Assembly (NCBI GenBank): GCA_963850305.1
Contig: CAWKKR010000005.1
Location: 32,001-96,000 of the forward strand
Source of the DNA: an uncultured delta proteobacterium
Lineage (GTDB): Bacteria; Myxococcota_A; Polyangia; Polyangiales; Polyangiaceae
Direction: 5' to 3'
DNA: 64,000 nt
In this document: one piece after another, positions 1 through 64,000 of the stretch
Layout: each line of letters opens with the position of its first letter
Position numbering within the stretch: position 1 is the stretch's first letter
The notes under the pieces: generated by a model
What the model was told of the DNA's origin: nothing
The model's input: the letters and a program-made list of their open reading frames with translations, nothing else
Database searches by the model: none
Position numbers and translations under genes: made by a program

Positions 1-879
1 CTGCGCATCAAGAAGGCGGGCAACGCCATCGTGCGCCTGCTCGGCGGCCGGGAGATCCACCCCGTCAACGTGCGCGTCGGCGGCTTCTACCGCGCGCCGA
101 CGAGGGCGCGAGCTCGGCGCGCTGCTGCCCGAGCTGCGTGGGCCGCGAGGCGCCGCGGCGAGCTGCCTGAGTGGGTGTCCGCGCTTCCCCTTCCCCGACC
201 TCGAGCGCGACTACGAGATCGTCGCGCTCCGCCACCCGCGACGAGTACCCGATGTGCGAGGGCCGCATCGTGTCGTCGAAGGGCCTCGACATCGCCGCTG
301 CGGGACTACGACGCGACTTCGTCGAGGAGCACGTGCCCCACTCGAACGCGCTCCACTCGCGCATTCAAGGGCCGCGGCGCGTACCTCTGCGGGCCGCTCG
401 CGCGCTTCAACCTCAACTTCGACCGCCTCTCGCCGGACGCTCGCAGAGGCGGCCGAGATCGGGCTCTCGCCGTACCGTGCAAGAACCCCTTCAAGAGCAT
501 CCTCGTGCGGCTCGTCGAGATGATCCACGCCTTCGAGGACGCCGGCCGCGATCATCGGGGCTACGCGCCGCCGCCGACGCCGTTCGTCGAGGCCCCGCCG
601 CGCGCCGCCACCGGCTACGCCGCCACCGAGGCGCCGCGCGGGCTCCTCTACCACCGCTACACGCTCGACGATGACGGGCACATCACCGACGCGAAGATCG
701 TCCCGCCGACGTCGCAGAACCAGCGCACCATCGAGGAGGACCTCTTCGCCCTGGCGGCCGAGCTCGCCCGGCTCCCGAAGCGCGAGGCGACGCAGCGCGC
801 GGAGCAGGCCATCCGCAACTACGATCCGTGCATCTCCTGCGCGACGCACTTCCTCACGCTGAACGTGGAGAGAGAATGA
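1..879 (+). CDS. [NiFe]-hydrogenase large subunit, group 3b/sulfhydrogenase-like (5'-truncated by window, frameshifted)
   Basis: [33 protein letters not shown] and the C-terminal L2 motif [10 protein letters not shown] plus a short tail; other frames supply [14 protein letters not shown] and [12 protein letters not shown], so indels lie at about 110-560. Confidence 0.9.
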
Positions 880-1343
880 GAACGCGCACCCTCGTCGTGA
901 GCGTGGGGCAGAGGGCCGCGGGAGACGATGGCGTCGGCATCGCCGTGCTCGATGAGCTCGGGCGACGAGACGTGCCGGAAGGAACGGAGCTGCTTCATCT
1001 CGTCGATCCGACGGACCTCGTCACCCTTCTGGAGCGCGGGGAGCGGGTCGTGCTCGTGGACGCCGTCCTCGGCTCACCCCCCGGCGTCGTGGTGGAGCTC
1101 GAGCCGGAGGAGCTGTCGGCGCGCGCGTCTCACCCCGCGTCCTCGCACGGGCTCGGAGCAGCGCAGGCCATTCGACTCGCCAGAGCCCTATCGTCGGACG
1201 ACGCGGCGCCGCACCTCAGGGTCGTGGCAGTCAGCATCGCTCGGCCGAATCGCTACCGCGTCGGCCTCTCACCCGAAGTGTCCGCCGCCGTGCCCGCGGC
1301 TGCCAATCGCGTGCTCGCGCTTCTCGAGGTGGACCGTGCATGA
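876..1343 (+). CDS. hydrogenase maturation protease
   Basis: ATGA overlap with the large subunit; GDDGVG, VVLVDAV and SSHGLG motifs. Confidence 0.9.
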
Positions 1344-1677
1344 GTCGTCCCTGGCCAAGCAGATCCTCGATGCCGTGCTCGATCGCGCCCGTACCGCCCA
1401 GGCGGGGCGGGTACGACGGGTTCGCGGGTGGATAGCGGAGACCGAGGCCCTGTCGCCGCGAAGCCTCGGTTTCCACTTTGCGGCGCATGCGCGCGGCACG
1501 CTCGCCGAAGGTGCCGAGCTCGAGCTCCGGCTCGTTCACATCCAGGCACGGTGTCTCGCCTGCAAGACGACGTATGCGCCGGATCACCATCTGCTCCTGT
1601 GCCCCGCCTGCGGCAGCACGGACGGGGAGGAGCTCGGCAAGACCGGGCTCGGCATCGAGACGCTAGAGGTCGACTGA
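1336..1677 (+). CDS. hypA: hydrogenase nickel metallochaperone HypA
   Basis: GTG start giving [10 protein letters not shown]; two CxxC motifs (CLAC, CPACGS). Confidence 0.93.
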   Translation: MHESSLAKQILDAVLDRARTAQAGRVRRVRGWIAETEALSPRSLGFHFAAHARGTLAEGAELELRLVHIQARCLACKTTYAPDHHLLLCPACGSTDGEELGKTGLGIETLEVD

Positions 1678-1678
1678 C

Positions 1679-3964
1679 GTGCGTCGCCTGGCCGTCACCG
1701 TCGAGGGCACCGTGCAGGGAGTCGGGTTTCGCCCGTTCGTCTACGCCGCAGCCACGTCACGAGGCCTCTCGGGATGGGTCCGGAACGGAGCGGATGCCGT
1801 ACGGCTCGAAGTCCAGGGCCCCGATGAGAAGGTGCAAGGCTTCTTGGACGCGCTTCGGTCGCCCCCGGCGGCGGCACGAGTCGACCGAATCGACGCACAC
1901 GACCTCCCGGTTGGATTGCCCGGCGGCTTCGAGATCCTCGCGAGTGCGCTCGCGAAAGGAACAACACGCCCAACTCTCCCTGCAGACCTCGGCATTTGCC
2001 GAGAGTGCACGGCGGAAATGGATGACCCGCGCGCACGCCGCCACCGTTACCCGTTCACGAATTGTACGCAGTGCGGGCCGCGCTACTCCATCGCTCTCGC
2101 GTTGCCCTACGACCGGTCGCACACGTCGATGAAGGGGTTCCAGCTCTGCGCCGCATGCGTGGCGGAGTACGCCGAGCCCCGAGACCGCAGGTTCCATGCG
2201 CAGCCCATCGCTTGCCCCGCCTGTGGACCGAGCGTGCGCCTCGTGTCCCCCAGCGGTGCCGACCTCGCAGACGGTCGGGCCGCCATCGACGAAGCGGCAC
2301 GGATGCTGCTTCGCGGGGATGTCCTCGCCCTGAAGGGGCTCGGGGGATTCCAGCTCTTGGTCGATGCGACGAGTCAGGCTGCCGTCGCCAAGCTCCGGGA
2401 ACGAAAGCGACGCGAAGAGAAGCCGTTCGCCGTCATGTTTCCGTCCGCGGAGGCCGCTCGCGAGAGCTGCCTTCTTTCTGAGGACGACGAGACGGCGCTC
2501 GGCTCCGTCCAAGCTCCGATCCTGCTCGTCCGCCGACGCCATGAGGGGTGTCAGGTGGCAGCGGGAGTCGCGCCTCGAAACCCGTGGCTCGGCGTGATGC
2601 TGCCCTACACGCCGCTCCACCGGCTGCTGCTCGCCGCGACAGGCTGCCCGCTCGTCTGCACCAGCGGGAATCTCTCGGAAGATCCCATGTGTACCGACGA
2701 GCGCGAGGCGCGGGAGCGCCTCGATGGCATCGCCGATTGCTTCCTGGTGCATGACCGCCCCATCGTTCGGCCCATCGATGACTCCGTCGCGCGCATCGAC
2801 AGCCGCGGTCTCCAGATCCTGCGCCGGGCGCGCGGCTTCGCGCCTCTTGCGTTGCGGCTGCCGGGAGCCGATTCGCGCTGCATTCTTGCGACAGGGGCGC
2901 AGCAGAAGAGCACGGTCGCGCTCGCCACGGGCGGAGACGTCGTGGTGAGTCAACATCTCGGAGATCTCTTCACTGCCGAGGGGGTGGCTCTGCTCGAGCG
3001 CACGGCCCTGGATCTGATGCGCTTCTTCGACGCCGAGCCCGAGCTCATCGCCTGCGATCTCCACCCCGACTACGCGAGCACGCGTCTCGCGGAGAAGCTC
3101 AGCTCGCTCTTTCGCGTGCCTGTCGAGCGGGTTCAACACCACCACGCGCACATCGCGGCGTGCGTCGCGGAGCATGGCCTGAAGGGCCCGGTGCTCGGCC
3201 TTGCCTGGGATGGTGCGGGGCTCGGCACCGATGGGACCATCTGGGGTGGCGAGGCCTTGGTCGTCGATGGTGCGTCGTGCCGTCGCGTCGCACACCTTCG
3301 TCCGTTCTCGCTGCCCGGCGGTGAGGCTGCGATGCGCGAGCCGTGGCGATCCGCGCTGGGCTTGCTCTTCGAGATCTCGGGCCGAGGTGCCGTCGAGCAC
3401 GTCGAGATGGAGCCGTCTCGCGCTCGCACCCTGCTGTCGATGCTCGATGCTCGGGTGGCCTGCCCGCGGACCTCCAGCATGGGTCGGCTGTTCGATGCCG
3501 TGGCGTTCCTGACGGGGGTGCGTGAGCGAGCGGGGTACGAGGGTCAGGCGGCGGTGGAGCTCGAGCACGCGGCAGACGGCGTCACGGATCGAGTGGCATA
3601 CCCGCTCCTCCTCCGTCCCGGGGAGCCGGCGGTCGCCGACTGGGAGCCACTCGTGCGCGCGCTGCTCCGCGATCGCGCGCGGCACGTCCCGACGGGCGTC
3701 ATGTCGGCCCGCTTCCACGACGCGCTCGTCGACCTGGCGGAAAGCGTGGCGCTTCGGGTGGGCTTGCCACAGGTGGTTCTGTCGGGAGGGTGCTTCCAGA
3801 ATCTCCGCCTCATCGAGTCCGTGCGGCAGCGTCTCTCTGCACGCGGATTCGACGTTCGTTCACCGCGGAAGTATCCGCCCAACGACGGTGGCATTTCGCT
3901 GGGGCAGCTCCACGTCGCTGCGTGCAGAAGGGACTCGGGCGATGTGCCTCGGCATACCGGGTGA
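1679..3964 (+). CDS. hypF: carbamoyltransferase HypF
   Basis: GTVQGVGFRPFVY acylphosphatase domain, YPFTNCTQCGPRY, RRFHAQPIACPACGP, HHHAH, PPNDGGISLGQ. Confidence 0.97.
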   Translation: MRRLAVTVEGTVQGVGFRPFVYAAATSRGLSGWVRNGADAVRLEVQGPDEKVQGFLDALRSPPAAARVDRIDAHDLPVGLPGGFEILASALAKGTTRPTLPADLGICRECTAEMDDPRARRHRYPFTNCTQCGPRYSIALALPYDRSHTSMKGFQLCAACVAEYAEPRDRRFHAQPIACPACGPSVRLVSPSGADLADGRAAIDEAARMLLRGDVLALKGLGGFQLLVDATSQAAVAKLRERKRREEKPFAVMFPSAEAARESCLLSEDDETALGSVQAPILLVRRRHEGCQVAAGVAPRNPWLGVMLPYTPLHRLLLAATGCPLVCTSGNLSEDPMCTDEREARERLDGIADCFLVHDRPIVRPIDDSVARIDSRGLQILRRARGFAPLALRLPGADSRCILATGAQQKSTVALATGGDVVVSQHLGDLFTAEGVALLERTALDLMRFFDAEPELIACDLHPDYASTRLAEKLSSLFRVPVERVQHHHAHIAACVAEHGLKGPVLGLAWDGAGLGTDGTIWGGEALVVDGASCRRVAHLRPFSLPGGEAAMREPWRSALGLLFEISGRGAVEHVEMEPSRARTLLSMLDARVACPRTSSMGRLFDAVAFLTGVRERAGYEGQAAVELEHAADGVTDRVAYPLLLRPGEPAVADWEPLVRALLRDRARHVPTGVMSARFHDALVDLAESVALRVGLPQVVLSGGCFQNLRLIESVRQRLSARGFDVRSPRKYPPNDGGISLGQLHVAACRRDSGDVPRHTG

Positions 3965-4190
3965 GGTGAAGAGCATCACGGAGGGTCCGCTCCGCACCGG
4001 CCAGGTGGCGTTTGGCGGCGTGCTCAAGGACGTGTGTCTGGCTTACGTCCCCGAGGCCAGCGTGGGCGATTTCGTCATCGTGCATGCGGGGTTCGCGATC
4101 AGCCTTCTGGACGCGGAGCGCGCCGAGCGAGTGTTCTCGTACCTGGAGGAGGTCGGTGCCATGAGCGAGGTCGAGGAGGAGGAACCATGA
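3942..4190 (+). CDS. hypC: HypC hydrogenase chaperone
   Basis: MCLGIPGEV start; [12 protein letters not shown]. Confidence 0.96.
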
Positions 4191-5302
4191 GGTACATCGA
4201 CGAGTATCGCGACGGTGACGTCGCGCGGCGCTACACCTCGGCGCTGCGCGCCCTTGTCACTCGCCCCTGGAACATCATGGAGGTCTGCGGCGGCCAGACC
4301 CACGCGATCGTCCGCTTCGGGCTGGACGAGCTGCTTCCCGAAGAGGTCACGCTCATCCACGGCCCGGGCTGCCCGGTGTGCGTCACCCCGGTGGCGATGA
4401 TCGACAAGGCGCTCGCCATCGCGGCCGTCCCGAGCGTCATCTTTTGCTCCTTCGGCGACATGCTGCGCGTGCCTGGCTCGGGGAGGGACCTCCTCGCGGT
4501 CAAATCGGAGGGCGGCGACGTCCGTGTGGTCTACTCGCCGATGGACGCTCTCGAATCTCGCCGAGGAGAATCCCACCGCGAGGTCGTCTTCTTCGCCGTG
4601 GGGTTCGAGACGACGGCTCCGGCGAACGCCATGGCGGCGTTCGAGGCGAGACGCCGCGGCGTTCGAAACTTCTCGCTGCTCGTCGCGCACGTGACCGTCC
4701 CCCCGGCGATGGAGGCCATCCTCTCGTCGCCTAGTTGCCGAGTGGACGGCTTTCTCGCCGCAGGGCACGTCTGCACCGTGATGGGTCTCACCGAGTACAG
4801 GCCGCTCGTCGAAAGGTTCCGGGTCCCCGTCGTCGCGACGGGCTTCGAGCCGCTCGACATTCTCCAGGGCATCACCATGTGCGTGCGCCAGCTCGAGGAG
4901 GGGCGCGCCGAGCTGGAGAATCAGTACGAGCGTTCGGTTCGCGCGTCGGGGAATCCGCTCGCGAAGGAGATGATTCGCGAGGTCTTCGAAATCGTCCCGA
5001 GGGTCTGGCGGGGTATCGGCAGCATCCCGGAGAGCGGCTTCTCACTCCGGGCGGCCTACGCGGACCTCGACGCCGAACGGAAGTTCGACGTGGAGGACGT
5101 GGGGGGGCGGGAATCGCCGGAATGCAGGAGCGGGCTCGTCCTCCAGGGGCTGCTCAAGCCGCCCGATTGCCCCGCGTTCGGACGATCGTGCACACCGGAC
5201 CATCCGCTCGGTGCCACGATGGTCTCCTCCGAGGGCGCCTGCGCCGCTTACTACCGTTACCGGAGGCTTCCCGAGTCATGTCCCCCCTCGACTTCGCGCT
5301 GA
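4187..5302 (+). CDS. hypD: hydrogenase formation protein HypD
   Basis: [42 protein letters not shown] overlap with hypC. Confidence 0.97.
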
Positions 5303-6330
5303 CGTGTCCCGCGCCCCTCGAGCTACACAAGACGGTGAAGCTCGCTCACGGGGGCGGCGGGAGGCTCACGCGCGAACTCATCGAGGAGCTGTTTCTGCCC
5401 GCGTTCGACGGCGGCGCTCTCCGCGAGCGTCACGACAGCGCCGTGCTCCCGTTCGGTGGCGGACGCCTCGCGTTTACGACGGACAGCTACGTCGTCCAGC
5501 CCCTGTTCTTCCCGGGCGGCGACATCGGCACCCTGGCCGTGTTCGGCACCGTGAACGATCTGGCGATGGCCGGAGCACGCCCCCTCTACCTGAGCGCCGG
5601 CTTCATTCTCGAGGAGGGGCTACCCATGGACGATCTGTGCCGCGTCGTCGCGTCGATGCGCGCCGCGGCCGAGGCGTGCGGCGTGGAGCTCGTCACGGGG
5701 GACACGAAGGTCGTGGATCGCGGCAAGGGAGACGGCCTCTTCGTGAACACCTCGGGGATCGGTGTCGTGCGCCCGGACGTGGCGATCCACCCCCGCCGCA
5801 TCCGGCCAGGAGATGCGATCGTCCTCTCGGGGGACGTGGGCAGGCACGGAGTCGCCGTGCTGTCGGTGCGTAAAGGGCTGGAGTTCGAGGGATCCATCGA
5901 GAGCGATTGCGCCTCGCTCGCGCCGCAGGTTGTCGCGCTGCTCGATGCCGGCATCGAGGTGCACTGCCTCCGTGACGCAACACGCGGCGGTCTCGCGACC
6001 GCACTCAACGAGCTGGCGCTGGACGCGGGTGTCAGCATCGAAGTGGTGGAGCGATCCATTCCGGTATCGGACGCGGTCGCGGGGGCCTGCGAGCTGCTCG
6101 GGCTCGATCCCCTCTACGTCGCGTGCGAAGGGCGGATGGTCGCGTTCGTTCCTGAGCCACACCTGGACCGTGCTCTCGTGGCTCTCCGCTCGTGTCCGCT
6201 GGGGTACCAGGCCGTCCGTATCGGGCACGTCGGGGCGAGCCCGAGCGGGCGCGTGACGCTCGAGACGAGGATGGGCTCGCGCCGCCTTCTCGACCTGCTC
6301 TCCGGCGAGCAGCTCCCTCGGATCTGCTAG
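5278..6330 (+). CDS. hypE: HypE carbamoyl dehydratase
   Basis: [30 protein letters not shown]-terminal GEQLPRIC. Confidence 0.97.
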
Positions 6331-6433
6331 GTGAGCAGGGCCTCCGCGGCGGGCACGCCGCACTGCCCGCCGAGAAGATCGAATTCAGCGTTCCGCGCCG
6401 GAACGGACGGGGCCACGACGTCGATAGGGGATC

Positions 6434-7663
6434 CTATACAGCCGCTCCCTGGCTCGCAGCTCGCAGCCCGATCTGCGCGGCGAGCGCGTCATACTCCTTA
6501 CCCCGCGCTGGAATGCCAGCGAGAGGTGGCTCGCATGGGCGCGTATCCAGGGATCTCCCCCGTCCTCGACGACATAGCGTCCTCGAGGCTCGAGAAACGC
6601 ACGCGCTTCGAGAGCAAAATCGTCCGCCATACGACCGATGTCGGTGGTCGCGGTCTCCCCTCTGATGGCCGAGGCAAGACCCGTTCCGAGCGCGCGTGCT
6701 TCGGCGAGGCCGGCGTTGAGCGAGAAGCCGACTGCCGAAAGTGCGGTGTGTGCGGCGCTGCCCGCCAGCCAGACCTTGCCGCGGCCACGGTGCGTCGAGA
6801 CCTGGCTCGCGTACGGCATGACGGCAGCCCAGTCGATGTCGCCGATGGGTGCTTGAAACCACGGCGCGCGCGCCCGCAGGAGATCGCGCAAGCCCTCAGG
6901 CGTGAGTCTGTCCTCCGGATACGTTCCACCATCGACGATGGAAACTCCACTGCAGCATGCCGTGCGGAAGCGGGAACACCGAGCAGATGCCGTGCTCGCC
7001 CACGATTACCCGCGCTTCGTCACCCGGCGTCCACGAAGACGAGAGCTCGAAGACGACTCGAACCCCCGTCGTCCCGGCGCGTTCGTACCTGCCGCCCAGG
7101 AAGAGCCGCACGATCGAGTCCTCGCCGTCCGCCCCGATTACCCCGTGCGTCTCGTAAGAGAGCGATCGCGCTACCATTTCCTCGACACCCGCGATCGCGT
7201 AACCGGTGGACTCGCGATCCAGCTCGTCGACCCGCGCGATCAATGCCTCGCCCTTTTGCTCGAGCGAAGCCAGCCGCTGATGCGAGCTGACGAAGACGTC
7301 CCGCGAGGCCAGCACGTCGACCAGATGGTCGATGAGCGCCCGCTGAGGGAGCACCAGTGCGAAGGGATACGGTTCTTCGAGCTGGGAGAGCTCCAGCAGC
7401 GCGTGACGCGTCCCCTGTTCGTCCCAGAAGCCGACACGCTCGATACGCGCGCCGACCCCGAGCAACCCGTACACCGTACCGAGTTCGTGCAGCAAGGCCA
7501 GCGACTGCGGGTGCAAGAGCACTGCACCGGCACGCTGTTCTACCTGCCATCTCCGATCCACGATTGTGAGCCGAAGACCAGCCCGTGCGAGAGAGGCCGC
7601 TGCGCAAAGGCCCACGGGGCCCGCGCCCACGACGAGTGCATCCGTTTGGTGTCTGTGGAACAT
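6434..7663 (-). CDS. FAD-dependent monooxygenase (PheA/TfdB-like), two apparent frameshifts
   Basis: VVGAGPVGL Rossmann motif, VIGADGEDSIVR, then WLAGSAAH...GFSLNAGL in a second frame (6385-6891) and the C-terminus in a third; shifts near 6940 and 6510. Confidence 0.8.
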
Positions 7664-7753
7664 CTCGAAACCCTCTAACTTGCCCCGAAATCTCTAGCAG
7701 GGCGCAGGCTACATCGTCCGTGCCATCTGTCGTCACGTTCATCGGCGAGGCAC

Positions 7754-8818
7754 TCACTCGGCCGGAACGAGGTGTCCGTGGGAGCTCGGCTCGAGACCCA
7801 ATTCACGGAGCTCCTGGGCGCGGGCACGCCGGACAACGCCGTTGACGTGCCCTGGAAGTCGTTCGTCACGAGACTCCGGTGGCGAGCGGTGGAGCCACGC
7901 TCCCGGGCGACCGTTCAAGCGTTCCAGGAGGATCTCCAGATCGCTCGTTCCCCGCAGGCTGTCGATCACACGCTCCGGGGTTCCCCAGTCCGACCATCCA
8001 CACCGCGACAGCCGAACGACCCGAAGCTTTCGAGCGTTTTGCAGAACGTCGCGCGAAAAATCGGCGGGCGCCATTCGCGCGTAGAGGTCCCGCAGGACGT
8101 CATTTGCGAACGATGTCCCGCGAAGGCAATTGAGGTTCGCGGTCTGCGAGGGGAGGTGCTCACCTGCAAGATCCCACAAGACGCGGGCCTGGGCGACGAT
8201 GACGAACGTGTTCCAGAGCGCGCCGGAGTCGAAGAGTGCCTCTGCTACTCGAGCGGCAGGCTTCTCTTCGAACCTGCAGACGCGGTGGGAGTCCGGGCAC
8301 TCATCCGGAGAGCCCACGATCCATCCGTACTGCGTCTCCGGTCCGTCCGGAACGGCGCCCAGCAGCACGACCGATCCGCTCCTGGCGACCGCTTCCGCGC
8401 GTCGGACCGATTCAATGAACGGCGTGACGTCCTGGACATAATGGTCCGAGGGGGTCACGACGACGATTGCCTCCGGGTCGCGCGAAATGACCCGTGCGAG
8501 CGGGAGCAGCAGGCCGGGCCCCGTTCCGAGGTTCATCGGTTGGGCGATGACATCGATCCCCGGAAAGCCCGTCACCCTGGTGCGCGCGAGGCCCTCGCGC
8601 TCTGCCTGCGCGACGACCACGGTTCGTTCGGGCGGAGTGAGCTCAGCGGTTCTGAGGAGTGTCGTTTCGAGCAAGGAGCGCTGCCCCTGGAGAATGGCGA
8701 ATTGCTTGGGCAGAGCTTCGCCGTGAAGGGCGCGCGTCAGTGACTGGAGGCGCGTTCCGTCTCCGGCCGCAAGAACGATTGTCCAGAGGTGCGCCACCGC
8801 TCGTCCGTTTCGTTGCAT
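7754..8818 (-). CDS. sugar-phosphate nucleotidyltransferase (mannose-1-P guanylyltransferase-like), paralog 1
   Basis: LAAGDGTRL...PKQF, NLGTGPG, TPSDHYV, YGWI, FEEKP, GWSDWGTPERV. Confidence 0.88.
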   Translation of the reverse strand: MQRNGRAVAHLWTIVLAAGDGTRLQSLTRALHGEALPKQFAILQGQRSLLETTLLRTAELTPPERTVVVAQAEREGLARTRVTGFPGIDVIAQPMNLGTGPGLLLPLARVISRDPEAIVVVTPSDHYVQDVTPFIESVRRAEAVARSGSVVLLGAVPDGPETQYGWIVGSPDECPDSHRVCRFEEKPAARVAEALFDSGALWNTFVIVAQARVLWDLAGEHLPSQTANLNCLRGTSFANDVLRDLYARMAPADFSRDVLQNARKLRVVRLSRCGWSDWGTPERVIDSLRGTSDLEILLERLNGRPGAWLHRSPPESRDERLPGHVNGVVRRARAQELRELGLEPSSHGHLVPAE

Positions 8819-8856
8819 CAGACCGTTTCCCTTCTTCCCCGGAGGTCCGTCCCGCT

Positions 8857-8872
8857 TGCAGTACGCATGCCA
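8857..8872 (-). promoter_or_regulatory. sigma54 -24/-12 promoter
   Basis: TGGCATGCGTACTGCA, about 40 nt upstream of the ATG at 8818. Confidence 0.7.
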
Positions 8873-9279
8873 TGGCGCGTCGTGGGGGCCTGCTCCGCGA
8901 TCCGAACGAGCCAGGCGCGGTGCCCGGTGCAGCGGATGGTGTTGTTGGCCCCAGGGCGGAAAGGGCCGCGACGTGTCGGCGGGGGGCGCGTGTCGTCCAC
9001 GAGCCTCTACGGCGTCGCCTTGCAGCGCAGCCAAGCGTGCAGCGGAGGCCGTCCCGTAGCGATAGACCGGCGCGCAGCAACTGCACTCGGACGCAAGGCA
9101 TTCATGAACGTCGCTGCAACGGCTCGTGCCGTTCACCGAGGGTTCGGCCCCGCGTGGGAGAGCCACTAGCGCCGCGCGGAGCTTACCGCGGGGGCGGGGG
9201 GGCCTCGCGGCGAAGCCGGCGCCCGAACTCCTCAGCGGGGCTTCGGACGGGGGGCACCAGTTCTCAGCGCGTGTCGCAG

Positions 9280-9295
9280 TGGCACGCGCTCTGCA
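9280..9295 (+). promoter_or_regulatory. sigma54 -24/-12 promoter
   Basis: TGGCACGCGCTCTGCA upstream of the PII-like gene. Confidence 0.7.
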
Positions 9296-9377
9296 GAGTG
9301 GCTGCCGCGCTCCGTTCCGGGCAGTGAGCGTGCCCAGCCGCGCCTGCTAGTCAAGGGCGGAGGACAACAGGACCACG

Positions 9378-9689
9378 ATGAGAATCGTCAAAGCAAAACT
9401 CGTCACGATCGTCTTCCCCTTCGGCACAGGTGCGCGACTCACCAAAGACCCAAAGCAGCTCGGCGCGTCCGGCTACACGACGATGAGGGTGGACGGCTTC
9501 GGCAATCGAGGAGCGCGGAAATATGGCTTGACCGACGGCGCGAACGTCCGCCTGGAAGCGATAGTGACTCCGGAAGTCTGCGATCGCATCTTGAAGCATC
9601 TCGGAAGCCACTACGCGGATATCGCGTTCGTTGCTCATGCGCACGACGTCGAAGCGATCCCCGCCGAGCACTTCGAGCCGTCCGAGTAG
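9378..9689 (+). CDS. PII-superfamily protein, SbtB-like
   Basis: 103 aa; KLVTIV...GASGYT...GFGNRG...ANVRLEAIV pattern; GGAGG RBS upstream. Confidence 0.75.
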   Translation: MRIVKAKLVTIVFPFGTGARLTKDPKQLGASGYTTMRVDGFGNRGARKYGLTDGANVRLEAIVTPEVCDRILKHLGSHYADIAFVAHAHDVEAIPAEHFEPSE

Positions 9690-9692
9690 CCA

Positions 9693-10870
9693 TCACGAGC
9701 CCGCCGTCGCGGTCGAGTCGTTCGTGTCGCGGCCGCGCGGCCCGGAGAGCGAGCTCACGCGAACGCGTCGTCGGAACAGCGCGACGGAAACGCTCAAGAT
9801 CACGGTGCCGAGGAGCGCCAGCGCGAGCAGTTGCGGTGCGACGTCGGCGAGCGTCGCACCTTTTAGCAAGCAGCCCCGCAGGATCTCGATGAAGTGGCGC
9901 ATCGGGATGAGCAGCGTCAGCGGCTGGAGCCAACCCGGCATGCTCGCGATCGGCGACATGAATCCCGAGAGCAGCATCGTCGGCAGCATGAAGGCGAGCG
10001 CGCCGAGCATGGCCTGCTGCTGCGAACCGCTGAGCGTCGCGATCAGGATTCCGATGCCCAGCGTCGAGAACAGGTAGAGGAAGCGCGCCGAGCCCGACGA
10101 CGCCGAGCGACCCGCGAATGGGCACGTCGAACAGCACCGAGCCGAGCAGGAGGATCGCCAGCACGTCGATCAGGCCGAACAGGATGAACGGCAGGCACTT
10201 GCCGGTCAGCAGCGTCGCGGGATGGATCGGCGTCACCATGATCTGCTCGAGCGTGCCGGTCTCGCGCTCGCGCGCGAGTCCCATCGCGGTGACGATCGCG
10301 CTCACGTTGAGCAGCAGCGATGCGAGGATGCCCGGCACCATGTAGACGGGCGTCTTGAGCCGCTGGTTGTAGAGAATGCGCGGCGTCGACCGGCGCGACC
10401 GCCGCGCAAGGGCATGGCCTCGGCGACGCCGAGAAACTCGGTCGCGTCGGCCGCGGCGACCTGGGCGCGCACGCGAATCGGTGCCGTCGACGAGGACTTG
10501 CACCTCGGGTGCCTCGTCGCGGGCGAGCCGGCGTTGCGTAGCCTCGGGGCACGATGATCGCCGCCGCGGCGTCGCCGGACTCGAGCTCGACCTGCGCGGC
10601 GTCCGGGTCGAGCACCGCGGCTTGCTCGCGAAAAGTGCCTTCCGCGAAGAGCGCATGGACGAGCGCGCGGCTGACTCGCGTGCGGTCCTGGTCGCACACC
10701 ACGGTCGGGATGTGGTCGACGTCGAGGTTCACCGCATAGCCGAACCCGACGAGCTGGATGGCCGGCGCGGCGATCAGACGTGAAGACCATGCGGCGGTCG
10801 CGCAGCGTCTGGATCAGCTCCTTCTGCGCAACGTTGCAGAGCGACCTCAGCCAGGCGGTCACGCGCTCAT
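9693..10870 (-). CDS. ABC-2 type exporter permease (YbhR-like), frameshifted
   Basis: KELIQTLRDRRM, ARERETGTLEQIMVTPI, LLSGFMSPIASMP distributed over several frames. Confidence 0.85.
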
Positions 10871-11981
10871 GCGAGCCTCCGCCGAAACCTGTCGCACCGC
10901 GAGCACGAGGACCGCGCGCGCGAAGGCGGCGAGCGCGAGCAGCTGCGGCGCGAGCACCGCGATGCCGTTCCCCTTGAGGAATACGCCGCGGAGCGCGACG
11001 ATGTAGTAGCGACCGGGAACGACGGTCGAGAGCGCCCGGAGCGGCCACGGCATGTTCGCGATCGGGAACATGAACCCGCCGAGCAGCGTCGTCGGCAGCA
11101 TCGAGATCATGATCGAGAACTGCGACGACAGGAGCTGGCTCTTCGTGGCGACGCTGACGAGCAGGCCGAGTGCCGAGCATCGCGAGCTGGAACAAGCAGC
11201 GAGCAAAAGAACAGCAAGGCGAGCGAGCCGCGGATGGGCACGTCGAACATCCACGACCCGAGCGTGACGACGAGCAGCGTCTGCACCATCCCGAGCACCG
11301 CGTACGGCAACAGCTTGCCGACGATGATCTCGGCGCGCCGCACCGGCGTCGCGAACAGCTGCTCCATGCTTCCGCGCTCCCACTCGCGCGCGACGGTCAG
11401 CGCCGTGAGCAGCGCCGACACCATCGACAGGATCAGCGCGATCACGCCGGGCACGATGCCGTAGGCCGACCGCATCGCCGGGTTGAAGCGGGTGCGGATC
11501 GCGGCCGAGTGGCGCGGCGCGGCGCCGCGGACCGGCGAGCGACTGGAGCGATGCCGAGCGCGTCGCCGAGCGCGATCGTCGCCGTCGAGCTGTCGCGCCC
11601 GTCGACCAGGAGCTGCGCGCCGGTCGGCTCGCCGCGCAGCAGGTCGCGCTGGTAGTCGCGCGGGATCACGAGCGCCGCCTGACGCGCGGCCGCGGCGGAA
11701 CAGCGGCTCGGCCTGCGTCCGCGTCCTCGAGCCGAGCCGCGCACGACGAACTGGCCCCCGGCGACCAGCGCCTCGGCGAGTCGCCGGGACGCGCGCGTGT
11801 GGTCCTGGTCGACGACGGCGATCCGCGATGTGATCGACGTCGGTCGAGATCCCGTAGCCGAACAGGAGGAGCATCACGACCGGCAGGCCGAGCGCGAGGT
11901 AGAGCACGCGGACGTCGCGGATGATGTGCAGGACTTCCTTGTGCGCGATGGCGGCGCGTGCGGCGCACGGCCGCGGTTCAC
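10867..11981 (-). CDS. ABC-2 type exporter permease (YbhS-like), frameshifted
   Basis: [38 protein letters not shown]; 4-nt overlaps with both neighbours. Confidence 0.85.
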
Positions 11982-12912
11982 GCAGCGCCTCCGACGACGG
12001 CGCAGGAACACGTCCTCGAGCGTGACGTCCGCGTCGGTCGACGCCTGCTCGCGGGGACGCCGCGCGCGCGAGGCGTCGCGGCAACGCGCGCGCGTCCGGG
12101 CCGTCCTCGCGCGACGCGCACGTGGAGCGCGGCGCCGAACGGCTCGACGCCGAGACGCCGGGCAGCGACGCGCAGCGTCCTCGGCGGCGCACGCCGCGCA
12201 CCTCGAGCATGCGGCCGGGCACGAACGTCCGCTTGAGCGCGCCGGCGTGTCGAGCGCCGCGAGGCGGCCGGCGACCATCAGGCCGACGCGATCGCAGTAC
12301 TCGGCCTCGTCCATGTAGTGCGTGGTGACGAAGATGGTCGTGCCGCTCGCGGCGAGCCGGCGGATGAGCCGCCAGAACGTGCGCCGCGCGTCCGGGTCGA
12401 CGCCCGCGGTGGGCTCGTCGAGGAAGACGATCCGCGGCTCGATGCAGGATCGCGCACGCGAGCGCGAGGCGCTGGCGCAGGCCGCCCGGCAGCGAGCCCG
12501 TGATCTCGTCGCGCGAGCGCGCCGAGCTCGAGCGCGCGGACGACCTCGTCGCGGCGCGCGCGAGCCGCGCGCCGAGGAGGCCGTAGGCGCCGCCGAAGAA
12601 CGCGAGGTTCTCGCGCACCGATGAGATCGAGGTAGAGCGAGAAGCGCTGCGACATGTAGCCGATCGCGCGGCGCACCGCGCGCGGATGGCGGATGACGTC
12701 GATGCCCGGCGACGCTCGCGCCTCGCCCGCCGGAGGCGGCGAGCAGGCCGCAGAGGATGCGGATCGTCGTCGACTTGCCGGCGCCGTTCGCGCCGAGGTA
12801 GCCGAAGATCTCGCCGGCGCGCGACCTCGAAGGACACGTCGCGCACCGCAACGAACGTCGCCGAACGCGCGGCCGAGCCCGCGCACGGAGATGGCCGGAG
12901 CGTCGCGCTCAC
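11978..12912 (-). CDS. ABC transporter ATP-binding protein, frameshifted
   Basis: [43 protein letters not shown]. Confidence 0.87.
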
Positions 12913-13839
12913 GGCGCGCTCCGCGGCCTGGCGTCGCGCACGCGCGACGAGGAACAGATCCTCGAACGTCGCGGCCGCGGGCGAGGCCGTGCGCGCCGAG
13001 CGCCGCGAGCTCGGCGAGCACTCGCGTCCTCGCTGCCGCGGCGCACGACGACGCTGAAGATGCTCGCCGGCCGCGGTGAACGCGAGCACGTCGTCGTCGT
13101 GCGCGATGGCCGCCTCGAGCGCGGTCGCGATCGCCGTGGAGCGCGAAGACGGGGTGCGGGAACGCGGCGAGCAAGTCGTCGCGGCGCGCCTTCTTCGAGC
13201 AAGCGGCCCTGGTGCAGCAGGCCCGACGCGGTGGCAGCGCGCAGCCTCGTCCATGTACGGCGTCGCGATGACGATGGCCATGCCCTCGGCGAGGAACTCG
13301 CGGAGCAGGTCCCAGAACTCGCGCCGGCTCACCGGATCGACGCCGTTCGTCGGCTCGTCGAGCAAGAAGCACCTTCGGCTCGTGCAGCAGCGCGCACGCG
13401 AGGGCGAGCTTCTTGTACATGCCGCCCGAGAGCGCCTCGGCGCGGCGGGTCGCGAAGGCGGCGAGCCGCGTGATCGCGAGCAGGCGCTCGCGCGCGTGCG
13501 GAACGCCTCGCGGGCAGGCCGAACATCTCGCGAAAGAACGCGAGGTTCTCGGCGACGGTGAGGTCGCCGTAGAGGCTGTACTGCTGCGGCATGTAGCCGA
13601 GCGCCTCGCGCACGGCGGCGCTCGGCTCGAACGGGTCCGGCCCGACGAGCCGCACCTGACCGGCGTCCGGATCGAGCAGCCCCGCGAGGATCCGCAGCGC
13701 GGTCGTCTTGCCGGCGCCGTCGGGGCCGACCAGCCCGAAGATCTCGCCGGCGGCGACGCGCGAGCGAGAGCGTCCGACGAGCGCGCGGCGCGCCGAAGCT
13801 CTTGCGCAGCGCGATCGCCTCGATGCGCGCGGCGGTCAT
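12909..13839 (-). CDS. ABC transporter ATP-binding protein, frameshifted
   Basis: GPDGAGKTT, GYMPQQYSLYGDLTV, LSGGMYKKL, LDEPTNGVDP. Confidence 0.87.
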
Positions 13840-14880
13840 CGGCTCCCTCGATCGCGACTTCGACCGGCATCCCGGAGCGCAGCCGCATGTCCGGGTTCGG
13901 GATCCGGACCTCGACGGCGTAGACGAGCCGCTCGCGGTCCTCGCGCGTCTGGACGTTGCGCGGCGTGAACTCGGCGCGCGGCGAGACGTAGTAGATGGTC
14001 CCCTCGAACGACGTGCCCGGGATACGCGTCGGCGACAACGCGCACTTTGCGCCCGGGCGCCGCGGCGGCGAGCTCGGTCGTTCGGGAGATAGAAGCGCGT
14101 GCGCGCCTCGGTAAGGTCGGTGATCGTGAGGACGATGGTGCCGGGCTGGACGGCCTCGCCGGGCTCGTGGACGCGCGTCGCGACCATGCCCGCCGCGCGG
14201 CGCGAGCAGCGTGCATTCGCGGACCGCGAGCTCGGCGCGCGACACCGCCGCCGCAGCGACGTCCACGTTGTGCTCGGCGACGATCGTCTGCGCTTTCGCG
14301 GCAGTACCGGAGGTCCTCGCTGCTCCGGCCTGGTCGCGTGTCGCGGCCTCGGCTGCGTGCTGCGCCGCGATCTGGCTGACCAGCGTATCGTGTGTGCGCG
14401 GGCGGCGTCGAGCGCGGCGGGGGCCAACGCCCCGGTGCCTACCAGCCGCTCGGTGCGACCGAGCTCGATCTTCGCAAGCCGCTCCTGCGACTCGAGGACG
14501 GCAAGCTGCGACGTAGCCGCGGCGACGTCGCTCACTGCGGCGAGGGCAGAGCGCCCGACCGAAGTGGCGGTAGCGCGCGAAGCATCGACCGTCGCGCCCG
14601 CGGCGGCTAGCTCCGCGCGCGTCTGCGCGAGGGCGGCGTCCTGGTCAGTGCAGTCGAGCTCGACGACCGCTTGATCCCGCTTCACGACATCGCCCTCGCG
14701 CACGTCGACCTTGACGATGCGAGTGGCGAGCCGGCTCGTCACATCGACGTCGACGCCTTCAATCACACCACTCCCGCCGGGCGCGCTGTTCCCTGCGGAG
14801 CGCAATTGAATCACGCGGACCGCGAGTGCGACGATCAAGCCAGCCGCGAGCACCGCCAGGGAGATGAGGGCGCGCCTCAC
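13836..14880 (-). CDS. HlyD-family membrane fusion protein (YbhG-like), frameshifted
   Basis: N-terminal TM, VDVREGDVVK, and AEFTPRNVQTREDRERLVYAVEV...LRSGMPVEV in a second frame. Confidence 0.87.
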
Positions 14881-14939
14881 CGGCTACCTCCGTCACGGTA
14901 CCGAGACAGGCCAGCGTTCCGTACGTGACGCGGCAAACG

Positions 14940-15920
14940 TCAGCTCGCATCTCGTGGGTTCGTCGCGCTGGGGAGAGGGGCTGCGGCGGTTCCTTTGAGG
15001 CGTGCGACCAGCGACCGGAACTGGTCGGTCCCCCGGAGGCTGTTCAACACGCGCTCGGGCGTTCCCCAATCCGACCACCCACACGGCAGCAATGAGACAA
15101 CCCGCAGTCCCCGAGCTCGTTCCAGTACGTCGCGCGAGAAGTCCGCGGCAGGCATACTCTCATACAAGCGCGTGAGGGTCGCCTCTTCGGAGTTTTCACC
15201 GACGACCCGGCGGTACGACTCGAAGAGTTGCGTCTGTACGGGAAGATGCTTTCGAGCCAGGGACCAGAAGACCTCTGCCGCTCCCGCCATGATGAAGGTG
15301 TTCCAAAGCGCGTGCTGGCGAAGCAGGATGTCGGCGACCTCTGGCGACGGTTTCTCGCAAAAGCGTGAAATGACGTCGGCGCCGGTCTTCTTAGCGGTGA
15401 TGATCCAACCGTATTGTGTCTCCGCTCTGTCCGGTACGGCGCCGACCAACGCGATGGAGCCCCGACGACGGGCAGTCGCTTCCGCCCGCAGCACGGAGTC
15501 TACCAACGGCTCTACGTCCCGCACGTAGTGGTCCGAAGGGACGACCACGACGCTTGCGCCTGGGTCCCGCGCCATGACTCGCGATAGCGGAAGCAGAATA
15601 CCCGGACCCGTTCCGAGATTGCGCGGTTGGGCCACGATGTCGACCGGCCCCTCGTCTACGAGCTGCTTGCGAGCGAGGTATTCTCGGTTCGCCGCGACGA
15701 CGACGATCGTCCGTTCGGGAGGACACCATCGCCGGGTGCGGTCCAACGTCGTCTGCAGCAGCGAGCGGCGGGGCTGGATCGCGGCGAACTGCTTCGGCAG
15801 ATCCTCGCCGTGCAAGGCCCGCGTAAGAGGGTGCAAGCGCCTACCATCACCGCCCGCAAGCACGATCGTCCACCGGGCATTTGCAGATGAGCTCACTTTG
15901 CTTTCCCTGAGGCTGCTCAT
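14940..15920 (-). CDS. sugar-phosphate nucleotidyltransferase, paralog 2
   Basis: LAGGDGRRL...PKQF, VPSDHYV, FCEKP, GWSDWGTPERV; collinear with 7754-8818. Confidence 0.88.
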   Translation of the reverse strand: MSSLRESKVSSSANARWTIVLAGGDGRRLHPLTRALHGEDLPKQFAAIQPRRSLLQTTLDRTRRWCPPERTIVVVAANREYLARKQLVDEGPVDIVAQPRNLGTGPGILLPLSRVMARDPGASVVVVPSDHYVRDVEPLVDSVLRAEATARRRGSIALVGAVPDRAETQYGWIITAKKTGADVISRFCEKPSPEVADILLRQHALWNTFIMAGAAEVFWSLARKHLPVQTQLFESYRRVVGENSEEATLTRLYESMPAADFSRDVLERARGLRVVSLLPCGWSDWGTPERVLNSLRGTDQFRSLVARLKGTAAAPLPSATNPRDAS

Positions 15921-15943
15921 GCTCCGTTCACCTCGCGGTCAAT

Positions 15944-15959
15944 TGCAAAGCCCGGTCCA
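15944..15959 (-). promoter_or_regulatory. sigma54 -24/-12 promoter
   Basis: TGGACCGGGCTTTGCA upstream of the ATG at 15920. Confidence 0.6.
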
Positions 15960-16488
15960 TTGTGACTTCGATACCGGTGCAGCCTCGGGAAGCACTTCCG
16001 GACCGAGATAGCTCCGTCGCCACCGCGTCGCGGATGCTCCTCTGATTTCCCTCAGCTATCCCCTCATGTCTTCGTGAGCGCTCGCAAAACCACTCGAATC
16101 ACGCTGAATCGTGACGTTCGAGCGCCTCGCGAGCGCCTCGTCGGTAAGAATGCTGATCCGGTGGAAATTCAGCTGGATCGAGTGCTCGGCTCGAAATATG
16201 AGGGGATCCCTGAGCTGATTTCCGTCGTCACGCCCGCTGCGAGCGACAAGTGGCTGGGGCTCACGGTACGCTACGTGGCCGCCTCGCGCACCGGAAGGTA
16301 CACAAAAGCTCGCCTGTTCCATTTAGGGCCGCGAATGCCTTCGCGACGACCACCGGGCACATCTCGTTCGCCTCGGCTCGCGCGCGCCCTGGGCGAGCTT
16401 TCGGCAGAACCCGCGTGGAGGCGCAGAACCTGCGCGTCCCGCGCTGCTGAGCCCGGCTCCCAGCAGTGCGGTGGCCCGCGTTCCGCAG

Positions 16489-16504
16489 TGGCACGAGAGA
16501 TGCT
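16489..16504 (+). promoter_or_regulatory. sigma54 -24/-12 promoter
   Basis: TGGCACGAGAGATGCT; shares CGCAGTGGCACG with the 9280 promoter. Confidence 0.7.
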
Positions 16505-16532
16505 CAAAGACCTCCCAGCGAGGGTATCGACA

Positions 16533-16916
16533 ATGAAGACCAAACAACTCAAGACGAGCAAGGCCCAAAGGGACTCGGCACGCCGGCACCGCCACGAGGC
16601 GGAGGCAGGTGCGGCCGCCGCGATCGCAGGTGCTGCCATGGGCTCGATGGCCGGCCCACCGGGCACGGTGGCCGGGGCAGTGATCGGCGGCGTGGTCGGG
16701 GTATTGGCATCCGGTGCCGCCGAGTCGAACGCGATCGAGCTCGCCGCAAAGAACCGGCGCCTGGATCGAGAGCTCGGCATCAGCGAAGGCGATATCGGCG
16801 CGCCGAATCTGAAACACCCCCCAGCAAAGATTGGCGCGTACTCGGCGGCATCGAGCGGCGGGGGCTCCTCATCGGACTCGGAGCCCGCAGAAGGACCTAT
16901 GCAGTCCCCCGAGTGA
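16533..16916 (+). CDS. glycine-zipper membrane protein, hypothetical
   Basis: 127 aa; GAAAAIAGAAMGSMAGPPGTVAGAVIGGVVG GxxxG repeats. Confidence 0.7.
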   Translation: MKTKQLKTSKAQRDSARRHRHEAEAGAAAAIAGAAMGSMAGPPGTVAGAVIGGVVGVLASGAAESNAIELAAKNRRLDRELGISEGDIGAPNLKHPPAKIGAYSAASSGGGSSSDSEPAEGPMQSPE

Positions 16917-17298
16917 TCCATCTGTGGAAGGGCAAGCCAATCTGGTGGTTCCACGCGAGCTGGTCCGACGGCGTCAGCTCCTCACACATCCGGCCGGCCG
17001 CCCGCGCGTCTGGGAGCGCGTGCTCATCGTCGATCGCTCTCTGGCGTCGGCGCTCGAGTTCAGGCGAGCCTTGATCCAGGCAGTCATCGCAACGACAGCC
17101 GCGCAGACGTGTCCCGCTCGACGAGCGGTTCCACCGAGCAGTTCTCTCCTATGACCTCGTGGGCGGCAACGGTGTCGTGTTGGCAGCGGAGCTCCTGCTC
17201 GCCGGTCGCGTGGGCCAGGTCGAATTCGTCATTCCTGACGCCGTCGAGGCAGGCGTTCCGGGTGCCGCGTCGCCTGGGGGGCGGTCGGCTGGTGGCCC

Positions 17299-17314
17299 TG
17301 GTACCGCGAATGCT
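17299..17314 (+). promoter_or_regulatory. sigma54 -24/-12 promoter
   Basis: TGGTACCGCGAATGCT upstream of the USP gene. Confidence 0.6.
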
Positions 17315-17369
17315 TTAGAACACACCGAGAGTGAGCAAAGCTAAAACCTTCTAGATTGGAGAAACCCCT

Positions 17370-18032
17370 ATGTCAGCAGCCAGAGCGCCCTACCTAGTAG
17401 TTGTCGGCATCGATTACTCACCAGCATCCGAGCTCGCTCTCGAACGCGCGTTCGAACTCGCCGAGCGCCAGCCGAACGCACAGATGCACGTCATTCTGGT
17501 TGGAGCGGGTAGCGAAGATGAGGTCCAGGTCGGCGAGGGCGATACTGGCGAAAAACTGTCCGCCGATCTGACCGCGAAGAAACTCCGGCAGTACGTCGAG
17601 GAGGAACTGAAGAGACTGCAGTCCAAGCCCTCTGAAAACATCGAGCACGTCGTGACGCACCTCGGGATTGGAGATCCAGCCACGCAAATCACGGAGCTCG
17701 CGGCGGAGCTTCAAGCGGACCTCCTGGTCGTCGGAACCCACGGGCGCGGGGGCCTTCGAAAACTGGTGCTCGGTTCGGTCGCGGACAAGGTCGTCCGTAT
17801 GGCTCACGCTCCCGTCTTGATCGTCCGCCCGAAGGACTACTCTGACGAGCCGTCCGTTCCCAAGATCGAGGCGTCTTGTTCGCGTTGCGCCGAGGTGCGA
17901 GCGCGAACCGCGGGAAAAGAGCTGTGGTGCGAGCAGCACTCCGAGGTTCACGGCAGGCGACACTCGTACCATTTCGCCCGAACCCGCGGTGCGCACAATT
18001 CCGGCTTTCTCATTGGACAATTCAAGCCGTGA
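17370..18032 (+). CDS. universal stress protein with Cys/His-containing C-terminal extension
   Basis: VVVGIDYSPASELAL, DLLVVGTHGRGGL...LGSVADKVVR; tail CSRC...WCEQH. Confidence 0.9.
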   Translation: MSAARAPYLVVVGIDYSPASELALERAFELAERQPNAQMHVILVGAGSEDEVQVGEGDTGEKLSADLTAKKLRQYVEEELKRLQSKPSENIEHVVTHLGIGDPATQITELAAELQADLLVVGTHGRGGLRKLVLGSVADKVVRMAHAPVLIVRPKDYSDEPSVPKIEASCSRCAEVRARTAGKELWCEQHSEVHGRRHSYHFARTRGAHNSGFLIGQFKP

Positions 18033-18208
18033 GCCGGGGGTCTACCCATCGCCAGAACCTCTTGCTCGCCCGCCCATCAAGTCCGGTTGCCGGCCGGGGC
18101 GGGGGAGAGGCGCATGACCGCAGCCTCGAGGGGCGCCCGTGGCGCCCCCTTGCAGCCTTGCCCGGGCGAGCACCGGAGCGGTGCGTGGTCGCTCAAGATG
18201 CCGGGGAT

Positions 18209-18240
18209 GGGGTTTACCTGGGTTTACCTGGGGTTTACCT
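18209..18240. repeat. three tandem copies of GGGTTTACCT
   Basis: GGGGTTTACCT GGGTTTACCT GGGGTTTACCT, overlapping the stop codon of the metal permease. Confidence 0.8.
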
Positions 18241-19026
18241 CGTAGCGCTCCTGCCTTCTTCGCCGCGGCGCCAACACAGACTCAGAATGAAACACGCGCT
18301 CGCGACGAGCACCACGAGCGGACCGGGCGAACGATGAAGGACGCTTGCTACGCAGGTGCCGGTCGTCGTTGCGACGACCGAGACCACCACCGCGATGACG
18401 AACATTCCGTCGAGGCTGAGTGCCAGACGCTTCGCGGTGGCCGCAGGGATGATCGCGAGCGAGCCGATGAGTAGCACGCCGAGGTACCGGAGCCCGAGGG
18501 CGATCGTCAGCGCGAAGACGAGCAGAAACGCGAGATTCAAGCGCGACACGTCGATGCCGCAGGTCGGAGCGATCTCCGGCGACACGAGCGTCAATACGAG
18601 CCGATGCTTGGCGCGCATCACGAAGCTCACGACGCCGACGACCACGGCGAGTCCGATCGCAGTCTCGACGCTCGTGAGCTGGCCAGTGCCCCCGAAGAGA
18701 GCCTCGATCAGCTCGTCTCCGGTCGTGAGAAGGCTGCCGACCGCGAGCGCGGTGGAGAACACGACGCCGATGACCGTTTCGGTCGCGAGGCGCGTCTTGC
18801 GCTCGACCCCCCAGACGAGCAACGCCCCGAGGAGGAGGGCGGTGAGGCCACCGATCACCGGTTGGATCCGTAGGAGCAGCGCGACCCCGATGCCTGGCAG
18901 GGCGATATGCGAGAGAGCGTCGGCCGCAAGGGTCATCCGGCGCATGACCGCGAAGCAACCGAGGAGACCCGCTGCGACGCCCGTGCCGATCGCGAGAGCC
19001 AGGGCGCCAAGCTCAGGGGCGGTCAT
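18235..19026 (-). CDS. metal (Zn/Mn/Fe) ABC permease, ZnuB-like
   Basis: RRMTLAADALSHIALPG, GVLLIGSLAIIPAATA; polytopic membrane protein. Confidence 0.9.
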   Translation of the reverse strand: MTAPELGALALAIGTGVAAGLLGCFAVMRRMTLAADALSHIALPGIGVALLLRIQPVIGGLTALLLGALLVWGVERKTRLATETVIGVVFSTALAVGSLLTTGDELIEALFGGTGQLTSVETAIGLAVVVGVVSFVMRAKHRLVLTLVSPEIAPTCGIDVSRLNLAFLLVFALTIALGLRYLGVLLIGSLAIIPAATAKRLALSLDGMFVIAVVVSVVATTTGTCVASVLHRSPGPLVVLVASACFILSLCWRRGEEGRSATR

Positions 19027-19724
19027 GAAGGTGGTACCCGATGGGCGTGCCGTAGAGTTCTTCGAGCATCGCCGGCGTGAGGATTGTCCTGGGGGCCCCG
19101 AAACAGGCGGTTCCACGCCCGAGGCAGAGGACCCTGAAGGCGTACCGGTAGACGACGCTCAAGTCGTGCGAGATCGAGATGACCGTGAGCCCCTGCTCGT
19201 GCTGCAGCCTCTCGATTGTCGCGTTCATCGTCTCCGTTCCCGGTTCATCCACACCCGCTGTCGGTTCGTCCAATAGGAGCACCGTGGGCTCGCCGACGAG
19301 TGCCACGGCGACGAGCAGGCGTTGGAATTGTCCACCGGAGAGCGTCCCGATGGGCATTGCTGCACGTGGGTGCCGAGGCGTACGAGATCGAGCGCACGTG
19401 ACGCGTCACGCTCGTCGCCCGAGTCACCGCCACTTTCGCGCGAAGGAAGTCGTCGCCCGTCACCGGCAGATCGCGCTCGATGTCGAGTTTCTGCGGCACG
19501 TAGCCGACGCGCGTTCCCGGCGCCCAGCGAATGCTCCCTTCGTGCTGGATCGCGCCGATGAGCGCCCGGAAGAGCACCGTCTTGCCCGAGCCGTTGGGGC
19601 CGATGATCGCGAGGAAGCTTCCGCGCGGGACGTCGAACGAGAGCGCGTCGAGTACTTTCGTTCGGCCGAAGCGCACCGACAGACGGTCGACGTGCAGAGC
19701 GTTCGGAACGGTCGCACTCTCCAT
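19013..19724 (-). CDS. metal ABC ATP-binding protein, ZnuC-like (frameshift near 19390)
   Basis: GPNGSGKT and GYVPQK, then [23 protein letters not shown] in a second frame. Confidence 0.87.
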
Positions 19725-19734
19725 GCGGCCCGAC

Positions 19735-20322
19735 TTATACGCGATCGCGGCGGTCCGTCGCGAGCAACAGGTAGCTGTAAGCGCCGATCGTTTCCTGCTG
19801 TTCGACGCTCCAGCCCGCGTCATGCAAGGCCTCAGCGGTTGTGGCCACGGGCACCCGGTGCGAAAGCGGTGGCCCCGGCGGCTGCTCTACGTCCGTTCTC
19901 CAGTCGACGATTGCAAGGCGACCTCCGGGGCGGAGGATTCGCCTCGCCTCGACGAGCGTGGCCGCCGGCTCGTCGAGCTCGTGCCACACGTTCGCTAGCA
20001 GCTCCAGGTCCACACTGGCGTCGAGCAGCATCGTATGGTTCGCCGCGGCGTTTACCAAGGTGATTGGCAGGTCCGCAACTCTGGCTCTGAGGATCTCGAG
20101 CATTTCGGGCTGCAGATCGATCGCAAAAACGCGGCCACCAGGCAGGACGGCAGCGGCCATCCGCAGCGCGAAATATCCTGTCCCGGCACCCACGTCAGCG
20201 ACTGTCATCCCAGGGCGAAGCGCGAGGCGTTCGACCACGCCGGCCGCGGGCAACCATCGCTGGCGTTCGGGACCATCGAGCCGGTCTGCATGCTCGTGTC
20301 GAAATATGCGTTCGTGGGGCAT
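19735..20322 (-). CDS. class I SAM-dependent methyltransferase
   Basis: VADVGAGTGYF, LRPGGRLAIVDW; TAATG coupling to dps. Confidence 0.88.
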   Translation of the reverse strand: MPHERIFRHEHADRLDGPERQRWLPAAGVVERLALRPGMTVADVGAGTGYFALRMAAAVLPGGRVFAIDLQPEMLEILRARVADLPITLVNAAANHTMLLDASVDLELLANVWHELDEPAATLVEARRILRPGGRLAIVDWRTDVEQPPGPPLSHRVPVATTAEALHDAGWSVEQQETIGAYSYLLLATDRRDRV

Positions 20323-20801
20323 TACTCGAGCAGGCTGCGCAGCATCCACGCGGTCTTCTCGTGCACCTGCATGCGCTGCGTGAGCAGATCGCACGTCGGC
20401 TGGTCGCTGGCGCCCTCCGCCGCCTTGAACACCTCGCGTGCCGTGCGCGCCACCGTCTCGTGGCCGTCGACGAGCCGGCGGATCATGTCCTCGGCCTTCG
20501 GCACGCCGTCTTCTTCCTTGATCGCGGACAGCTCGACGAACTGCTTGTACGTGCCGGGCGCCGTGAACCCGAGCGCGCGGATGCGCTCGGCGACGAGATC
20601 GACCGCGAGGGCGAGCTCGTTGTACTGCGTCTCGAACATGAGATGCAGGGTCTGGAACATCGGCCCCGTGACGTTCCAGTGGAAGTTGTGCGTCTTGAGG
20701 TAGAGCGTGTAGGTGTCCGCTAGGACACGAGACAACCCTCCCGCGAGCTCTTCTCGCTTGTTAGCGTCGATGCCGATGTCGATCTTCATCTTGTGATCCA
20801 T
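20322..20801 (-). CDS. dps: Dps ferritin-like DNA protection protein
   Basis: [34 protein letters not shown]. Confidence 0.96.
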
Positions 20802-20878
20802 GGGTTCACCTCAGTGTTGACAGAGGACAGCTCGCCGCCGGTCCTGGTGGTCGTCTTCTCACTCCTCGTTCGTGATGT

Positions 20879-21331
20879 TCATGGGCGCCCTTCGACATGA
20901 ACCACGACATCGATGCCGTGCCGCACACTCTGCGTGACCATGCAGAAGTCCTCGAACGTGCCGATGCAGGCTGCGAGCGCGGGATCGTCGGGGGCGACGT
21001 CCATGTGAAGCGTGACGTGCACCTCGCCGATACGAAGACGCCGGGCCTCGTTGCGGACGATCTCCATCGCGACGTCGGCGCTCACACCGCTTGCCGCTTG
21101 GTTCGCCTTCTTCACACAAAAGACAAGGCTCGCGGAGAGACGGTTCCCGATTGCCGCAGCAAGCAGACGCGCCGCGTTGGGAGCCGTGTCGCGACCGAGG
21201 GGTGGAGGCTCGTCCAGCAGGAGAGGAGCGAACTGCTCCTTGTCGAACTTCACTCGGAACTCGAACCCATCGACCTGTTCCAGGTGCACAGAGAACCGGC
21301 TCGCGAAGGTGTTCACGGATTGAACCGACAT
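20879..21331 (-). CDS. OsmC-family protein
   Basis: DEPPPLG...PNAARLLAAAIGN(R)LSASL, FEDFCMVTQSVRHGI. Confidence 0.82.
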   Translation of the reverse strand: MSVQSVNTFASRFSVHLEQVDGFEFRVKFDKEQFAPLLLDEPPPLGRDTAPNAARLLAAAIGNRLSASLVFCVKKANQAASGVSADVAMEIVRNEARRLRIGEVHVTLHMDVAPDDPALAACIGTFEDFCMVTQSVRHGIDVVVHVEGRP

Positions 21332-21356
21332 GCGCGTATTCCTAGTCTAAGTCTAG

Positions 21357-22799
21357 CACTACTGCCACAAACTTTTCCATCGGCCCACATTCGTGAGATC
21401 CACGGGGCATGGCCCAAAAGACCTCGGAAATCGGGACGGCGTACCGCCTCGAGCAGTTCTTCGACGGCATCGGCAAGCACCTGAAGGATTGGCGCAAGAA
21501 GGAGTCGTTCGCGATGTACGCGCTCGGGATCCTCGGCGACGGTGAGCGCAAGAGCGCCGAGCCCATCGCCGCGCGCGCCTGCGGCGACGAGAGCCGCACG
21601 GCCGCCGTGCACCAGAAGCTCCTCTACTTCCTGGCGTGCAGCCGCTGGGACGATCGCGCGGTCCGAGTGGACGCCGCTCACTACGCGATCGACGCCGTGC
21701 AGGAGCGTGGGCCGATCACGACATGGATCATCGACGACACCGGATTTCTCAAGCAGGGCGAGCACTCCGTCGGCGTGCAGCGGCAATACACCGGTTCCGC
21801 AGGCAAGATCACCAACTGCCAGATTGGCGTGAGCCTCGCGGTGGCGAGCACACCGAGCAGATTGCCCGTCGACTTCGAGCTGTACCTTCCGGAGTCGTGG
21901 ACGGAGGACCATGCGCGACGACGCGAAGCTCGCATCCCCGATGACGTTCCGTTCAAGACCAAGATCGAGCTCGCGCTCGACATGATCCGGCGCGCGAAGG
22001 AGCAGGGCATCCCCGGCGACATCATGCTGGCCGACAGCGCGTACGGCGACAGCACTCACTTTCGGAACAGCGTTCGCGAGCTCGGCTTCGACTTCGCCGT
22101 GGGCGTGCACCACACGCTCGGCGTCCTCCGCCTCGATCGCAATGACCGCGTCAACACGCAAGCCGCAGTCGGTTGGCGAGGTCGTCGCGGCGCTGCCGAA
22201 AAAGGCCTTCCGCAAGGTCACGTGGCGCGACGGCACCAAAGGCAAGCTCAGTGGTCGATTCTGCTTCGTGCGCGTGCACACCACGCACGATGACGGCATC
22301 GCTCTCTCGCTGCGCGAGCCGCTCTGGCTCGTCGCCGAGTGGCCCGAAGGCGACGAGAAATCCAGCAAGCACGTGCTCACCACGCTCCCGCGACGCATGA
22401 GCAAGAAGGAGATCGTCCGGCTCCTCAAGGAACGCTGGCGCACCGAGAGGATGTACGAGGACCTCAAGGGCGAGCTCGGGCTCGACCACTTCGAGGGTCG
22501 CTCGTTCCCCGGCTGGCACCACCATGTCTCCGTCGTCCTCTGCCTGTTACGCCTTCGTGGTCGCTGAACGCGCCCGCGGCTTTCCCCCCTCGGCCTCCGG
22601 GGCGCGTCGCCACCGTGCGCTCTCGGTCGCGGCCTGAACGCCACTTCGCCGACTCGTTCATCACCGTCCGCCTCGCGATCGCCCTCTACCTCGCCCGCTG
22701 GCTCCCGCGCTGCCCGCTCTGCCATCACCCCCATGCACCGTCACGCTGCTCGATCGAACGCTTCACACGACTCTGCTGAAAGAGTCCGTGGCAGTAGTG
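21357..22799 (+). mobile_element. IS701-family-like insertion sequence
   Basis: Terminal inverted repeats CACTACTGCCAC (21357) and GTGGCAGTAGTG (ends 22799), 19/23 matches when extended; flanked by CTAG at 21353-21356 and 22800-22803. Confidence 0.9.
21409..22779 (+). CDS. IS701-family DDE transposase (frameshifts near 22160 and 22545)
   Basis: IIDDTGFLKQG..SVGVQRQYTGSAGKITNCQ, LADSAYG, RWRTERMYEDLKGELGLDHFEGRSFPGWHHH. Confidence 0.9.
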
Positions 22800-23330
22800 C
22801 TAGTCTGAGGGGGCAAAGTTCGACGAATCCTGCCACGAGCCGAATCAGGCTGACGAGACCGAATCACGCGCGTACCGACGAAGATGATCGAGGATCCGGA
22901 CCCCGGCGCGCTTTGCACGCCGCGACCGACGGTTCCTTCACTACGACTCATGGCTGCTGCCTCAGCGCAGCCTCCAGGCAACGTCCGCGCCACGGCGGGC
23001 GCTCGTATCCTCGAGGCGAGGGTGGACCGTTTTCGGTCTCTCGCCGAAAGAGACGACGGCGCAATGCTTGCGCACCAGCGCGCGGATTGCGCCGTCCAAG
23101 GGCGAGAGCGATGGGGTGAGCTTCGAAATCGCTGGCTCTGCTCTCGACCCGGCTGCGGCCGACCGAAGGGAGCATCCGTCGCCACCCCGTCGCCGTCGGT
23201 CTCGCGCCATCGCCTTTTGGAGCACGTACAGAGCTTCTCTCCCTGTTCGGCTGAGAGGAGCACCCGCCGCAAGACCGGCCGCTCCGTCAAGAACCACTTC
23301 TTCACCGAGCGCGTGAACTGACCCGAAGTA

Positions 23331-23346
23331 CGGCACGCCAGATGCA
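23331..23346 (+). promoter_or_regulatory. sigma54 -24/-12 promoter
   Basis: CGGCACGCCAGATGCA upstream of the SPFH gene. Confidence 0.65.
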
Positions 23347-23381
23347 CACATCGGAACCAAATTCCGGCAAGAGGTGCAGAG

Positions 23382-24302
23382 ATGTTGAGGACAAATTCAT
23401 TTGCGACAATGCTGTTCTTCCTAATCCTCGCGGCCGGAGCGGCGGTCGCGTACGCGCTCAACGGCCCGGAGCTTCTCGCGAACGCTGCGGTTCTCGCCGT
23501 GGCGTTGGCGTTGGCGCTGACCGTGTCGGTTTCGGTGAAGATTGCCGCGCCTTGGGATAAGGCCGTCGTGCTGCGCTTGGGGCAATTTCGGGCGCTCCGC
23601 GGACCCGGTCTGTTCTTCATCATCCCGGTGGTCGACACCATCCCATACTGGATCGACACTCGCGTGATCACGTCCTCATTCAAGGCGGAGAAGACCCTGA
23701 CGAAGGACACTGTTCCCGTCGATGTCGACGCCGTGCTCTTCTGGAAGGTCATCGATCCGGAGAAGGCGGCTCTCGCAGTGGCCGATTACACGACCGCGAT
23801 CAACTGGGCGTCGCAGACGGCGCTTCGCGACGTCATCGGCAAGACGGTTTTATCGGACATGCTCGAGGGCAGAGGCAAGATCAGCGGTGAATTGCAGCAA
23901 ATCATCGACCAGCGCACGGAGCCCTGGGGCGTCAACGTCATCAACGTGGAGGTCAGGGACGTATTGATCCCGCCGGCTCTCGAGGATGCGATGTCGATGC
24001 AGGCGCAGGCAGAGCGCGAGCGCCAGGCTCGGGTGATCCTCGGGGACTCGGAACGTCAGGTCGCCGAGAAGTTCGGCGAGGCGGCGAAGACCTACCACGA
24101 CGATCCGATCGCTCTGCACCTCCGCGCAATGAACATGCTCTACGAGGGACTCAAGCAGAACGCAACGATCGTCCTCGTGCCGAGCTCTGCCCTGGACACG
24201 ATGCAACTCGGCAATCTCGCTGGAATAACGGCACTATCGATGGGCTTGGGAAAGAACGGCGCGAGCAAGGAGCCCGAACCCGCGGTTCAGCATCACGCCT
24301 GA
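23382..24302 (+). CDS. SPFH/band-7 (stomatin-like) protein
   Basis: Two N-terminal TMs, GPGLFFIIP, TLTKDTVPVDVDAVLFW, QAQAERERQARVI. Confidence 0.93.
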   Translation: MLRTNSFATMLFFLILAAGAAVAYALNGPELLANAAVLAVALALALTVSVSVKIAAPWDKAVVLRLGQFRALRGPGLFFIIPVVDTIPYWIDTRVITSSFKAEKTLTKDTVPVDVDAVLFWKVIDPEKAALAVADYTTAINWASQTALRDVIGKTVLSDMLEGRGKISGELQQIIDQRTEPWGVNVINVEVRDVLIPPALEDAMSMQAQAERERQARVILGDSERQVAEKFGEAAKTYHDDPIALHLRAMNMLYEGLKQNATIVLVPSSALDTMQLGNLAGITALSMGLGKNGASKEPEPAVQHHA

Positions 24303-24429
24303 CCTGTTGTATTCCGCGAAACTGACCGACGGTCGGGGTGAACGTCCTGCCGCGGGCGCTCGCTCGATGCTGGCGACACGGACGTATTCTGCTTGCCATT
24401 GTGTGTTTGAACAGAAATGGAGCGAGGCG

Positions 24430-24660
24430 ATGATGAACGGCTACTGAGAACATTGGTATTCTGGAAGGGGTTGGTTCTTGATGGTTCGGGATCTGCTGCT
24501 GCTTCTCTCGAAGACATGGGGAATTGGCGCGATTCACGAGCGAGTTCATCGAAAATTTGGCGATGGGTCGCCCGGGGAAGGGCGTGGTGCGGCATTCGCA
24601 ACGAGAGATATGCGAATGGCGAAGTGAGTAGCGACGAGTTTCTTCGATGCGAAGTGGTAA
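24430..24660 (+). pseudogene. decayed small membrane protein with SHOCT-like motif
   Basis: ATG ATG AAC GGC TAC TGA GAA CAT TGG TAT..., Trp/Gly-rich TM-like start with in-frame stop and indels; C-terminal NERYANGEVSSDEF. Confidence 0.55.
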
Positions 24661-24726
24661 TTCAGCCCGCCAAGAACCGAGGCACCACCTGATACGAAGC
24701 AAATGTTGTATATACGGAGGTTCCCG

Positions 24727-27178
24727 ATGGCTTGGACGCGACCGCTCAAGAACGTGACGCTCGACGACGTGCCGATCGTCGGCGGCAAGAATGCATCGCT
24801 CGGCGAGATGCTTCGCGAGCTCACGCCGCTCGGTGTGAAGGTGCCCGACGGGTTCGCCGTCACCGCAGATGCCTACCGGCACTTCTTGCGCGGCGCCGGT
24901 CTCGAGGCTGCGATCGACGAAGAGCTGCGCGGTCTCGACAAGCGCAACGTCGACGATCTCGTCCGCCGCGCCGAACGCCTCCGCGATCGGATCGCGCACG
25001 CGCCGATGCCGGGCGATCTCGTCAACGGAGATCGAGGCGAGCTATCGCGCGACTCTCCCGCGCCTACGGCGAAGACGCGACCGACGTCGCCGTGCGCTCG
25101 TCCGCCACCGCCGAAGATCTTCCCGGGCGCGAGCTTCGCCGGGCAGCAAGAGACCTTCCTCAACGTGCGCGGCGCCGCGTCGGTCATCGACGCCGTTCGA
25201 AAGGCGTTCGCGAGCCTCTTCACGGCGCGCGCGATCAGCTATCGCGAGGACATGGGCTTCGCGCACACCAAGGTCGCGCTCTCCGTCGGAGTGCAGAAGA
25301 TGGTGCGTTCCGATCGCGCCAGCGCCGGCGTGATCTTCACGCTCGATCCCGAGACCGGCCATCGCGGCATCGTGCTCGTGACGTCGAGCTTCGGGCTCGG
25401 CGAGAGCGTCGTCCAGGGGCGCGTCGCGCCCGATCAGTTCGTGGTTCACAAGGCGACGCTTGCGCGAAGGGTTCGCGCCCGCTCGTGTGGAAGAAGCTCG
25501 GCACGAAGGAGGTGCCGCATCGTCTACGACCCGGACGGCCACAAGCAGGTGCGGAACGAGCCCGTTCCCGTCGAGGAGCGCGCGCGGTGGTCGCTCTCCG
25601 GACAGCGATGTGCTCGCGCTCGCCGCGTGGGCGCTCCAGATCGAGGACCACTACACGAAGAAGCATGGCGCCGACACGCCGATGGACATCGAGTGGGCGA
25701 AGGACGGCGTGAGCGGCGAGCTCTTCATCGTCCAGGCACGACCCGAGACGGTGCACAGCCGGCGTGCGCATCCGACGGTCCGACTCTACGCGATGAAGGG
25801 GCGCGCCACGCCGATCCTCGAAGGGCTCGCGATCGGCGACGGAGTCGCGTCGGGCAAGGCGCGCGTCCTTCACGATCCCCGAGCGATCGGCGCAATGAAG
25901 CCCGGCGAGATCCTCGTCACCGAGATGACCGATCCCGACTGGGAGCCGATCATGAAGACGGCCGCCGGCATCATCACCGACCGCGGCGGTCGGACCTCGC
26001 ACGCGGCGATCGTCGCCCGCGAGCTCGGCATTCCGGCATTCGTCGGAACGAAGCGACGCGACGAAGCGCCTCGGCGACGGCACGGCGATCACGCTCTCGT
26101 GCGCAGAGGGCGAGACCGGGCGCGTGTACGAAGGGACGATCCCTTTCGACGTCCAGGAGATCGATCCGCGCACGCTCGGGCGACCCCGCACGCAGATCAT
26201 GCTCAATGCGGGGAATCCCGAGCACGCGCTCCACGTATCGCTTCTACCGAGCGACGGCGTCGGGCTCGCGCGGATGGAGTTCGTGTTCGCGAGCTGGGTC
26301 GGCGTGCACCCGCTCGCGCTCACGCGCTACCGACGCTGCCGCGAGCGTGCAGAGGCAGATCGATACGCTGACCGCCGGATACGCGGACAAGACGCGCTAC
26401 TTCGTCGAGCGCCTCTCACAGGGCATCGGGACGATCGCCGCCGCGTTCCACCCGCGCCCCGTCATTCTCCGCTTCAGCGACTTCAAGACGAACGAGTACG
26501 CGAAGCTCACGGGCGGCGCGTCGTTCGAGCCGAGCGAGGAGAACCCGATGCTCGGCTGGCGTGGCGCGAGCCGCTACTACCACCCGAGCTACAAGGAGGG
26601 CTTTCTCCTCGAGTGCGCGGCGGTGAAGCGCGTGCGCGAGGAGTTCGGGCTCACGAACCTGAAGCTGATGATCCCGTTCTGCCGCACGCCCGAGGAAGGC
26701 AAGAAGGTGCTCGAGACGATGCGCGAAGCGGGGCTCGTTCGCGGCGAGACGCGGGCTCGAGGTGTACGTGATGGCCGAGATCCCCTCGAACATCATCCTT
26801 GCCGAGCGCTTCGCCGAGATCTTCGACGGCTTCTCGATTGGATCGAACGATCTGACGCAGCTCACGCTCGGCGTCGATCGTGACTCGACGACGGTGGCGC
26901 CGCTCTTCGACGAACGGAACGAAGCCGTGAAGTGGTCCTGCGCGCGGCTCATCGAAGCCGCGCACCAAGCGCATCGGAAGGTCGGCATCTGCGGCCAGGC
27001 GCCGAGCGACTACCCCGATTTCGCGGCGTTTCTCGTCGCGCGCGGGATCGACTCGATCAGCCTGAACGCCGACGCGCTCGTGCGCACCACGCTACGGGTG
27101 CTGGCGATGGAGAAGGAGCTCGCACAAACGCAGGCCGCGCTCGAAGCTCTCCCGACCGTCGCGCACGGCGCACAGTGA
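24727..27178 (+). CDS. ppsA: phosphoenolpyruvate synthase (multiple frameshifts)
   Basis: VGGKNASLGEM, SFAGQQET, GGRTSHAAIVARE (phospho-His), EENPMLGWRGASRY, FSIGSNDLTQ, GICGQAPSD; GGAGG RBS. Confidence 0.93.
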
Positions 27179-27254
27179 GTGCCGACGACGACGAACGAGC
27201 TGCACGCAAAATCTTCTCGGCACCGAGTGTAACGCTCGATGTCTGGAGAACACG

Positions 27255-28307
27255 ATGGAACGAGAGAAATTGTATAAGCTGCTCCGCGACATGCTGCTGG
27301 CTCGGACCTTCGAGGAGCATGCCGCGGAAGAATACACGAAGGGCAATATCGCCGGCTTCCTACATCTCTATCCGGGAGAGGAAGCGGTCGCCGCGGGTGT
27401 CATCAATGCCGTCGGCCCATCCGACTACGTCGTCACCACGTATCGCGAGCACGCCCACGCTCTGATACGCGGCGTGCCGCCCGGAAAGGTGATGGCCGAA
27501 CTGTTCGGGCGCGTCGACGGCATGAGCGGTGGCATGGGTGGCTCGATGCATTTGTTCGATCGAGACCGGCGTTTCATGGGCGGCTACGCAATCGTCGGGG
27601 AAACTTGTCCGATCGCAATCGGCATCGCTTACGCGATCGCCATGCGCAATCTGCCCGAGGTCGTGGTCTGCTTCCTGGGTGACGGCGCGGTGAACCAGGG
27701 CACGTTCCACGAGTCGCTCAACATGGCTGGGCTGTGGCGGCTGCCGGTGCTCTTCGTGTGCGAGAACAACCACTACGCCATCGGCACGGAGATTCATCGT
27801 CACTCGGCCGTACCCGAGGTGCACAAGCGCGTCGCCGCCTACAACATCGGCGCAGAGAAGGTCGACGGCATGGACGTGCTCAATGTATTCGACACGACGG
27901 TTCACGCGTTGGCGCGCATCCGGCAAGGTGGCGGGCCGCAATTTCTCGAGTGCGAAACGTATCGATATCGCGGGCATTCGATGGCCGATCCCGGAACATA
28001 TCGGCCGGCCGTCGAGCTCAAGGCGTTTCAAGCTCATGATCCCTTGTCCGCGGCCATCAGGGAGCTCGAGTACGGCTACCCGCGCTCCGAGGAGCTTGCG
28101 GCAGCTGGGCTCGACAACATTTCACGACTGATGGAGCACGTGGTCAATACCGGACACGCGAAAGACGGAGAGGTGGAGCGCATCAGGGAGGAAGTCGAGA
28201 AGACGGTACAAGATGCCGTCCAGTTCGCGCTCAATAGTGCCCAACCAAGCATGGACGATGCGTGGCGGGCTTTTCGAAACAACCGGCGGAATGAAACCCT
28301 CGTCTAG
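27255..28307 (+). CDS. pdhA: pyruvate dehydrogenase E1 alpha
   Basis: GFLHLYPGEEA, GGSMHLF, TPP motif GDGAVNQG...ENN, TYRYRGHSMADP. Confidence 0.92.
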   Translation: MEREKLYKLLRDMLLARTFEEHAAEEYTKGNIAGFLHLYPGEEAVAAGVINAVGPSDYVVTTYREHAHALIRGVPPGKVMAELFGRVDGMSGGMGGSMHLFDRDRRFMGGYAIVGETCPIAIGIAYAIAMRNLPEVVVCFLGDGAVNQGTFHESLNMAGLWRLPVLFVCENNHYAIGTEIHRHSAVPEVHKRVAAYNIGAEKVDGMDVLNVFDTTVHALARIRQGGGPQFLECETYRYRGHSMADPGTYRPAVELKAFQAHDPLSAAIRELEYGYPRSEELAAAGLDNISRLMEHVVNTGHAKDGEVERIREEVEKTVQDAVQFALNSAQPSMDDAWRAFRNNRRNETLV

Positions 28308-28322
28308 CAGGAGAGCCTCACG

Positions 28323-29342
28323 GTGCAGGAAATGCTCTATTGGCAGGCTCTGAACCGGGCCTTGGATCTCGAGATGGCGGAAGACGAGGCGGTCTTCACC
28401 CTCGGCGAAGACGTCGGTCTCTATGGTGGCAGCTACCGAGTCACGGAGGGCCTATACGCGAAATACGGCGAGTGGCGCGTGCGCGACACGCCGATCTCCG
28501 AGGGTAGCTTCACTGGCCTCGGAGTGGGGGCCGCCATGGTCGGGGCACGGCCCGTCGTCGAGATCATGACGGTGAATTTCGTTCTCCTCGCGCTTGACTC
28601 GATCATCAATGCGGCTGCGAAGATTCCGTTCATGTCTGGCGGTCAGTTTTCCATGCCGCTCGTCATCCGGATGCCCGGCGGGGTGGCCCGACAGCTGGGA
28701 GCGCAGCACTCGCAGCGTCTCGAGCACACGGTGATGAACGTCCCTGGTCTGCGCATCGCCGTTCCGTCCACGCCGCAGGATGCCTACTGGCAGCTGCGCC
28801 AGGCCATAGCCAGCGATGAGGCGGTCATCGTCCTTGAACATGAGCTCCTCTATTTTACAAGAGGGCCGGTCGACCTCGCCGGGGAGGCGCCGCCGATGCA
28901 TCGCGCTGCGGTGCGCGTTGAAGGCCGCGATCTCACGATAGTAGGTTACTCCCGCTCGGCGCTGCTTGCTCAAGAGGCCGCCGCGACGCTTGCCAAGGAG
29001 GGTATTCTCGCGGAGGTGATCGATCTGCGGAGCTTGAGTCCGATCGATTGGGATACGTGCGTTGCCTCGGTCGACAAGACGCACCGGTTGCTCGTGGTCG
29101 AAGAAGATTGCCGTTTCGCGGGCGCCGGCGCCGAGATCGTGGCAACGCTGGCCGAGCGTTGCTTTTTCTTGCTCGACGCACCGGCGCAACGTGTCGCCGC
29201 TCTCGATATGCCAACGCCCTTCAACGGAGCGCTCGAGGCCGCGAGCATTCCACGCGTGCCGGACATCGTCACAGCTGCTCGAGACCTATGCCGGCCGCCG
29301 TCACCGAACGCCACGCCGCAACGGGTAGTGCCGAAGAAGTAG
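28323..29342 (+). CDS. pdhB: pyruvate dehydrogenase E1 beta
   Basis: GEDVGLYGG, DTPISE, GAQHSQ, EVIDLRSL. Confidence 0.92.
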   Translation: MQEMLYWQALNRALDLEMAEDEAVFTLGEDVGLYGGSYRVTEGLYAKYGEWRVRDTPISEGSFTGLGVGAAMVGARPVVEIMTVNFVLLALDSIINAAAKIPFMSGGQFSMPLVIRMPGGVARQLGAQHSQRLEHTVMNVPGLRIAVPSTPQDAYWQLRQAIASDEAVIVLEHELLYFTRGPVDLAGEAPPMHRAAVRVEGRDLTIVGYSRSALLAQEAAATLAKEGILAEVIDLRSLSPIDWDTCVASVDKTHRLLVVEEDCRFAGAGAEIVATLAERCFFLLDAPAQRVAALDMPTPFNGALEAASIPRVPDIVTAARDLCRPPSPNATPQRVVPKK

Positions 29343-29351
29343 GAGGCCGGG

Positions 29352-30548
29352 ATGAAGCAGACCGTCACCATGCCTGCGCTCTCCGACACCATGGAGGTCG
29401 GTCGCCTGTCGAAATGGCTCAAGCGACCCGGCGATCGCGTGAACCGAGGCGAGGCGATCGCCGAAGTCGAGACCGATAAAGCGGTCATGGACGTCGAGGC
29501 GTTTCATGACGGGTATTTGGCCGGGCCTCTGGCAGAGCTCGATAGCGATCTCCGGGTCGGCGCGCCCATCGCCAACATCGTCGATACTGTGGAGGAGGTT
29601 CGGGACGGAGCCGAGCAGAGCGAATCGGCGGCGCTTCAGCCCGCTCCTCCCAAGCCGCCGACGGTTCCGACCGCCGCTCCTCCGTCTTCCGAGACAATCG
29701 CACCGTTCTTGTCCTCCGCCGCGGGGGCTTCACCTTACGCCCGTGCCCTCGCGCGGGACCTCGGCGTCGATCTGACGAAGGTTCCGCGAGGTTCGAGCGG
29801 CCCACTGCGCGCGGCGGACGTGCTGCGAATGGCACGCCTGACACCGGAGCCGCACCTCGAGGAAGGACCGCCTCATCGCATCGAGCGGATCTCTAGCCTT
29901 CGCGAAGCCGTCGCGCGGAACATGGTCGCCAGCGCCGGCACGCCAACCTTCCGCGTGACCGCGCTTTTGCCTCTCGGGCCTTTGCAATCCGCGGCCAGGA
30001 GCGAGAATATGTCGCTCACGCTCCTGCTCGCCCGGGCGTGTGCGCTCACCATCAATCGCTTTCCGGCTTTCAATGCGGCCTACACCGAGGACGGCCTTGC
30101 ACGACGAGAACAGGTCGACATCGGCATCGCGGTGGAGATTCCGGATGGCCTGATTACGCCCGTACTCCGTGACGTGGGACGGAGACCGCTCGGCGACCTC
30201 GTCGAAGATTGGAAGTCGCTGCGCGAGAAGCTGAAGACGCGGCGACTCGACGCACGGGACTACAGGGGGGCGACGTTCTACCTCTCGGATCTCGGCGTCT
30301 TTCCCGTCGTGGAGAGCTTCGACTCGATCGTCCCTCTGGGCGCGTCCGCGATTTTGTCCGTGGCCGCGGCCGGAGCAGAAGGGGCAAGGTTCACGTTGAG
30401 CTGCGACCACCGCGTCGTCTACGGCGCCGATGGCGCTCGCTTTCTGACGGCGCTCGGTGAGTGGCTGTCCGACCCGAAGAAACTCATGACCGATGGCGCG
30501 AGCGGAAACGGCCGGTCGCTGCCGCTTGTCCAGAAGAAGGAGGAACGA
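29352..30548 (+). CDS. pdhC: dihydrolipoamide acetyltransferase E2 (no stop before the CMD gene in this sequence)
   Basis: Lipoyl domain MPALSDTM...EVETDKA, ASPYARALA binding domain, catalytic CDHRVVYGADGARFL. Confidence 0.88.
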
Positions 30549-30905
30549 ATGAGCGCGAACTATCCGGAACGGCATGCGCAATTGGAGGCTCTCTTGGCGC
30601 AGATGGCCAAGACATTGCCCGGACCGACGGGCGCGTTCGCGCGCCTGCATCGAGAGTCCGTCGCCGAAGGGGCCCTGAGTACGAAGATCAAAGAGCTCAT
30701 GGCGCTGGCCATTGGCGTCGCCACGCGGTGTGAGGGATGCATCGCGTTTCATGTCCATGACGCGCTCAAGGCCGGAGCAACGCGCGCCGAGATCTTGGAA
30801 GCCCTGGGCGTCGCCATCATGATGGGCGGCGGCGCTGCCGAGATGTACGCCTGCGACGCTTTCGAAGCGTTGAGCCAGTTCGAGAGCAGGAGCGGCCAGA
30901 AATAG
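30549..30905 (+). CDS. carboxymuconolactone decarboxylase/AhpD-like protein
   Basis: GALSTKIKELMALAIGVATRCEGCIAFH, GATRAEILEAL; own RBS AAGGAGG; in frame with E2. Confidence 0.88.
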   Translation: MSANYPERHAQLEALLAQMAKTLPGPTGAFARLHRESVAEGALSTKIKELMALAIGVATRCEGCIAFHVHDALKAGATRAEILEALGVAIMMGGGAAEMYACDAFEALSQFESRSGQK

Positions 30906-30976
30906 CCGCCGGTGACGCGCCGGGGGAGAATTAGCAAAGAACCACGAGCAGGAGCCCGGTACAGTAGGCGCTCGGA

Positions 30977-32404
30977 ATGGATCGCATCGAGAACCGCACG
31001 TTCGACGAGCTCGAGCTGGGAGACACGGCTAGCCTCGTTCGAACCCTCACCCACAAGGACCTCGAGCTTTTCGCGATCATGTCGGGGGATGTCAATCCCG
31101 CGCATCTGGACGAGACTTTCGCGAAGAGTGACATGTTCCACAGGGTGGCGGCGCACGGCATGTGGGGCGGAGCGCTCATCTGCGCGCTGCTCGGAACGGA
31201 GCTCCCGGGTCCGGGGACGGTTTACGTCGACCAGTCGCTTCACTTTCGCCGCGCCGTTGGCCTCGGGGACACGATTACGGTGACAGTGACGGTAACCAAG
31301 AAGGCCGAAGAAACGCACCAGGTCGTCTTCGATTGTCGGGGCACGAACCAAACCGGCGAAGAAGTCATCAGCGGCACCGCAGTAGTCGTCGCGCCGACCG
31401 AGAAGGTCTCTCGCCCGCGCGTCGTTCTCTCCGACCTCGAGTTGCAGAGCAAAGGGCGACGCTATGAACGCCTGATCGAGATGACCCGCGGCCTAAACCC
31501 GATCCGCACGGCCGTCGTTCACCCGGTCGACACGCCATCCCTGCTCGGCGCCGTGGAAGCGGCGCGGGCTAGGCTCATCACGCCGGTGCTGGTTGGACCG
31601 GAGGCCAAGATCCGTACAGCTGCCGCGCAGGCGCGACTCGATCTAGCGCACTACGAGCTCGTCCCGACGGAACACAGCGACGCGGCAGCGGCAGAAGCCG
31701 TCTCAATGGCTCGCTCCGGCAGGGTCGAAGCGCTGATGAAAGGCGCGCTCCATACCGACGAACTCCTGCACGCAGTCGTAGACGCCACTCGCGGTCTGCG
31801 CACGGCCCGGCGCATGAGCCACGTCTTTGCGATCGACGCACCCGCCTATCCGAGAGCGCTCTTCGTCACGGACGGCGCGATCAACGTCTACCCCACCTTG
31901 GCCGACAAGCGCGACATCGTCCAGAACGCGATCGACTTGGCCCACGCGCTCGGCATCGCCGAGCCTCGGGTCGCAATCCTCTCGGCGGTCGAGATGGTCA
32001 CGGAGAAGATCCACTCCACGCTCGATGCGGCGGCCCTTTGCAAGATGGCCGATCGCCGCCAAATCACCGGCGGCATCCTGGACGGTCCTCTCGCCTTCGA
32101 CAACGCCGTCTCGGCAGAGGCGGCCAAGACCAAGGGGATCATCTCGCCGGTCGCCGGTCGCGCCGACATCTTCGTGGCTCCCGACCTCGAGGCAGGGAAC
32201 TTGCTCGCGAAGCAGCTCGAGTACCTTGCGGACGCGCAGGTCGCCGGCATCGTGCTCGGCGCCCGCGTTCCGATCATCCTCACGAGCCGCGCCGACAGGA
32301 CGCTCGCGAGACTCGGCTCTTGCGCTATCGCGCTGCTCTTGGCGCGCAACGCCGCAGGGAAGCCTCGGGTTGTCGAGGCCGCTACCGACCTGAGGGGCGC
32401 GTGA
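30977..32404 (+). CDS. bifunctional MaoC enoyl-CoA hydratase / phosphate acetyl(butyryl)transferase
   Basis: SGDVNPAHLD..AHGMW (MaoC) followed by MKGALHT, DGPLAFDNA, PIILTSRAD (PTA/PTB). Confidence 0.92.
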   Translation: MDRIENRTFDELELGDTASLVRTLTHKDLELFAIMSGDVNPAHLDETFAKSDMFHRVAAHGMWGGALICALLGTELPGPGTVYVDQSLHFRRAVGLGDTITVTVTVTKKAEETHQVVFDCRGTNQTGEEVISGTAVVVAPTEKVSRPRVVLSDLELQSKGRRYERLIEMTRGLNPIRTAVVHPVDTPSLLGAVEAARARLITPVLVGPEAKIRTAAAQARLDLAHYELVPTEHSDAAAAEAVSMARSGRVEALMKGALHTDELLHAVVDATRGLRTARRMSHVFAIDAPAYPRALFVTDGAINVYPTLADKRDIVQNAIDLAHALGIAEPRVAILSAVEMVTEKIHSTLDAAALCKMADRRQITGGILDGPLAFDNAVSAEAAKTKGIISPVAGRADIFVAPDLEAGNLLAKQLEYLADAQVAGIVLGARVPIILTSRADRTLARLGSCAIALLLARNAAGKPRVVEAATDLRGA

Positions 32405-32439
32405 AGAAGCGTATTCGGCCGCGCCCTTTTCTCACCCAG

Positions 32440-34222
32440 CTACCGCGGGACGCAGAGGAGCTCTTCGAGGGTCGCTTCGAGTTCCGCGACTTCGACCGGC
32501 TTCGTCAGGTATCGATGGAATCCGAGCCGCTCGCCCCGCTGACGCTCATGAAGGGAAGCCGCAGCCGTCAGTGCAATTACCGGGATGTGCTCGGTCTCCG
32601 GCCATCCTCGAAGAACCTGCAGCGCGTCGAGCCCGCTCATCCCGGGCAGATTGATGTCCATCATGATGACGGTCGGCGGGTTTGCACGCGCGAGCTCCAC
32701 CCCCATCTCCGCCGTCGGCGCGACGATGAGCTCGATCCCCTCGAAGACCTCGAGTAAGTCGCTCATGAATCGGACGTTTGCCGGGTTGTCTTCGACATAC
32801 ATGACGATGCCGCGCCGGTCGTGGGCGAGCCGTGGCGGGGTGTCCCGCGGCGCTGGGGGAGAACTCGAAGCCGATCGCTCGACGTGAATCGGAACATCGA
32901 CCCAGAACTCGGAACCTTCGGACGGGACGCTCCGAAACCCGACGCTCCCGTGCATCAGCTCTGCCAAGCGCTTCGAAATGGTCAGACCGATCCCGGTGCC
33001 TTCGATCGGCCCCGTCTCTTGCCCTGCGCGCTGGAACGGTTGAAAGAGCTTCTCCTGCCTGTCGAACGGGATCCCAAACCCAGTGTCAGTGACCGTCACG
33101 CGCAACGCCGCGGAGTTCGGGGCCGAGACGCGAAACTCCACGCTCCCGTTCGGACGGTTGTACTTGATGGCGTTGGAGCCGAAGTTCAACAGGATCTGCG
33201 CGAACCGCGTCCGATCCGCACGGATTTCTGGGAGGTTCGCCGGCGAGCTGATCTCCAGCCTCACCCCGGCGTCGGCTGCAGCGGGCTCGAGCGTCTCCCT
33301 GATCTCGTCGAGCACCTCGGAGATGGCGACTGGCTCCATCGACATCGAGAACCCGCCCGTTTCGATGCGGGAAAGATCGAGAATGTCACCGATGAGCCTG
33401 AGCAGATGTTCGCCGCCCTTGAGAATTTGCCTGACGCGTTCTACGTGTCGTGCGGAAAGGGCCTCCTTCTTGTCGCGCTGGAGGAGTTGCGCGAATCCGA
33501 GGATTGCGTTGAGCGGCGTCCTGAGCTCGTGGCTCATCGAAGAAAGGAACTCGCTCTTCGCGGCGTTGGCACTGTCGGCGGTGGCACGCGCCTGCTTCAA
33601 CTGCTCCTCACGATCCATGTCCCCCGTGAGGTCCCAGATCGTCTCGACGGTGCCCCCTTCCGGAGTGCGCTGGTAACTGACACGTAGGCTCCGGCCGTCG
33701 CGGGTTCGGACGTCGAATGTCGTCCCTATTTCGTGTCGCTGCGAGAGCCGCGCCCTGCGGAAGAGAGCACCCTCGCGATCGTCCGAGAAGGCGAGCGTGC
33801 CCATCCACGAGTCGAGCAACTCCTCGTAGGAACTACCGACGACTGCACCGGGCAGCCCCGGACCGATCAGGTGGCGATAAACACTGTTGCAGAGGGCGAG
33901 TCGGTCGCTCGCGTCGAAGAGCGCGAACGCATCCTGCACGCTCTCGACCGCGCTCGCCAGGCGTTCGGCCGCGAGTTTCGCTTCGCGCTCTGCGGACCTC
34001 AGCTCAGTGATATCGAGCAGAGCCGTGCGGCAGGATGTCGGTGCCGCCACGAGCGAGCTATTCACGGCCGCGCTCACGAGCTGAACCGCCATCCGTCCCC
34101 GCTGCTCGGTCGAGATGCCGATCTCGGTCGTAACGGGACTCGTCGATTCGAGGGTGTTCCGAAGGTGTCGCGTGAAGGCGCCGGCATCGTCGAGACGCGC
34201 CAGAGCGAGGAACGGCTTGCCG
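32440..34222 (-). pseudogene. hybrid PAS-histidine kinase-receiver, 5'-truncated
   Basis: EFLSSMSHELRTPLNAILG, NAIKYN, GTGIGL, receiver YVEDN..MDINLPG..YLTKP; recognisable sequence begins abruptly inside a PAS-like segment (GKPFLALARLDD). Confidence 0.8.
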
Positions 34223-34403
34223 CTGCAACCTCCCGTTCCTTCGGCTTCGGATCGGGCTCGGTCAGAATTCGGACGGCGTGATGGATGGCGGTGGTGAAGT
34301 GCATCCACCGGATACAGAGATCACCCCCCGTCGATCAACTCCGCCGAAGCACTTTTCTGATGTGGTCGAGTTGATCGGGAGCCGCCGGATCTGTATTCCG
34401 TAC

Positions 34404-34740
34404 ATGAACCCGTTACGCACGCCCGCCGTCCCGTGTCGCACGCTTCTTCGGGTGGTTCCTGGTGCCGAGCCCACCCCCGTCACCGACGACGCTCCCAGCG
34501 GTCACGTGGACGGCATCTGCACCTGCTCCGTCTGCGGGAGGGAATTCCCAGCTCGCCGGAAGAACGCCATCACGTGCTCGTCGGCATGCCGGACACGTCG
34601 AAGCAGGGAAGCTCGTCGGGCCAATCTCTGATCTCCGGGTTCGAGCGGCCGAGGAAGCTCTCACGGCCGCCACGCAGGCCCTCTCCGAGCTACGAGGCTA
34701 CGTGATGGAGAGGCTCGGGCCGGGGAGGGCAAGCTCGTGA
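34404..34740 (+). CDS. small Zn-finger protein (probable frameshift near 34628)
   Basis: CSVCGREFPARRKNAITCSSACR; another frame continues as a helical segment to a GTGA overlap at 34737. Confidence 0.6.
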
Positions 34741-35042
34741 GCCGCCGTCGTCCTGCTTCGTCTCCCTGCGTGCCGCTGACGGTGAAGATCCTCGGGGACG
34801 ACGACGCCCTCGGTGAAGCCATCGGCCCCGTGCTCGCCGAAACACCGAAGCTGGCCAGGTACACGAAGGACGTCCGCTGTCGTGAACGAGCCCTCCGGAA
34901 GGTGCTGAACAACCGGCAGTGGCGGGTCTACATGGCTCTCGAAGAGGCCGTCATCGACCGGGTGCTGGCCGAGACGAACGTGCTCATCAGGTGGGCGTTC
35001 GACGAGGGTGTTCGAGCGGGCCGATCACGATCAGCGTCATGA
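34737..35042 (+). CDS. hypothetical protein
   Basis: 101 aa, coupled to the upstream gene; ends AFDEGVRAGR. Confidence 0.6.
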   Translation: MSRRRPASSPCVPLTVKILGDDDALGEAIGPVLAETPKLARYTKDVRCRERALRKVLNNRQWRVYMALEEAVIDRVLAETNVLIRWAFDEGVRAGRSRSAS

Positions 35043-35230
35043 CGTCCATGGTGGCGGTTCCGGCAGAACCGCTTCGTTACTTTTCGTACCTCCCCGAGTC
35101 TACCGAGAAGGCCGTGTCAAACGGACACACGCTCATGAATCGTGAGGGGGTCGAAATCGGATTTGTCGGGGGCGATCTCGCGATCCAGATTTTTTGGGGG
35201 CCGGAGATTTCTAGAACCTGCCGGGCAGCG

Positions 35231-35530
35231 TCAGAGCTTCGGCCCTCGTTCACGGGGAGCGCCCCAGACAGCGAGGACGTGAACGACGCCGTTCGTCTCG
35301 TCCACTCGGAAGTAAATGTGGTTCGACGTCCGGGGCATCAGGATGCGTCGCAGGGTGGGGCGTTTCGAGGTGGGCCATCGAACACCGGCACCCGGGATCT
35401 CGCAGATCCGGCGGAAGACTTCTTCCAGCTCGTCCGTGAAGAGGCTCGGTGCTGCCGTCCGATTCGCGACCCACCAATCCTCGATCTGGTCGGCTTGGCG
35501 TTGAGCCCTCTTACCGACTCGCAGCTTCAC
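35231..35530 (-). CDS. type II toxin, RelE/ParE family
   Basis: 99 aa; MKLRVGKRAQRQ...HIYFRVD...VHVLAVWGAPR; downstream of the antitoxin. Confidence 0.8.
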   Translation of the reverse strand: MKLRVGKRAQRQADQIEDWWVANRTAAPSLFTDELEEVFRRICEIPGAGVRWPTSKRPTLRRILMPRTSNHIYFRVDETNGVVHVLAVWGAPRERGPKL

Positions 35531-35753
35531 GTTTGGCTCGGAGCTGAGCGATGAACTCGAACCCGTCCATGTGGTCGCCCTTCTCGATGTCCTCGACGCC
35601 GTCCTCGATAGCCTGGAGCAGCCGAGCCTTCTCCTCGGGCTCGAACTCCTCATCGTCGAGCACGACTAGCTCAACCTCTCTGCCTTCCGGTAGATCGGTC
35701 GGTTCATCCAGAACGAGGCGGCCGTTCTTCACGTGGGCCTTGAGGGCGTGCAT
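35511..35753 (-). CDS. cognate antitoxin
   Basis: Acidic 80 aa, LKAHVKNGRLVLDEPTDLPEG; overlaps the toxin start. Confidence 0.75.
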   Translation of the reverse strand: MHALKAHVKNGRLVLDEPTDLPEGREVELVVLDDEEFEPEEKARLLQAIEDGVEDIEKGDHMDGFEFIAQLRAKREAASR

Positions 35754-35799
35754 CGTGACGGGAGTCTACCCGCTTCGGGCGGGATGGTCGAAGGCCGAG

Positions 35800-36072
35800 T
35801 TATTCCGGGCCGATGTCCGGAGTCGGTTCGTCGGATCCTGGCGGGATCGTAGACGGCACTGGCACGAGCCAGTCGTGGGGATCGACGCCGGTCTCCCGTT
35901 CGAGATCGATGGCCCGATGAAGCGTGGGGATGGTGCGGCCTTCCTTCCACTGGATCACCGACGAGTGATCGCAGTCGAGCAGACGGGCGAGCTTGCGGGG
36001 TGTCCACGCCCGAGCTTGCAGGAAGCTCGCCAGCCGTTCGGCTCCACGGTTTCGAAATGTTCGCTTCTGCAT
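35800..36072 (-). CDS. XRE/Cro-like HTH protein
   Basis: TPRKLARLLDCDHSSVIQWKEGRTIP..RAIDLE. Confidence 0.8.
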   Translation of the reverse strand: MQKRTFRNRGAERLASFLQARAWTPRKLARLLDCDHSSVIQWKEGRTIPTLHRAIDLERETGVDPHDWLVPVPSTIPPGSDEPTPDIGPE

Positions 36073-36082
36073 GTTCGTCTCC

Positions 36083-39000
36083 TTACACCGCTTCTTCGAG
36101 AAGCCGGTGGATGGTGTCGGCGTGGTCGTCGTGCGTGATCGGATGCCGGAGGCAGTGCAGATCGGCTGAGGTCATCCCGGGCTTGAAGAGGATCGCGTCC
36201 TCGATGGGCTCCTTCCGGGCGTAGATGCGGACGGACTTCCGCTTCGGTGCGGATGTCCTCGCAGGATCGTTCTCCGTAACCTTCCCGACGGTGCTGAAGC
36301 ACCACCCGAGCGACGTGAGCACCTTGATGATCCGGTTCTGATCCCGCGTCTCCTGCTTCGACGTTTCGATGCTGAGCACCTCGTTCAGGATGAAGCTGAC
36401 GGTGACCTCGTTCAAGTCGGCCACGCTGTTCTCGATGGCCTCGTGCCACGGGTCTTGCTCGCCACGTTGCTGCTGGACGTTCCGGAAGAGGACGTGCTCG
36501 TCCTCCTGGTCGGGGTAGCACCGCTCGTGCTCTCGATACCGATGGACGGCTTCGGCCCAGAGCTGATCCCGATCCCGCTCGATGCCTTCGATGTCGATCT
36601 TGCCGGTCTCCCCGCAGGCGATGGGCCAGTAGCGCCGATTGCCGGTGGGGTCACGAAGGTAGCCGCCCTCGGGGTTGATGGTCGCGAAGAACATGACCTG
36701 CCTCGGCACCTGGACGTTGTGCATGCCGTACGGGGGGCGGTAGTCGTCGGTCTTCGACGTGAAGAACGCCTTGCTCGTCGCATGCTCGGCCTTGAGCAAC
36801 GACGAGGCTTCGGGCAACTCGACGAACCACCGGCCTCGGAGGGCCACCATGGCGTCCTTCGTCCCGATGGTGATCATGGTGTCGGACACCCACGACGGGT
36901 CCGGGCAGAGCGCCATGACGGCGGACGATTTCTTGATCCCCTGGTCGCCCTCGAACACGGGCACGTAGTCTGCCTGGCAGCCGGGCTCGAAGATGCGCTT
37001 CACGGCCTGCATCAATGTCCACGGGCCTACCTTCCTCGTGTAGATGCCGTCGGAGCAGCCGAGGTACGTCGTGAACCACGTGTCGAGCCGGTGAGTCCCG
37101 TCCCACACGAGCCCGCCGAGGTAGTCACGAACGGGATGCACCTTCCACTTGTCCGCGACGAGACGGGCCGCCTGGTACGCCTGCTTCGGCGTCACGGTGA
37201 TCCCCCAGAACCGCTGAAGGTAATCGACGAGCCGGTGGTCGTCGGGCTCGACCCAAGCATCCATCGTCGTGAACGGTGCCGAGGAAGACGTCTCGTTCGG
37301 CCACGGTGCCGCCGCCATCAACACGATCCTGCTCGTGAACTCACACCACGCAAGACGACCCGCCCACCGGGGATCGTGGGACACGACCGTCACGGCGTTC
37401 GAGAAGGTGGACTGGACGGCACCCTTCTTCGTGCGGTGAAGCTTCGTGCGCCACTCCGCATCCGAGTAGTCCTCGTCCATTGGCGACACGTCCCCCGAGC
37501 CGTCGTTCTCCTCCTTCGTGAGGGCGAGCAGCTTCGTCTTCGGGATCCCCGTCTTCTTCGTGAGCGCCTTCATGGACGTCGCTGCCGGACCTGCATCCGT
37601 CGAAAGGATCACCTCGACAATCTCCCGAAGCTCGTCGTCCCTCGACGTGGGGGAGCACGTCTCGATCATGTCGTCGATGAACTTCGGGTTCTCCGTGAGC
37701 TTCGACTCGACCTCGGCCTTCCTGGCTTTCTTTCCCTTCCCGACCTTCGGGATGTCGAATCCCGGGAACTCTCCGGACAGCCAGTTCACCGCTTCACGCC
37801 GGGCGTCCTGGTCGTCGATGTCCCGATGAAGGCCGAGCGTCACGACGAGGTCGATGTTCTTCCACGAACGAGCCCCGCACGTGGCGTGCTGGCACTTTAG
37901 GGATTGAACCCCGAGCTTCTCGTCCAGAAAGTCCGTGGTGTCGTCGGCACCGCATCCGGGGCATTGGGGGTGGCTCGGGTCGTGACCAAGCTCGGCGTAC
38001 ACGTCACGAATCGGGATCGTGTTCGCCAGCTCGAACGGATTCGGCCCTTGGTACTTCGTGCTTCTGGCGCTCGTCGTGGTCGTGGCAGGCCGCTTGCCGA
38101 CACCCTTCTTGGTGCCCACCTCGACCGCAGCCTGGAACCGCTGTCGTTGCTCGTCGGTGAGCTTCTGCTTCAGCCCTTCGACGAGATGCCGGAGCTGTTT
38201 AAGAGACAGCCGCTCGACCGTCTTCGAGCAGTAGATCCCGGTGAGCCGGTGAACACGGCCAAGCCCGATGTCGTTGTATCCCTTCCTCTTGAGTGTCCCG
38301 GCGGCTGGGCAGAGCCGGTTCGGATTCACAACGCTGTCGTCACCGACGACGTGCTCGTCGCTGTAGATCACGCCGACGAGCTGCACGAACGCCGTTCGAA
38401 GAGCTTTAACCTCGGGGTTCACGGGCAGCCGGTCGAGGGCTACGTGAACCTGGCAGCCGTTTCCGCTGAACAGGAAGGCGAGTGCGTTGGCGGATCCGAG
38501 GATCTCGGCGGCATCACCGAAGAGCTGGATGCCCCTCTCGCACGACGTCATCAGCTCGGTGGTCGTGGCCGACACCTTCTTGGCACCGCCTTCTCGGATC
38601 GTGTCGAGGTCGGCGTACACGGAGAGGAAGGCCACGATGTCCTTCTCGGTGGTGCCCGCTCCCGAGCCGAGGACGTGCCACGCATCCGGAGCGGCCTTCG
38701 ACAACGCAGCCGGGTTCACGAGCTGCGGGATGACGTAGAGCCCCTGGTAGCCGTACTCCCGGGCAGCCGACAGCAGAAGGGTGACGCCACCCCGGAACGT
38801 GTCCGTGTAAGCGAACCGGTGCTTCTGCTCGTCGAACCTCCGGCTCTCGTCTTTCAGGTCGGGCTCGACGATCTGAAGCTCGTAGCGTTCGCCCTCGGCC
38901 AGCCCGAGGAACCGGTGCTGCCTCTTGAAGCTCCCGGCGAGGATCTTCGCCGGGTCGATCCCCTCGGCCCTCGTTGTCGTCAGGAACGACGTGAGCCAGC

Positions 39001-39364
39001 CTCGAAGCTCGGCTTCGTGACTGGCTCGACACGGGGTGGTGGTCGGCGTGCCCGGATGAACGGAAACGTCGTCCACGACGACGGAAACGGAGCTGTCTTC
39101 CACGGCGGATGTCTCCAGAACCAACCCCGGTCGGAAGACCGAGGCTCCTGCCGAGCCGCTGGGCGAGCGGGGTTCGGCAGGGAGTTCTTCACATCCACAT
39201 CTAGGCAGCCCTGCCGCCGCAGGACTGATCCACGAAGCTCTTGCCCGAGCTGGCGTGGACGGGAAGCCGTGTGCTCCTGACGTTGAATGATACACACGCT
39301 TCCGTTCGTCGCAAGGGGCGAACTGCACGAGCCGTTCGAGTTCACGTTCACCAAGCATGAGCAC
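36083..39364 (-). CDS. AEP primase-polymerase / Zn-binding / VapE-family helicase fusion (true start probably downstream of 39280)
   Basis: YADLD, SGNGCQVH, DDSVVNPNRL..AGT; CPGC..CQHATC; HPVRDYL..WDG..RL, GDQGIKKS, YRPPYG, DPTGNRRYWP, RDQLWAEA. Confidence 0.88.
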   Translation of the reverse strand: MLMLGERELERLVQFAPCDERKRVYHSTSGAHGFPSTPARARASWISPAAAGLPRCGCEELPAEPRSPSGSAGASVFRPGLVLETSAVEDSSVSVVVDDVSVHPGTPTTTPCRASHEAELRGWLTSFLTTTRAEGIDPAKILAGSFKRQHRFLGLAEGERYELQIVEPDLKDESRRFDEQKHRFAYTDTFRGGVTLLLSAAREYGYQGLYVIPQLVNPAALSKAAPDAWHVLGSGAGTTEKDIVAFLSVYADLDTIREGGAKKVSATTTELMTSCERGIQLFGDAAEILGSANALAFLFSGNGCQVHVALDRLPVNPEVKALRTAFVQLVGVIYSDEHVVGDDSVVNPNRLCPAAGTLKRKGYNDIGLGRVHRLTGIYCSKTVERLSLKQLRHLVEGLKQKLTDEQRQRFQAAVEVGTKKGVGKRPATTTTSARSTKYQGPNPFELANTIPIRDVYAELGHDPSHPQCPGCGADDTTDFLDEKLGVQSLKCQHATCGARSWKNIDLVVTLGLHRDIDDQDARREAVNWLSGEFPGFDIPKVGKGKKARKAEVESKLTENPKFIDDMIETCSPTSRDDELREIVEVILSTDAGPAATSMKALTKKTGIPKTKLLALTKEENDGSGDVSPMDEDYSDAEWRTKLHRTKKGAVQSTFSNAVTVVSHDPRWAGRLAWCEFTSRIVLMAAAPWPNETSSSAPFTTMDAWVEPDDHRLVDYLQRFWGITVTPKQAYQAARLVADKWKVHPVRDYLGGLVWDGTHRLDTWFTTYLGCSDGIYTRKVGPWTLMQAVKRIFEPGCQADYVPVFEGDQGIKKSSAVMALCPDPSWVSDTMITIGTKDAMVALRGRWFVELPEASSLLKAEHATSKAFFTSKTDDYRPPYGMHNVQVPRQVMFFATINPEGGYLRDPTGNRRYWPIACGETGKIDIEGIERDRDQLWAEAVHRYREHERCYPDQEDEHVLFRNVQQQRGEQDPWHEAIENSVADLNEVTVSFILNEVLSIETSKQETRDQNRIIKVLTSLGWCFSTVGKVTENDPARTSAPKRKSVRIYARKEPIEDAILFKPGMTSADLHCLRHPITHDDHADTIHRLLEEAV
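39287..39314 (-). promoter_or_regulatory. sigma70-type promoter for the primase gene
   Basis: TTGCGA-16 nt (ending TG)-TATCAT on the minus strand. Confidence 0.55.
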
Positions 39365-39370
39365 CTCGGT

Positions 39371-39581
39371 GTCTACGGCGTCTACGGCACGTGCCGGAGG
39401 GCGTAGACACTCGGAGCGGCATCTTTTCCGGCCTTGTCTACATGTCTACGGTGTCTACGGGATCTTGATCACATGTAGAGAATCCGTGTTTTCGATCTCG
39501 TTGATCGGATCGATGACGATGAAGAAAGAGATCGATCCCTGGATCTCTTGAAACCGGCGTAGACGGCGTAGACACGTAGAC
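39371..39581. repeat. iteron-like GTCTAC/GTAGAC cluster, putative origin
   Basis: GTCTAC at 39371, 39380, 39436, 39444, 39453; GTAGAC at 39403, 39559, 39568, 39576. Confidence 0.8.
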
Positions 39582-39762
39582 ACCCGCCACCGGCAGCACC
39601 GGCTACGTCGGTGGTCACTTCGGCTTGTACCGGCTCCGCCGACCCGGAAACCGAACACGCACTGGCACCCGGTCGGGCAACGTCAAAAAAAGCTCGAAAC
39701 GACCGCCGGACTGCCGAAGCTCCGGAAACCGTTCACGGATGTGCCGCTGCACCGCCGATGAA

Positions 39763-39782
39763 GCTTCGATACAAATCGAAGC
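39763..39782. promoter_or_regulatory. perfect 8-4-8 inverted repeat, putative ArsR operator
   Basis: GCTTCGAT-ACAA-ATCGAAGC immediately before the ArsR start codon. Confidence 0.65.
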
Positions 39783-40049
39783 GTGATGACCACGCCGTCC
39801 GAGATCGTTGCCACCGCCGCCGTCCTCGGTGACCCGAGGAGGTTCCTGATGCTGCTCTACCTCGACGAGCCCCTCCCCATCGGGAAGCTCGCCTGCAAGG
39901 CCAACGTGAGCCCGGCAACGGCCTCGTACCACGTCGGCCGCCTCGTAGAGGTCGGGCTCGTCCATGTTCACCGTCGTGGACGACAGCACGTCGTCCGTCG
40001 TGTTCCCGCACGATGGATGTCGATCTGGCGAGCGTTCGGATCGGGATGA
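39783..40049 (+). CDS. ArsR/SmtB-family regulator
   Basis: LGDPRRFLML..LACKANVSPATASYHVGRLVEVGLV. Confidence 0.85.
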   Translation: MMTTPSEIVATAAVLGDPRRFLMLLYLDEPLPIGKLACKANVSPATASYHVGRLVEVGLVHVHRRGRQHVVRRVPARWMSIWRAFGSG

Positions 40050-40104
40050 CGGGGAATCGAACTCCCGGCGGTTGATCCGAACCCGGCTCGTCTGTATCAA
40101 GTGT

Positions 40105-40786
40105 ATGGACACCTTCGGAACGGCCCGAGCGAAACGAGCTGCGATCTACGTCCGAACCAGCACTTCGAGGGATCAGTCCCCGGCCATGCAGCTCGACGAC
40201 CTCCGCCGTCTTGCCGACCAGCGAGGCTGGACGATCACCCGGGAGTACATGGACGTCGGCGTCTCCGGCACCACCGACAAGCGGCCCGAGCTGGACAAGC
40301 TCATGGCCGACATCCGGAAGGGCGGCAAGAACGCTCCGGGCATCGTCGTCGTCTGGAGGTTCGACAGGTTCGCCCAATCCGTCCGGCACCTCGTCACGGC
40401 CCTCGAAGATTTCCGGGTTCGAGGGATCGAGTTCGTCTCCATGAAGGACGGGATCGACACGAGCACCCCGACGGGAAGGTTCACGTTCCATCTCGTGGCC
40501 GCCCTGGCCGAGATGGAGGCCGAGGTGATCCGATTCCCGAGTCCAGGCCGGAGTCGATGCAGCTCGTCGTCGTGGAGCACGTCTCGGCCGTCCTCGTGCT
40601 CACGTTGACGTAGCTCGTGCTCGTGAGCTTCTGGCCCGCCCAGGGACCTCTCGTACCTCCGTGGCCCGGAAGCTCGGCGTTGGCACGAGCACCCTCTCAC
40701 GAGCCCTCCGAGGGGCAGGAATGGGCCGACCAGAATCCCCCTCGGAAGCCGTGATCGAAACCGGCATGATCTCTCGGGTGGCGTGA
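40105..40786 (+). CDS. small serine recombinase (resolvase/invertase) with C-terminal HTH, frameshift near 40534
   Basis: YVRTST, SG..DKRPEL, WRFDRFAQS, IDTSTPTG; shifted frame continues RVQAGVDAARRRGARLGRP...VARKLGVGTSTLSR to TGA at 40786. Confidence 0.88.
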
Positions 40787-40837
40787 TCTCGGATCGAGCC
40801 GACCAGAATCAGGTGATTTTGGCCGACGGCTGGTCGG

Positions 40838-41035
40838 TCAACGAGGGCTGCCATCCTTCCGGGCTTCCTTCTCGTGGCCTTCTTCGTCCTGGCTCCGTTC
40901 GGGAGGACGGAAGGCGATTCGAATCCATCCTGCGACCAAGGCGACCGGGACGAAGAGTATCCCGATGGGCGAACCGGCGATCACGGAGGTGATCGCTCGC
41001 CACCAAACCGGGTGATTTCGATCAGTCAGAATCAT
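40838..41035 (-). CDS. small membrane protein (possibly a frameshifted continuation of 41056-41496)
   Basis: Hydrophobic AITSVIAGSPIGILFVPVALVAGWI segment. Confidence 0.4.
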   Translation of the reverse strand: MILTDRNHPVWWRAITSVIAGSPIGILFVPVALVAGWIRIAFRPPERSQDEEGHEKEARKDGSPR

Positions 41036-41055
41036 AGGTTCGTTGGGAGTGGGAA

Positions 41056-41496
41056 TCAGCGACGGAGCAGGAACGGAAGCACGAAAAAAAGGAACACCAG
41101 CAGCTCGATCAGAAGCGTAACTCCTGAGATCGGTCTGGGCGTCGAACCATTGTGCGCTCGCCGACGAAACAGCTTGGGCACCTGTGACCCCGCCATGCAC
41201 GAAGCGGCTCCGAGAAAGAGGACCACACCCATGGACCGACTCGGCTCGTGGAAGAACCAGCCGAGCCCAGCGACCAGACCCACGACGGAACCAATGTTCA
41301 AGGCGGCGGCAGACGAAGCGACCGAGATCGCACCGCCGATGCCAAGGCCGATTGCAACAGAAGCCAGGTAACGCCAGGTGAGCGGATACGGACTCCAGGC
41401 AATGGCGAGCAAGGCGGCGTTCAACAATACGACGATCACGAGGACCGGTTGGCCGGAAGGTTGGCCCGATCCGCCGTCTCGGTTCCCGTCGGACAC
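41056..41496 (-). CDS. multi-TM membrane protein, candidate immunity protein
   Basis: GTG start 1 nt after the teneurin-like stop; 4-5 hydrophobic segments. Confidence 0.6.
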   Translation of the reverse strand: MSDGNRDGGSGQPSGQPVLVIVVLLNAALLAIAWSPYPLTWRYLASVAIGLGIGGAISVASSAAALNIGSVVGLVAGLGWFFHEPSRSMGVVLFLGAASCMAGSQVPKLFRRRAHNGSTPRPISGVTLLIELLVFLFFVLPFLLRR

Positions 41497-41497
41497 G

Positions 41498-44400
41498 TCA
41501 GAAACCCTGTCCGCCGCCCGAGGCTCCACCAGATCCACCGAGAGAACCTGTCCCCTCGGCCCCACATTGCGGACCTGGGGGAGGCGGACTCGGGGGAGGA
41601 TCGCAGCTCGGAGCGAGTCCGCAGAGGGCACAGATCGGGACGCACCCCAGCCGAATGGCATTGCACGCCCCGGCACCCTCACCCAAAGAAAGCGCGATGC
41701 ATCTGGCCACCGCCACAGACGACGCCTTCCAGCAAGCAGCACAAGCCGCACAGAGATCGTCGGTGGGACAGAGTCCCGACCGATCCGCACCGTTGACGGG
41801 GTCGTCACCTCGATAAGCGTACCGGTTCAAGCTCCGGAGCGGATCTTTCGTAGTCCACCGGCCAGTCTCCGGCTCGTAGTCTCTCGCTGAAAATCGAACG
41901 AGGCCACTGTCCGGATCGTAGAGCCCCGCCGCAAAGCCAAGCGGCTGAAAGCCAGGACTCGTATCGCCAGCAACCCTGCCCCATTCATCAACATCGAACC
42001 GCTCGGCAACCGCTCCCGTTGCCACGTTCACTACCAATCGGGGTGTCCCGATGTGATCGGTTGCGATTCGGTACAGATTTCCGGCTTGCACCATGTAGGC
42101 CGGGGCATCCAACGGAATCCGCGAGTCGGCACTTCGAAGCCTTTCCGTGAGGATGTCCGGCACACGGAGCCCCAGCCTTGTGAGCACCGTCTTGACGCTG
42201 CTCTCCTCACTCCCCGTCCCATCCGCCCAAACAAACCTGCTCACGACGTTCCCCGCCCCATCCAGTCTCCGCGACGATCCTGAGATCGTCGGCGTAGAGC
42301 CATCCCTTCACGAGCACGCCGTCGATCTTCTTCCCGACCCGCCTCCCCATGCCGTCGATGACGTAATCGATCGCCCTCCCATCTGGCAGATCGACGTGCG
42401 TCAGATTCCCGAGCGCGTCGTACGTATACGTCGTCGTCTGCCCCGAGGACGTATCCGTCTTCGTCCGGAGCGCGCCGTCCGTCGTGTACGTGTACGTCAG
42501 TGTCCCGTACGTGAGCAGCCGGTCCTGCGCGTCGTATGTCCCCGCGCTGGTCGTCCCGTGCTCGACGTCGGTGAACAGCGTCCGATTGCCGTTGGCGTCG
42601 TACGCATACGTCCTGACCGCCGCGCCATTCTCGGCGACGCTGATGAGGCGTCCGACCTGGTCGTACCCGTACTCGGTGACGGTGGTCGTGCCCTGGATGG
42701 TCTCGGTTTTCTGCTGAATGCGTCCGAGCGCATCGCGCGCGTACGAGACGCTGTACAAGTCGCTCGACCCGAACTTCGCGTCGTAGGATGCGACCTCTCC
42801 AAACTGGTCGTACGTGCGGGCGTCCGTCACTGAGCCGAGCGTCGTGGTCTGGAGGCGCGGCGCAGTCGGATCGTACGTGAGCGCCATCGAACCCGCCGGT
42901 GTCGCGACGCTGGTGACGAGGCCGTCGTTGTCGTAGCCGAGGGTAGCTTTCGTCGTGGCGTCGCCGTCGATGGTCTCTGTCGCGACTCGGAGGAAATGGT
43001 CGTAGGTGCGCGCGACGCTGCCGCTCACGGCGCCGCTCCAGGTGGTGCCCGTCAGGAGCTTTCCGTCGTATGCGTAGGCGAGATTGACGCCGTACGGGCC
43101 AGTAGCGCTGGTCAGCCTGCCGGTGGTCGCGCTGTACCCGAGCGTCTCGGTGCCGGTGGGGAGGGTCACGGTCCGCATGCGGCCCGACGAATCGTAGCCC
43201 ATCGTGACGGCGGAGCCATCGGCACGATCGACTTCCGTCGGATGGCCGTCGAGATCGTAGGCGTAGCTCGTCGTGGCAGGGCCGTTGCCGTCTCCGGTGT
43301 CGGGGGCGGTGTAGCTCTCGAGTCGGTTGTCCGGCGTGTACGAGAAGAGGTGCGAGGGTTTGCCGGGCGGCGTGACGCTCGTGAGGTTGCCGAGAGCGTC
43401 GTAACCGAAGCCGACGACCGTCCCGTCGGCGCGGTGGTGGGCGGTGACGCGCCCACGGCGTCGTGGTCGTAGGTTTCGGTCTGGCCGAGGGCGTCGGTGA
43501 CGGAGGCGAGGTTGCCGTCGAGAGTCGTAGGCGTTGGTGGTGGTGCGGGTGTCTTGAGTGATGGCCTGGAGATGGCCTCGGGGGTCGTAGAAGAAGTCGA
43601 CGGGAGCGAGGCCAGCAGTCGTGACTTCCAGTGGACGACCCTGTCCGTCCACCGCGGTTGTCGTGATGCGGCCGGCCGCGGACGTTGCCGTCTCTGTCTT
43701 CGATGGTCCGGTAAACGCCGCCACGCTCTGAAGGCCGTTGATCGCCGAACTGTCGGAGTAGCTCTGGAGGTTGAATGGATCGCTGTTGACGGTCGTCACG
43801 GATTGCGCGTCCGCGGTTGCGAGGGTGACGCCGGATGGCGTCGTGAGCGTGGTGCTGGTGGCGATGGGTCCGACCATGCCCCAGCGCGCGGAGGCGCCGA
43901 GTACGGCGGTCGTCGTCGTGCCGTCCGGGACGGTCGTGGTGCTGGTCTGCGTGGACACGTGACGCTGCCGGACGATGGGGAGGCCGTCGTCGATGACGTT
44001 GGTGTCGACGAGATCGCCAGTCGGAAGCGTCTCGGTGGAATAGGTGGCGGTGACGCCGAGCGTGGTCTGGCGCGTCACGGTGAAGCCGCTGCTGTCGGTG
44101 GTGCGGGTGAGGTTTTTGACGACGCCAGCGGGGGATTGGTCCCGAATGATATAGCCGTTGGGGTCCCAGTCGAATTGGTGGACGCCGCCGCGAGCGTCTT
44201 GCATCTGGGTCATCAGGCCATCTGGCGTGTAGGTAAACCGGCTCACGGCGCCAGCCGGGTCGGTGACTTGAGAGAGGAATCCATCGTCATCGAGCGCCAG
44301 GGAGGTGGTGTGGCCGTACGGGCCGACGATGGTGTTCGGGTTGCCGGCGAGATCGCGCTGAATGGTAGTCTGGTTGCCGTCGCCGTCGGTCACACTGACG

Positions 44401-47400
44401 AGATGGCCGTCGGAATCGTATCCGAAGCTGAACAAGGTGCCGCCCGTGAGGGCGCTCCGAGTGCGAAGATGGCGGCCGTTGGCGTCGAATTCGTACACCT
44501 GCTCGCCATCCTCGGAAGGGATGAGAATGTCCGCGGAGAGGACACCTCCCGGCAGCGGCGGATGGATGCGGCGGATCGTGTCATCCTCGAGACTCAGGAG
44601 GAGCGAGCCATCGGGAGCGAGGGTGAAGCTGAAAAAATGTCCGATGGGCGCCCGCCCTGCCGGAACGCTGTCCGGTACCGCCGCGTGCGCCACGTCCCCG
44701 GTACCGACCAGCGTGTTGATGATCCCACTCGGCGAGACGGTTCGAAGACGGAAGTTTCCCCAGTCTTCGAAATAGAGGGTGCCGTCGGGCCCTATCTCCA
44801 GGTGCTCCGGCAAAGCCAATAGGGCCTCGGTCGCGGGCCCACCATCTCCAGAGTACCCAGGCCCGGCAGCCTGGTACACGCCAGCAACGATGGAGACCTT
44901 CCCATCCGGGGACAGGCGTCCTATCAAGGCGCGCGCACTCTGAGTGAAGTACACGCTTCCGTCCGCGCCGACGGCGAGCCCGCCGTCGAGGTTGCTGTCG
45001 TTGACGACATTCGACAGGTTCGGGACCAGCGTACGGATCGTGCCGTCACAGGCGATCTGCCTCAAACCGCCTTGCACGAGCCCATCTTGGTCAAGCACGT
45101 AGACCGAGCAGTCCGGACCGGAAGCGACGGCCACGATGCTGCAGAAAGTCGCCGCCGTGGCAGGTCCCCCATCGCCGGAGTAACAGCCGTTGCTCGGGAG
45201 TTTGGGATCGACGACGCCGCCAGCGATGGTAATCATGGTTCCGTCCGCCTGAAGCCGGCGAAGGCGCGGAATGGGGACGCTCGTGGTTCTTGAGTTGACT
45301 TGGTCGGCCACCAGCAGAGTATCAGCCTGCTCACCGGTCAGAAGTGCAGAACCACAAACCCCGGCGACGCTCGCTGACGCGCCGTTGGGAGGCAGGCTGC
45401 CCGCGTCGCAGGACGCTCCTGCGGAAGGCATGATTAGCGAAACCAGTCCTGATTGAGCGTCGATCCGGTGCACGCCGGTCGCGCTACTGAAGTAGACGTC
45501 GCCGTTCGCCATCGCGACAACGGACGTGGGGGCCATCTCGGAGTAAAGCCGAGGGACACCATCGGTTACGCCTGCACCAAAGTACGGTATCCCCGCAAAC
45601 CGTTCCATGACGGCTCCGGCGGCGGCGACGTTTCGAGTCGTTCCATCTCCCTTGTACAACGTCGGTCCGTACGGGTCGTACCAGTGGTGGACGTCGACCG
45701 TCCACCCAGCGACGTCGGTTTCGCGGGCGTCCTCGGTTCCGAGGGTCATGTTCGTCGTCGTCCAGATGATGTATTCGCTGCGCGCCCGGTCCGTCGTGAG
45801 CGAGACGTTCGGCTGGGCCGAATACTGCGCGAATGCGTTGGCGACATCGGACGGCGGAGCGTAAACGGCGGGGACGATCCGCCCGACGCGCACGACAGCC
45901 GGTTGACTTCCAGTGAGCACCCGTCCGTACGCATCCTGGCCATCCCACTCGAAGACGTAGTTCTGGTTGGGTTCGGCCGGGAAGCTCTGCTGGAACGTGC
46001 GCCCCGCGACATCGACCTCCAGATCGAATCCGACCGTCGTGCTGCCAATCTCGGAGCCCGATATCGGAATGTTGATCGTGCGCGCAATCCGCCGCCCCGG
46101 AACTCGGTCGCTGCGGTAGGTCAGGTTCATGTTCGTTCCGGCGACATGGAGCGATTCGCCCATCGTCTGGTCTTGCATGCTGAGACTGGAGCCCGGCTCG
46201 TTGCACATGGCCCCAGTGCCTCCCCCTCCGGGGCCAGGGCCGGGCGAGCCGCCGGGGCCGCCGCCGCTGCCGGTCCCACCGTTTCCAGGAGGATCGTCAG
46301 GTTCGTAGGGCCAGTTCGCGTCCGCGCCGGTCCAATGCGACAGTGGCGCTCGCCAGAGCTGAGTGCCCGGCGCGTACGTCTGCGCGAGCTGTTGCCGCTC
46401 CGCGTCCGTGATCCCCATCGTGGCCAGCTCCGCGTCGCTCGCCTGTGAGCCGGATCCATCGACGCTCAGATCGGCGAGCCCGTTCATCACTGCAAGGATT
46501 TGGATGACTACACCGTTTGGCTGCGGCACCCAGCACCCGGTGATGCGATCGTATGTCCCGATGGGCACGATGGTGCCGACAGGGAAATGGAGAAAATTCT
46601 CCACGTAGAGGGGCACGGCGCGGTCGAAGGTTACCGTCGTGGCGCCCGCGGCAACGGCCTCGTCGGCGGTCAGCTCGACGGCGTAGGTATACCCTGAAGC
46701 TGCAGGCAGGACCCCCGGCATCCTCTCCGGACCCTCCGGGCCCACGGTAAACTCGGTCGCGTGCACGGTGATCGAGTCGAGCGGTTGCGAGGTGCCGTCT
46801 GGGAGCACCATCGTGGCATTCGTTCCCGGTTCGAAGAAGACGCGCGCTTGCCGCGTTCCGTCGTCATCGGACACCGGACTTCCCGCCGCGACCTGCAAGT
46901 CTGGGTTTCCGAGCGTGACGACCGTAGCCACCGGGTCTACCGCAACCAACACAACGTCCTCGAGCACGACCGAATCGTTCCAAGGGAGCGAAACCTTTCG
47001 CTGCGCGGTCAGGAATCCAGGGTTCGAGAACTGGACGATCGATTGTCCCCCGCCATTCACGACGAGGTCGTACATGCCGTCGGCGCGCGTGCGCGTGCCG
47101 CCGAGTTCCGGATGCCCTTCGATCTGTACGGCAACCCCGGATAGAGGCGCGTTGTTGGCGTCGAGCACGCGGCCTCGGACTACCGCAGCGCGGACAGGGT
47201 TGATCGTACCGGGCAGAACGCCCGTCTGGATCGGGTGATCGCCCGAGATGAGGAACGAGACGCGATCGAGGAGCGAAAGATTGGTGGTCAGGTTGACCGG
47301 CGGCGCGATCGTTGCCGGATCGGGCGGCACGACGGGGACGCAGGCGTCGGCACCGTTACAATACGCCGACGGGCCGCAGACAGTCCCGTTCGCGGCCAGG

Positions 47401-50400
47401 GGATGCGAGACGCCTCGAAGTGGGTCGCAGAGGTCCTGCGTACACGGATCTCCGTCGTCCGTGGCGACAGGTGTGCCGGATTGGCACTGACCGGCAGCGC
47501 TGCACACTTCGTTCCCGTTGCAGACATTGCCGTCCGAGCAGGAGCTGCCCGCGGGCAAAACGACGTGCGTCACTCCCGCGTTCGGATCGCAGGCGTCCGT
47601 GGTGCACGGATTGCCGTCGTCGATCGCGACGGGTTGACCCGTGCACGCGCCGCCTGCGCACGCGTCGCTCGTCGTGCACGCGTTGGCGTCGGAGCACGAG
47701 GTGCCGTCTGCAATCGCGACGTGGACGACGCCGGTCGCGGGATTGCACGAGTCGATTGTGCAGGGGTTCCCGTCGTTCGAGTCGAGCGGTGTGCCGGCCC
47801 GGCAATAGCCAGTGCCGCTGCACGTCTCGGTTCCGTTGCACTGGTTCGCATCGGCGCAGCTCGTGCCAGCTGCGGACGGAGAATGCAGGACGCCCTTGAT
47901 GGGATCGCAAGAATCGTCGGTGCACAGATTGTTGTCGGACAGGATGGGGGCCGTGCCGGGCAAACAGAGGCCGTGCGAGTCACAGATCTCGGCGCCGTTG
48001 CAGAAGTTACCGTCCGAGCAGGACGCGCCGGCAGGTGCGAGCGTGTGCGTCACGCCGAGCGCCGGATCACAGCTATCCACCGTGCACGGATCCCCGTCAT
48101 CGATGACCGGCGCGCTACCCGCCAGACAATCGCCGCTCGCGTCGCAAAGTTCCAGGCCGTTGCAGGCGTTGTCGTCGGAGCACGAAGTTCCGGCCGCTGC
48201 GAGTACGTGAGTGACCGCTCCCGATGCGGGGGCGCAAGCATCGGTCGTACAGGGATTTCCGTCGTCGACGTCGAGGGGCGTACCCGAGCAAAGGCCGCTC
48301 GTGCAGCGTTCGTGTGTCGTGCAGAAGTTGCCGTCGCTACACGCCGAGCCATCCGGGAACGGCGTGTGCGTGACGCCCTTGACGGGATCGCAAGCGTCCG
48401 CCGTACACGGATTGCCGTCGTCGACAGGGGTGGCTTCGGCGCTCGCCTGGCAGACGCCGGACTCACAGGTTTCGGTGCCGTTGCAGAGGTTGTTGTCGGG
48501 ACAGGCGGTGCCATCAGGAACGGCAACGTGCGTGACGTTGCCGCTGACGGGGTCGCACGCGTCGGCCGTGCACGGGTTGCCGTCGTCGATGCTGAGCGGG
48601 GTGCCGGCGGTGCAGGCGCCGTCGGCGCAGAGTTCGACGCCGTTGCAAGCATCGCTATCGGGACACGGGGTGCCGTCGGGGAGAGCACCGCTTCCCGAAG
48701 TGGTGCTGGTGCAGAAGGTGCCCGTGCACGAGCCGGAATTGGCGCGCGTTACGCACTGGGGCGGGAAGGAGGCGCCGGCACCCACGGTGCAAGTGCCGTT
48801 GCAGGTGCCGTCGGTGCTGGCACAAGGCGCCCCCGTGTCGGCGAGAGCGATAGCACGGGAGGCAGGGTCGCAACTATCGGCGGTGCAGTTGCAGGAAACG
48901 GTGGTGCACGGGTTGTCGTCTTCAGCGCAAACCTGCTGGCACTGGAAGAGAGCGTCGTCCTGCGACGAGCAGGCGCCGAAGATCATGTCGCACGACGTGA
49001 ACTGCGACGCCGCCGCGCAGCCCAGGAAGGACGTCGACTGCGTCGCGCACGCCCCCGTCGCAAGGTTACAGTCGCGCAGGCACTCCGAGGGATCCACGCA
49101 GCCCGCCGCTGCGAGTCCCTGACAGGCTGTCAGACACGCGGAACCCGTAGCGGGCACGCAGGCGCCGGTGGCGTCGCAGACGGAGTGGTCGTTGCAAGGA
49201 AGCCCTGGAGTGATGACGTGCGTCGGCACTCCGGAGGCGTCACAGGCATCGACGGTGCATGGGTTTCCGTCGGGAGCGGGAACGCAATGCCCGGCGGTGC
49301 ACGTCAGCGCGCGCGCGAGAGAGTCTTCGCAGCCGTTCGCAGTGAAGAGCGGAATCGAATGGCCTGCGACACTTAAGGTCTGTCCGGGGAAGCATTCCCA
49401 TTGCGGGTTCTGCCCCGCGCAGGTGAAGTATGAACTCCAGTCATCCGCGCAGCCCGGGGCTTCGGTCGCTTGCACGCAAGTCGCCAGACAGTTCGCCGGT
49501 GCGCAGCCCGCTTGGGTGAGTGACGCGCAGAGGTCGACGCACGGGACCGCTCCCGGACCTGCTTCGGCGCAGACGAAGGCGCGGTCCGACTGCTGCTCAC
49601 AGCCGTTGACGGCGAAGTTGAGCTCCCCGGTGCATTCCGTCCGAGGCGCGGGGCCCGCGCAAGCGTCGAGCGCCGCGAAGACGCTGTCGCAACCGGTCGC
49701 GGCAGAGCACACTTCGGACACGCAGTCCTGCTGGGTGAGCCCGAGGCATCCAGATCCGCTGAGGTCGGAGCAGAAGCTCGGACAACCGGAGAGCTCAGTA
49801 CAGGTGCCATCGCCATCGCAAGCCGCGTCGCTGCCGCACGCGGTCCCCACGCAAGCGGGCGCGTGGGTCGTACCCGTGGTCGGATCGCAGGTGTCGATGG
49901 TGCACGGGTTGCCGTCGTCGACCGCGACGCACCCACCGCTCGTCGTGCAGGTCGCGAGAATCGCTGAACGCGCCGTCGCATCCGGCAACGGTGAAGGGCG
50001 CCGGACCTCCGGGCGTGCACGTGACAGCCGGCGTCACGCCCGCGCATTGGTTCAATTCTTGTAGCGTGCTGCCGCACGCGCCGGACGCGCTCGCCGAGCA
50101 ATACTGGGCATCGCACGCAGCCTGAGTGAGGCCCGGCACGCATCCCGCCGCGACGACGGCGGAGCAGATCCCATCGCACCCCCCTATGTCGACACACGCG
50201 CCCGTGGCGTCGCAGACACGATTGTCGAGGCAGGGACTGCCGGTCGCAGCGGGTGTATGCGTCGTCGCTCCGCTGGTCGGATCGCAGGTATCGACGGTGC
50301 ACGGGTTGCCGTCGTCGGCAGGCGTGCAAGCGCCGGTCGCGCATGCGAAGGTTTGCTGGACCTGCGTCGCGCAGCCATTCACCGAGAAGGACGCGACGCC

Positions 50401-53400
50401 GCCCGACGCGCAGGTCACTTGTGGCGCCGAGCCGGCGCATTGAAGTAGTGCGCCGAGGCTGCTCGAGCACGGCGCGCTCGCCGCGGGACCGACGCAGGTG
50501 TTGAAGCAATCGGTCTCGGATGAACAGCCGGCGGCGGCGACGGCCGTGCAGAGATCGGCGCAGCCGGTAGCGCCGGGCCCGCCGTCTTCGCACGCGGCGA
50601 GCTCGAGCGCGCTCGTGTCGCAGCCTTGAATCGTGTATCCGAGCGGGCCGCCACACGCAACGGCGGGCGTCGACCCGGCGCACGTCGTCAATGCCGTCAG
50701 CGCGCTGCCGCAACTCGATGCTGTGGAGCCCTGGCAGAGCGACGCTTCGCAGTCGGACTCCGAGAAAACGCCGGGGCAGCCCGCGGCCGCAATCGCCGTG
50801 CAGGTGGTCTTGCAGCCGGGGACGTTCTTGCAGTCGCCGTCGCCGTCGCAGGTCGCGTTGTCGCCGCAGGACGTGCCGGCCGCGACTGGTAAATGCTGCG
50901 GGCCGTTCACGGGGTCGCACGTGTCGAGCGTGCAAGGGTTCGCGTCGCCGAAGACCGGGCACGGATTTCCTTCGGCGTCGCACGCAAGGTTCGCCTGGAG
51001 CTGCTGTTCGCACCCGACCACCGTGAACGGCGCGCTCCCCCCAGTCGTGCACGTCACGGTCGGGGTCGAGCCCGTGCAAGCCGTCAGGGCCGCGAACTCG
51101 GTCTGACAGGTGCCGCTTGCTGGGAGCGTGGCGCACTCGCCGAGGCACTGGTCCGTCATGAGGCCGCAGTTCGCGACCGCTTCCGCCGAGCACAGAATCC
51201 GCGCAGCCCGGAACGTCGCCGCCGAGCACCTGGCACGCATGCACGGCCGCGGCTTCACGCTCGCAGCCGGTGACCGAGAACCCCAGATCGCCGCTGCAAG
51301 AGATCGCGGGGGAAGTTCCGGCACAGGCGACGAGCGCCGCGATGTCGTCCCCGCATTGCACGGCGGTCTGCTGGGAGTCGAGCACGTCTTCGCAGTCGAG
51401 CCCGGTCGTCGAGCATCCGGCGCTCCCGACGGCGTTGCACAGCGTTGCCCCGGTCGCGACGCGCCCTTCTTTTTGACATGCGGTCAGGGCGAATTGCTTC
51501 GCGTCGCAACCGGTCACCGTGAACCCGGAGCTCCCGCCGCACGTTACTGTCGGCGAGGAGCCCGCACAGGAAACGGAATCCGAGAGCGGCGCGGCGCAGG
51601 TGGCGTCTTCGGTCCCAGGACAGAGCGAACTCTGGCATCCGTTCGCGTCGAGACCGGCGCCGCAGTTTGCGGACGCGACCGCCGAGCACAAGGACGAGCA
51701 CCCCGCCTGCACCTGGCAGATGCCTGAAGCATCGCACGTGCGGCCGAGGCCACACGCCGTGCCCGAAGGCAGGGGCGCGTGCGTGATGCCGTGCGCCGGG
51801 TCGCACGCATCGGCGGTACAAGGGTTACCATCGTCCGTGTTCACAGCGCCGAGCGAGAGGCATTCGCCGGTCAGATCGCAGAACTCGCTCCCGTTGCACG
51901 GGTTACCGTCCGAGCACGGCGCCCCATTCGCAAGTGGCGCGTGCATCGCGCCCGTCGCGGGATCGCACGAGTCCGCCGTGCAAGGATTGCCGTCGTCGAT
52001 GGCTACGGGAGTGCCGAGTTCGCACGTGCCGTTCGCATCGCAGAGTTCCAGGCCGTTGCACGCGTTGCCGTCGGAGCACGACGTCCCGGCGGCGACAGGC
52101 ACGTGGGCGACTCCGATCACGGGGTCGCACGAATCCGCGGTGCAGGGGTTTCCATCATCGATGACCGGCGGCGTCCCGGCCGTACAAGTGCCGGTTGCGC
52201 TGCACGTCTCGGAGCCATTGCAGGCATTGCCGTCGGAGCAAGAGGTTCCGAAGGAGACTGGCGTGTGCGTGACGCCGGTCGCCGGATCGCAGCTGTCGAC
52301 CGTGCATGGATTGCCGTCGTCAACGACGGGTGGCGTCCCAGCGGTACAAGTGCCCGTTGCGTTGCACGTCTCGGAGCCGTTACAGGCGTTTCCGTCGGAG
52401 CAAGAGGTCCCGGCGGACACAGGGGTGTGGGTGACTCCGACGGTCATGTCGCAAGCGTCCACGGTGCAGGGATTTGCGTCATCTACCGTGGGCGGCGTAC
52501 CGGCGCCGCACTGACCCGTCGTACCGCACGTTTCTGCTCCGTTGCAGGCGTTGCCATCCGAGCACGACGTGCCCGTAGCGACAGGCGCGTGCGCGCAGGC
52601 CCCCGACGCACACGTGTCTACTGTGCACGGGTTCGAATCGTCGCAAGACGTGGCGCCGCAGGTCGTGGACGAGAAACCGTCTTGGAATGTCGTCACCGAC
52701 CCCGTGCCCACGTCGACATCGCGAGCGAAGAACGCGCCCGTCAGGACGTCGCCCGTACCGACTACCAACGTGCCGTTCGCCACCAACACCAGCGCTTGGA
52801 CCTGGTTCCCGTCGCCGAACGCTGCCGCCTTCGGTGTCGCCGAAAGGGTGCCGCTTGTTCCGTTGATGCCCGATACCTCGACCTGGATACCGCTCGCACT
52901 GAGTGCTGGCGACGCCGGGCCGAGGAACGCGCCGCTGCCCATGCTCCACCGACCTGCCACGTGGATCTGCACGGCGCCCAGAGCCTGGACGCGAGCCCCC
53001 GCGCCAACCGTGACGCTTGCGACCTCGTAGAGCCCTGGTCCGAGTCCAAGAGTACTGCCAGCGTTCACCGTGACGTCTGCGTAGCGTCCTGGTGACGCGA
53101 CGACGGTCCCGCTTCCGACCATCAAGTTCGAGGTTCCCGCCGTTACCGCTGAGACCGCGGGCAATGCCGGTAGCTGCACCAGCGCTGTCACTCCACCGTG
53201 AATCGAGCCGGCGGCGGAAGAAAACTGAGCGGTCTGAACGTCACCCACGACCGCCCCTGATCCGAGGTGGACTGAATTCGCGATGAGATTTTGCGTCTTA
53301 TCGACGACAGCCCCTGCGAGCGTATCGATCGAGACGCCACCTGACAGGAAGGGCCCCGCGCCTGCACCGAGCGCCCCGATGTCGCCCGCGTGGAGGACGC

Positions 53401-53533
53401 TCCCCGATTGAAGGCGTACGCTGTTCGACGCTTCGATGACGAAGTCCGACGTCTTCGGAAAGCACGCGCACATCGGCGCACTTGGCCGACGTTCAGCGCT
53501 CGGTAGTTGCGCAGTTGCCCGGTCATCGGGCAC
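41498..53533 (-). CDS. giant teneurin-like protein (beta-solenoid, Cys-rich repeats, FN-plug, NHL, YD/RHS shell, C-terminal tip), about 4000 aa, split by frameshifts
   Basis: Joins ORFs 49373-53533, 49795-51324, 42207-49988 and 41498-42244 (shifts near 51200, 49960, 43480, 42260); RGRVLD..G.TRTRADGMYDLVVNGGG..LPWN, NHL YSGDGGPA, YD repeats, RHS core GLYDPDSGLVRF.ARDY.PETGRW..KDP. Start codon uncertain. Confidence 0.88.
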
Positions 53534-54137
53534 TACCGGTCACTTCCGTCCAACGAGGACAATCGGCGCCGTCGCACGCCCGAACTAAGCGAGCGATCTC
53601 CTTGTCCGGACCGGGTCGGCGGCGGCTTCGGGAACGGTGAGTGCCGCAAATGGGACTTCTCTGTCTCTCTCAGTACCGTTTTTGGTACTTCGATCGGTGA
53701 TGAGGGTCGGCAAGATGGCCTACCGCGTCCACGACATCGTGACGGCGGCGAGAGTGAGAATCCTGTCGTTCAACGCCTGGACGTCAGACGATCCCAAAAA
53801 AACACGCCACCCCAACCGCAACTACTCGAAATCATGCGGCCCGGTTTTCGACGAAGAGCGGGAGTTAGCCGATCGGCTGACTCCACTCCAGGTCGTCGCG
53901 CGACACCCGTTCGAGATCGACTCCACCGTTGGCTTCGTCATTGAGGCTCGGCGTGGCTCTCGTCTGCGGTCGCCGGTCAGGATCCGAGATGGCCGACACG
54001 TGCGTCCCGAAGGTCAACGTCGCCAAGGAGCTGGCGGAGATCTCCAAGGACGTCACGAACCCCCCGGGGCGCTGATCCGCGACGCCCCCTGTCACGGTGA
54101 GCCCAAGCCCCCCTTCATAGAGTAGAGCTTCGAGAGC

Positions 54138-55085
54138 ATGGTCGAATCCGAGCGCGCGCTTTCGCGGTGTTCCGCGCACGGGCTCAGCTACGACCCGCGC
54201 GTCGCGGCGGGGTGCGTCCTTTGCCAGCGGGAGCGACGCTCGAAGGCGGCGCCGAACGCGAGTGGGCGCACGTCCAGTGCGGTGGCGCTCGTCGCAGTGC
54301 TCGCTGTCATCTTCGGGGGGACGTGGTTCGCTTACTCGAAGGGGATCTGGGGAAATGTCGACGCGCCGCGCGTTGCGACGGTCTTCGATGCGGTATTGGC
54401 GCCGACCGCCCCGCCGAGTGCCACCAGTGCGGCTCGGTTGCCCGCCTTCGGCGGCGAATTCACGGCGCGGAACGCTTCCGGAAGGTCCGGCTACTTCTTC
54501 GTCCCGGCGCGGGCAAGCACCGGGGCACTGCCGCTGATGGTGCTGCTACACGGCACCGGAGGCGATGGGCGCGACATGATCTCGGCGTTCCGAGATCTCG
54601 CGGCAGAGCGCGGGTTCGTGCTCGCCGCACCGTCCTCCGACTACGTCGAGGAAGGGCATGCCTTCAACTGGCGCGTGGGGGATCACCCGAGGGACTTCAG
54701 CGACGACTACGATCACGTGCTGGCGTGCGTCGCGGAGATCCGAGCGCGCCGGGATCTGTCGATCGACCCAGCGCGCGTGCTGATCGCCGGTTTCTCGGGC
54801 GGCGCGAGCTCGGCGCCGTACATCGCGAGCAACGCCGAGCCGTTCACGGAGTTCGCGGTGCTCCACGGCGGCGTGTTCGTAGGTGGCATCGGGCCGCGGA
54901 AGGTCCCGGGCTGGTTCTCGACCGGTGACTCCGACCCCGCGCGTCCGCCCGCCCACGTGCTCGGGCACTTCAACAGCATGCAGCAAGCAGGCTTCGACGT
55001 GGTCTTCCGAACATTTCCCGGCGCGCACGTTCTCTCGTCGATCGAGAAGGACGCGCTGGTAGCGTGGTGGCTCGGGGACACATGA
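54138..55085 (+). CDS. membrane-anchored alpha/beta hydrolase (esterase-like)
   Basis: N-terminal CxxH..CxxC and TM; LLHGTGG, GFSGG nucleophile elbow, D and H (FPGAH). Confidence 0.8.
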   Translation: MVESERALSRCSAHGLSYDPRVAAGCVLCQRERRSKAAPNASGRTSSAVALVAVLAVIFGGTWFAYSKGIWGNVDAPRVATVFDAVLAPTAPPSATSAARLPAFGGEFTARNASGRSGYFFVPARASTGALPLMVLLHGTGGDGRDMISAFRDLAAERGFVLAAPSSDYVEEGHAFNWRVGDHPRDFSDDYDHVLACVAEIRARRDLSIDPARVLIAGFSGGASSAPYIASNAEPFTEFAVLHGGVFVGGIGPRKVPGWFSTGDSDPARPPAHVLGHFNSMQQAGFDVVFRTFPGAHVLSSIEKDALVAWWLGDT

Positions 55086-55193
55086 CAAACCAACCTCGAG
55101 CCGGTAAAAGCACCACACCTGGTGTCAGTGAGCAGTTTGAGGGTGTTTCTGAGGTATGATGGCACGCCATCGGAGCGTCGCTTAGAGCGCGGC

Positions 55194-55620
55194 TTAGAGT
55201 TCACGAGGGCATGAAGGCACGGTGGGCTTCTGAAACGGGCGCGCCTCCTGCTCGGTGTTCTGTGCGTGGGGTGCGCGCTTCAGCGGAGCGAAGAGGCGTG
55301 TGGGGTCGAGTACCGCTTCCGTGGCGCCGAGGGGTACGGGGAGACGAGGTGCGTCGATCCCGTGATCTCCTTCCGCCGCGGTGGCCCTTGTCTTTGCGAC
55401 CACCTGGATGGACGGTGGCGTGGTCGCACGCCTGGTACTCCCGCCCACCTCGGTGGTCGTCGTGCACGCGGAGTTCCCGGCTACGGTGGCCGGCGACTCC
55501 GGCACCACGCTCTTCCTCCACGACGAGTGCGGGCCGAGGATGCCATGGAATCGTAGTAGCGGATGACGCGGTGGAGGAATCAAAGCCGAAAGGCGCGCGA
55601 GCGGCTCGACCGGATCCATC
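55194..55620 (-). pseudogene. IS91-family-like transposase C-terminal remnant
   Basis: MDPVEPLARLSALIPPPRHPLLRFHGILGPHSSWRKSVVP. Confidence 0.65.
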
Positions 55621-55899
55621 ACGCGATGGCCGCACGTCTCGATAGTTTGCAAGTGCTGCATCGAGCAGATCTTGCAGCAGCGGCGCGGCGTTGTTCTTGA
55701 CTCTGCACGCATGGTGAGATTGGCCGTTGCTGAGCTCGAGTTTGCCGACACTCGCTTCCCGCACGTGCTCGCCGCGGCGCTGGATGGGAAGGGGGCGGTG
55801 CGCGCGTGCAGGGATTCGAGCCATTTTCGGGACCGTGCGCCTGCCGTCGATCGGGGAAATGGATGCGAGCAGCAGACGGTAGGATACTCCCCGGTCAAC

Positions 55900-56786
55900 G
55901 ACTGGATCGCGCGCCGGGCCAGCGATCAGCGTCTTCGCCCTGGTCACATCGAGCGCGCGTCGCGAGTGGTACGGCTCGCGGGGTCGAACGGCGCGGCCGA
56001 GACGGAACACCTTCTCTCGCGGGTCATGGACGGCACGCTCGCGGCCGAGGGCGCGCGCCCCGGCGAGGGCCGGTCCGCTCACGACGCCGTTCGCTACGAT
56101 CTCGGTCTGATCAACGCCAGCGTCGACCTCGAGAGCGTCGTTCAAGGGCTGGAGAAGAACCGCGCGGGCACGCTCTGCCTGCACGGACCTCCGGGTACAG
56201 GGAAGACCGCTTTCGTCACGCACCTTGCCGAACGGCTCGGCGTTCCTCTCGTCACGCGGCGCGCGTCGGACCTTCTCGGCATGTACCTCGGCCAGAGTGA
56301 GCAGAACCTTGCCCGCATGTTCCGGGAGGCAGAGGCGCAGGGCGCGCTCCTGTTCCTGGACGAGGCGGACGGCTTTCTTCAGGATCGTTCGCGCGCAACT
56401 CGCACGTGGGAGGTGACCCAGGTCAACGAGCTGCTCGTCGGCATCGAGCGCTTCCCCGGCATCTTCGCGTGCGCAACGAACCTCATGGACACGCTCGACC
56501 AAGCCGTCTTCCGTCGCTTCGCGCTGAAGATCCGCTTCGAGCCCCTGAGCAGCGATGGAAGCTGCTCGCGTCGGTCCTCGACGGCATGGGCGTCACGCTG
56601 CAAACGGGAGACGACGCGCGCCGCGTGCGCGCCGAGCTGGGACGTCTCGACTCGCTCACGCCGGGGGATTTCGCGGCGGTCGTTCGGCGCGTGCGGATTC
56701 TTGGGGGCGCACCCGACGCCTCCGCTCTCGTGCGCCGGGTGAAGCCAGGGGCGGGGAAGCGGAGGATGGGATTCGGAGAGTCATGA
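55900..56786 (+). pseudogene. AAA+ ATPase, 5'-truncated, frameshift near 56550
   Basis: HGPPGTGKT, LFLDEAD, ATNLMDTLDQAVFRRF; C-terminal RRMGF in a second frame. Confidence 0.75.
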
Positions 56787-56819
56787 AGCTTCGACGCACG
56801 TTGAGGTACCGGTTGTTCG

Positions 56820-57265
56820 TCAGCCCATGAGGGCTTTGCCAATGCGCGCGCGCACGTCCGCGACCATGGCAGCGTTCGTAATCCGGTAGCCCATCTCCCT
56901 CTTCGAGCCCCTGCCTGGCTTCGGGTTAAGTGACAGGAAGTTGAAGCTCGTGAGGATGACGTACTGGTCGTCGCAGATCACGATTTTCTCGTGTGTGTTC
57001 CCGACCTCCACGACGCGAAGGCGATTCCGCGCTCGGCTGCCCATCTCTCGGAGCCGTCGAAGCGCCTCCTCTTGATCGCGCACCGCTGGGTCCTGCCGCT
57101 TCGACGCGGCGTCGCGTTGATGCCGTAGCCGACTGTGATCCGGAGGTCCTTGTTCCGGTCGAGGCTCGTTCGAAGCCACCCGAGAAGCTCGTGGTCCACG
57201 GCTGCTGTGCGGAGCCACGGTGAGACGATGATGAGCTCCCGGCGGGCTTCGAGGATGTTCGGGCC
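56820..57265 (-). pseudogene. PLD (HKD) nuclease-like domain fragment
   Basis: ARRELIIVSPW..ITVGYG, then THEKIVICD..TSFNFLS..REMG across a frameshift; upstream sequence is unrelated. Confidence 0.7.
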
Positions 57266-57483
57266 CGTAGCAGCCTTTCGCTTCGTCGTAGGCGCAAGCA
57301 ACGACGGTGCGACAAGTGCCGTCGTCCGATGCGTCCGCCGTGCTCGTCGATCCGCCTAACGCCCCGCTGTCGCCCGCGGTGTCCGTCGAAGCGTCCATGC
57401 CGCCGCTGCCGCCCGACTGAGAAAGCATGATCCAAGGTCCCCTGGTGCGCCTGTACGTGTGCAGGCCGCAACGGCAGAAGAGG

Positions 57484-58326
57484 TCACGCCAGCCGCTCCA
57501 GCCCTCGCACGTCGTCGTCGGTCAATTCGAACCCGGTGCACGCGAGGTCTTCTCGCTGGTGATCCTCGCTCGTGGTCCCCGTGAGCGGGAGCACGCCGAG
57601 CTGAAGCGCGAGCCTGAAGACGATCTGTGCCCGCGTCCGGCCGAGCCGCTGCGCAACGGTCCCGAGTGCTTTCGAATCCATCACGCGGGCGTTCGCGGTG
57701 AGGAGGGAGAAGCCCTGATAGACGATATCGTGCTCGCGGCAGAAAGCGCGGACGTCCCGGTCCCACCCGGTGCTGGCGTAGCACCGGTTCTGCACGAACG
57801 CGGGCTTCACTGTCGCGTCGCGATGGAGCAGCTTGAGTTGCTCGACGGAAACGTTGCTCACGCCGAGCAGGCGTGTCCGGCCCGCCTGGGCCAGTTGCTC
57901 CATCGCACGCCACGCGGACCAGTCGTCTGCGGCGAGGCCGCTGCGGATCGACGGACCGTGCAGCACGTAGGAGTCGAGCATCGTCGTCTGCAGATGCGCG
58001 AGGGAGCTCTCGAACGACTCCTGGACCTGCGTCGCGATGTCCCTCGTCGGATCGTACGGTAGGCGAGAGTCCTGTCCGGCACGGAACGTGAATTTGGTCT
58101 GGATGAAGAGCTCGCCGCGGTCGATGCCGCTCTTTCGTATCGCGTCGCCCACGGCGGCCTCGAAGTAATGCTTGCGCTGGTTGGCCGTGTCGATGCCGCG
58201 AAAGCCCGAGCGGATGGCGAGAGTGACGAGCTTCTCCGTCGCCTCCTCCTTCCACGCCGTGCCGTAAAGAAACGGAGGGATTTCGACGTCGCGGACGGCG
58301 AGGGGCGATAAGGGTGCGGCGGTCAT
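57484..58326 (-). CDS. aldo/keto reductase
   Basis: LYGTAWK, GFRGIDTA, LDSYVLHGP, LGVSN. Confidence 0.92.
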   Translation of the reverse strand: MTAAPLSPLAVRDVEIPPFLYGTAWKEEATEKLVTLAIRSGFRGIDTANQRKHYFEAAVGDAIRKSGIDRGELFIQTKFTFRAGQDSRLPYDPTRDIATQVQESFESSLAHLQTTMLDSYVLHGPSIRSGLAADDWSAWRAMEQLAQAGRTRLLGVSNVSVEQLKLLHRDATVKPAFVQNRCYASTGWDRDVRAFCREHDIVYQGFSLLTANARVMDSKALGTVAQRLGRTRAQIVFRLALQLGVLPLTGTTSEDHQREDLACTGFELTDDDVRGLERLA

Positions 58327-58826
58327 GAGCGTGCTCGTGGGGAGCCTACCAGCCCGTGCCCGGTTGATGGTTGCTCGCCGCGAGTGACTGCTGAGTGCCC
58401 GCTGGGCGCGCGTGCGTTCGTGACCTGACGAAATTCGAGTGCATCATCGACGCTCGAGGATATCCCATGGATGAACGCAGGCTTGATCGCGCTAAGCGAT
58501 TCGAAGAATCGTTTCGCGTCACCGTCACGGGACCTGCTACCGCGGCGTCGCATACGTGAACTGATCCGAGATCGGCTGCTACATGAACGGTGTGGCGTGC
58601 GATCCTGGCACAACCATGGCACAACCACGTACGTGAACCTGTACAGGGAGGCGACTGCGACTGCCGGAACCTGCACGCCAGACGGGGGCGTCGTGTCGGG
58701 TTCCGTCACCACGAGCCAGGTGACCGTGTGCTGCAGGTAGTGGCGGCGGTGCGTACGCGGGGGTGGTCGGACTGATGGCCGGGTGCGAATCGCAGACGGC
58801 CTCGGGCCCATAACGCTTCCCGCGCA

Positions 58827-61124
58827 TCACCACACCACCGGCGTCGGCACGTCCCGGTTCGTCGTGGTGCGGTCGCCGACCTGACCGTAGTTGTTCGCGC
58901 CCCAGCAGCTCACGTTGCCGGTGCCGAGCAGCGCGCACGCCATGCCGATGCCTCCCACGATTTGCGCGTCCGGGGCGAGCCCGGACACCGGCGTGGGGAC
59001 GTGCCGGTCGGTGAACGTGCCGTCCGCGAGCTGTCCCTGGTTGTTGTGCCCCCAGCATTCGGCGCTCCCGTCCGTCAGAGTCGCGCAGCTGAATTCGTCC
59101 CCGACCGCGATGCGCTTGACGCCGGTCAGATTGGGCACGGCCGCGGGCGCGTACGCGGAGCTCGTCGAGTTATTTCCGAGCTCGCCGTTGGCGTTCAGAC
59201 CCCAGCAGTCGACGGTCCCGTCGCCGAGGAGCGCGCAGATGTGATTGGCCACCGCCACCTGCGTCACGGCGGTAAGACCTGGGACCGCCTGGGGCGCGAG
59301 GGCGTTGGAACCAGCGACGCCCGTGCCGATCTGACCCCACGAATTCAGACCCCAGCATTGCAGAGTGCCGTCGCTCATCAGCGCGCAGGTGTTCGACCCG
59401 CCCGCGACGATGGTCTTCACAGTGCCGGTGATGGTGACGGGCACGGGCGCGAGGTGGGGTTGCCCTGTGCCGTCGCCCACCTGGCCCCAGCTGTTGTCAC
59501 CCCAGCATTCGACTGCGCCCGTCGTGAGCAACGCGCACGAGTGATAAAACCCCGAGGTCAGCTGTGCGACGCCGCTCAATCCCGGTACCACCGCGGGCGT
59601 GCCGTGCGGTTGCCCGGTACCATCGCCGAGCTGCCCGTCCAGGTTCGTACCCCAGCACTGGACGGTTGCGTCGTTCATGAGTGCACACGTGTGCTGCGCG
59701 CCGGCCGCGATGAGCGTGACGCCTGTCAGGCCGGGGACGAGCCCAGGTTTCGCGCGGTTGTTGGTCGTGCCGTCGCCGAGCTCGCCATTCCCGTCGAAGC
59801 CCCAGGTGCTCACCGTGCCGTCGTTCAGGGTGACGAAGGGGTCGCCGTTCACCGAGAGCGCCGCCGCCGTCACGCAGGTCGAGTTGCTGCACGCCACGGC
59901 ACACGCGTGGTCGCAGGTGCCGCAGTTCTTCGCGTCGGTGTCCGGGTGCGAACAGACGTCGTGGCACATCACCGGACAGGTGCACACGCCCGCCTGACAC
60001 GTCGCGAGCGGATTGACGCCGAGGCACGTCGTGTTCACCGCGGGCTGATCGTCGATGACGCCGTTGCAGTCGTTGTCGAGGCCGTCGCACTTCGTCTCCG
60101 TGGCCTCGTAGTCGGGCGATGTATACGCGCAGGTCCACCCGGACGAGCCGCTGCACGTCGCGGTCGTCGCGCCCGCGCACACGCCGTCCGTCTTGCACGA
60201 GGGGCAGTCGACGGGATGGTCGTCGATTTTGCCGTTCACGTCGTTGTCGATGCCGTCGCACACCTCGGGGGAGGCGGCGAAGAAAGTCGCTGTTCCGAAC
60301 GCCGGTGACGAGCCCGTGGCCGCGAGCGAGAGCCCGTCCGAATTCACGCAGTAGTCGAACGCAATGCCGGACGCGGTCGTGACCTGGGTGCCGGAGACCG
60401 TTGCCGCCTCGGTGTCGTCGACCGTGAGGGTCCCTTCGATGTTGCAATCGCAGTCGCCGTCGGGGTCGCAGACCGGATCGCAGGTCGCCTTCACGCCCGC
60501 GGAGTTCAGCTGATCTGCCATCTTCGAGCACTGGCAGGCCGCGCAGTCGCCCGGGAGCGTGAGAAGCCCCGCGACCTTCACCTGCATCGAGAGACTAAGC
60601 TGTCCGTTTGCGAGCTCGAGCGACCCGGTGGTGGACTCGGGCGCCACGCCGAACACGGCCGTGCTGCACACCGAGCGCGCGTGCGTGAACAGGTCACCGA
60701 AGAGCTGCGCGGCGGAGGCGCACACGGTGCCGAGTCCCCACTTCGTGCCGTCGAGCTTGCCGCTGCACGCCGTCGGGGCGGGGCAGGTGTCGCTGTACGT
60801 GAGACCGGTCTTCGGAGTGGGCGGCAGCGTGCTGCGGTCGACGCAGGTCCCGGCATCCGCTCCCGACGACCCGCCCGCGCCCGCGGTGCCTCCGGTTCCC
60901 GTCGTCCCACCGATGCCGCCGGAACCACCGCTCGACGTCGATCCGCCGTTACCCGCCCCCGCGATGCCCGCGTCCGTCCCGCCTCGCGCGCCACCGGCGT
61001 CCCCTCCTCCGGTGCCGGAGCCGTTCTTGGAAGAACCACTCGAGCCGCATGCCGGAGCCACGGCGAGACCGAGGAGGGACAACGTGACCGTTGCGAGCGT
61101 CGCGCGAGCGCCGAAGTAAGCCAT
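58827..61124 (-). CDS. RCC1-repeat lipoprotein with Cys-rich repeats
   Basis: Lipobox APAC, Gly-rich linker, CDGIDND/CDGLDNDCNG repeats, six to seven CWG.N..GQ(L/V)G RCC1 repeats. Confidence 0.88.
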   Translation of the reverse strand: MAYFGARATLATVTLSLLGLAVAPACGSSGSSKNGSGTGGGDAGGARGGTDAGIAGAGNGGSTSSGGSGGIGGTTGTGGTAGAGGSSGADAGTCVDRSTLPPTPKTGLTYSDTCPAPTACSGKLDGTKWGLGTVCASAAQLFGDLFTHARSVCSTAVFGVAPESTTGSLELANGQLSLSMQVKVAGLLTLPGDCAACQCSKMADQLNSAGVKATCDPVCDPDGDCDCNIEGTLTVDDTEAATVSGTQVTTASGIAFDYCVNSDGLSLAATGSSPAFGTATFFAASPEVCDGIDNDVNGKIDDHPVDCPSCKTDGVCAGATTATCSGSSGWTCAYTSPDYEATETKCDGLDNDCNGVIDDQPAVNTTCLGVNPLATCQAGVCTCPVMCHDVCSHPDTDAKNCGTCDHACAVACSNSTCVTAAALSVNGDPFVTLNDGTVSTWGFDGNGELGDGTTNNRAKPGLVPGLTGVTLIAAGAQHTCALMNDATVQCWGTNLDGQLGDGTGQPHGTPAVVPGLSGVAQLTSGFYHSCALLTTGAVECWGDNSWGQVGDGTGQPHLAPVPVTITGTVKTIVAGGSNTCALMSDGTLQCWGLNSWGQIGTGVAGSNALAPQAVPGLTAVTQVAVANHICALLGDGTVDCWGLNANGELGNNSTSSAYAPAAVPNLTGVKRIAVGDEFSCATLTDGSAECWGHNNQGQLADGTFTDRHVPTPVSGLAPDAQIVGGIGMACALLGTGNVSCWGANNYGQVGDRTTTNRDVPTPVVW

Positions 61125-61693
61125 GATTCGTCATCTTGACGGCTCCGCTCGGCGTCCGTCAAACAGTGGCTCTGGGATGCCGTCTTTCGCGTTTGCGTGG
61201 CGACTACGTCGTCCGACGCGGGATCGGGTCGCGCGCTGCTGAACGTAATCCCTGAGAATCTGGATGGGTGCAGCAGGTGGCCGCGACAAATCTATGTGGC
61301 GGAACCGTGATCGTCGGCGGCGGAGAAAGCTCCCTGCCATGCGCGGCGCGTGCGCCGCCGCTTCGCGATCACGATGACGTCGAGCACGCATGCTTGCGAC
61401 CCGTGGACAATTCGTGGCAAAAACCCACGAAAAGCCACGCTTGTTACCACGCGTGAGCCACGCATCGAGCCACGTTTAAGCCTCGCGCATTACCTCGAAT
61501 TTCGATGTCGAACGGGCGCCGTAGAGGCTCTGGATCGCCCCGTTCTGCGTCATCTAGGCAATCAAAACGTGCGTGATAAGGATTCTTATGATCGATGACC
61601 GGTCCTCGGCGTGCCAGGCGAGGGGCACGTGCCGGCATCGAGAAGGGGAACACACGGGTTCGGCCCGCCGCCGCACATCTGCTGCACGCAGAC

Positions 61694-62272
61694 CTATTTC
61701 ATGCCGCAGGTCTGGCTGCTGCAAGGAAGAGTTCCCGCATCGGACGGGCACGGATGCAGCGGCGAGCAACTGTTCAAAGCAAGCGGTGCGAGGGGGACGA
61801 AGGAAGCACCATAAGCCTCGCAGGAATACGAGTTCTGCGATCCGATGAGCTTCCCGGGGGCGTCGTAGAAGTACGTGTTGCCGTTGTCGAAACCCGTGAC
61901 AACCACGGCATTGTAGGGGCCGCAGTGAGCGACACTTGCCCCCGATGTCGTGAAGCCGCACGCGGTGAACCACGACAGCGCCGAGGGCCAGTCGGGGGCA
62001 CAGGGCGGGTAAGTGTTCTGCGAGCACGCAGGTGGAGTAGTTCGGAGGCAAGGACCCGCATCAAAGCTGGCAGCAATGCCGGCGTCGACGAGGCCGGAGC
62101 CGCTGGAACCACCGCTTGATGCCCCTGCTCCCCCCGAGCCGTTTCGATATCCTCCGGTCGATGCGTCCGTGCCGACATCGACGTGCGTGCCGGTCCCGGT
62201 CGTCTGACCACCGCATCCCGCGACGAGTGAGGCCACGACGAGCCAGGAAAAGGCTTCTGCGGGAACAGTCAC
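61694..62272 (-). CDS. Cys-rich lipoprotein
   Basis: LVAGCGGQTTG lipobox, Gly/Ser linker; GTGA overlap with the upstream gene. Confidence 0.7.
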   Translation of the reverse strand: MTVPAEAFSWLVVASLVAGCGGQTTGTGTHVDVGTDASTGGYRNGSGGAGASSGGSSGSGLVDAGIAASFDAGPCLRTTPPACSQNTYPPCAPDWPSALSWFTACGFTTSGASVAHCGPYNAVVVTGFDNGNTYFYDAPGKLIGSQNSYSCEAYGASFVPLAPLALNSCSPLHPCPSDAGTLPCSSQTCGMK

Positions 62273-62985
62273 TGTGCGTGGCTTCGGCAAGCGCCCGTGT
62301 CGCATGTCGCGATGAATGACGACCCCGTCTTCCCCTCTTCATCTACGTCGGCGTGAAAACAGCCGCGTAGACCGCAGCCCGGGATGCAGGAGAGTGCCTG
62401 CGTGTTCGCGGCTACGAAGGCGGTCTCAGTGCCCTTGCGGACGCCCACCTTGGTTGTGCCGCAGCAGTCACCACGATCTGCGATCACGCAGTCGGCATCA
62501 GATGCGCATCTCTTGTCCGGCGTGTAGCTCGCCGCTGCGTCGCATCCAGTCATGGTGCCCCCGGCTCCATCCGATCCGCCCGCGTCGTGCGACGGCCCAC
62601 ACGAAGTTGGGCAGCACTGGCCTGGCGACGTGACCGGCTGCTCACCTGGACCACACGCCGGCAGGTTCGGGCAGTTTACGACGCCGCAGGGCTGGCATGA
62701 GGGACAGCACTGATCGGGTAACTGCACCGAACGGGTACCGGGAGCACATTCTCCGGCGAAGCACTCGCAGGTCGTAACGCTGGAGCCGCCCGTTCCCGAT
62801 CCGCCGGTGCCCCCCGCTGCGCGACCACCCGACCCTCCCACGCCCGAAGCGTCAGTGAGTGCCGCACCCGATCCTCCTCCTCCGACGACGCCGGGCTTGC
62901 TGATCCCGGTCGTCTGACCACCGCATCCGGCGACGGCCGTCGCGATCACGGCGATCATCCACATCGAAACTCGCGTGCGTGCCAT
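62269..62985 (-). CDS. Cys-rich lipoprotein
   Basis: AVAGCGGQTTG lipobox; QCCPSC, QCCPTSC, CASDADC..DCCG. Confidence 0.75.
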   Translation of the reverse strand: MARTRVSMWMIAVIATAVAGCGGQTTGISKPGVVGGGGSGAALTDASGVGGSGGRAAGGTGGSGTGGSSVTTCECFAGECAPGTRSVQLPDQCCPSCQPCGVVNCPNLPACGPGEQPVTSPGQCCPTSCGPSHDAGGSDGAGGTMTGCDAAASYTPDKRCASDADCVIADRGDCCGTTKVGVRKGTETAFVAANTQALSCIPGCGLRGCFHADVDEEGKTGSSFIATCDTGACRSHAQ

Positions 62986-63062
62986 GCGACGAACCCAAGA
63001 GTAGCAGTCCCCAGGGGGCCCTCGCTTGCTTCCGTCATCGCCGGCCCGCACACTTCACCGTC

Positions 63063-63758
63063 ATGGGCAGGGTGATCCTCGTCGGGGCGAGCACGTTGAT
63101 CGCGTTCATCGTATTCGGTTGCGGAGGCAGCACCTCAGGCAGCGGCTCCACAGGGTCGGGAGGCTCTCTCGGAACGGGCGGTTCCGTTGGATCTGGTGGC
63201 AGCCCTAATGGTGGAGGAAGCGGAACCGGTGGCTCCGTTGGATCTGGCGGCAGCACGACAACGGGTGGCGCCACCGGCTCCGGCGGGAACAGCGGAGGAA
63301 CCGATGGCGTCTCGCCGGCGAAGGCACGCATCGAGTTCACCGTTACGGGCGGTCCGTTTTGCCATCACGGTTGCGATGGACCGCCGTCGATCAACGTCGT
63401 GGACTCGGCGGGGCACGGGCTCGAACTGGGTAGCAATTGCTACGCGGACTGCAAGACGTGCAGCATCTCAGGTTGCCCGCCTGGCCCCTGCTCCCAGGAC
63501 GGCATCGTGACCGGAGCGAATCTGGATTGGGACGGCAACTACCTCGCGACTTCAACCTGCGGCGCGGGGACGTCGTGCCTCGAACCGGCAGCGGCACCGC
63601 CCGGTAAGTACACGGCGAGTTTCTGCACAACGCCTGGCAGACTCACAGGACCCGATGGCGGCTTTCAGCAGTGCGTACCAAGCGGCGCGGCCAAGTGCGG
63701 TTCAGTCGAGTTCGATCTTCCTTCAAGCAGTGTGGTGAAGGGAACGGTCGGGCCGTGA
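63063..63758 (+). CDS. Cys-rich lipoprotein
   Basis: IVFGCGG lipobox, TGGS linker repeats, Cys-rich C-terminal domain. Confidence 0.75.
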   Translation: MGRVILVGASTLIAFIVFGCGGSTSGSGSTGSGGSLGTGGSVGSGGSPNGGGSGTGGSVGSGGSTTTGGATGSGGNSGGTDGVSPAKARIEFTVTGGPFCHHGCDGPPSINVVDSAGHGLELGSNCYADCKTCSISGCPPGPCSQDGIVTGANLDWDGNYLATSTCGAGTSCLEPAAAPPGKYTASFCTTPGRLTGPDGGFQQCVPSGAAKCGSVEFDLPSSSVVKGTVGP

Positions 63759-64000
63759 TTTTCACAGGCAGGTCGCGCACCGGACGCTTCGTCCGCCGCT
63801 TCCGGCGTTTGTCGGGCCACGCCGTTCTCGTGGTGCTCGGTATCTCGCTGCCGTCGTGCACTCACGACCGACTGACCGTGAACTCACGGATATTCATGCG
63901 ATCGGGCAGCCATCTCACGTACCAGGGTGGCGGCTGTTCGTTCATTGAGTTGGGCGCCTTCGGTGCCCATGCCAAAGACCGCACAGCTACCGTGCAACTA

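Follow-up and report, generated by a model that had tools for sequence, protein, structure and literature searches.

The window, by which we mean the whole stretch of 64,000 nucleotides that was analyzed, covers positions 32001-96000 of contig 5 in a 6.26-Mb source genome of 11 contigs. On its minus strand lies a coding stretch of about 4,011 codons (53533-41498), which falls into six pieces through five frame changes: three single ones (near 51200, 49975, and 42265) and two, near 43520 and 43460, that compensate each other. The features recognized along this stretch, and in the open reading frame (ORF) that follows it, are listed in Table 1. The initial annotation had joined four ORF pieces into one gene of ~12 kb; the long coding stretch was recovered, though in six pieces and not four. 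We infer from the sequence that in the living cell these pieces make up a single gene. Mobile-element remnants lie on either side of it, namely an ISCR transposase fragment, a resolvase, and a VapE-like gene in the flanks. No tRNA or tmRNA was found within the window.

Table 1. Features of the teneurin-like gene and its downstream ORF, in order of translation (window positions).
Feature	Coordinates	Strand	Evidence and remarks
Apparent 5' end	53459..53533	-	GTG at 53533; 25 residues without hydrophobic signal or lipobox
Beta-solenoid, predicted ice-binding-protein (DUF3494-type) fold	52664..53458	-	AlphaFold pLDDT 93
Stalk block 1	51710..52663	-	Six Dicty_CTDC-type units, 53-54 aa long; 6 Cys in all but one, which has 7
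Stalk middle	48921..51703	-	Nine ~83-aa helical 8-Cys domains, with four Dicty_CTDC-type units set among them; two of the frame changes (near 51200 and 49975) fall here
Stalk block 2	47331..48920	-	Eight Dicty_CTDC-type units of 51-55 aa and one variant unit
Linker, TTR domain (46947-47201), TIP domain	46308..47330	-	PF25020 E 2e-27 (97.6 bits); continuous alignment to BiTLP 360-935
FN-plug, with conserved Cys and Gly-Ser cleavage site at start	45650..46210	-	PF24329 E 5e-6; Cys at 46205
NHL beta-propeller (approximate limits)	44560..45650	-	PF25021 E 6e-14
YD shell	41990..44520	-	PF25023, PF05593; compensating frame changes near 43520 and 43460, another near 42265
RHS core	41771..41990	-	TIGR03696 (Rhs_assc_core) above cut-off; Arg (41884), Asp (41845, 41785)
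C-terminal cargo, 90 aa, 11 Cys	41498..41770	-	First 56 residues hydrophobic, Pro/Gly tail
146-aa ORF with several hydrophobic segments	41056..41496	-	Begins one base past the stop of the teneurin-like gene

The C-terminal part of the protein carries the Pfam domains TTR_TEN1-4, FN-plug, TEN_NHL, TEN_YD-shell, and RHS_repeat in that order, with the FN-plug scoring 27.0 bits, just below its cut-off of 27.8. The NHL repeats, YD shell, and RHS core proposed in the initial annotation were thus borne out by Pfam and by NCBIfam Rhs_assc_core. The best PDB matches of the core were to BiTLP (9IFO and 9PT5; E 1e-261), the type example from Bacillus inaquosorum of the published teneurin-like protein (TLP) family (Raoelijaona et al. 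2026, PMC13018210), followed by animal teneurins (E 4e-64 for teneurin-3 to 6e-43) and then by T6SS Rhs proteins, and with the Pfam order these matches support a teneurin superfold for the core. The signature RGRVLD (at 47177), TRADGMYDLVVNGGG (at 47090), and LPWN (at 46988) is present as described, though it belongs to the TTR domain and not to the FN-plug. The Cys of the FN-plug lies five residues before the Ser of Gly-Ser, and by alignment this site appears equivalent to the cleavage site of BiTLP, whose residues are C719 and G723/S724 (PMC13018210). In the RHS core, the Arg and both catalytic Asp residues are kept, but the second motif is non-standard. The two Asp residues are spaced by 20, as opposed to 24 in 32 of 41 relatives, 23 in another eight, and 30 in one; this spacing is not explained by single-base slips and counts against assembly error. 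A TTR match was found in 16 of the 41 genomes searched, the source genome included, where this TLP gave the only one.

Ahead of the core, the stalk (52663-47331) measured about 1,776 aa, shorter than the ~2000 aa initially annotated, and contains 213 Cys (12%) in 27 Cys modules, namely 18 Dicty_CTDC-type units and nine helical 8-Cys domains. The strict motif D-x(1,2)-[ND]-P-C-T-x-D-x-C occurred in 17 copies, rising to 18 with a looser pattern, and was absent from each of 1000 shuffles, so that the repeat array described earlier stands while its count of about 19 does not. The Dicty_CTDC units are mostly spaced 51-55 aa apart, with 6 Cys per unit, and PF00526 (Dicty_CTDC) scored 115.7, 36, and 120 bits in the three stalk pieces against a cut-off of 27. 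The window differs from this Pfam family in that its units, of 54 aa and 6 Cys, are mixed with a second, unnamed domain. Among the papers listed in a literature search, none named Dicty_CTDC.

That second domain corresponds to the second Cys repeat family noted from the sequence, and is present in nine copies. Their alignment showed seven invariant Cys and a nearly invariant eighth across ~83 aa, and structure prediction (pLDDT 78) gave a four-helix model with one short hairpin. The predicted model yielded no Foldseek match at E ≤ 0.001, a best Z of 3.5 among 48,161 chains, and no usable Atlas match, which does not in itself establish a new fold. A profile of the domain retrieved 131 clusters among 1.84 billion representatives (clustered at 50% identity), with a median length of 211 aa and, by a crude pattern, a lipobox-like start in 67 of the 131; no Pfam family was present in 59 of the 68 best clusters. 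Within the same family, 35 of 120 genomes contained the domain, mostly in short frames. Two fragments, P0028 and P0029, matched the mixed stalk at 44-48%. The helical 8-Cys domain, defined here and still unnamed, is found mostly in small lipoprotein-like proteins. Stalk modules are also used elsewhere in the source genome, and lipoproteins that are not toxins also carry modules of the stalk and solenoid types.

The Gly/Val-rich N-terminal region had been described as solenoid-like, and the predicted model is indeed an all-beta solenoid. When compared using VIA-align, the model matched the ice-binding protein FfIBP (4NU2) with Z 20.4 and rmsd 2.6 over 191 aligned residues at about 19% identity, and the pilin ComZ (6QVI) with Z 16.6, with the next unrelated fold at Z 9.8. 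A flanking helix and a returning terminal strand characterize the DUF3494-type fold, which the model matches. No Pfam match was obtained for the solenoid of the window, and its homologue P0007 scored above the cut-off for PF20597. The fold is shared with DUF3494-type ice-binding proteins and ComZ, which does not show ice binding; on the basis of the model, the solenoid is probably a surface- or polymer-binding domain. The 21 solenoid homologues listed are varied secreted proteins, mostly with the solenoid placed between a lipoprotein-like signal and the same Cys repeats as in the stalk of the window, and TTR is also present in two of them. A literature search found no paper joining DUF3494, adhesin, and myxobacteria.

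In the close solenoid homologues, the lipoprotein-like signal mostly lies 30-65 residues ahead of the solenoid. Upstream of 53533, no signal peptide or transmembrane segment was found in the three frames, and no significant match emerged when short words were used to look for a hidden one; shortly before the solenoid, an ALNV in another frame is like that of homologues, again without significance. The missing export signal may be hidden by assembly errors. Most Gram-negative TLPs have a Sec/SPII export signal, and some have none (PMC13018210). Because the relatives point to an N-terminal lipid anchor, the solenoid would be the near end of the protein and the YD capsule the far end. The solenoid was also considered as a distal tip and rejected, since it is the near end if the anchor is N-terminal.

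Relatives were gathered by a contig scan, in which a single-sequence query gave 78 pattern matches, none of them confirmed, while an alignment query gave 551 confirmed of 600. At least 551 TLP loci were thus confirmed, and the best of the 80 matches kept was L051 (61%), from a Polyangiaceae genome. We measured 89 TLP loci, 10 from relatives and 79 from the contig scan, having dropped L051 as a duplicate of L022. At least 50 Cys preceded the TTR domain in four of the 89 (L021, 147; L023, 68; L022, 66; L106, 50), in counts that run back to the nearest stop and so under-count broken or cut frames; the helical 8-Cys domain was seen in none of the 89. L021 and L023 combine the solenoid, a Cys stalk, and TTR in unbroken frames. 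L022, of the same genus and placed by a quick tree as the sister of the window sequence (support 99), has two LamG domains and an Ig domain in place of the solenoid head, together with eight Dicty units, and the N-terminal head is therefore exchangeable. A further same-family genome, G135, encodes a copy of 3,072 aa in a single open frame. It begins with a lipobox-like sequence, after which come the solenoid, a single helical 8-Cys domain, seven Dicty units, TTR-TIP, and the RHS core, and it shares 32% identity with the window protein in the solenoid and 48% in TTR-TIP. A second, partial copy in G135 has an equal module order. Division of the window's coding stretch into two separate genes was rejected, as G135 keeps the module order in one frame.

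We then compared the frame changes with those in the rest of the assembly, using 334 reference frames, 127 of which had an orthologue at ≥55% identity. In-frame stop counts from this survey were left out, the reference frames having run from stop to stop. Ordinary genes of the assembly showed 5 frame changes among one set of 54 and 6 among another of 73, making 11 in 174.7 kb, and 10 of the 127 orthologous genes were affected. At this genome-wide rate, a 12-kb stretch would be expected to carry 0.76 frame changes, and the TLP gene therefore has an excess: P is 0.04 when only the 3 changes visible to the orthologue-survey method are counted, and 0.001 with all 5. A gene at 24730-27175 of the same window, with Pfam PPDK_N and PEP-utilizers_C and which we take to be a PEP-synthase-type housekeeping gene, contains at least 4 frame changes in 2.45 kb; it is more densely shifted than the TLP gene and thus points to poor local accuracy. 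A Markov frame model detected the shifts in this gene and missed those in the TLP gene, and so under-counts. The TLP coding pieces contain no in-frame stop in about 4,000 codons, and the frame breaks lie in short single- or two-base runs. Of 245 conserved positions, the TLP core deviates from the consensus at 25 (10.2%), as compared with 7.9% for L022, 11.5% for L023, and a range of 0.8-22.3% over 40 relatives. The frame changes are, in our judgment, likely to be assembly error, although the missing export signal, the Asp-Asp spacing, and the mobile-element remnants in the flanks speak against it.

Published TLPs are polymorphic toxins that occur in more than 20% of Myxococcota; they have a TIP domain, two self-cleavage sites, and a cargo of about 15 kDa, and immunity genes lie directly after almost all of them (PMC13018210). 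In the window, the cargo is unlike the tails of relatives, which vary among themselves, though L022 likewise ends in a Cys-rich tail, of 78 aa with 11 Cys. The search for cargo homologues returned only the cargo itself among 66 candidates, which is weak evidence, and no enzyme motif was found in it. The 146-aa ORF had no Pfam or NCBIfam match, and its Atlas matches all fell under 0.9 (best 0.86), a lead at most. A predicted complex of the two scored 0.00, with the partner fold uncertain, and has no bearing either way. The BiTLP cargo is a hydrophobic 92-aa peptide that permeabilizes E. coli membranes and is joined to the FN-plug by a disulfide, and E. coli was inhibited by only 3 of 9 TLP cargoes tested (PMC13018210). 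By analogy with this membrane-permeabilizing peptide, the cargo is a candidate membrane-acting toxin and the 146-aa ORF a candidate membrane immunity protein, and the odd eleventh Cys could tether the cargo to the FN-plug.

The window protein resembles BiTLP in its order of TTR, TIP, FN-plug, NHL, YD, and RHS core, in the Cys and Gly-Ser of the FN-plug, in the Arg and two Asp residues, in a variable cargo of ~10 kDa, and in the small downstream gene. It differs in having no visible signal, a shorter autoprotease loop, and a cargo with 11 Cys, and whereas the N-terminus of BiTLP consists of about 400 aa of Ig domains, that of the window is about 2,070 aa and disulfide-rich. TLP copy 1 of Sorangium cellulosum So ce836 (2,106 aa) has a lipoprotein-like start and a 54-aa Dicty_CTDC unit directly before the linker-TTR, as in the window; in the published material available for it, about two units and neither a solenoid nor a helical 8-Cys domain were seen, against 18 and nine modules and a solenoid in the window (PMC13018210). 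The legend of Supplementary Fig. 1c lists Dicty_CTDC among TLP N-terminal modules, and DGNPCT occurs 6 times in the supplementary alignments (PMC13018210). The TLP family is therefore not new, and neither is the placing of a Cys-rich segment before TTR, as both are in PMC13018210. Relative to TLPs in the published material consulted, what is new in the window copy is the 27-module stalk, the unnamed helical 8-Cys repeat, and the predicted ice-binding-fold solenoid head.

We consider it probable that the window encodes, in a single gene, a teneurin-like polymorphic toxin that is borne on a stalk and acts as a tethered contact toxin. The producer would be a myxobacterium of Polyangiaceae type, and the breaks in the gene would stem from single-base errors of the assembly. 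The role first suggested, that of an adhesin or contact-dependent toxin in a social or predatory organism, is consistent with the published TLP family (PMC13018210) and with the best match being from Polyangiaceae. After export, the protein would be fixed by a lipid anchor at its N-terminus, like its intact relatives, with the solenoid near the cell or vesicle surface, where it may grip matrix polymer or a surface. The disulfide-locked repeats would form a protease-resistant spacer, for which the number of modules suggests a length of roughly 50-100 nm if extended, and would thereby present the YD capsule to neighboring cells. Self-cleavage at the FN-plug and in the RHS core would free the 90-aa cargo, which may stay linked to the FN-plug Cys via its eleventh Cys, as in BiTLP. 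The freed cargo would harm the membrane of non-kin or prey bacteria, and the downstream membrane protein would shield the producer and its kin.

The intact gene could otherwise act mainly as a long adhesin or kin-recognition receptor, with a cargo that is unreleased (given the short autoprotease loop) or non-toxic, and with NHL, TIP, or the solenoid mediating cell-cell or cell-matrix contact. The Asp-Asp spacing of 20 and non-standard second motif, a cargo without a homologue, the adhesin-type solenoid, and the presence of stalk and solenoid modules on non-toxin lipoproteins all speak for such a role, and PMC13018210 leaves a communication role for TLPs possible. We nevertheless think it unlikely, as we do the bacterial parallel to cleavage loss in animal teneurins that it would imply: both Asp residues, the Arg, the FN-plug Cys, and the Gly-Ser site are kept, a hydrophobic ORF lies directly downstream, like immunity genes, and the tails vary among relatives, as in polymorphic toxins. 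Somewhat less likely again is that the locus is a real recent pseudogene, which lost its 5' end and signal peptide and gathered frameshifts in a mobile-element-scarred region. Frame changes above background, the lack of a signal peptide where close solenoid homologues mostly have one, an RHS core shortened in frame, and the transposase and resolvase fragments nearby would fit this account. It is opposed by the absence of any nonsense codon in about 4,000 codons, by a loss of conserved residues that is not in excess, by the denser shifts in the PEP-synthase-type gene, and by the position of the breaks in short single-base or two-base runs.

Compared with animal teneurins (TEN2, TEN3, TEN4, and Ten-m), the window protein shares the linker-TTR, the superfold, and a Cys-rich spacer in an equal position; it is without an intracellular domain, transmembrane segment, EGF match, C-rich domain, ABD, or Tox-GHH, and has TIP and the cleavage residues. 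The initial annotation had set the long Cys-rich stalk where animal teneurins have EGF repeats. The position agrees, but no EGF Pfam match was found in the stalk at E ≤ 0.01 and 457 stalk residues had no teneurin match in PDB at E ≤ 1, and the likeness is therefore one of analogy. That the stalk is homologous to the EGF array, and its architecture a direct precursor, is very improbable. Its position before the linker-TTR, its six Cys per unit, and a teneurin-type C-rich motif at that place in short TLPs of relatives are in keeping with homology. Against it, besides the missing matches, the C-rich motif is absent from the window protein, animal teneurins group with TLPs of Paenibacillaceae in the published tree (PMC13018210), and Cys-stalk TLPs need 3 changes on a quick tree, where they could still have one origin. 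In bacterial TLPs, the position of the EGF repeats is occupied by bacterial Ig domains (PMC6425310).

More broadly, though this is less likely than not, Polyangiaceae-type myxobacteria may have a TLP subfamily with a lipid tether and a long reach, whose members are built from disulfide modules that can replace one another (solenoid or LamG, helical 8-Cys domain, and Dicty units), alongside TLPs of the same lineage in which a teneurin-type calcium-binding C-rich domain is fused to the linker-TTR. If this is true, the C-rich-linker-TTR unit of animal teneurins would have come from bacteria, and a cysteine-rich spacer in front of that unit would be older than the fusion to a eukaryotic membrane receptor. 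The route of TLPs to and into the target cell is a question raised in PMC13018210. A long, rigid-looking spacer, together with intact same-family copies of 2 to 27 modules, offers a natural series in which to ask whether these are tethered contact weapons and whether their reach is set by module number.

The C-rich motif itself was seen before the linker-TTR in 3 of 88 N-termini, those of the short TLPs L024, L026, and L028, where it matches the teneurin-4 C-rich domain (7PLP, E 4e-4). Its likeness to bacterial metal-binding motifs has already been noted (PMC6425310); its place inside bacterial TLPs was not found in the literature examined, and six literal motif strings gave 0 matches in the supplementary alignment of PMC13018210, a weak negative, as that alignment is gapped. 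Independent recruitment of a common myxobacterial motif is a possible explanation for its presence in TLPs. The motif is relevant to the question of how much of the teneurin ectodomain, and which of its parts, is bacterial in origin. Residues 4-151 of L024 align in one stretch to teneurin-2 468-628 (E 1e-18); the alignment with BiTLP begins only at residue 37. On our reading of the teneurin-2 alignment, none of the eight acidic calcium ligands given in PMC9058538 is lost in L024, nor is the Asn, and four of the six Cys are kept.

Two teneurin-like proteins (TLPs) from G135, a genome of the same family as the window's genome (G000), are the best intact models for experimental work. A complete TLP, with a solenoid and a 147-Cys stalk, was also seen within a 4,608-aa open frame of a relative (L021), where another long YD/RHS stretch, the second in that frame, comes after it and reaches past the contig end.

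Among 88 TLP N-termini, three, all from short TLPs of relatives, carry a motif immediately ahead of the linker-TTR region that matches the calcium-binding C-rich domain of animal teneurins. Animal teneurin-2 aligned with one of these (L024) in a single unbroken alignment spanning C-rich, linker, and TTR regions.

Dicty-type units of the window TLP stalk recur elsewhere in G000, and one 131-aa frame with a lone helical 8-Cys domain was observed among the loci listed. The window itself encodes a further myxobacterial stalk-and-head protein, an RCC1-propeller protein with a weak match to a MopE-type motif.

Adjoining the window TLP on its downstream side is a gene group left over from a phage-like or integrative element. 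An ISCR-type transposase fragment overlaps the end of a frame-changing AAA ATPase gene. Local assembly error is marked by a PEP-synthase-type gene in which the frame changes at least four times, and probably six.

Features of the window, of G000, and of relatives
Feature	Location	Strand	Content
G135 TLP	L163:6109-15324	-	solenoid, helical 8-Cys domain, Dicty units
G135 TLP	L164:2-2557	+	solenoid, helical 8-Cys domain, Dicty units
C-rich motif TLP	L024:6288-6830	+	match to animal teneurin calcium-binding C-rich domain
C-rich motif TLP	L026 near 10590		same match
C-rich motif TLP	L028 near 7890		same match
4,608-aa open frame	L021:6758-19999 and L031 (G019:C145)		complete TLP, then second YD/RHS stretch
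Stalk-module loci	G000:C1 near 722000, 807000, 855000; C3 near 98000; C8 near 1640000 and 464600		Dicty-type units; one helical-domain frame among these loci
765-aa protein	window 58827-61124	-	RCC1-type propeller, Cys-rich part
Element remnant	window 34919-40608		VapE-like 1,093-aa gene (-), two unannotated ORFs, truncated serine resolvase
ISCR-type transposase fragment	window 55194-56742	opposite to AAA ATPase gene	
PEP-synthase-type gene	window 24730-27175	+	frame changes
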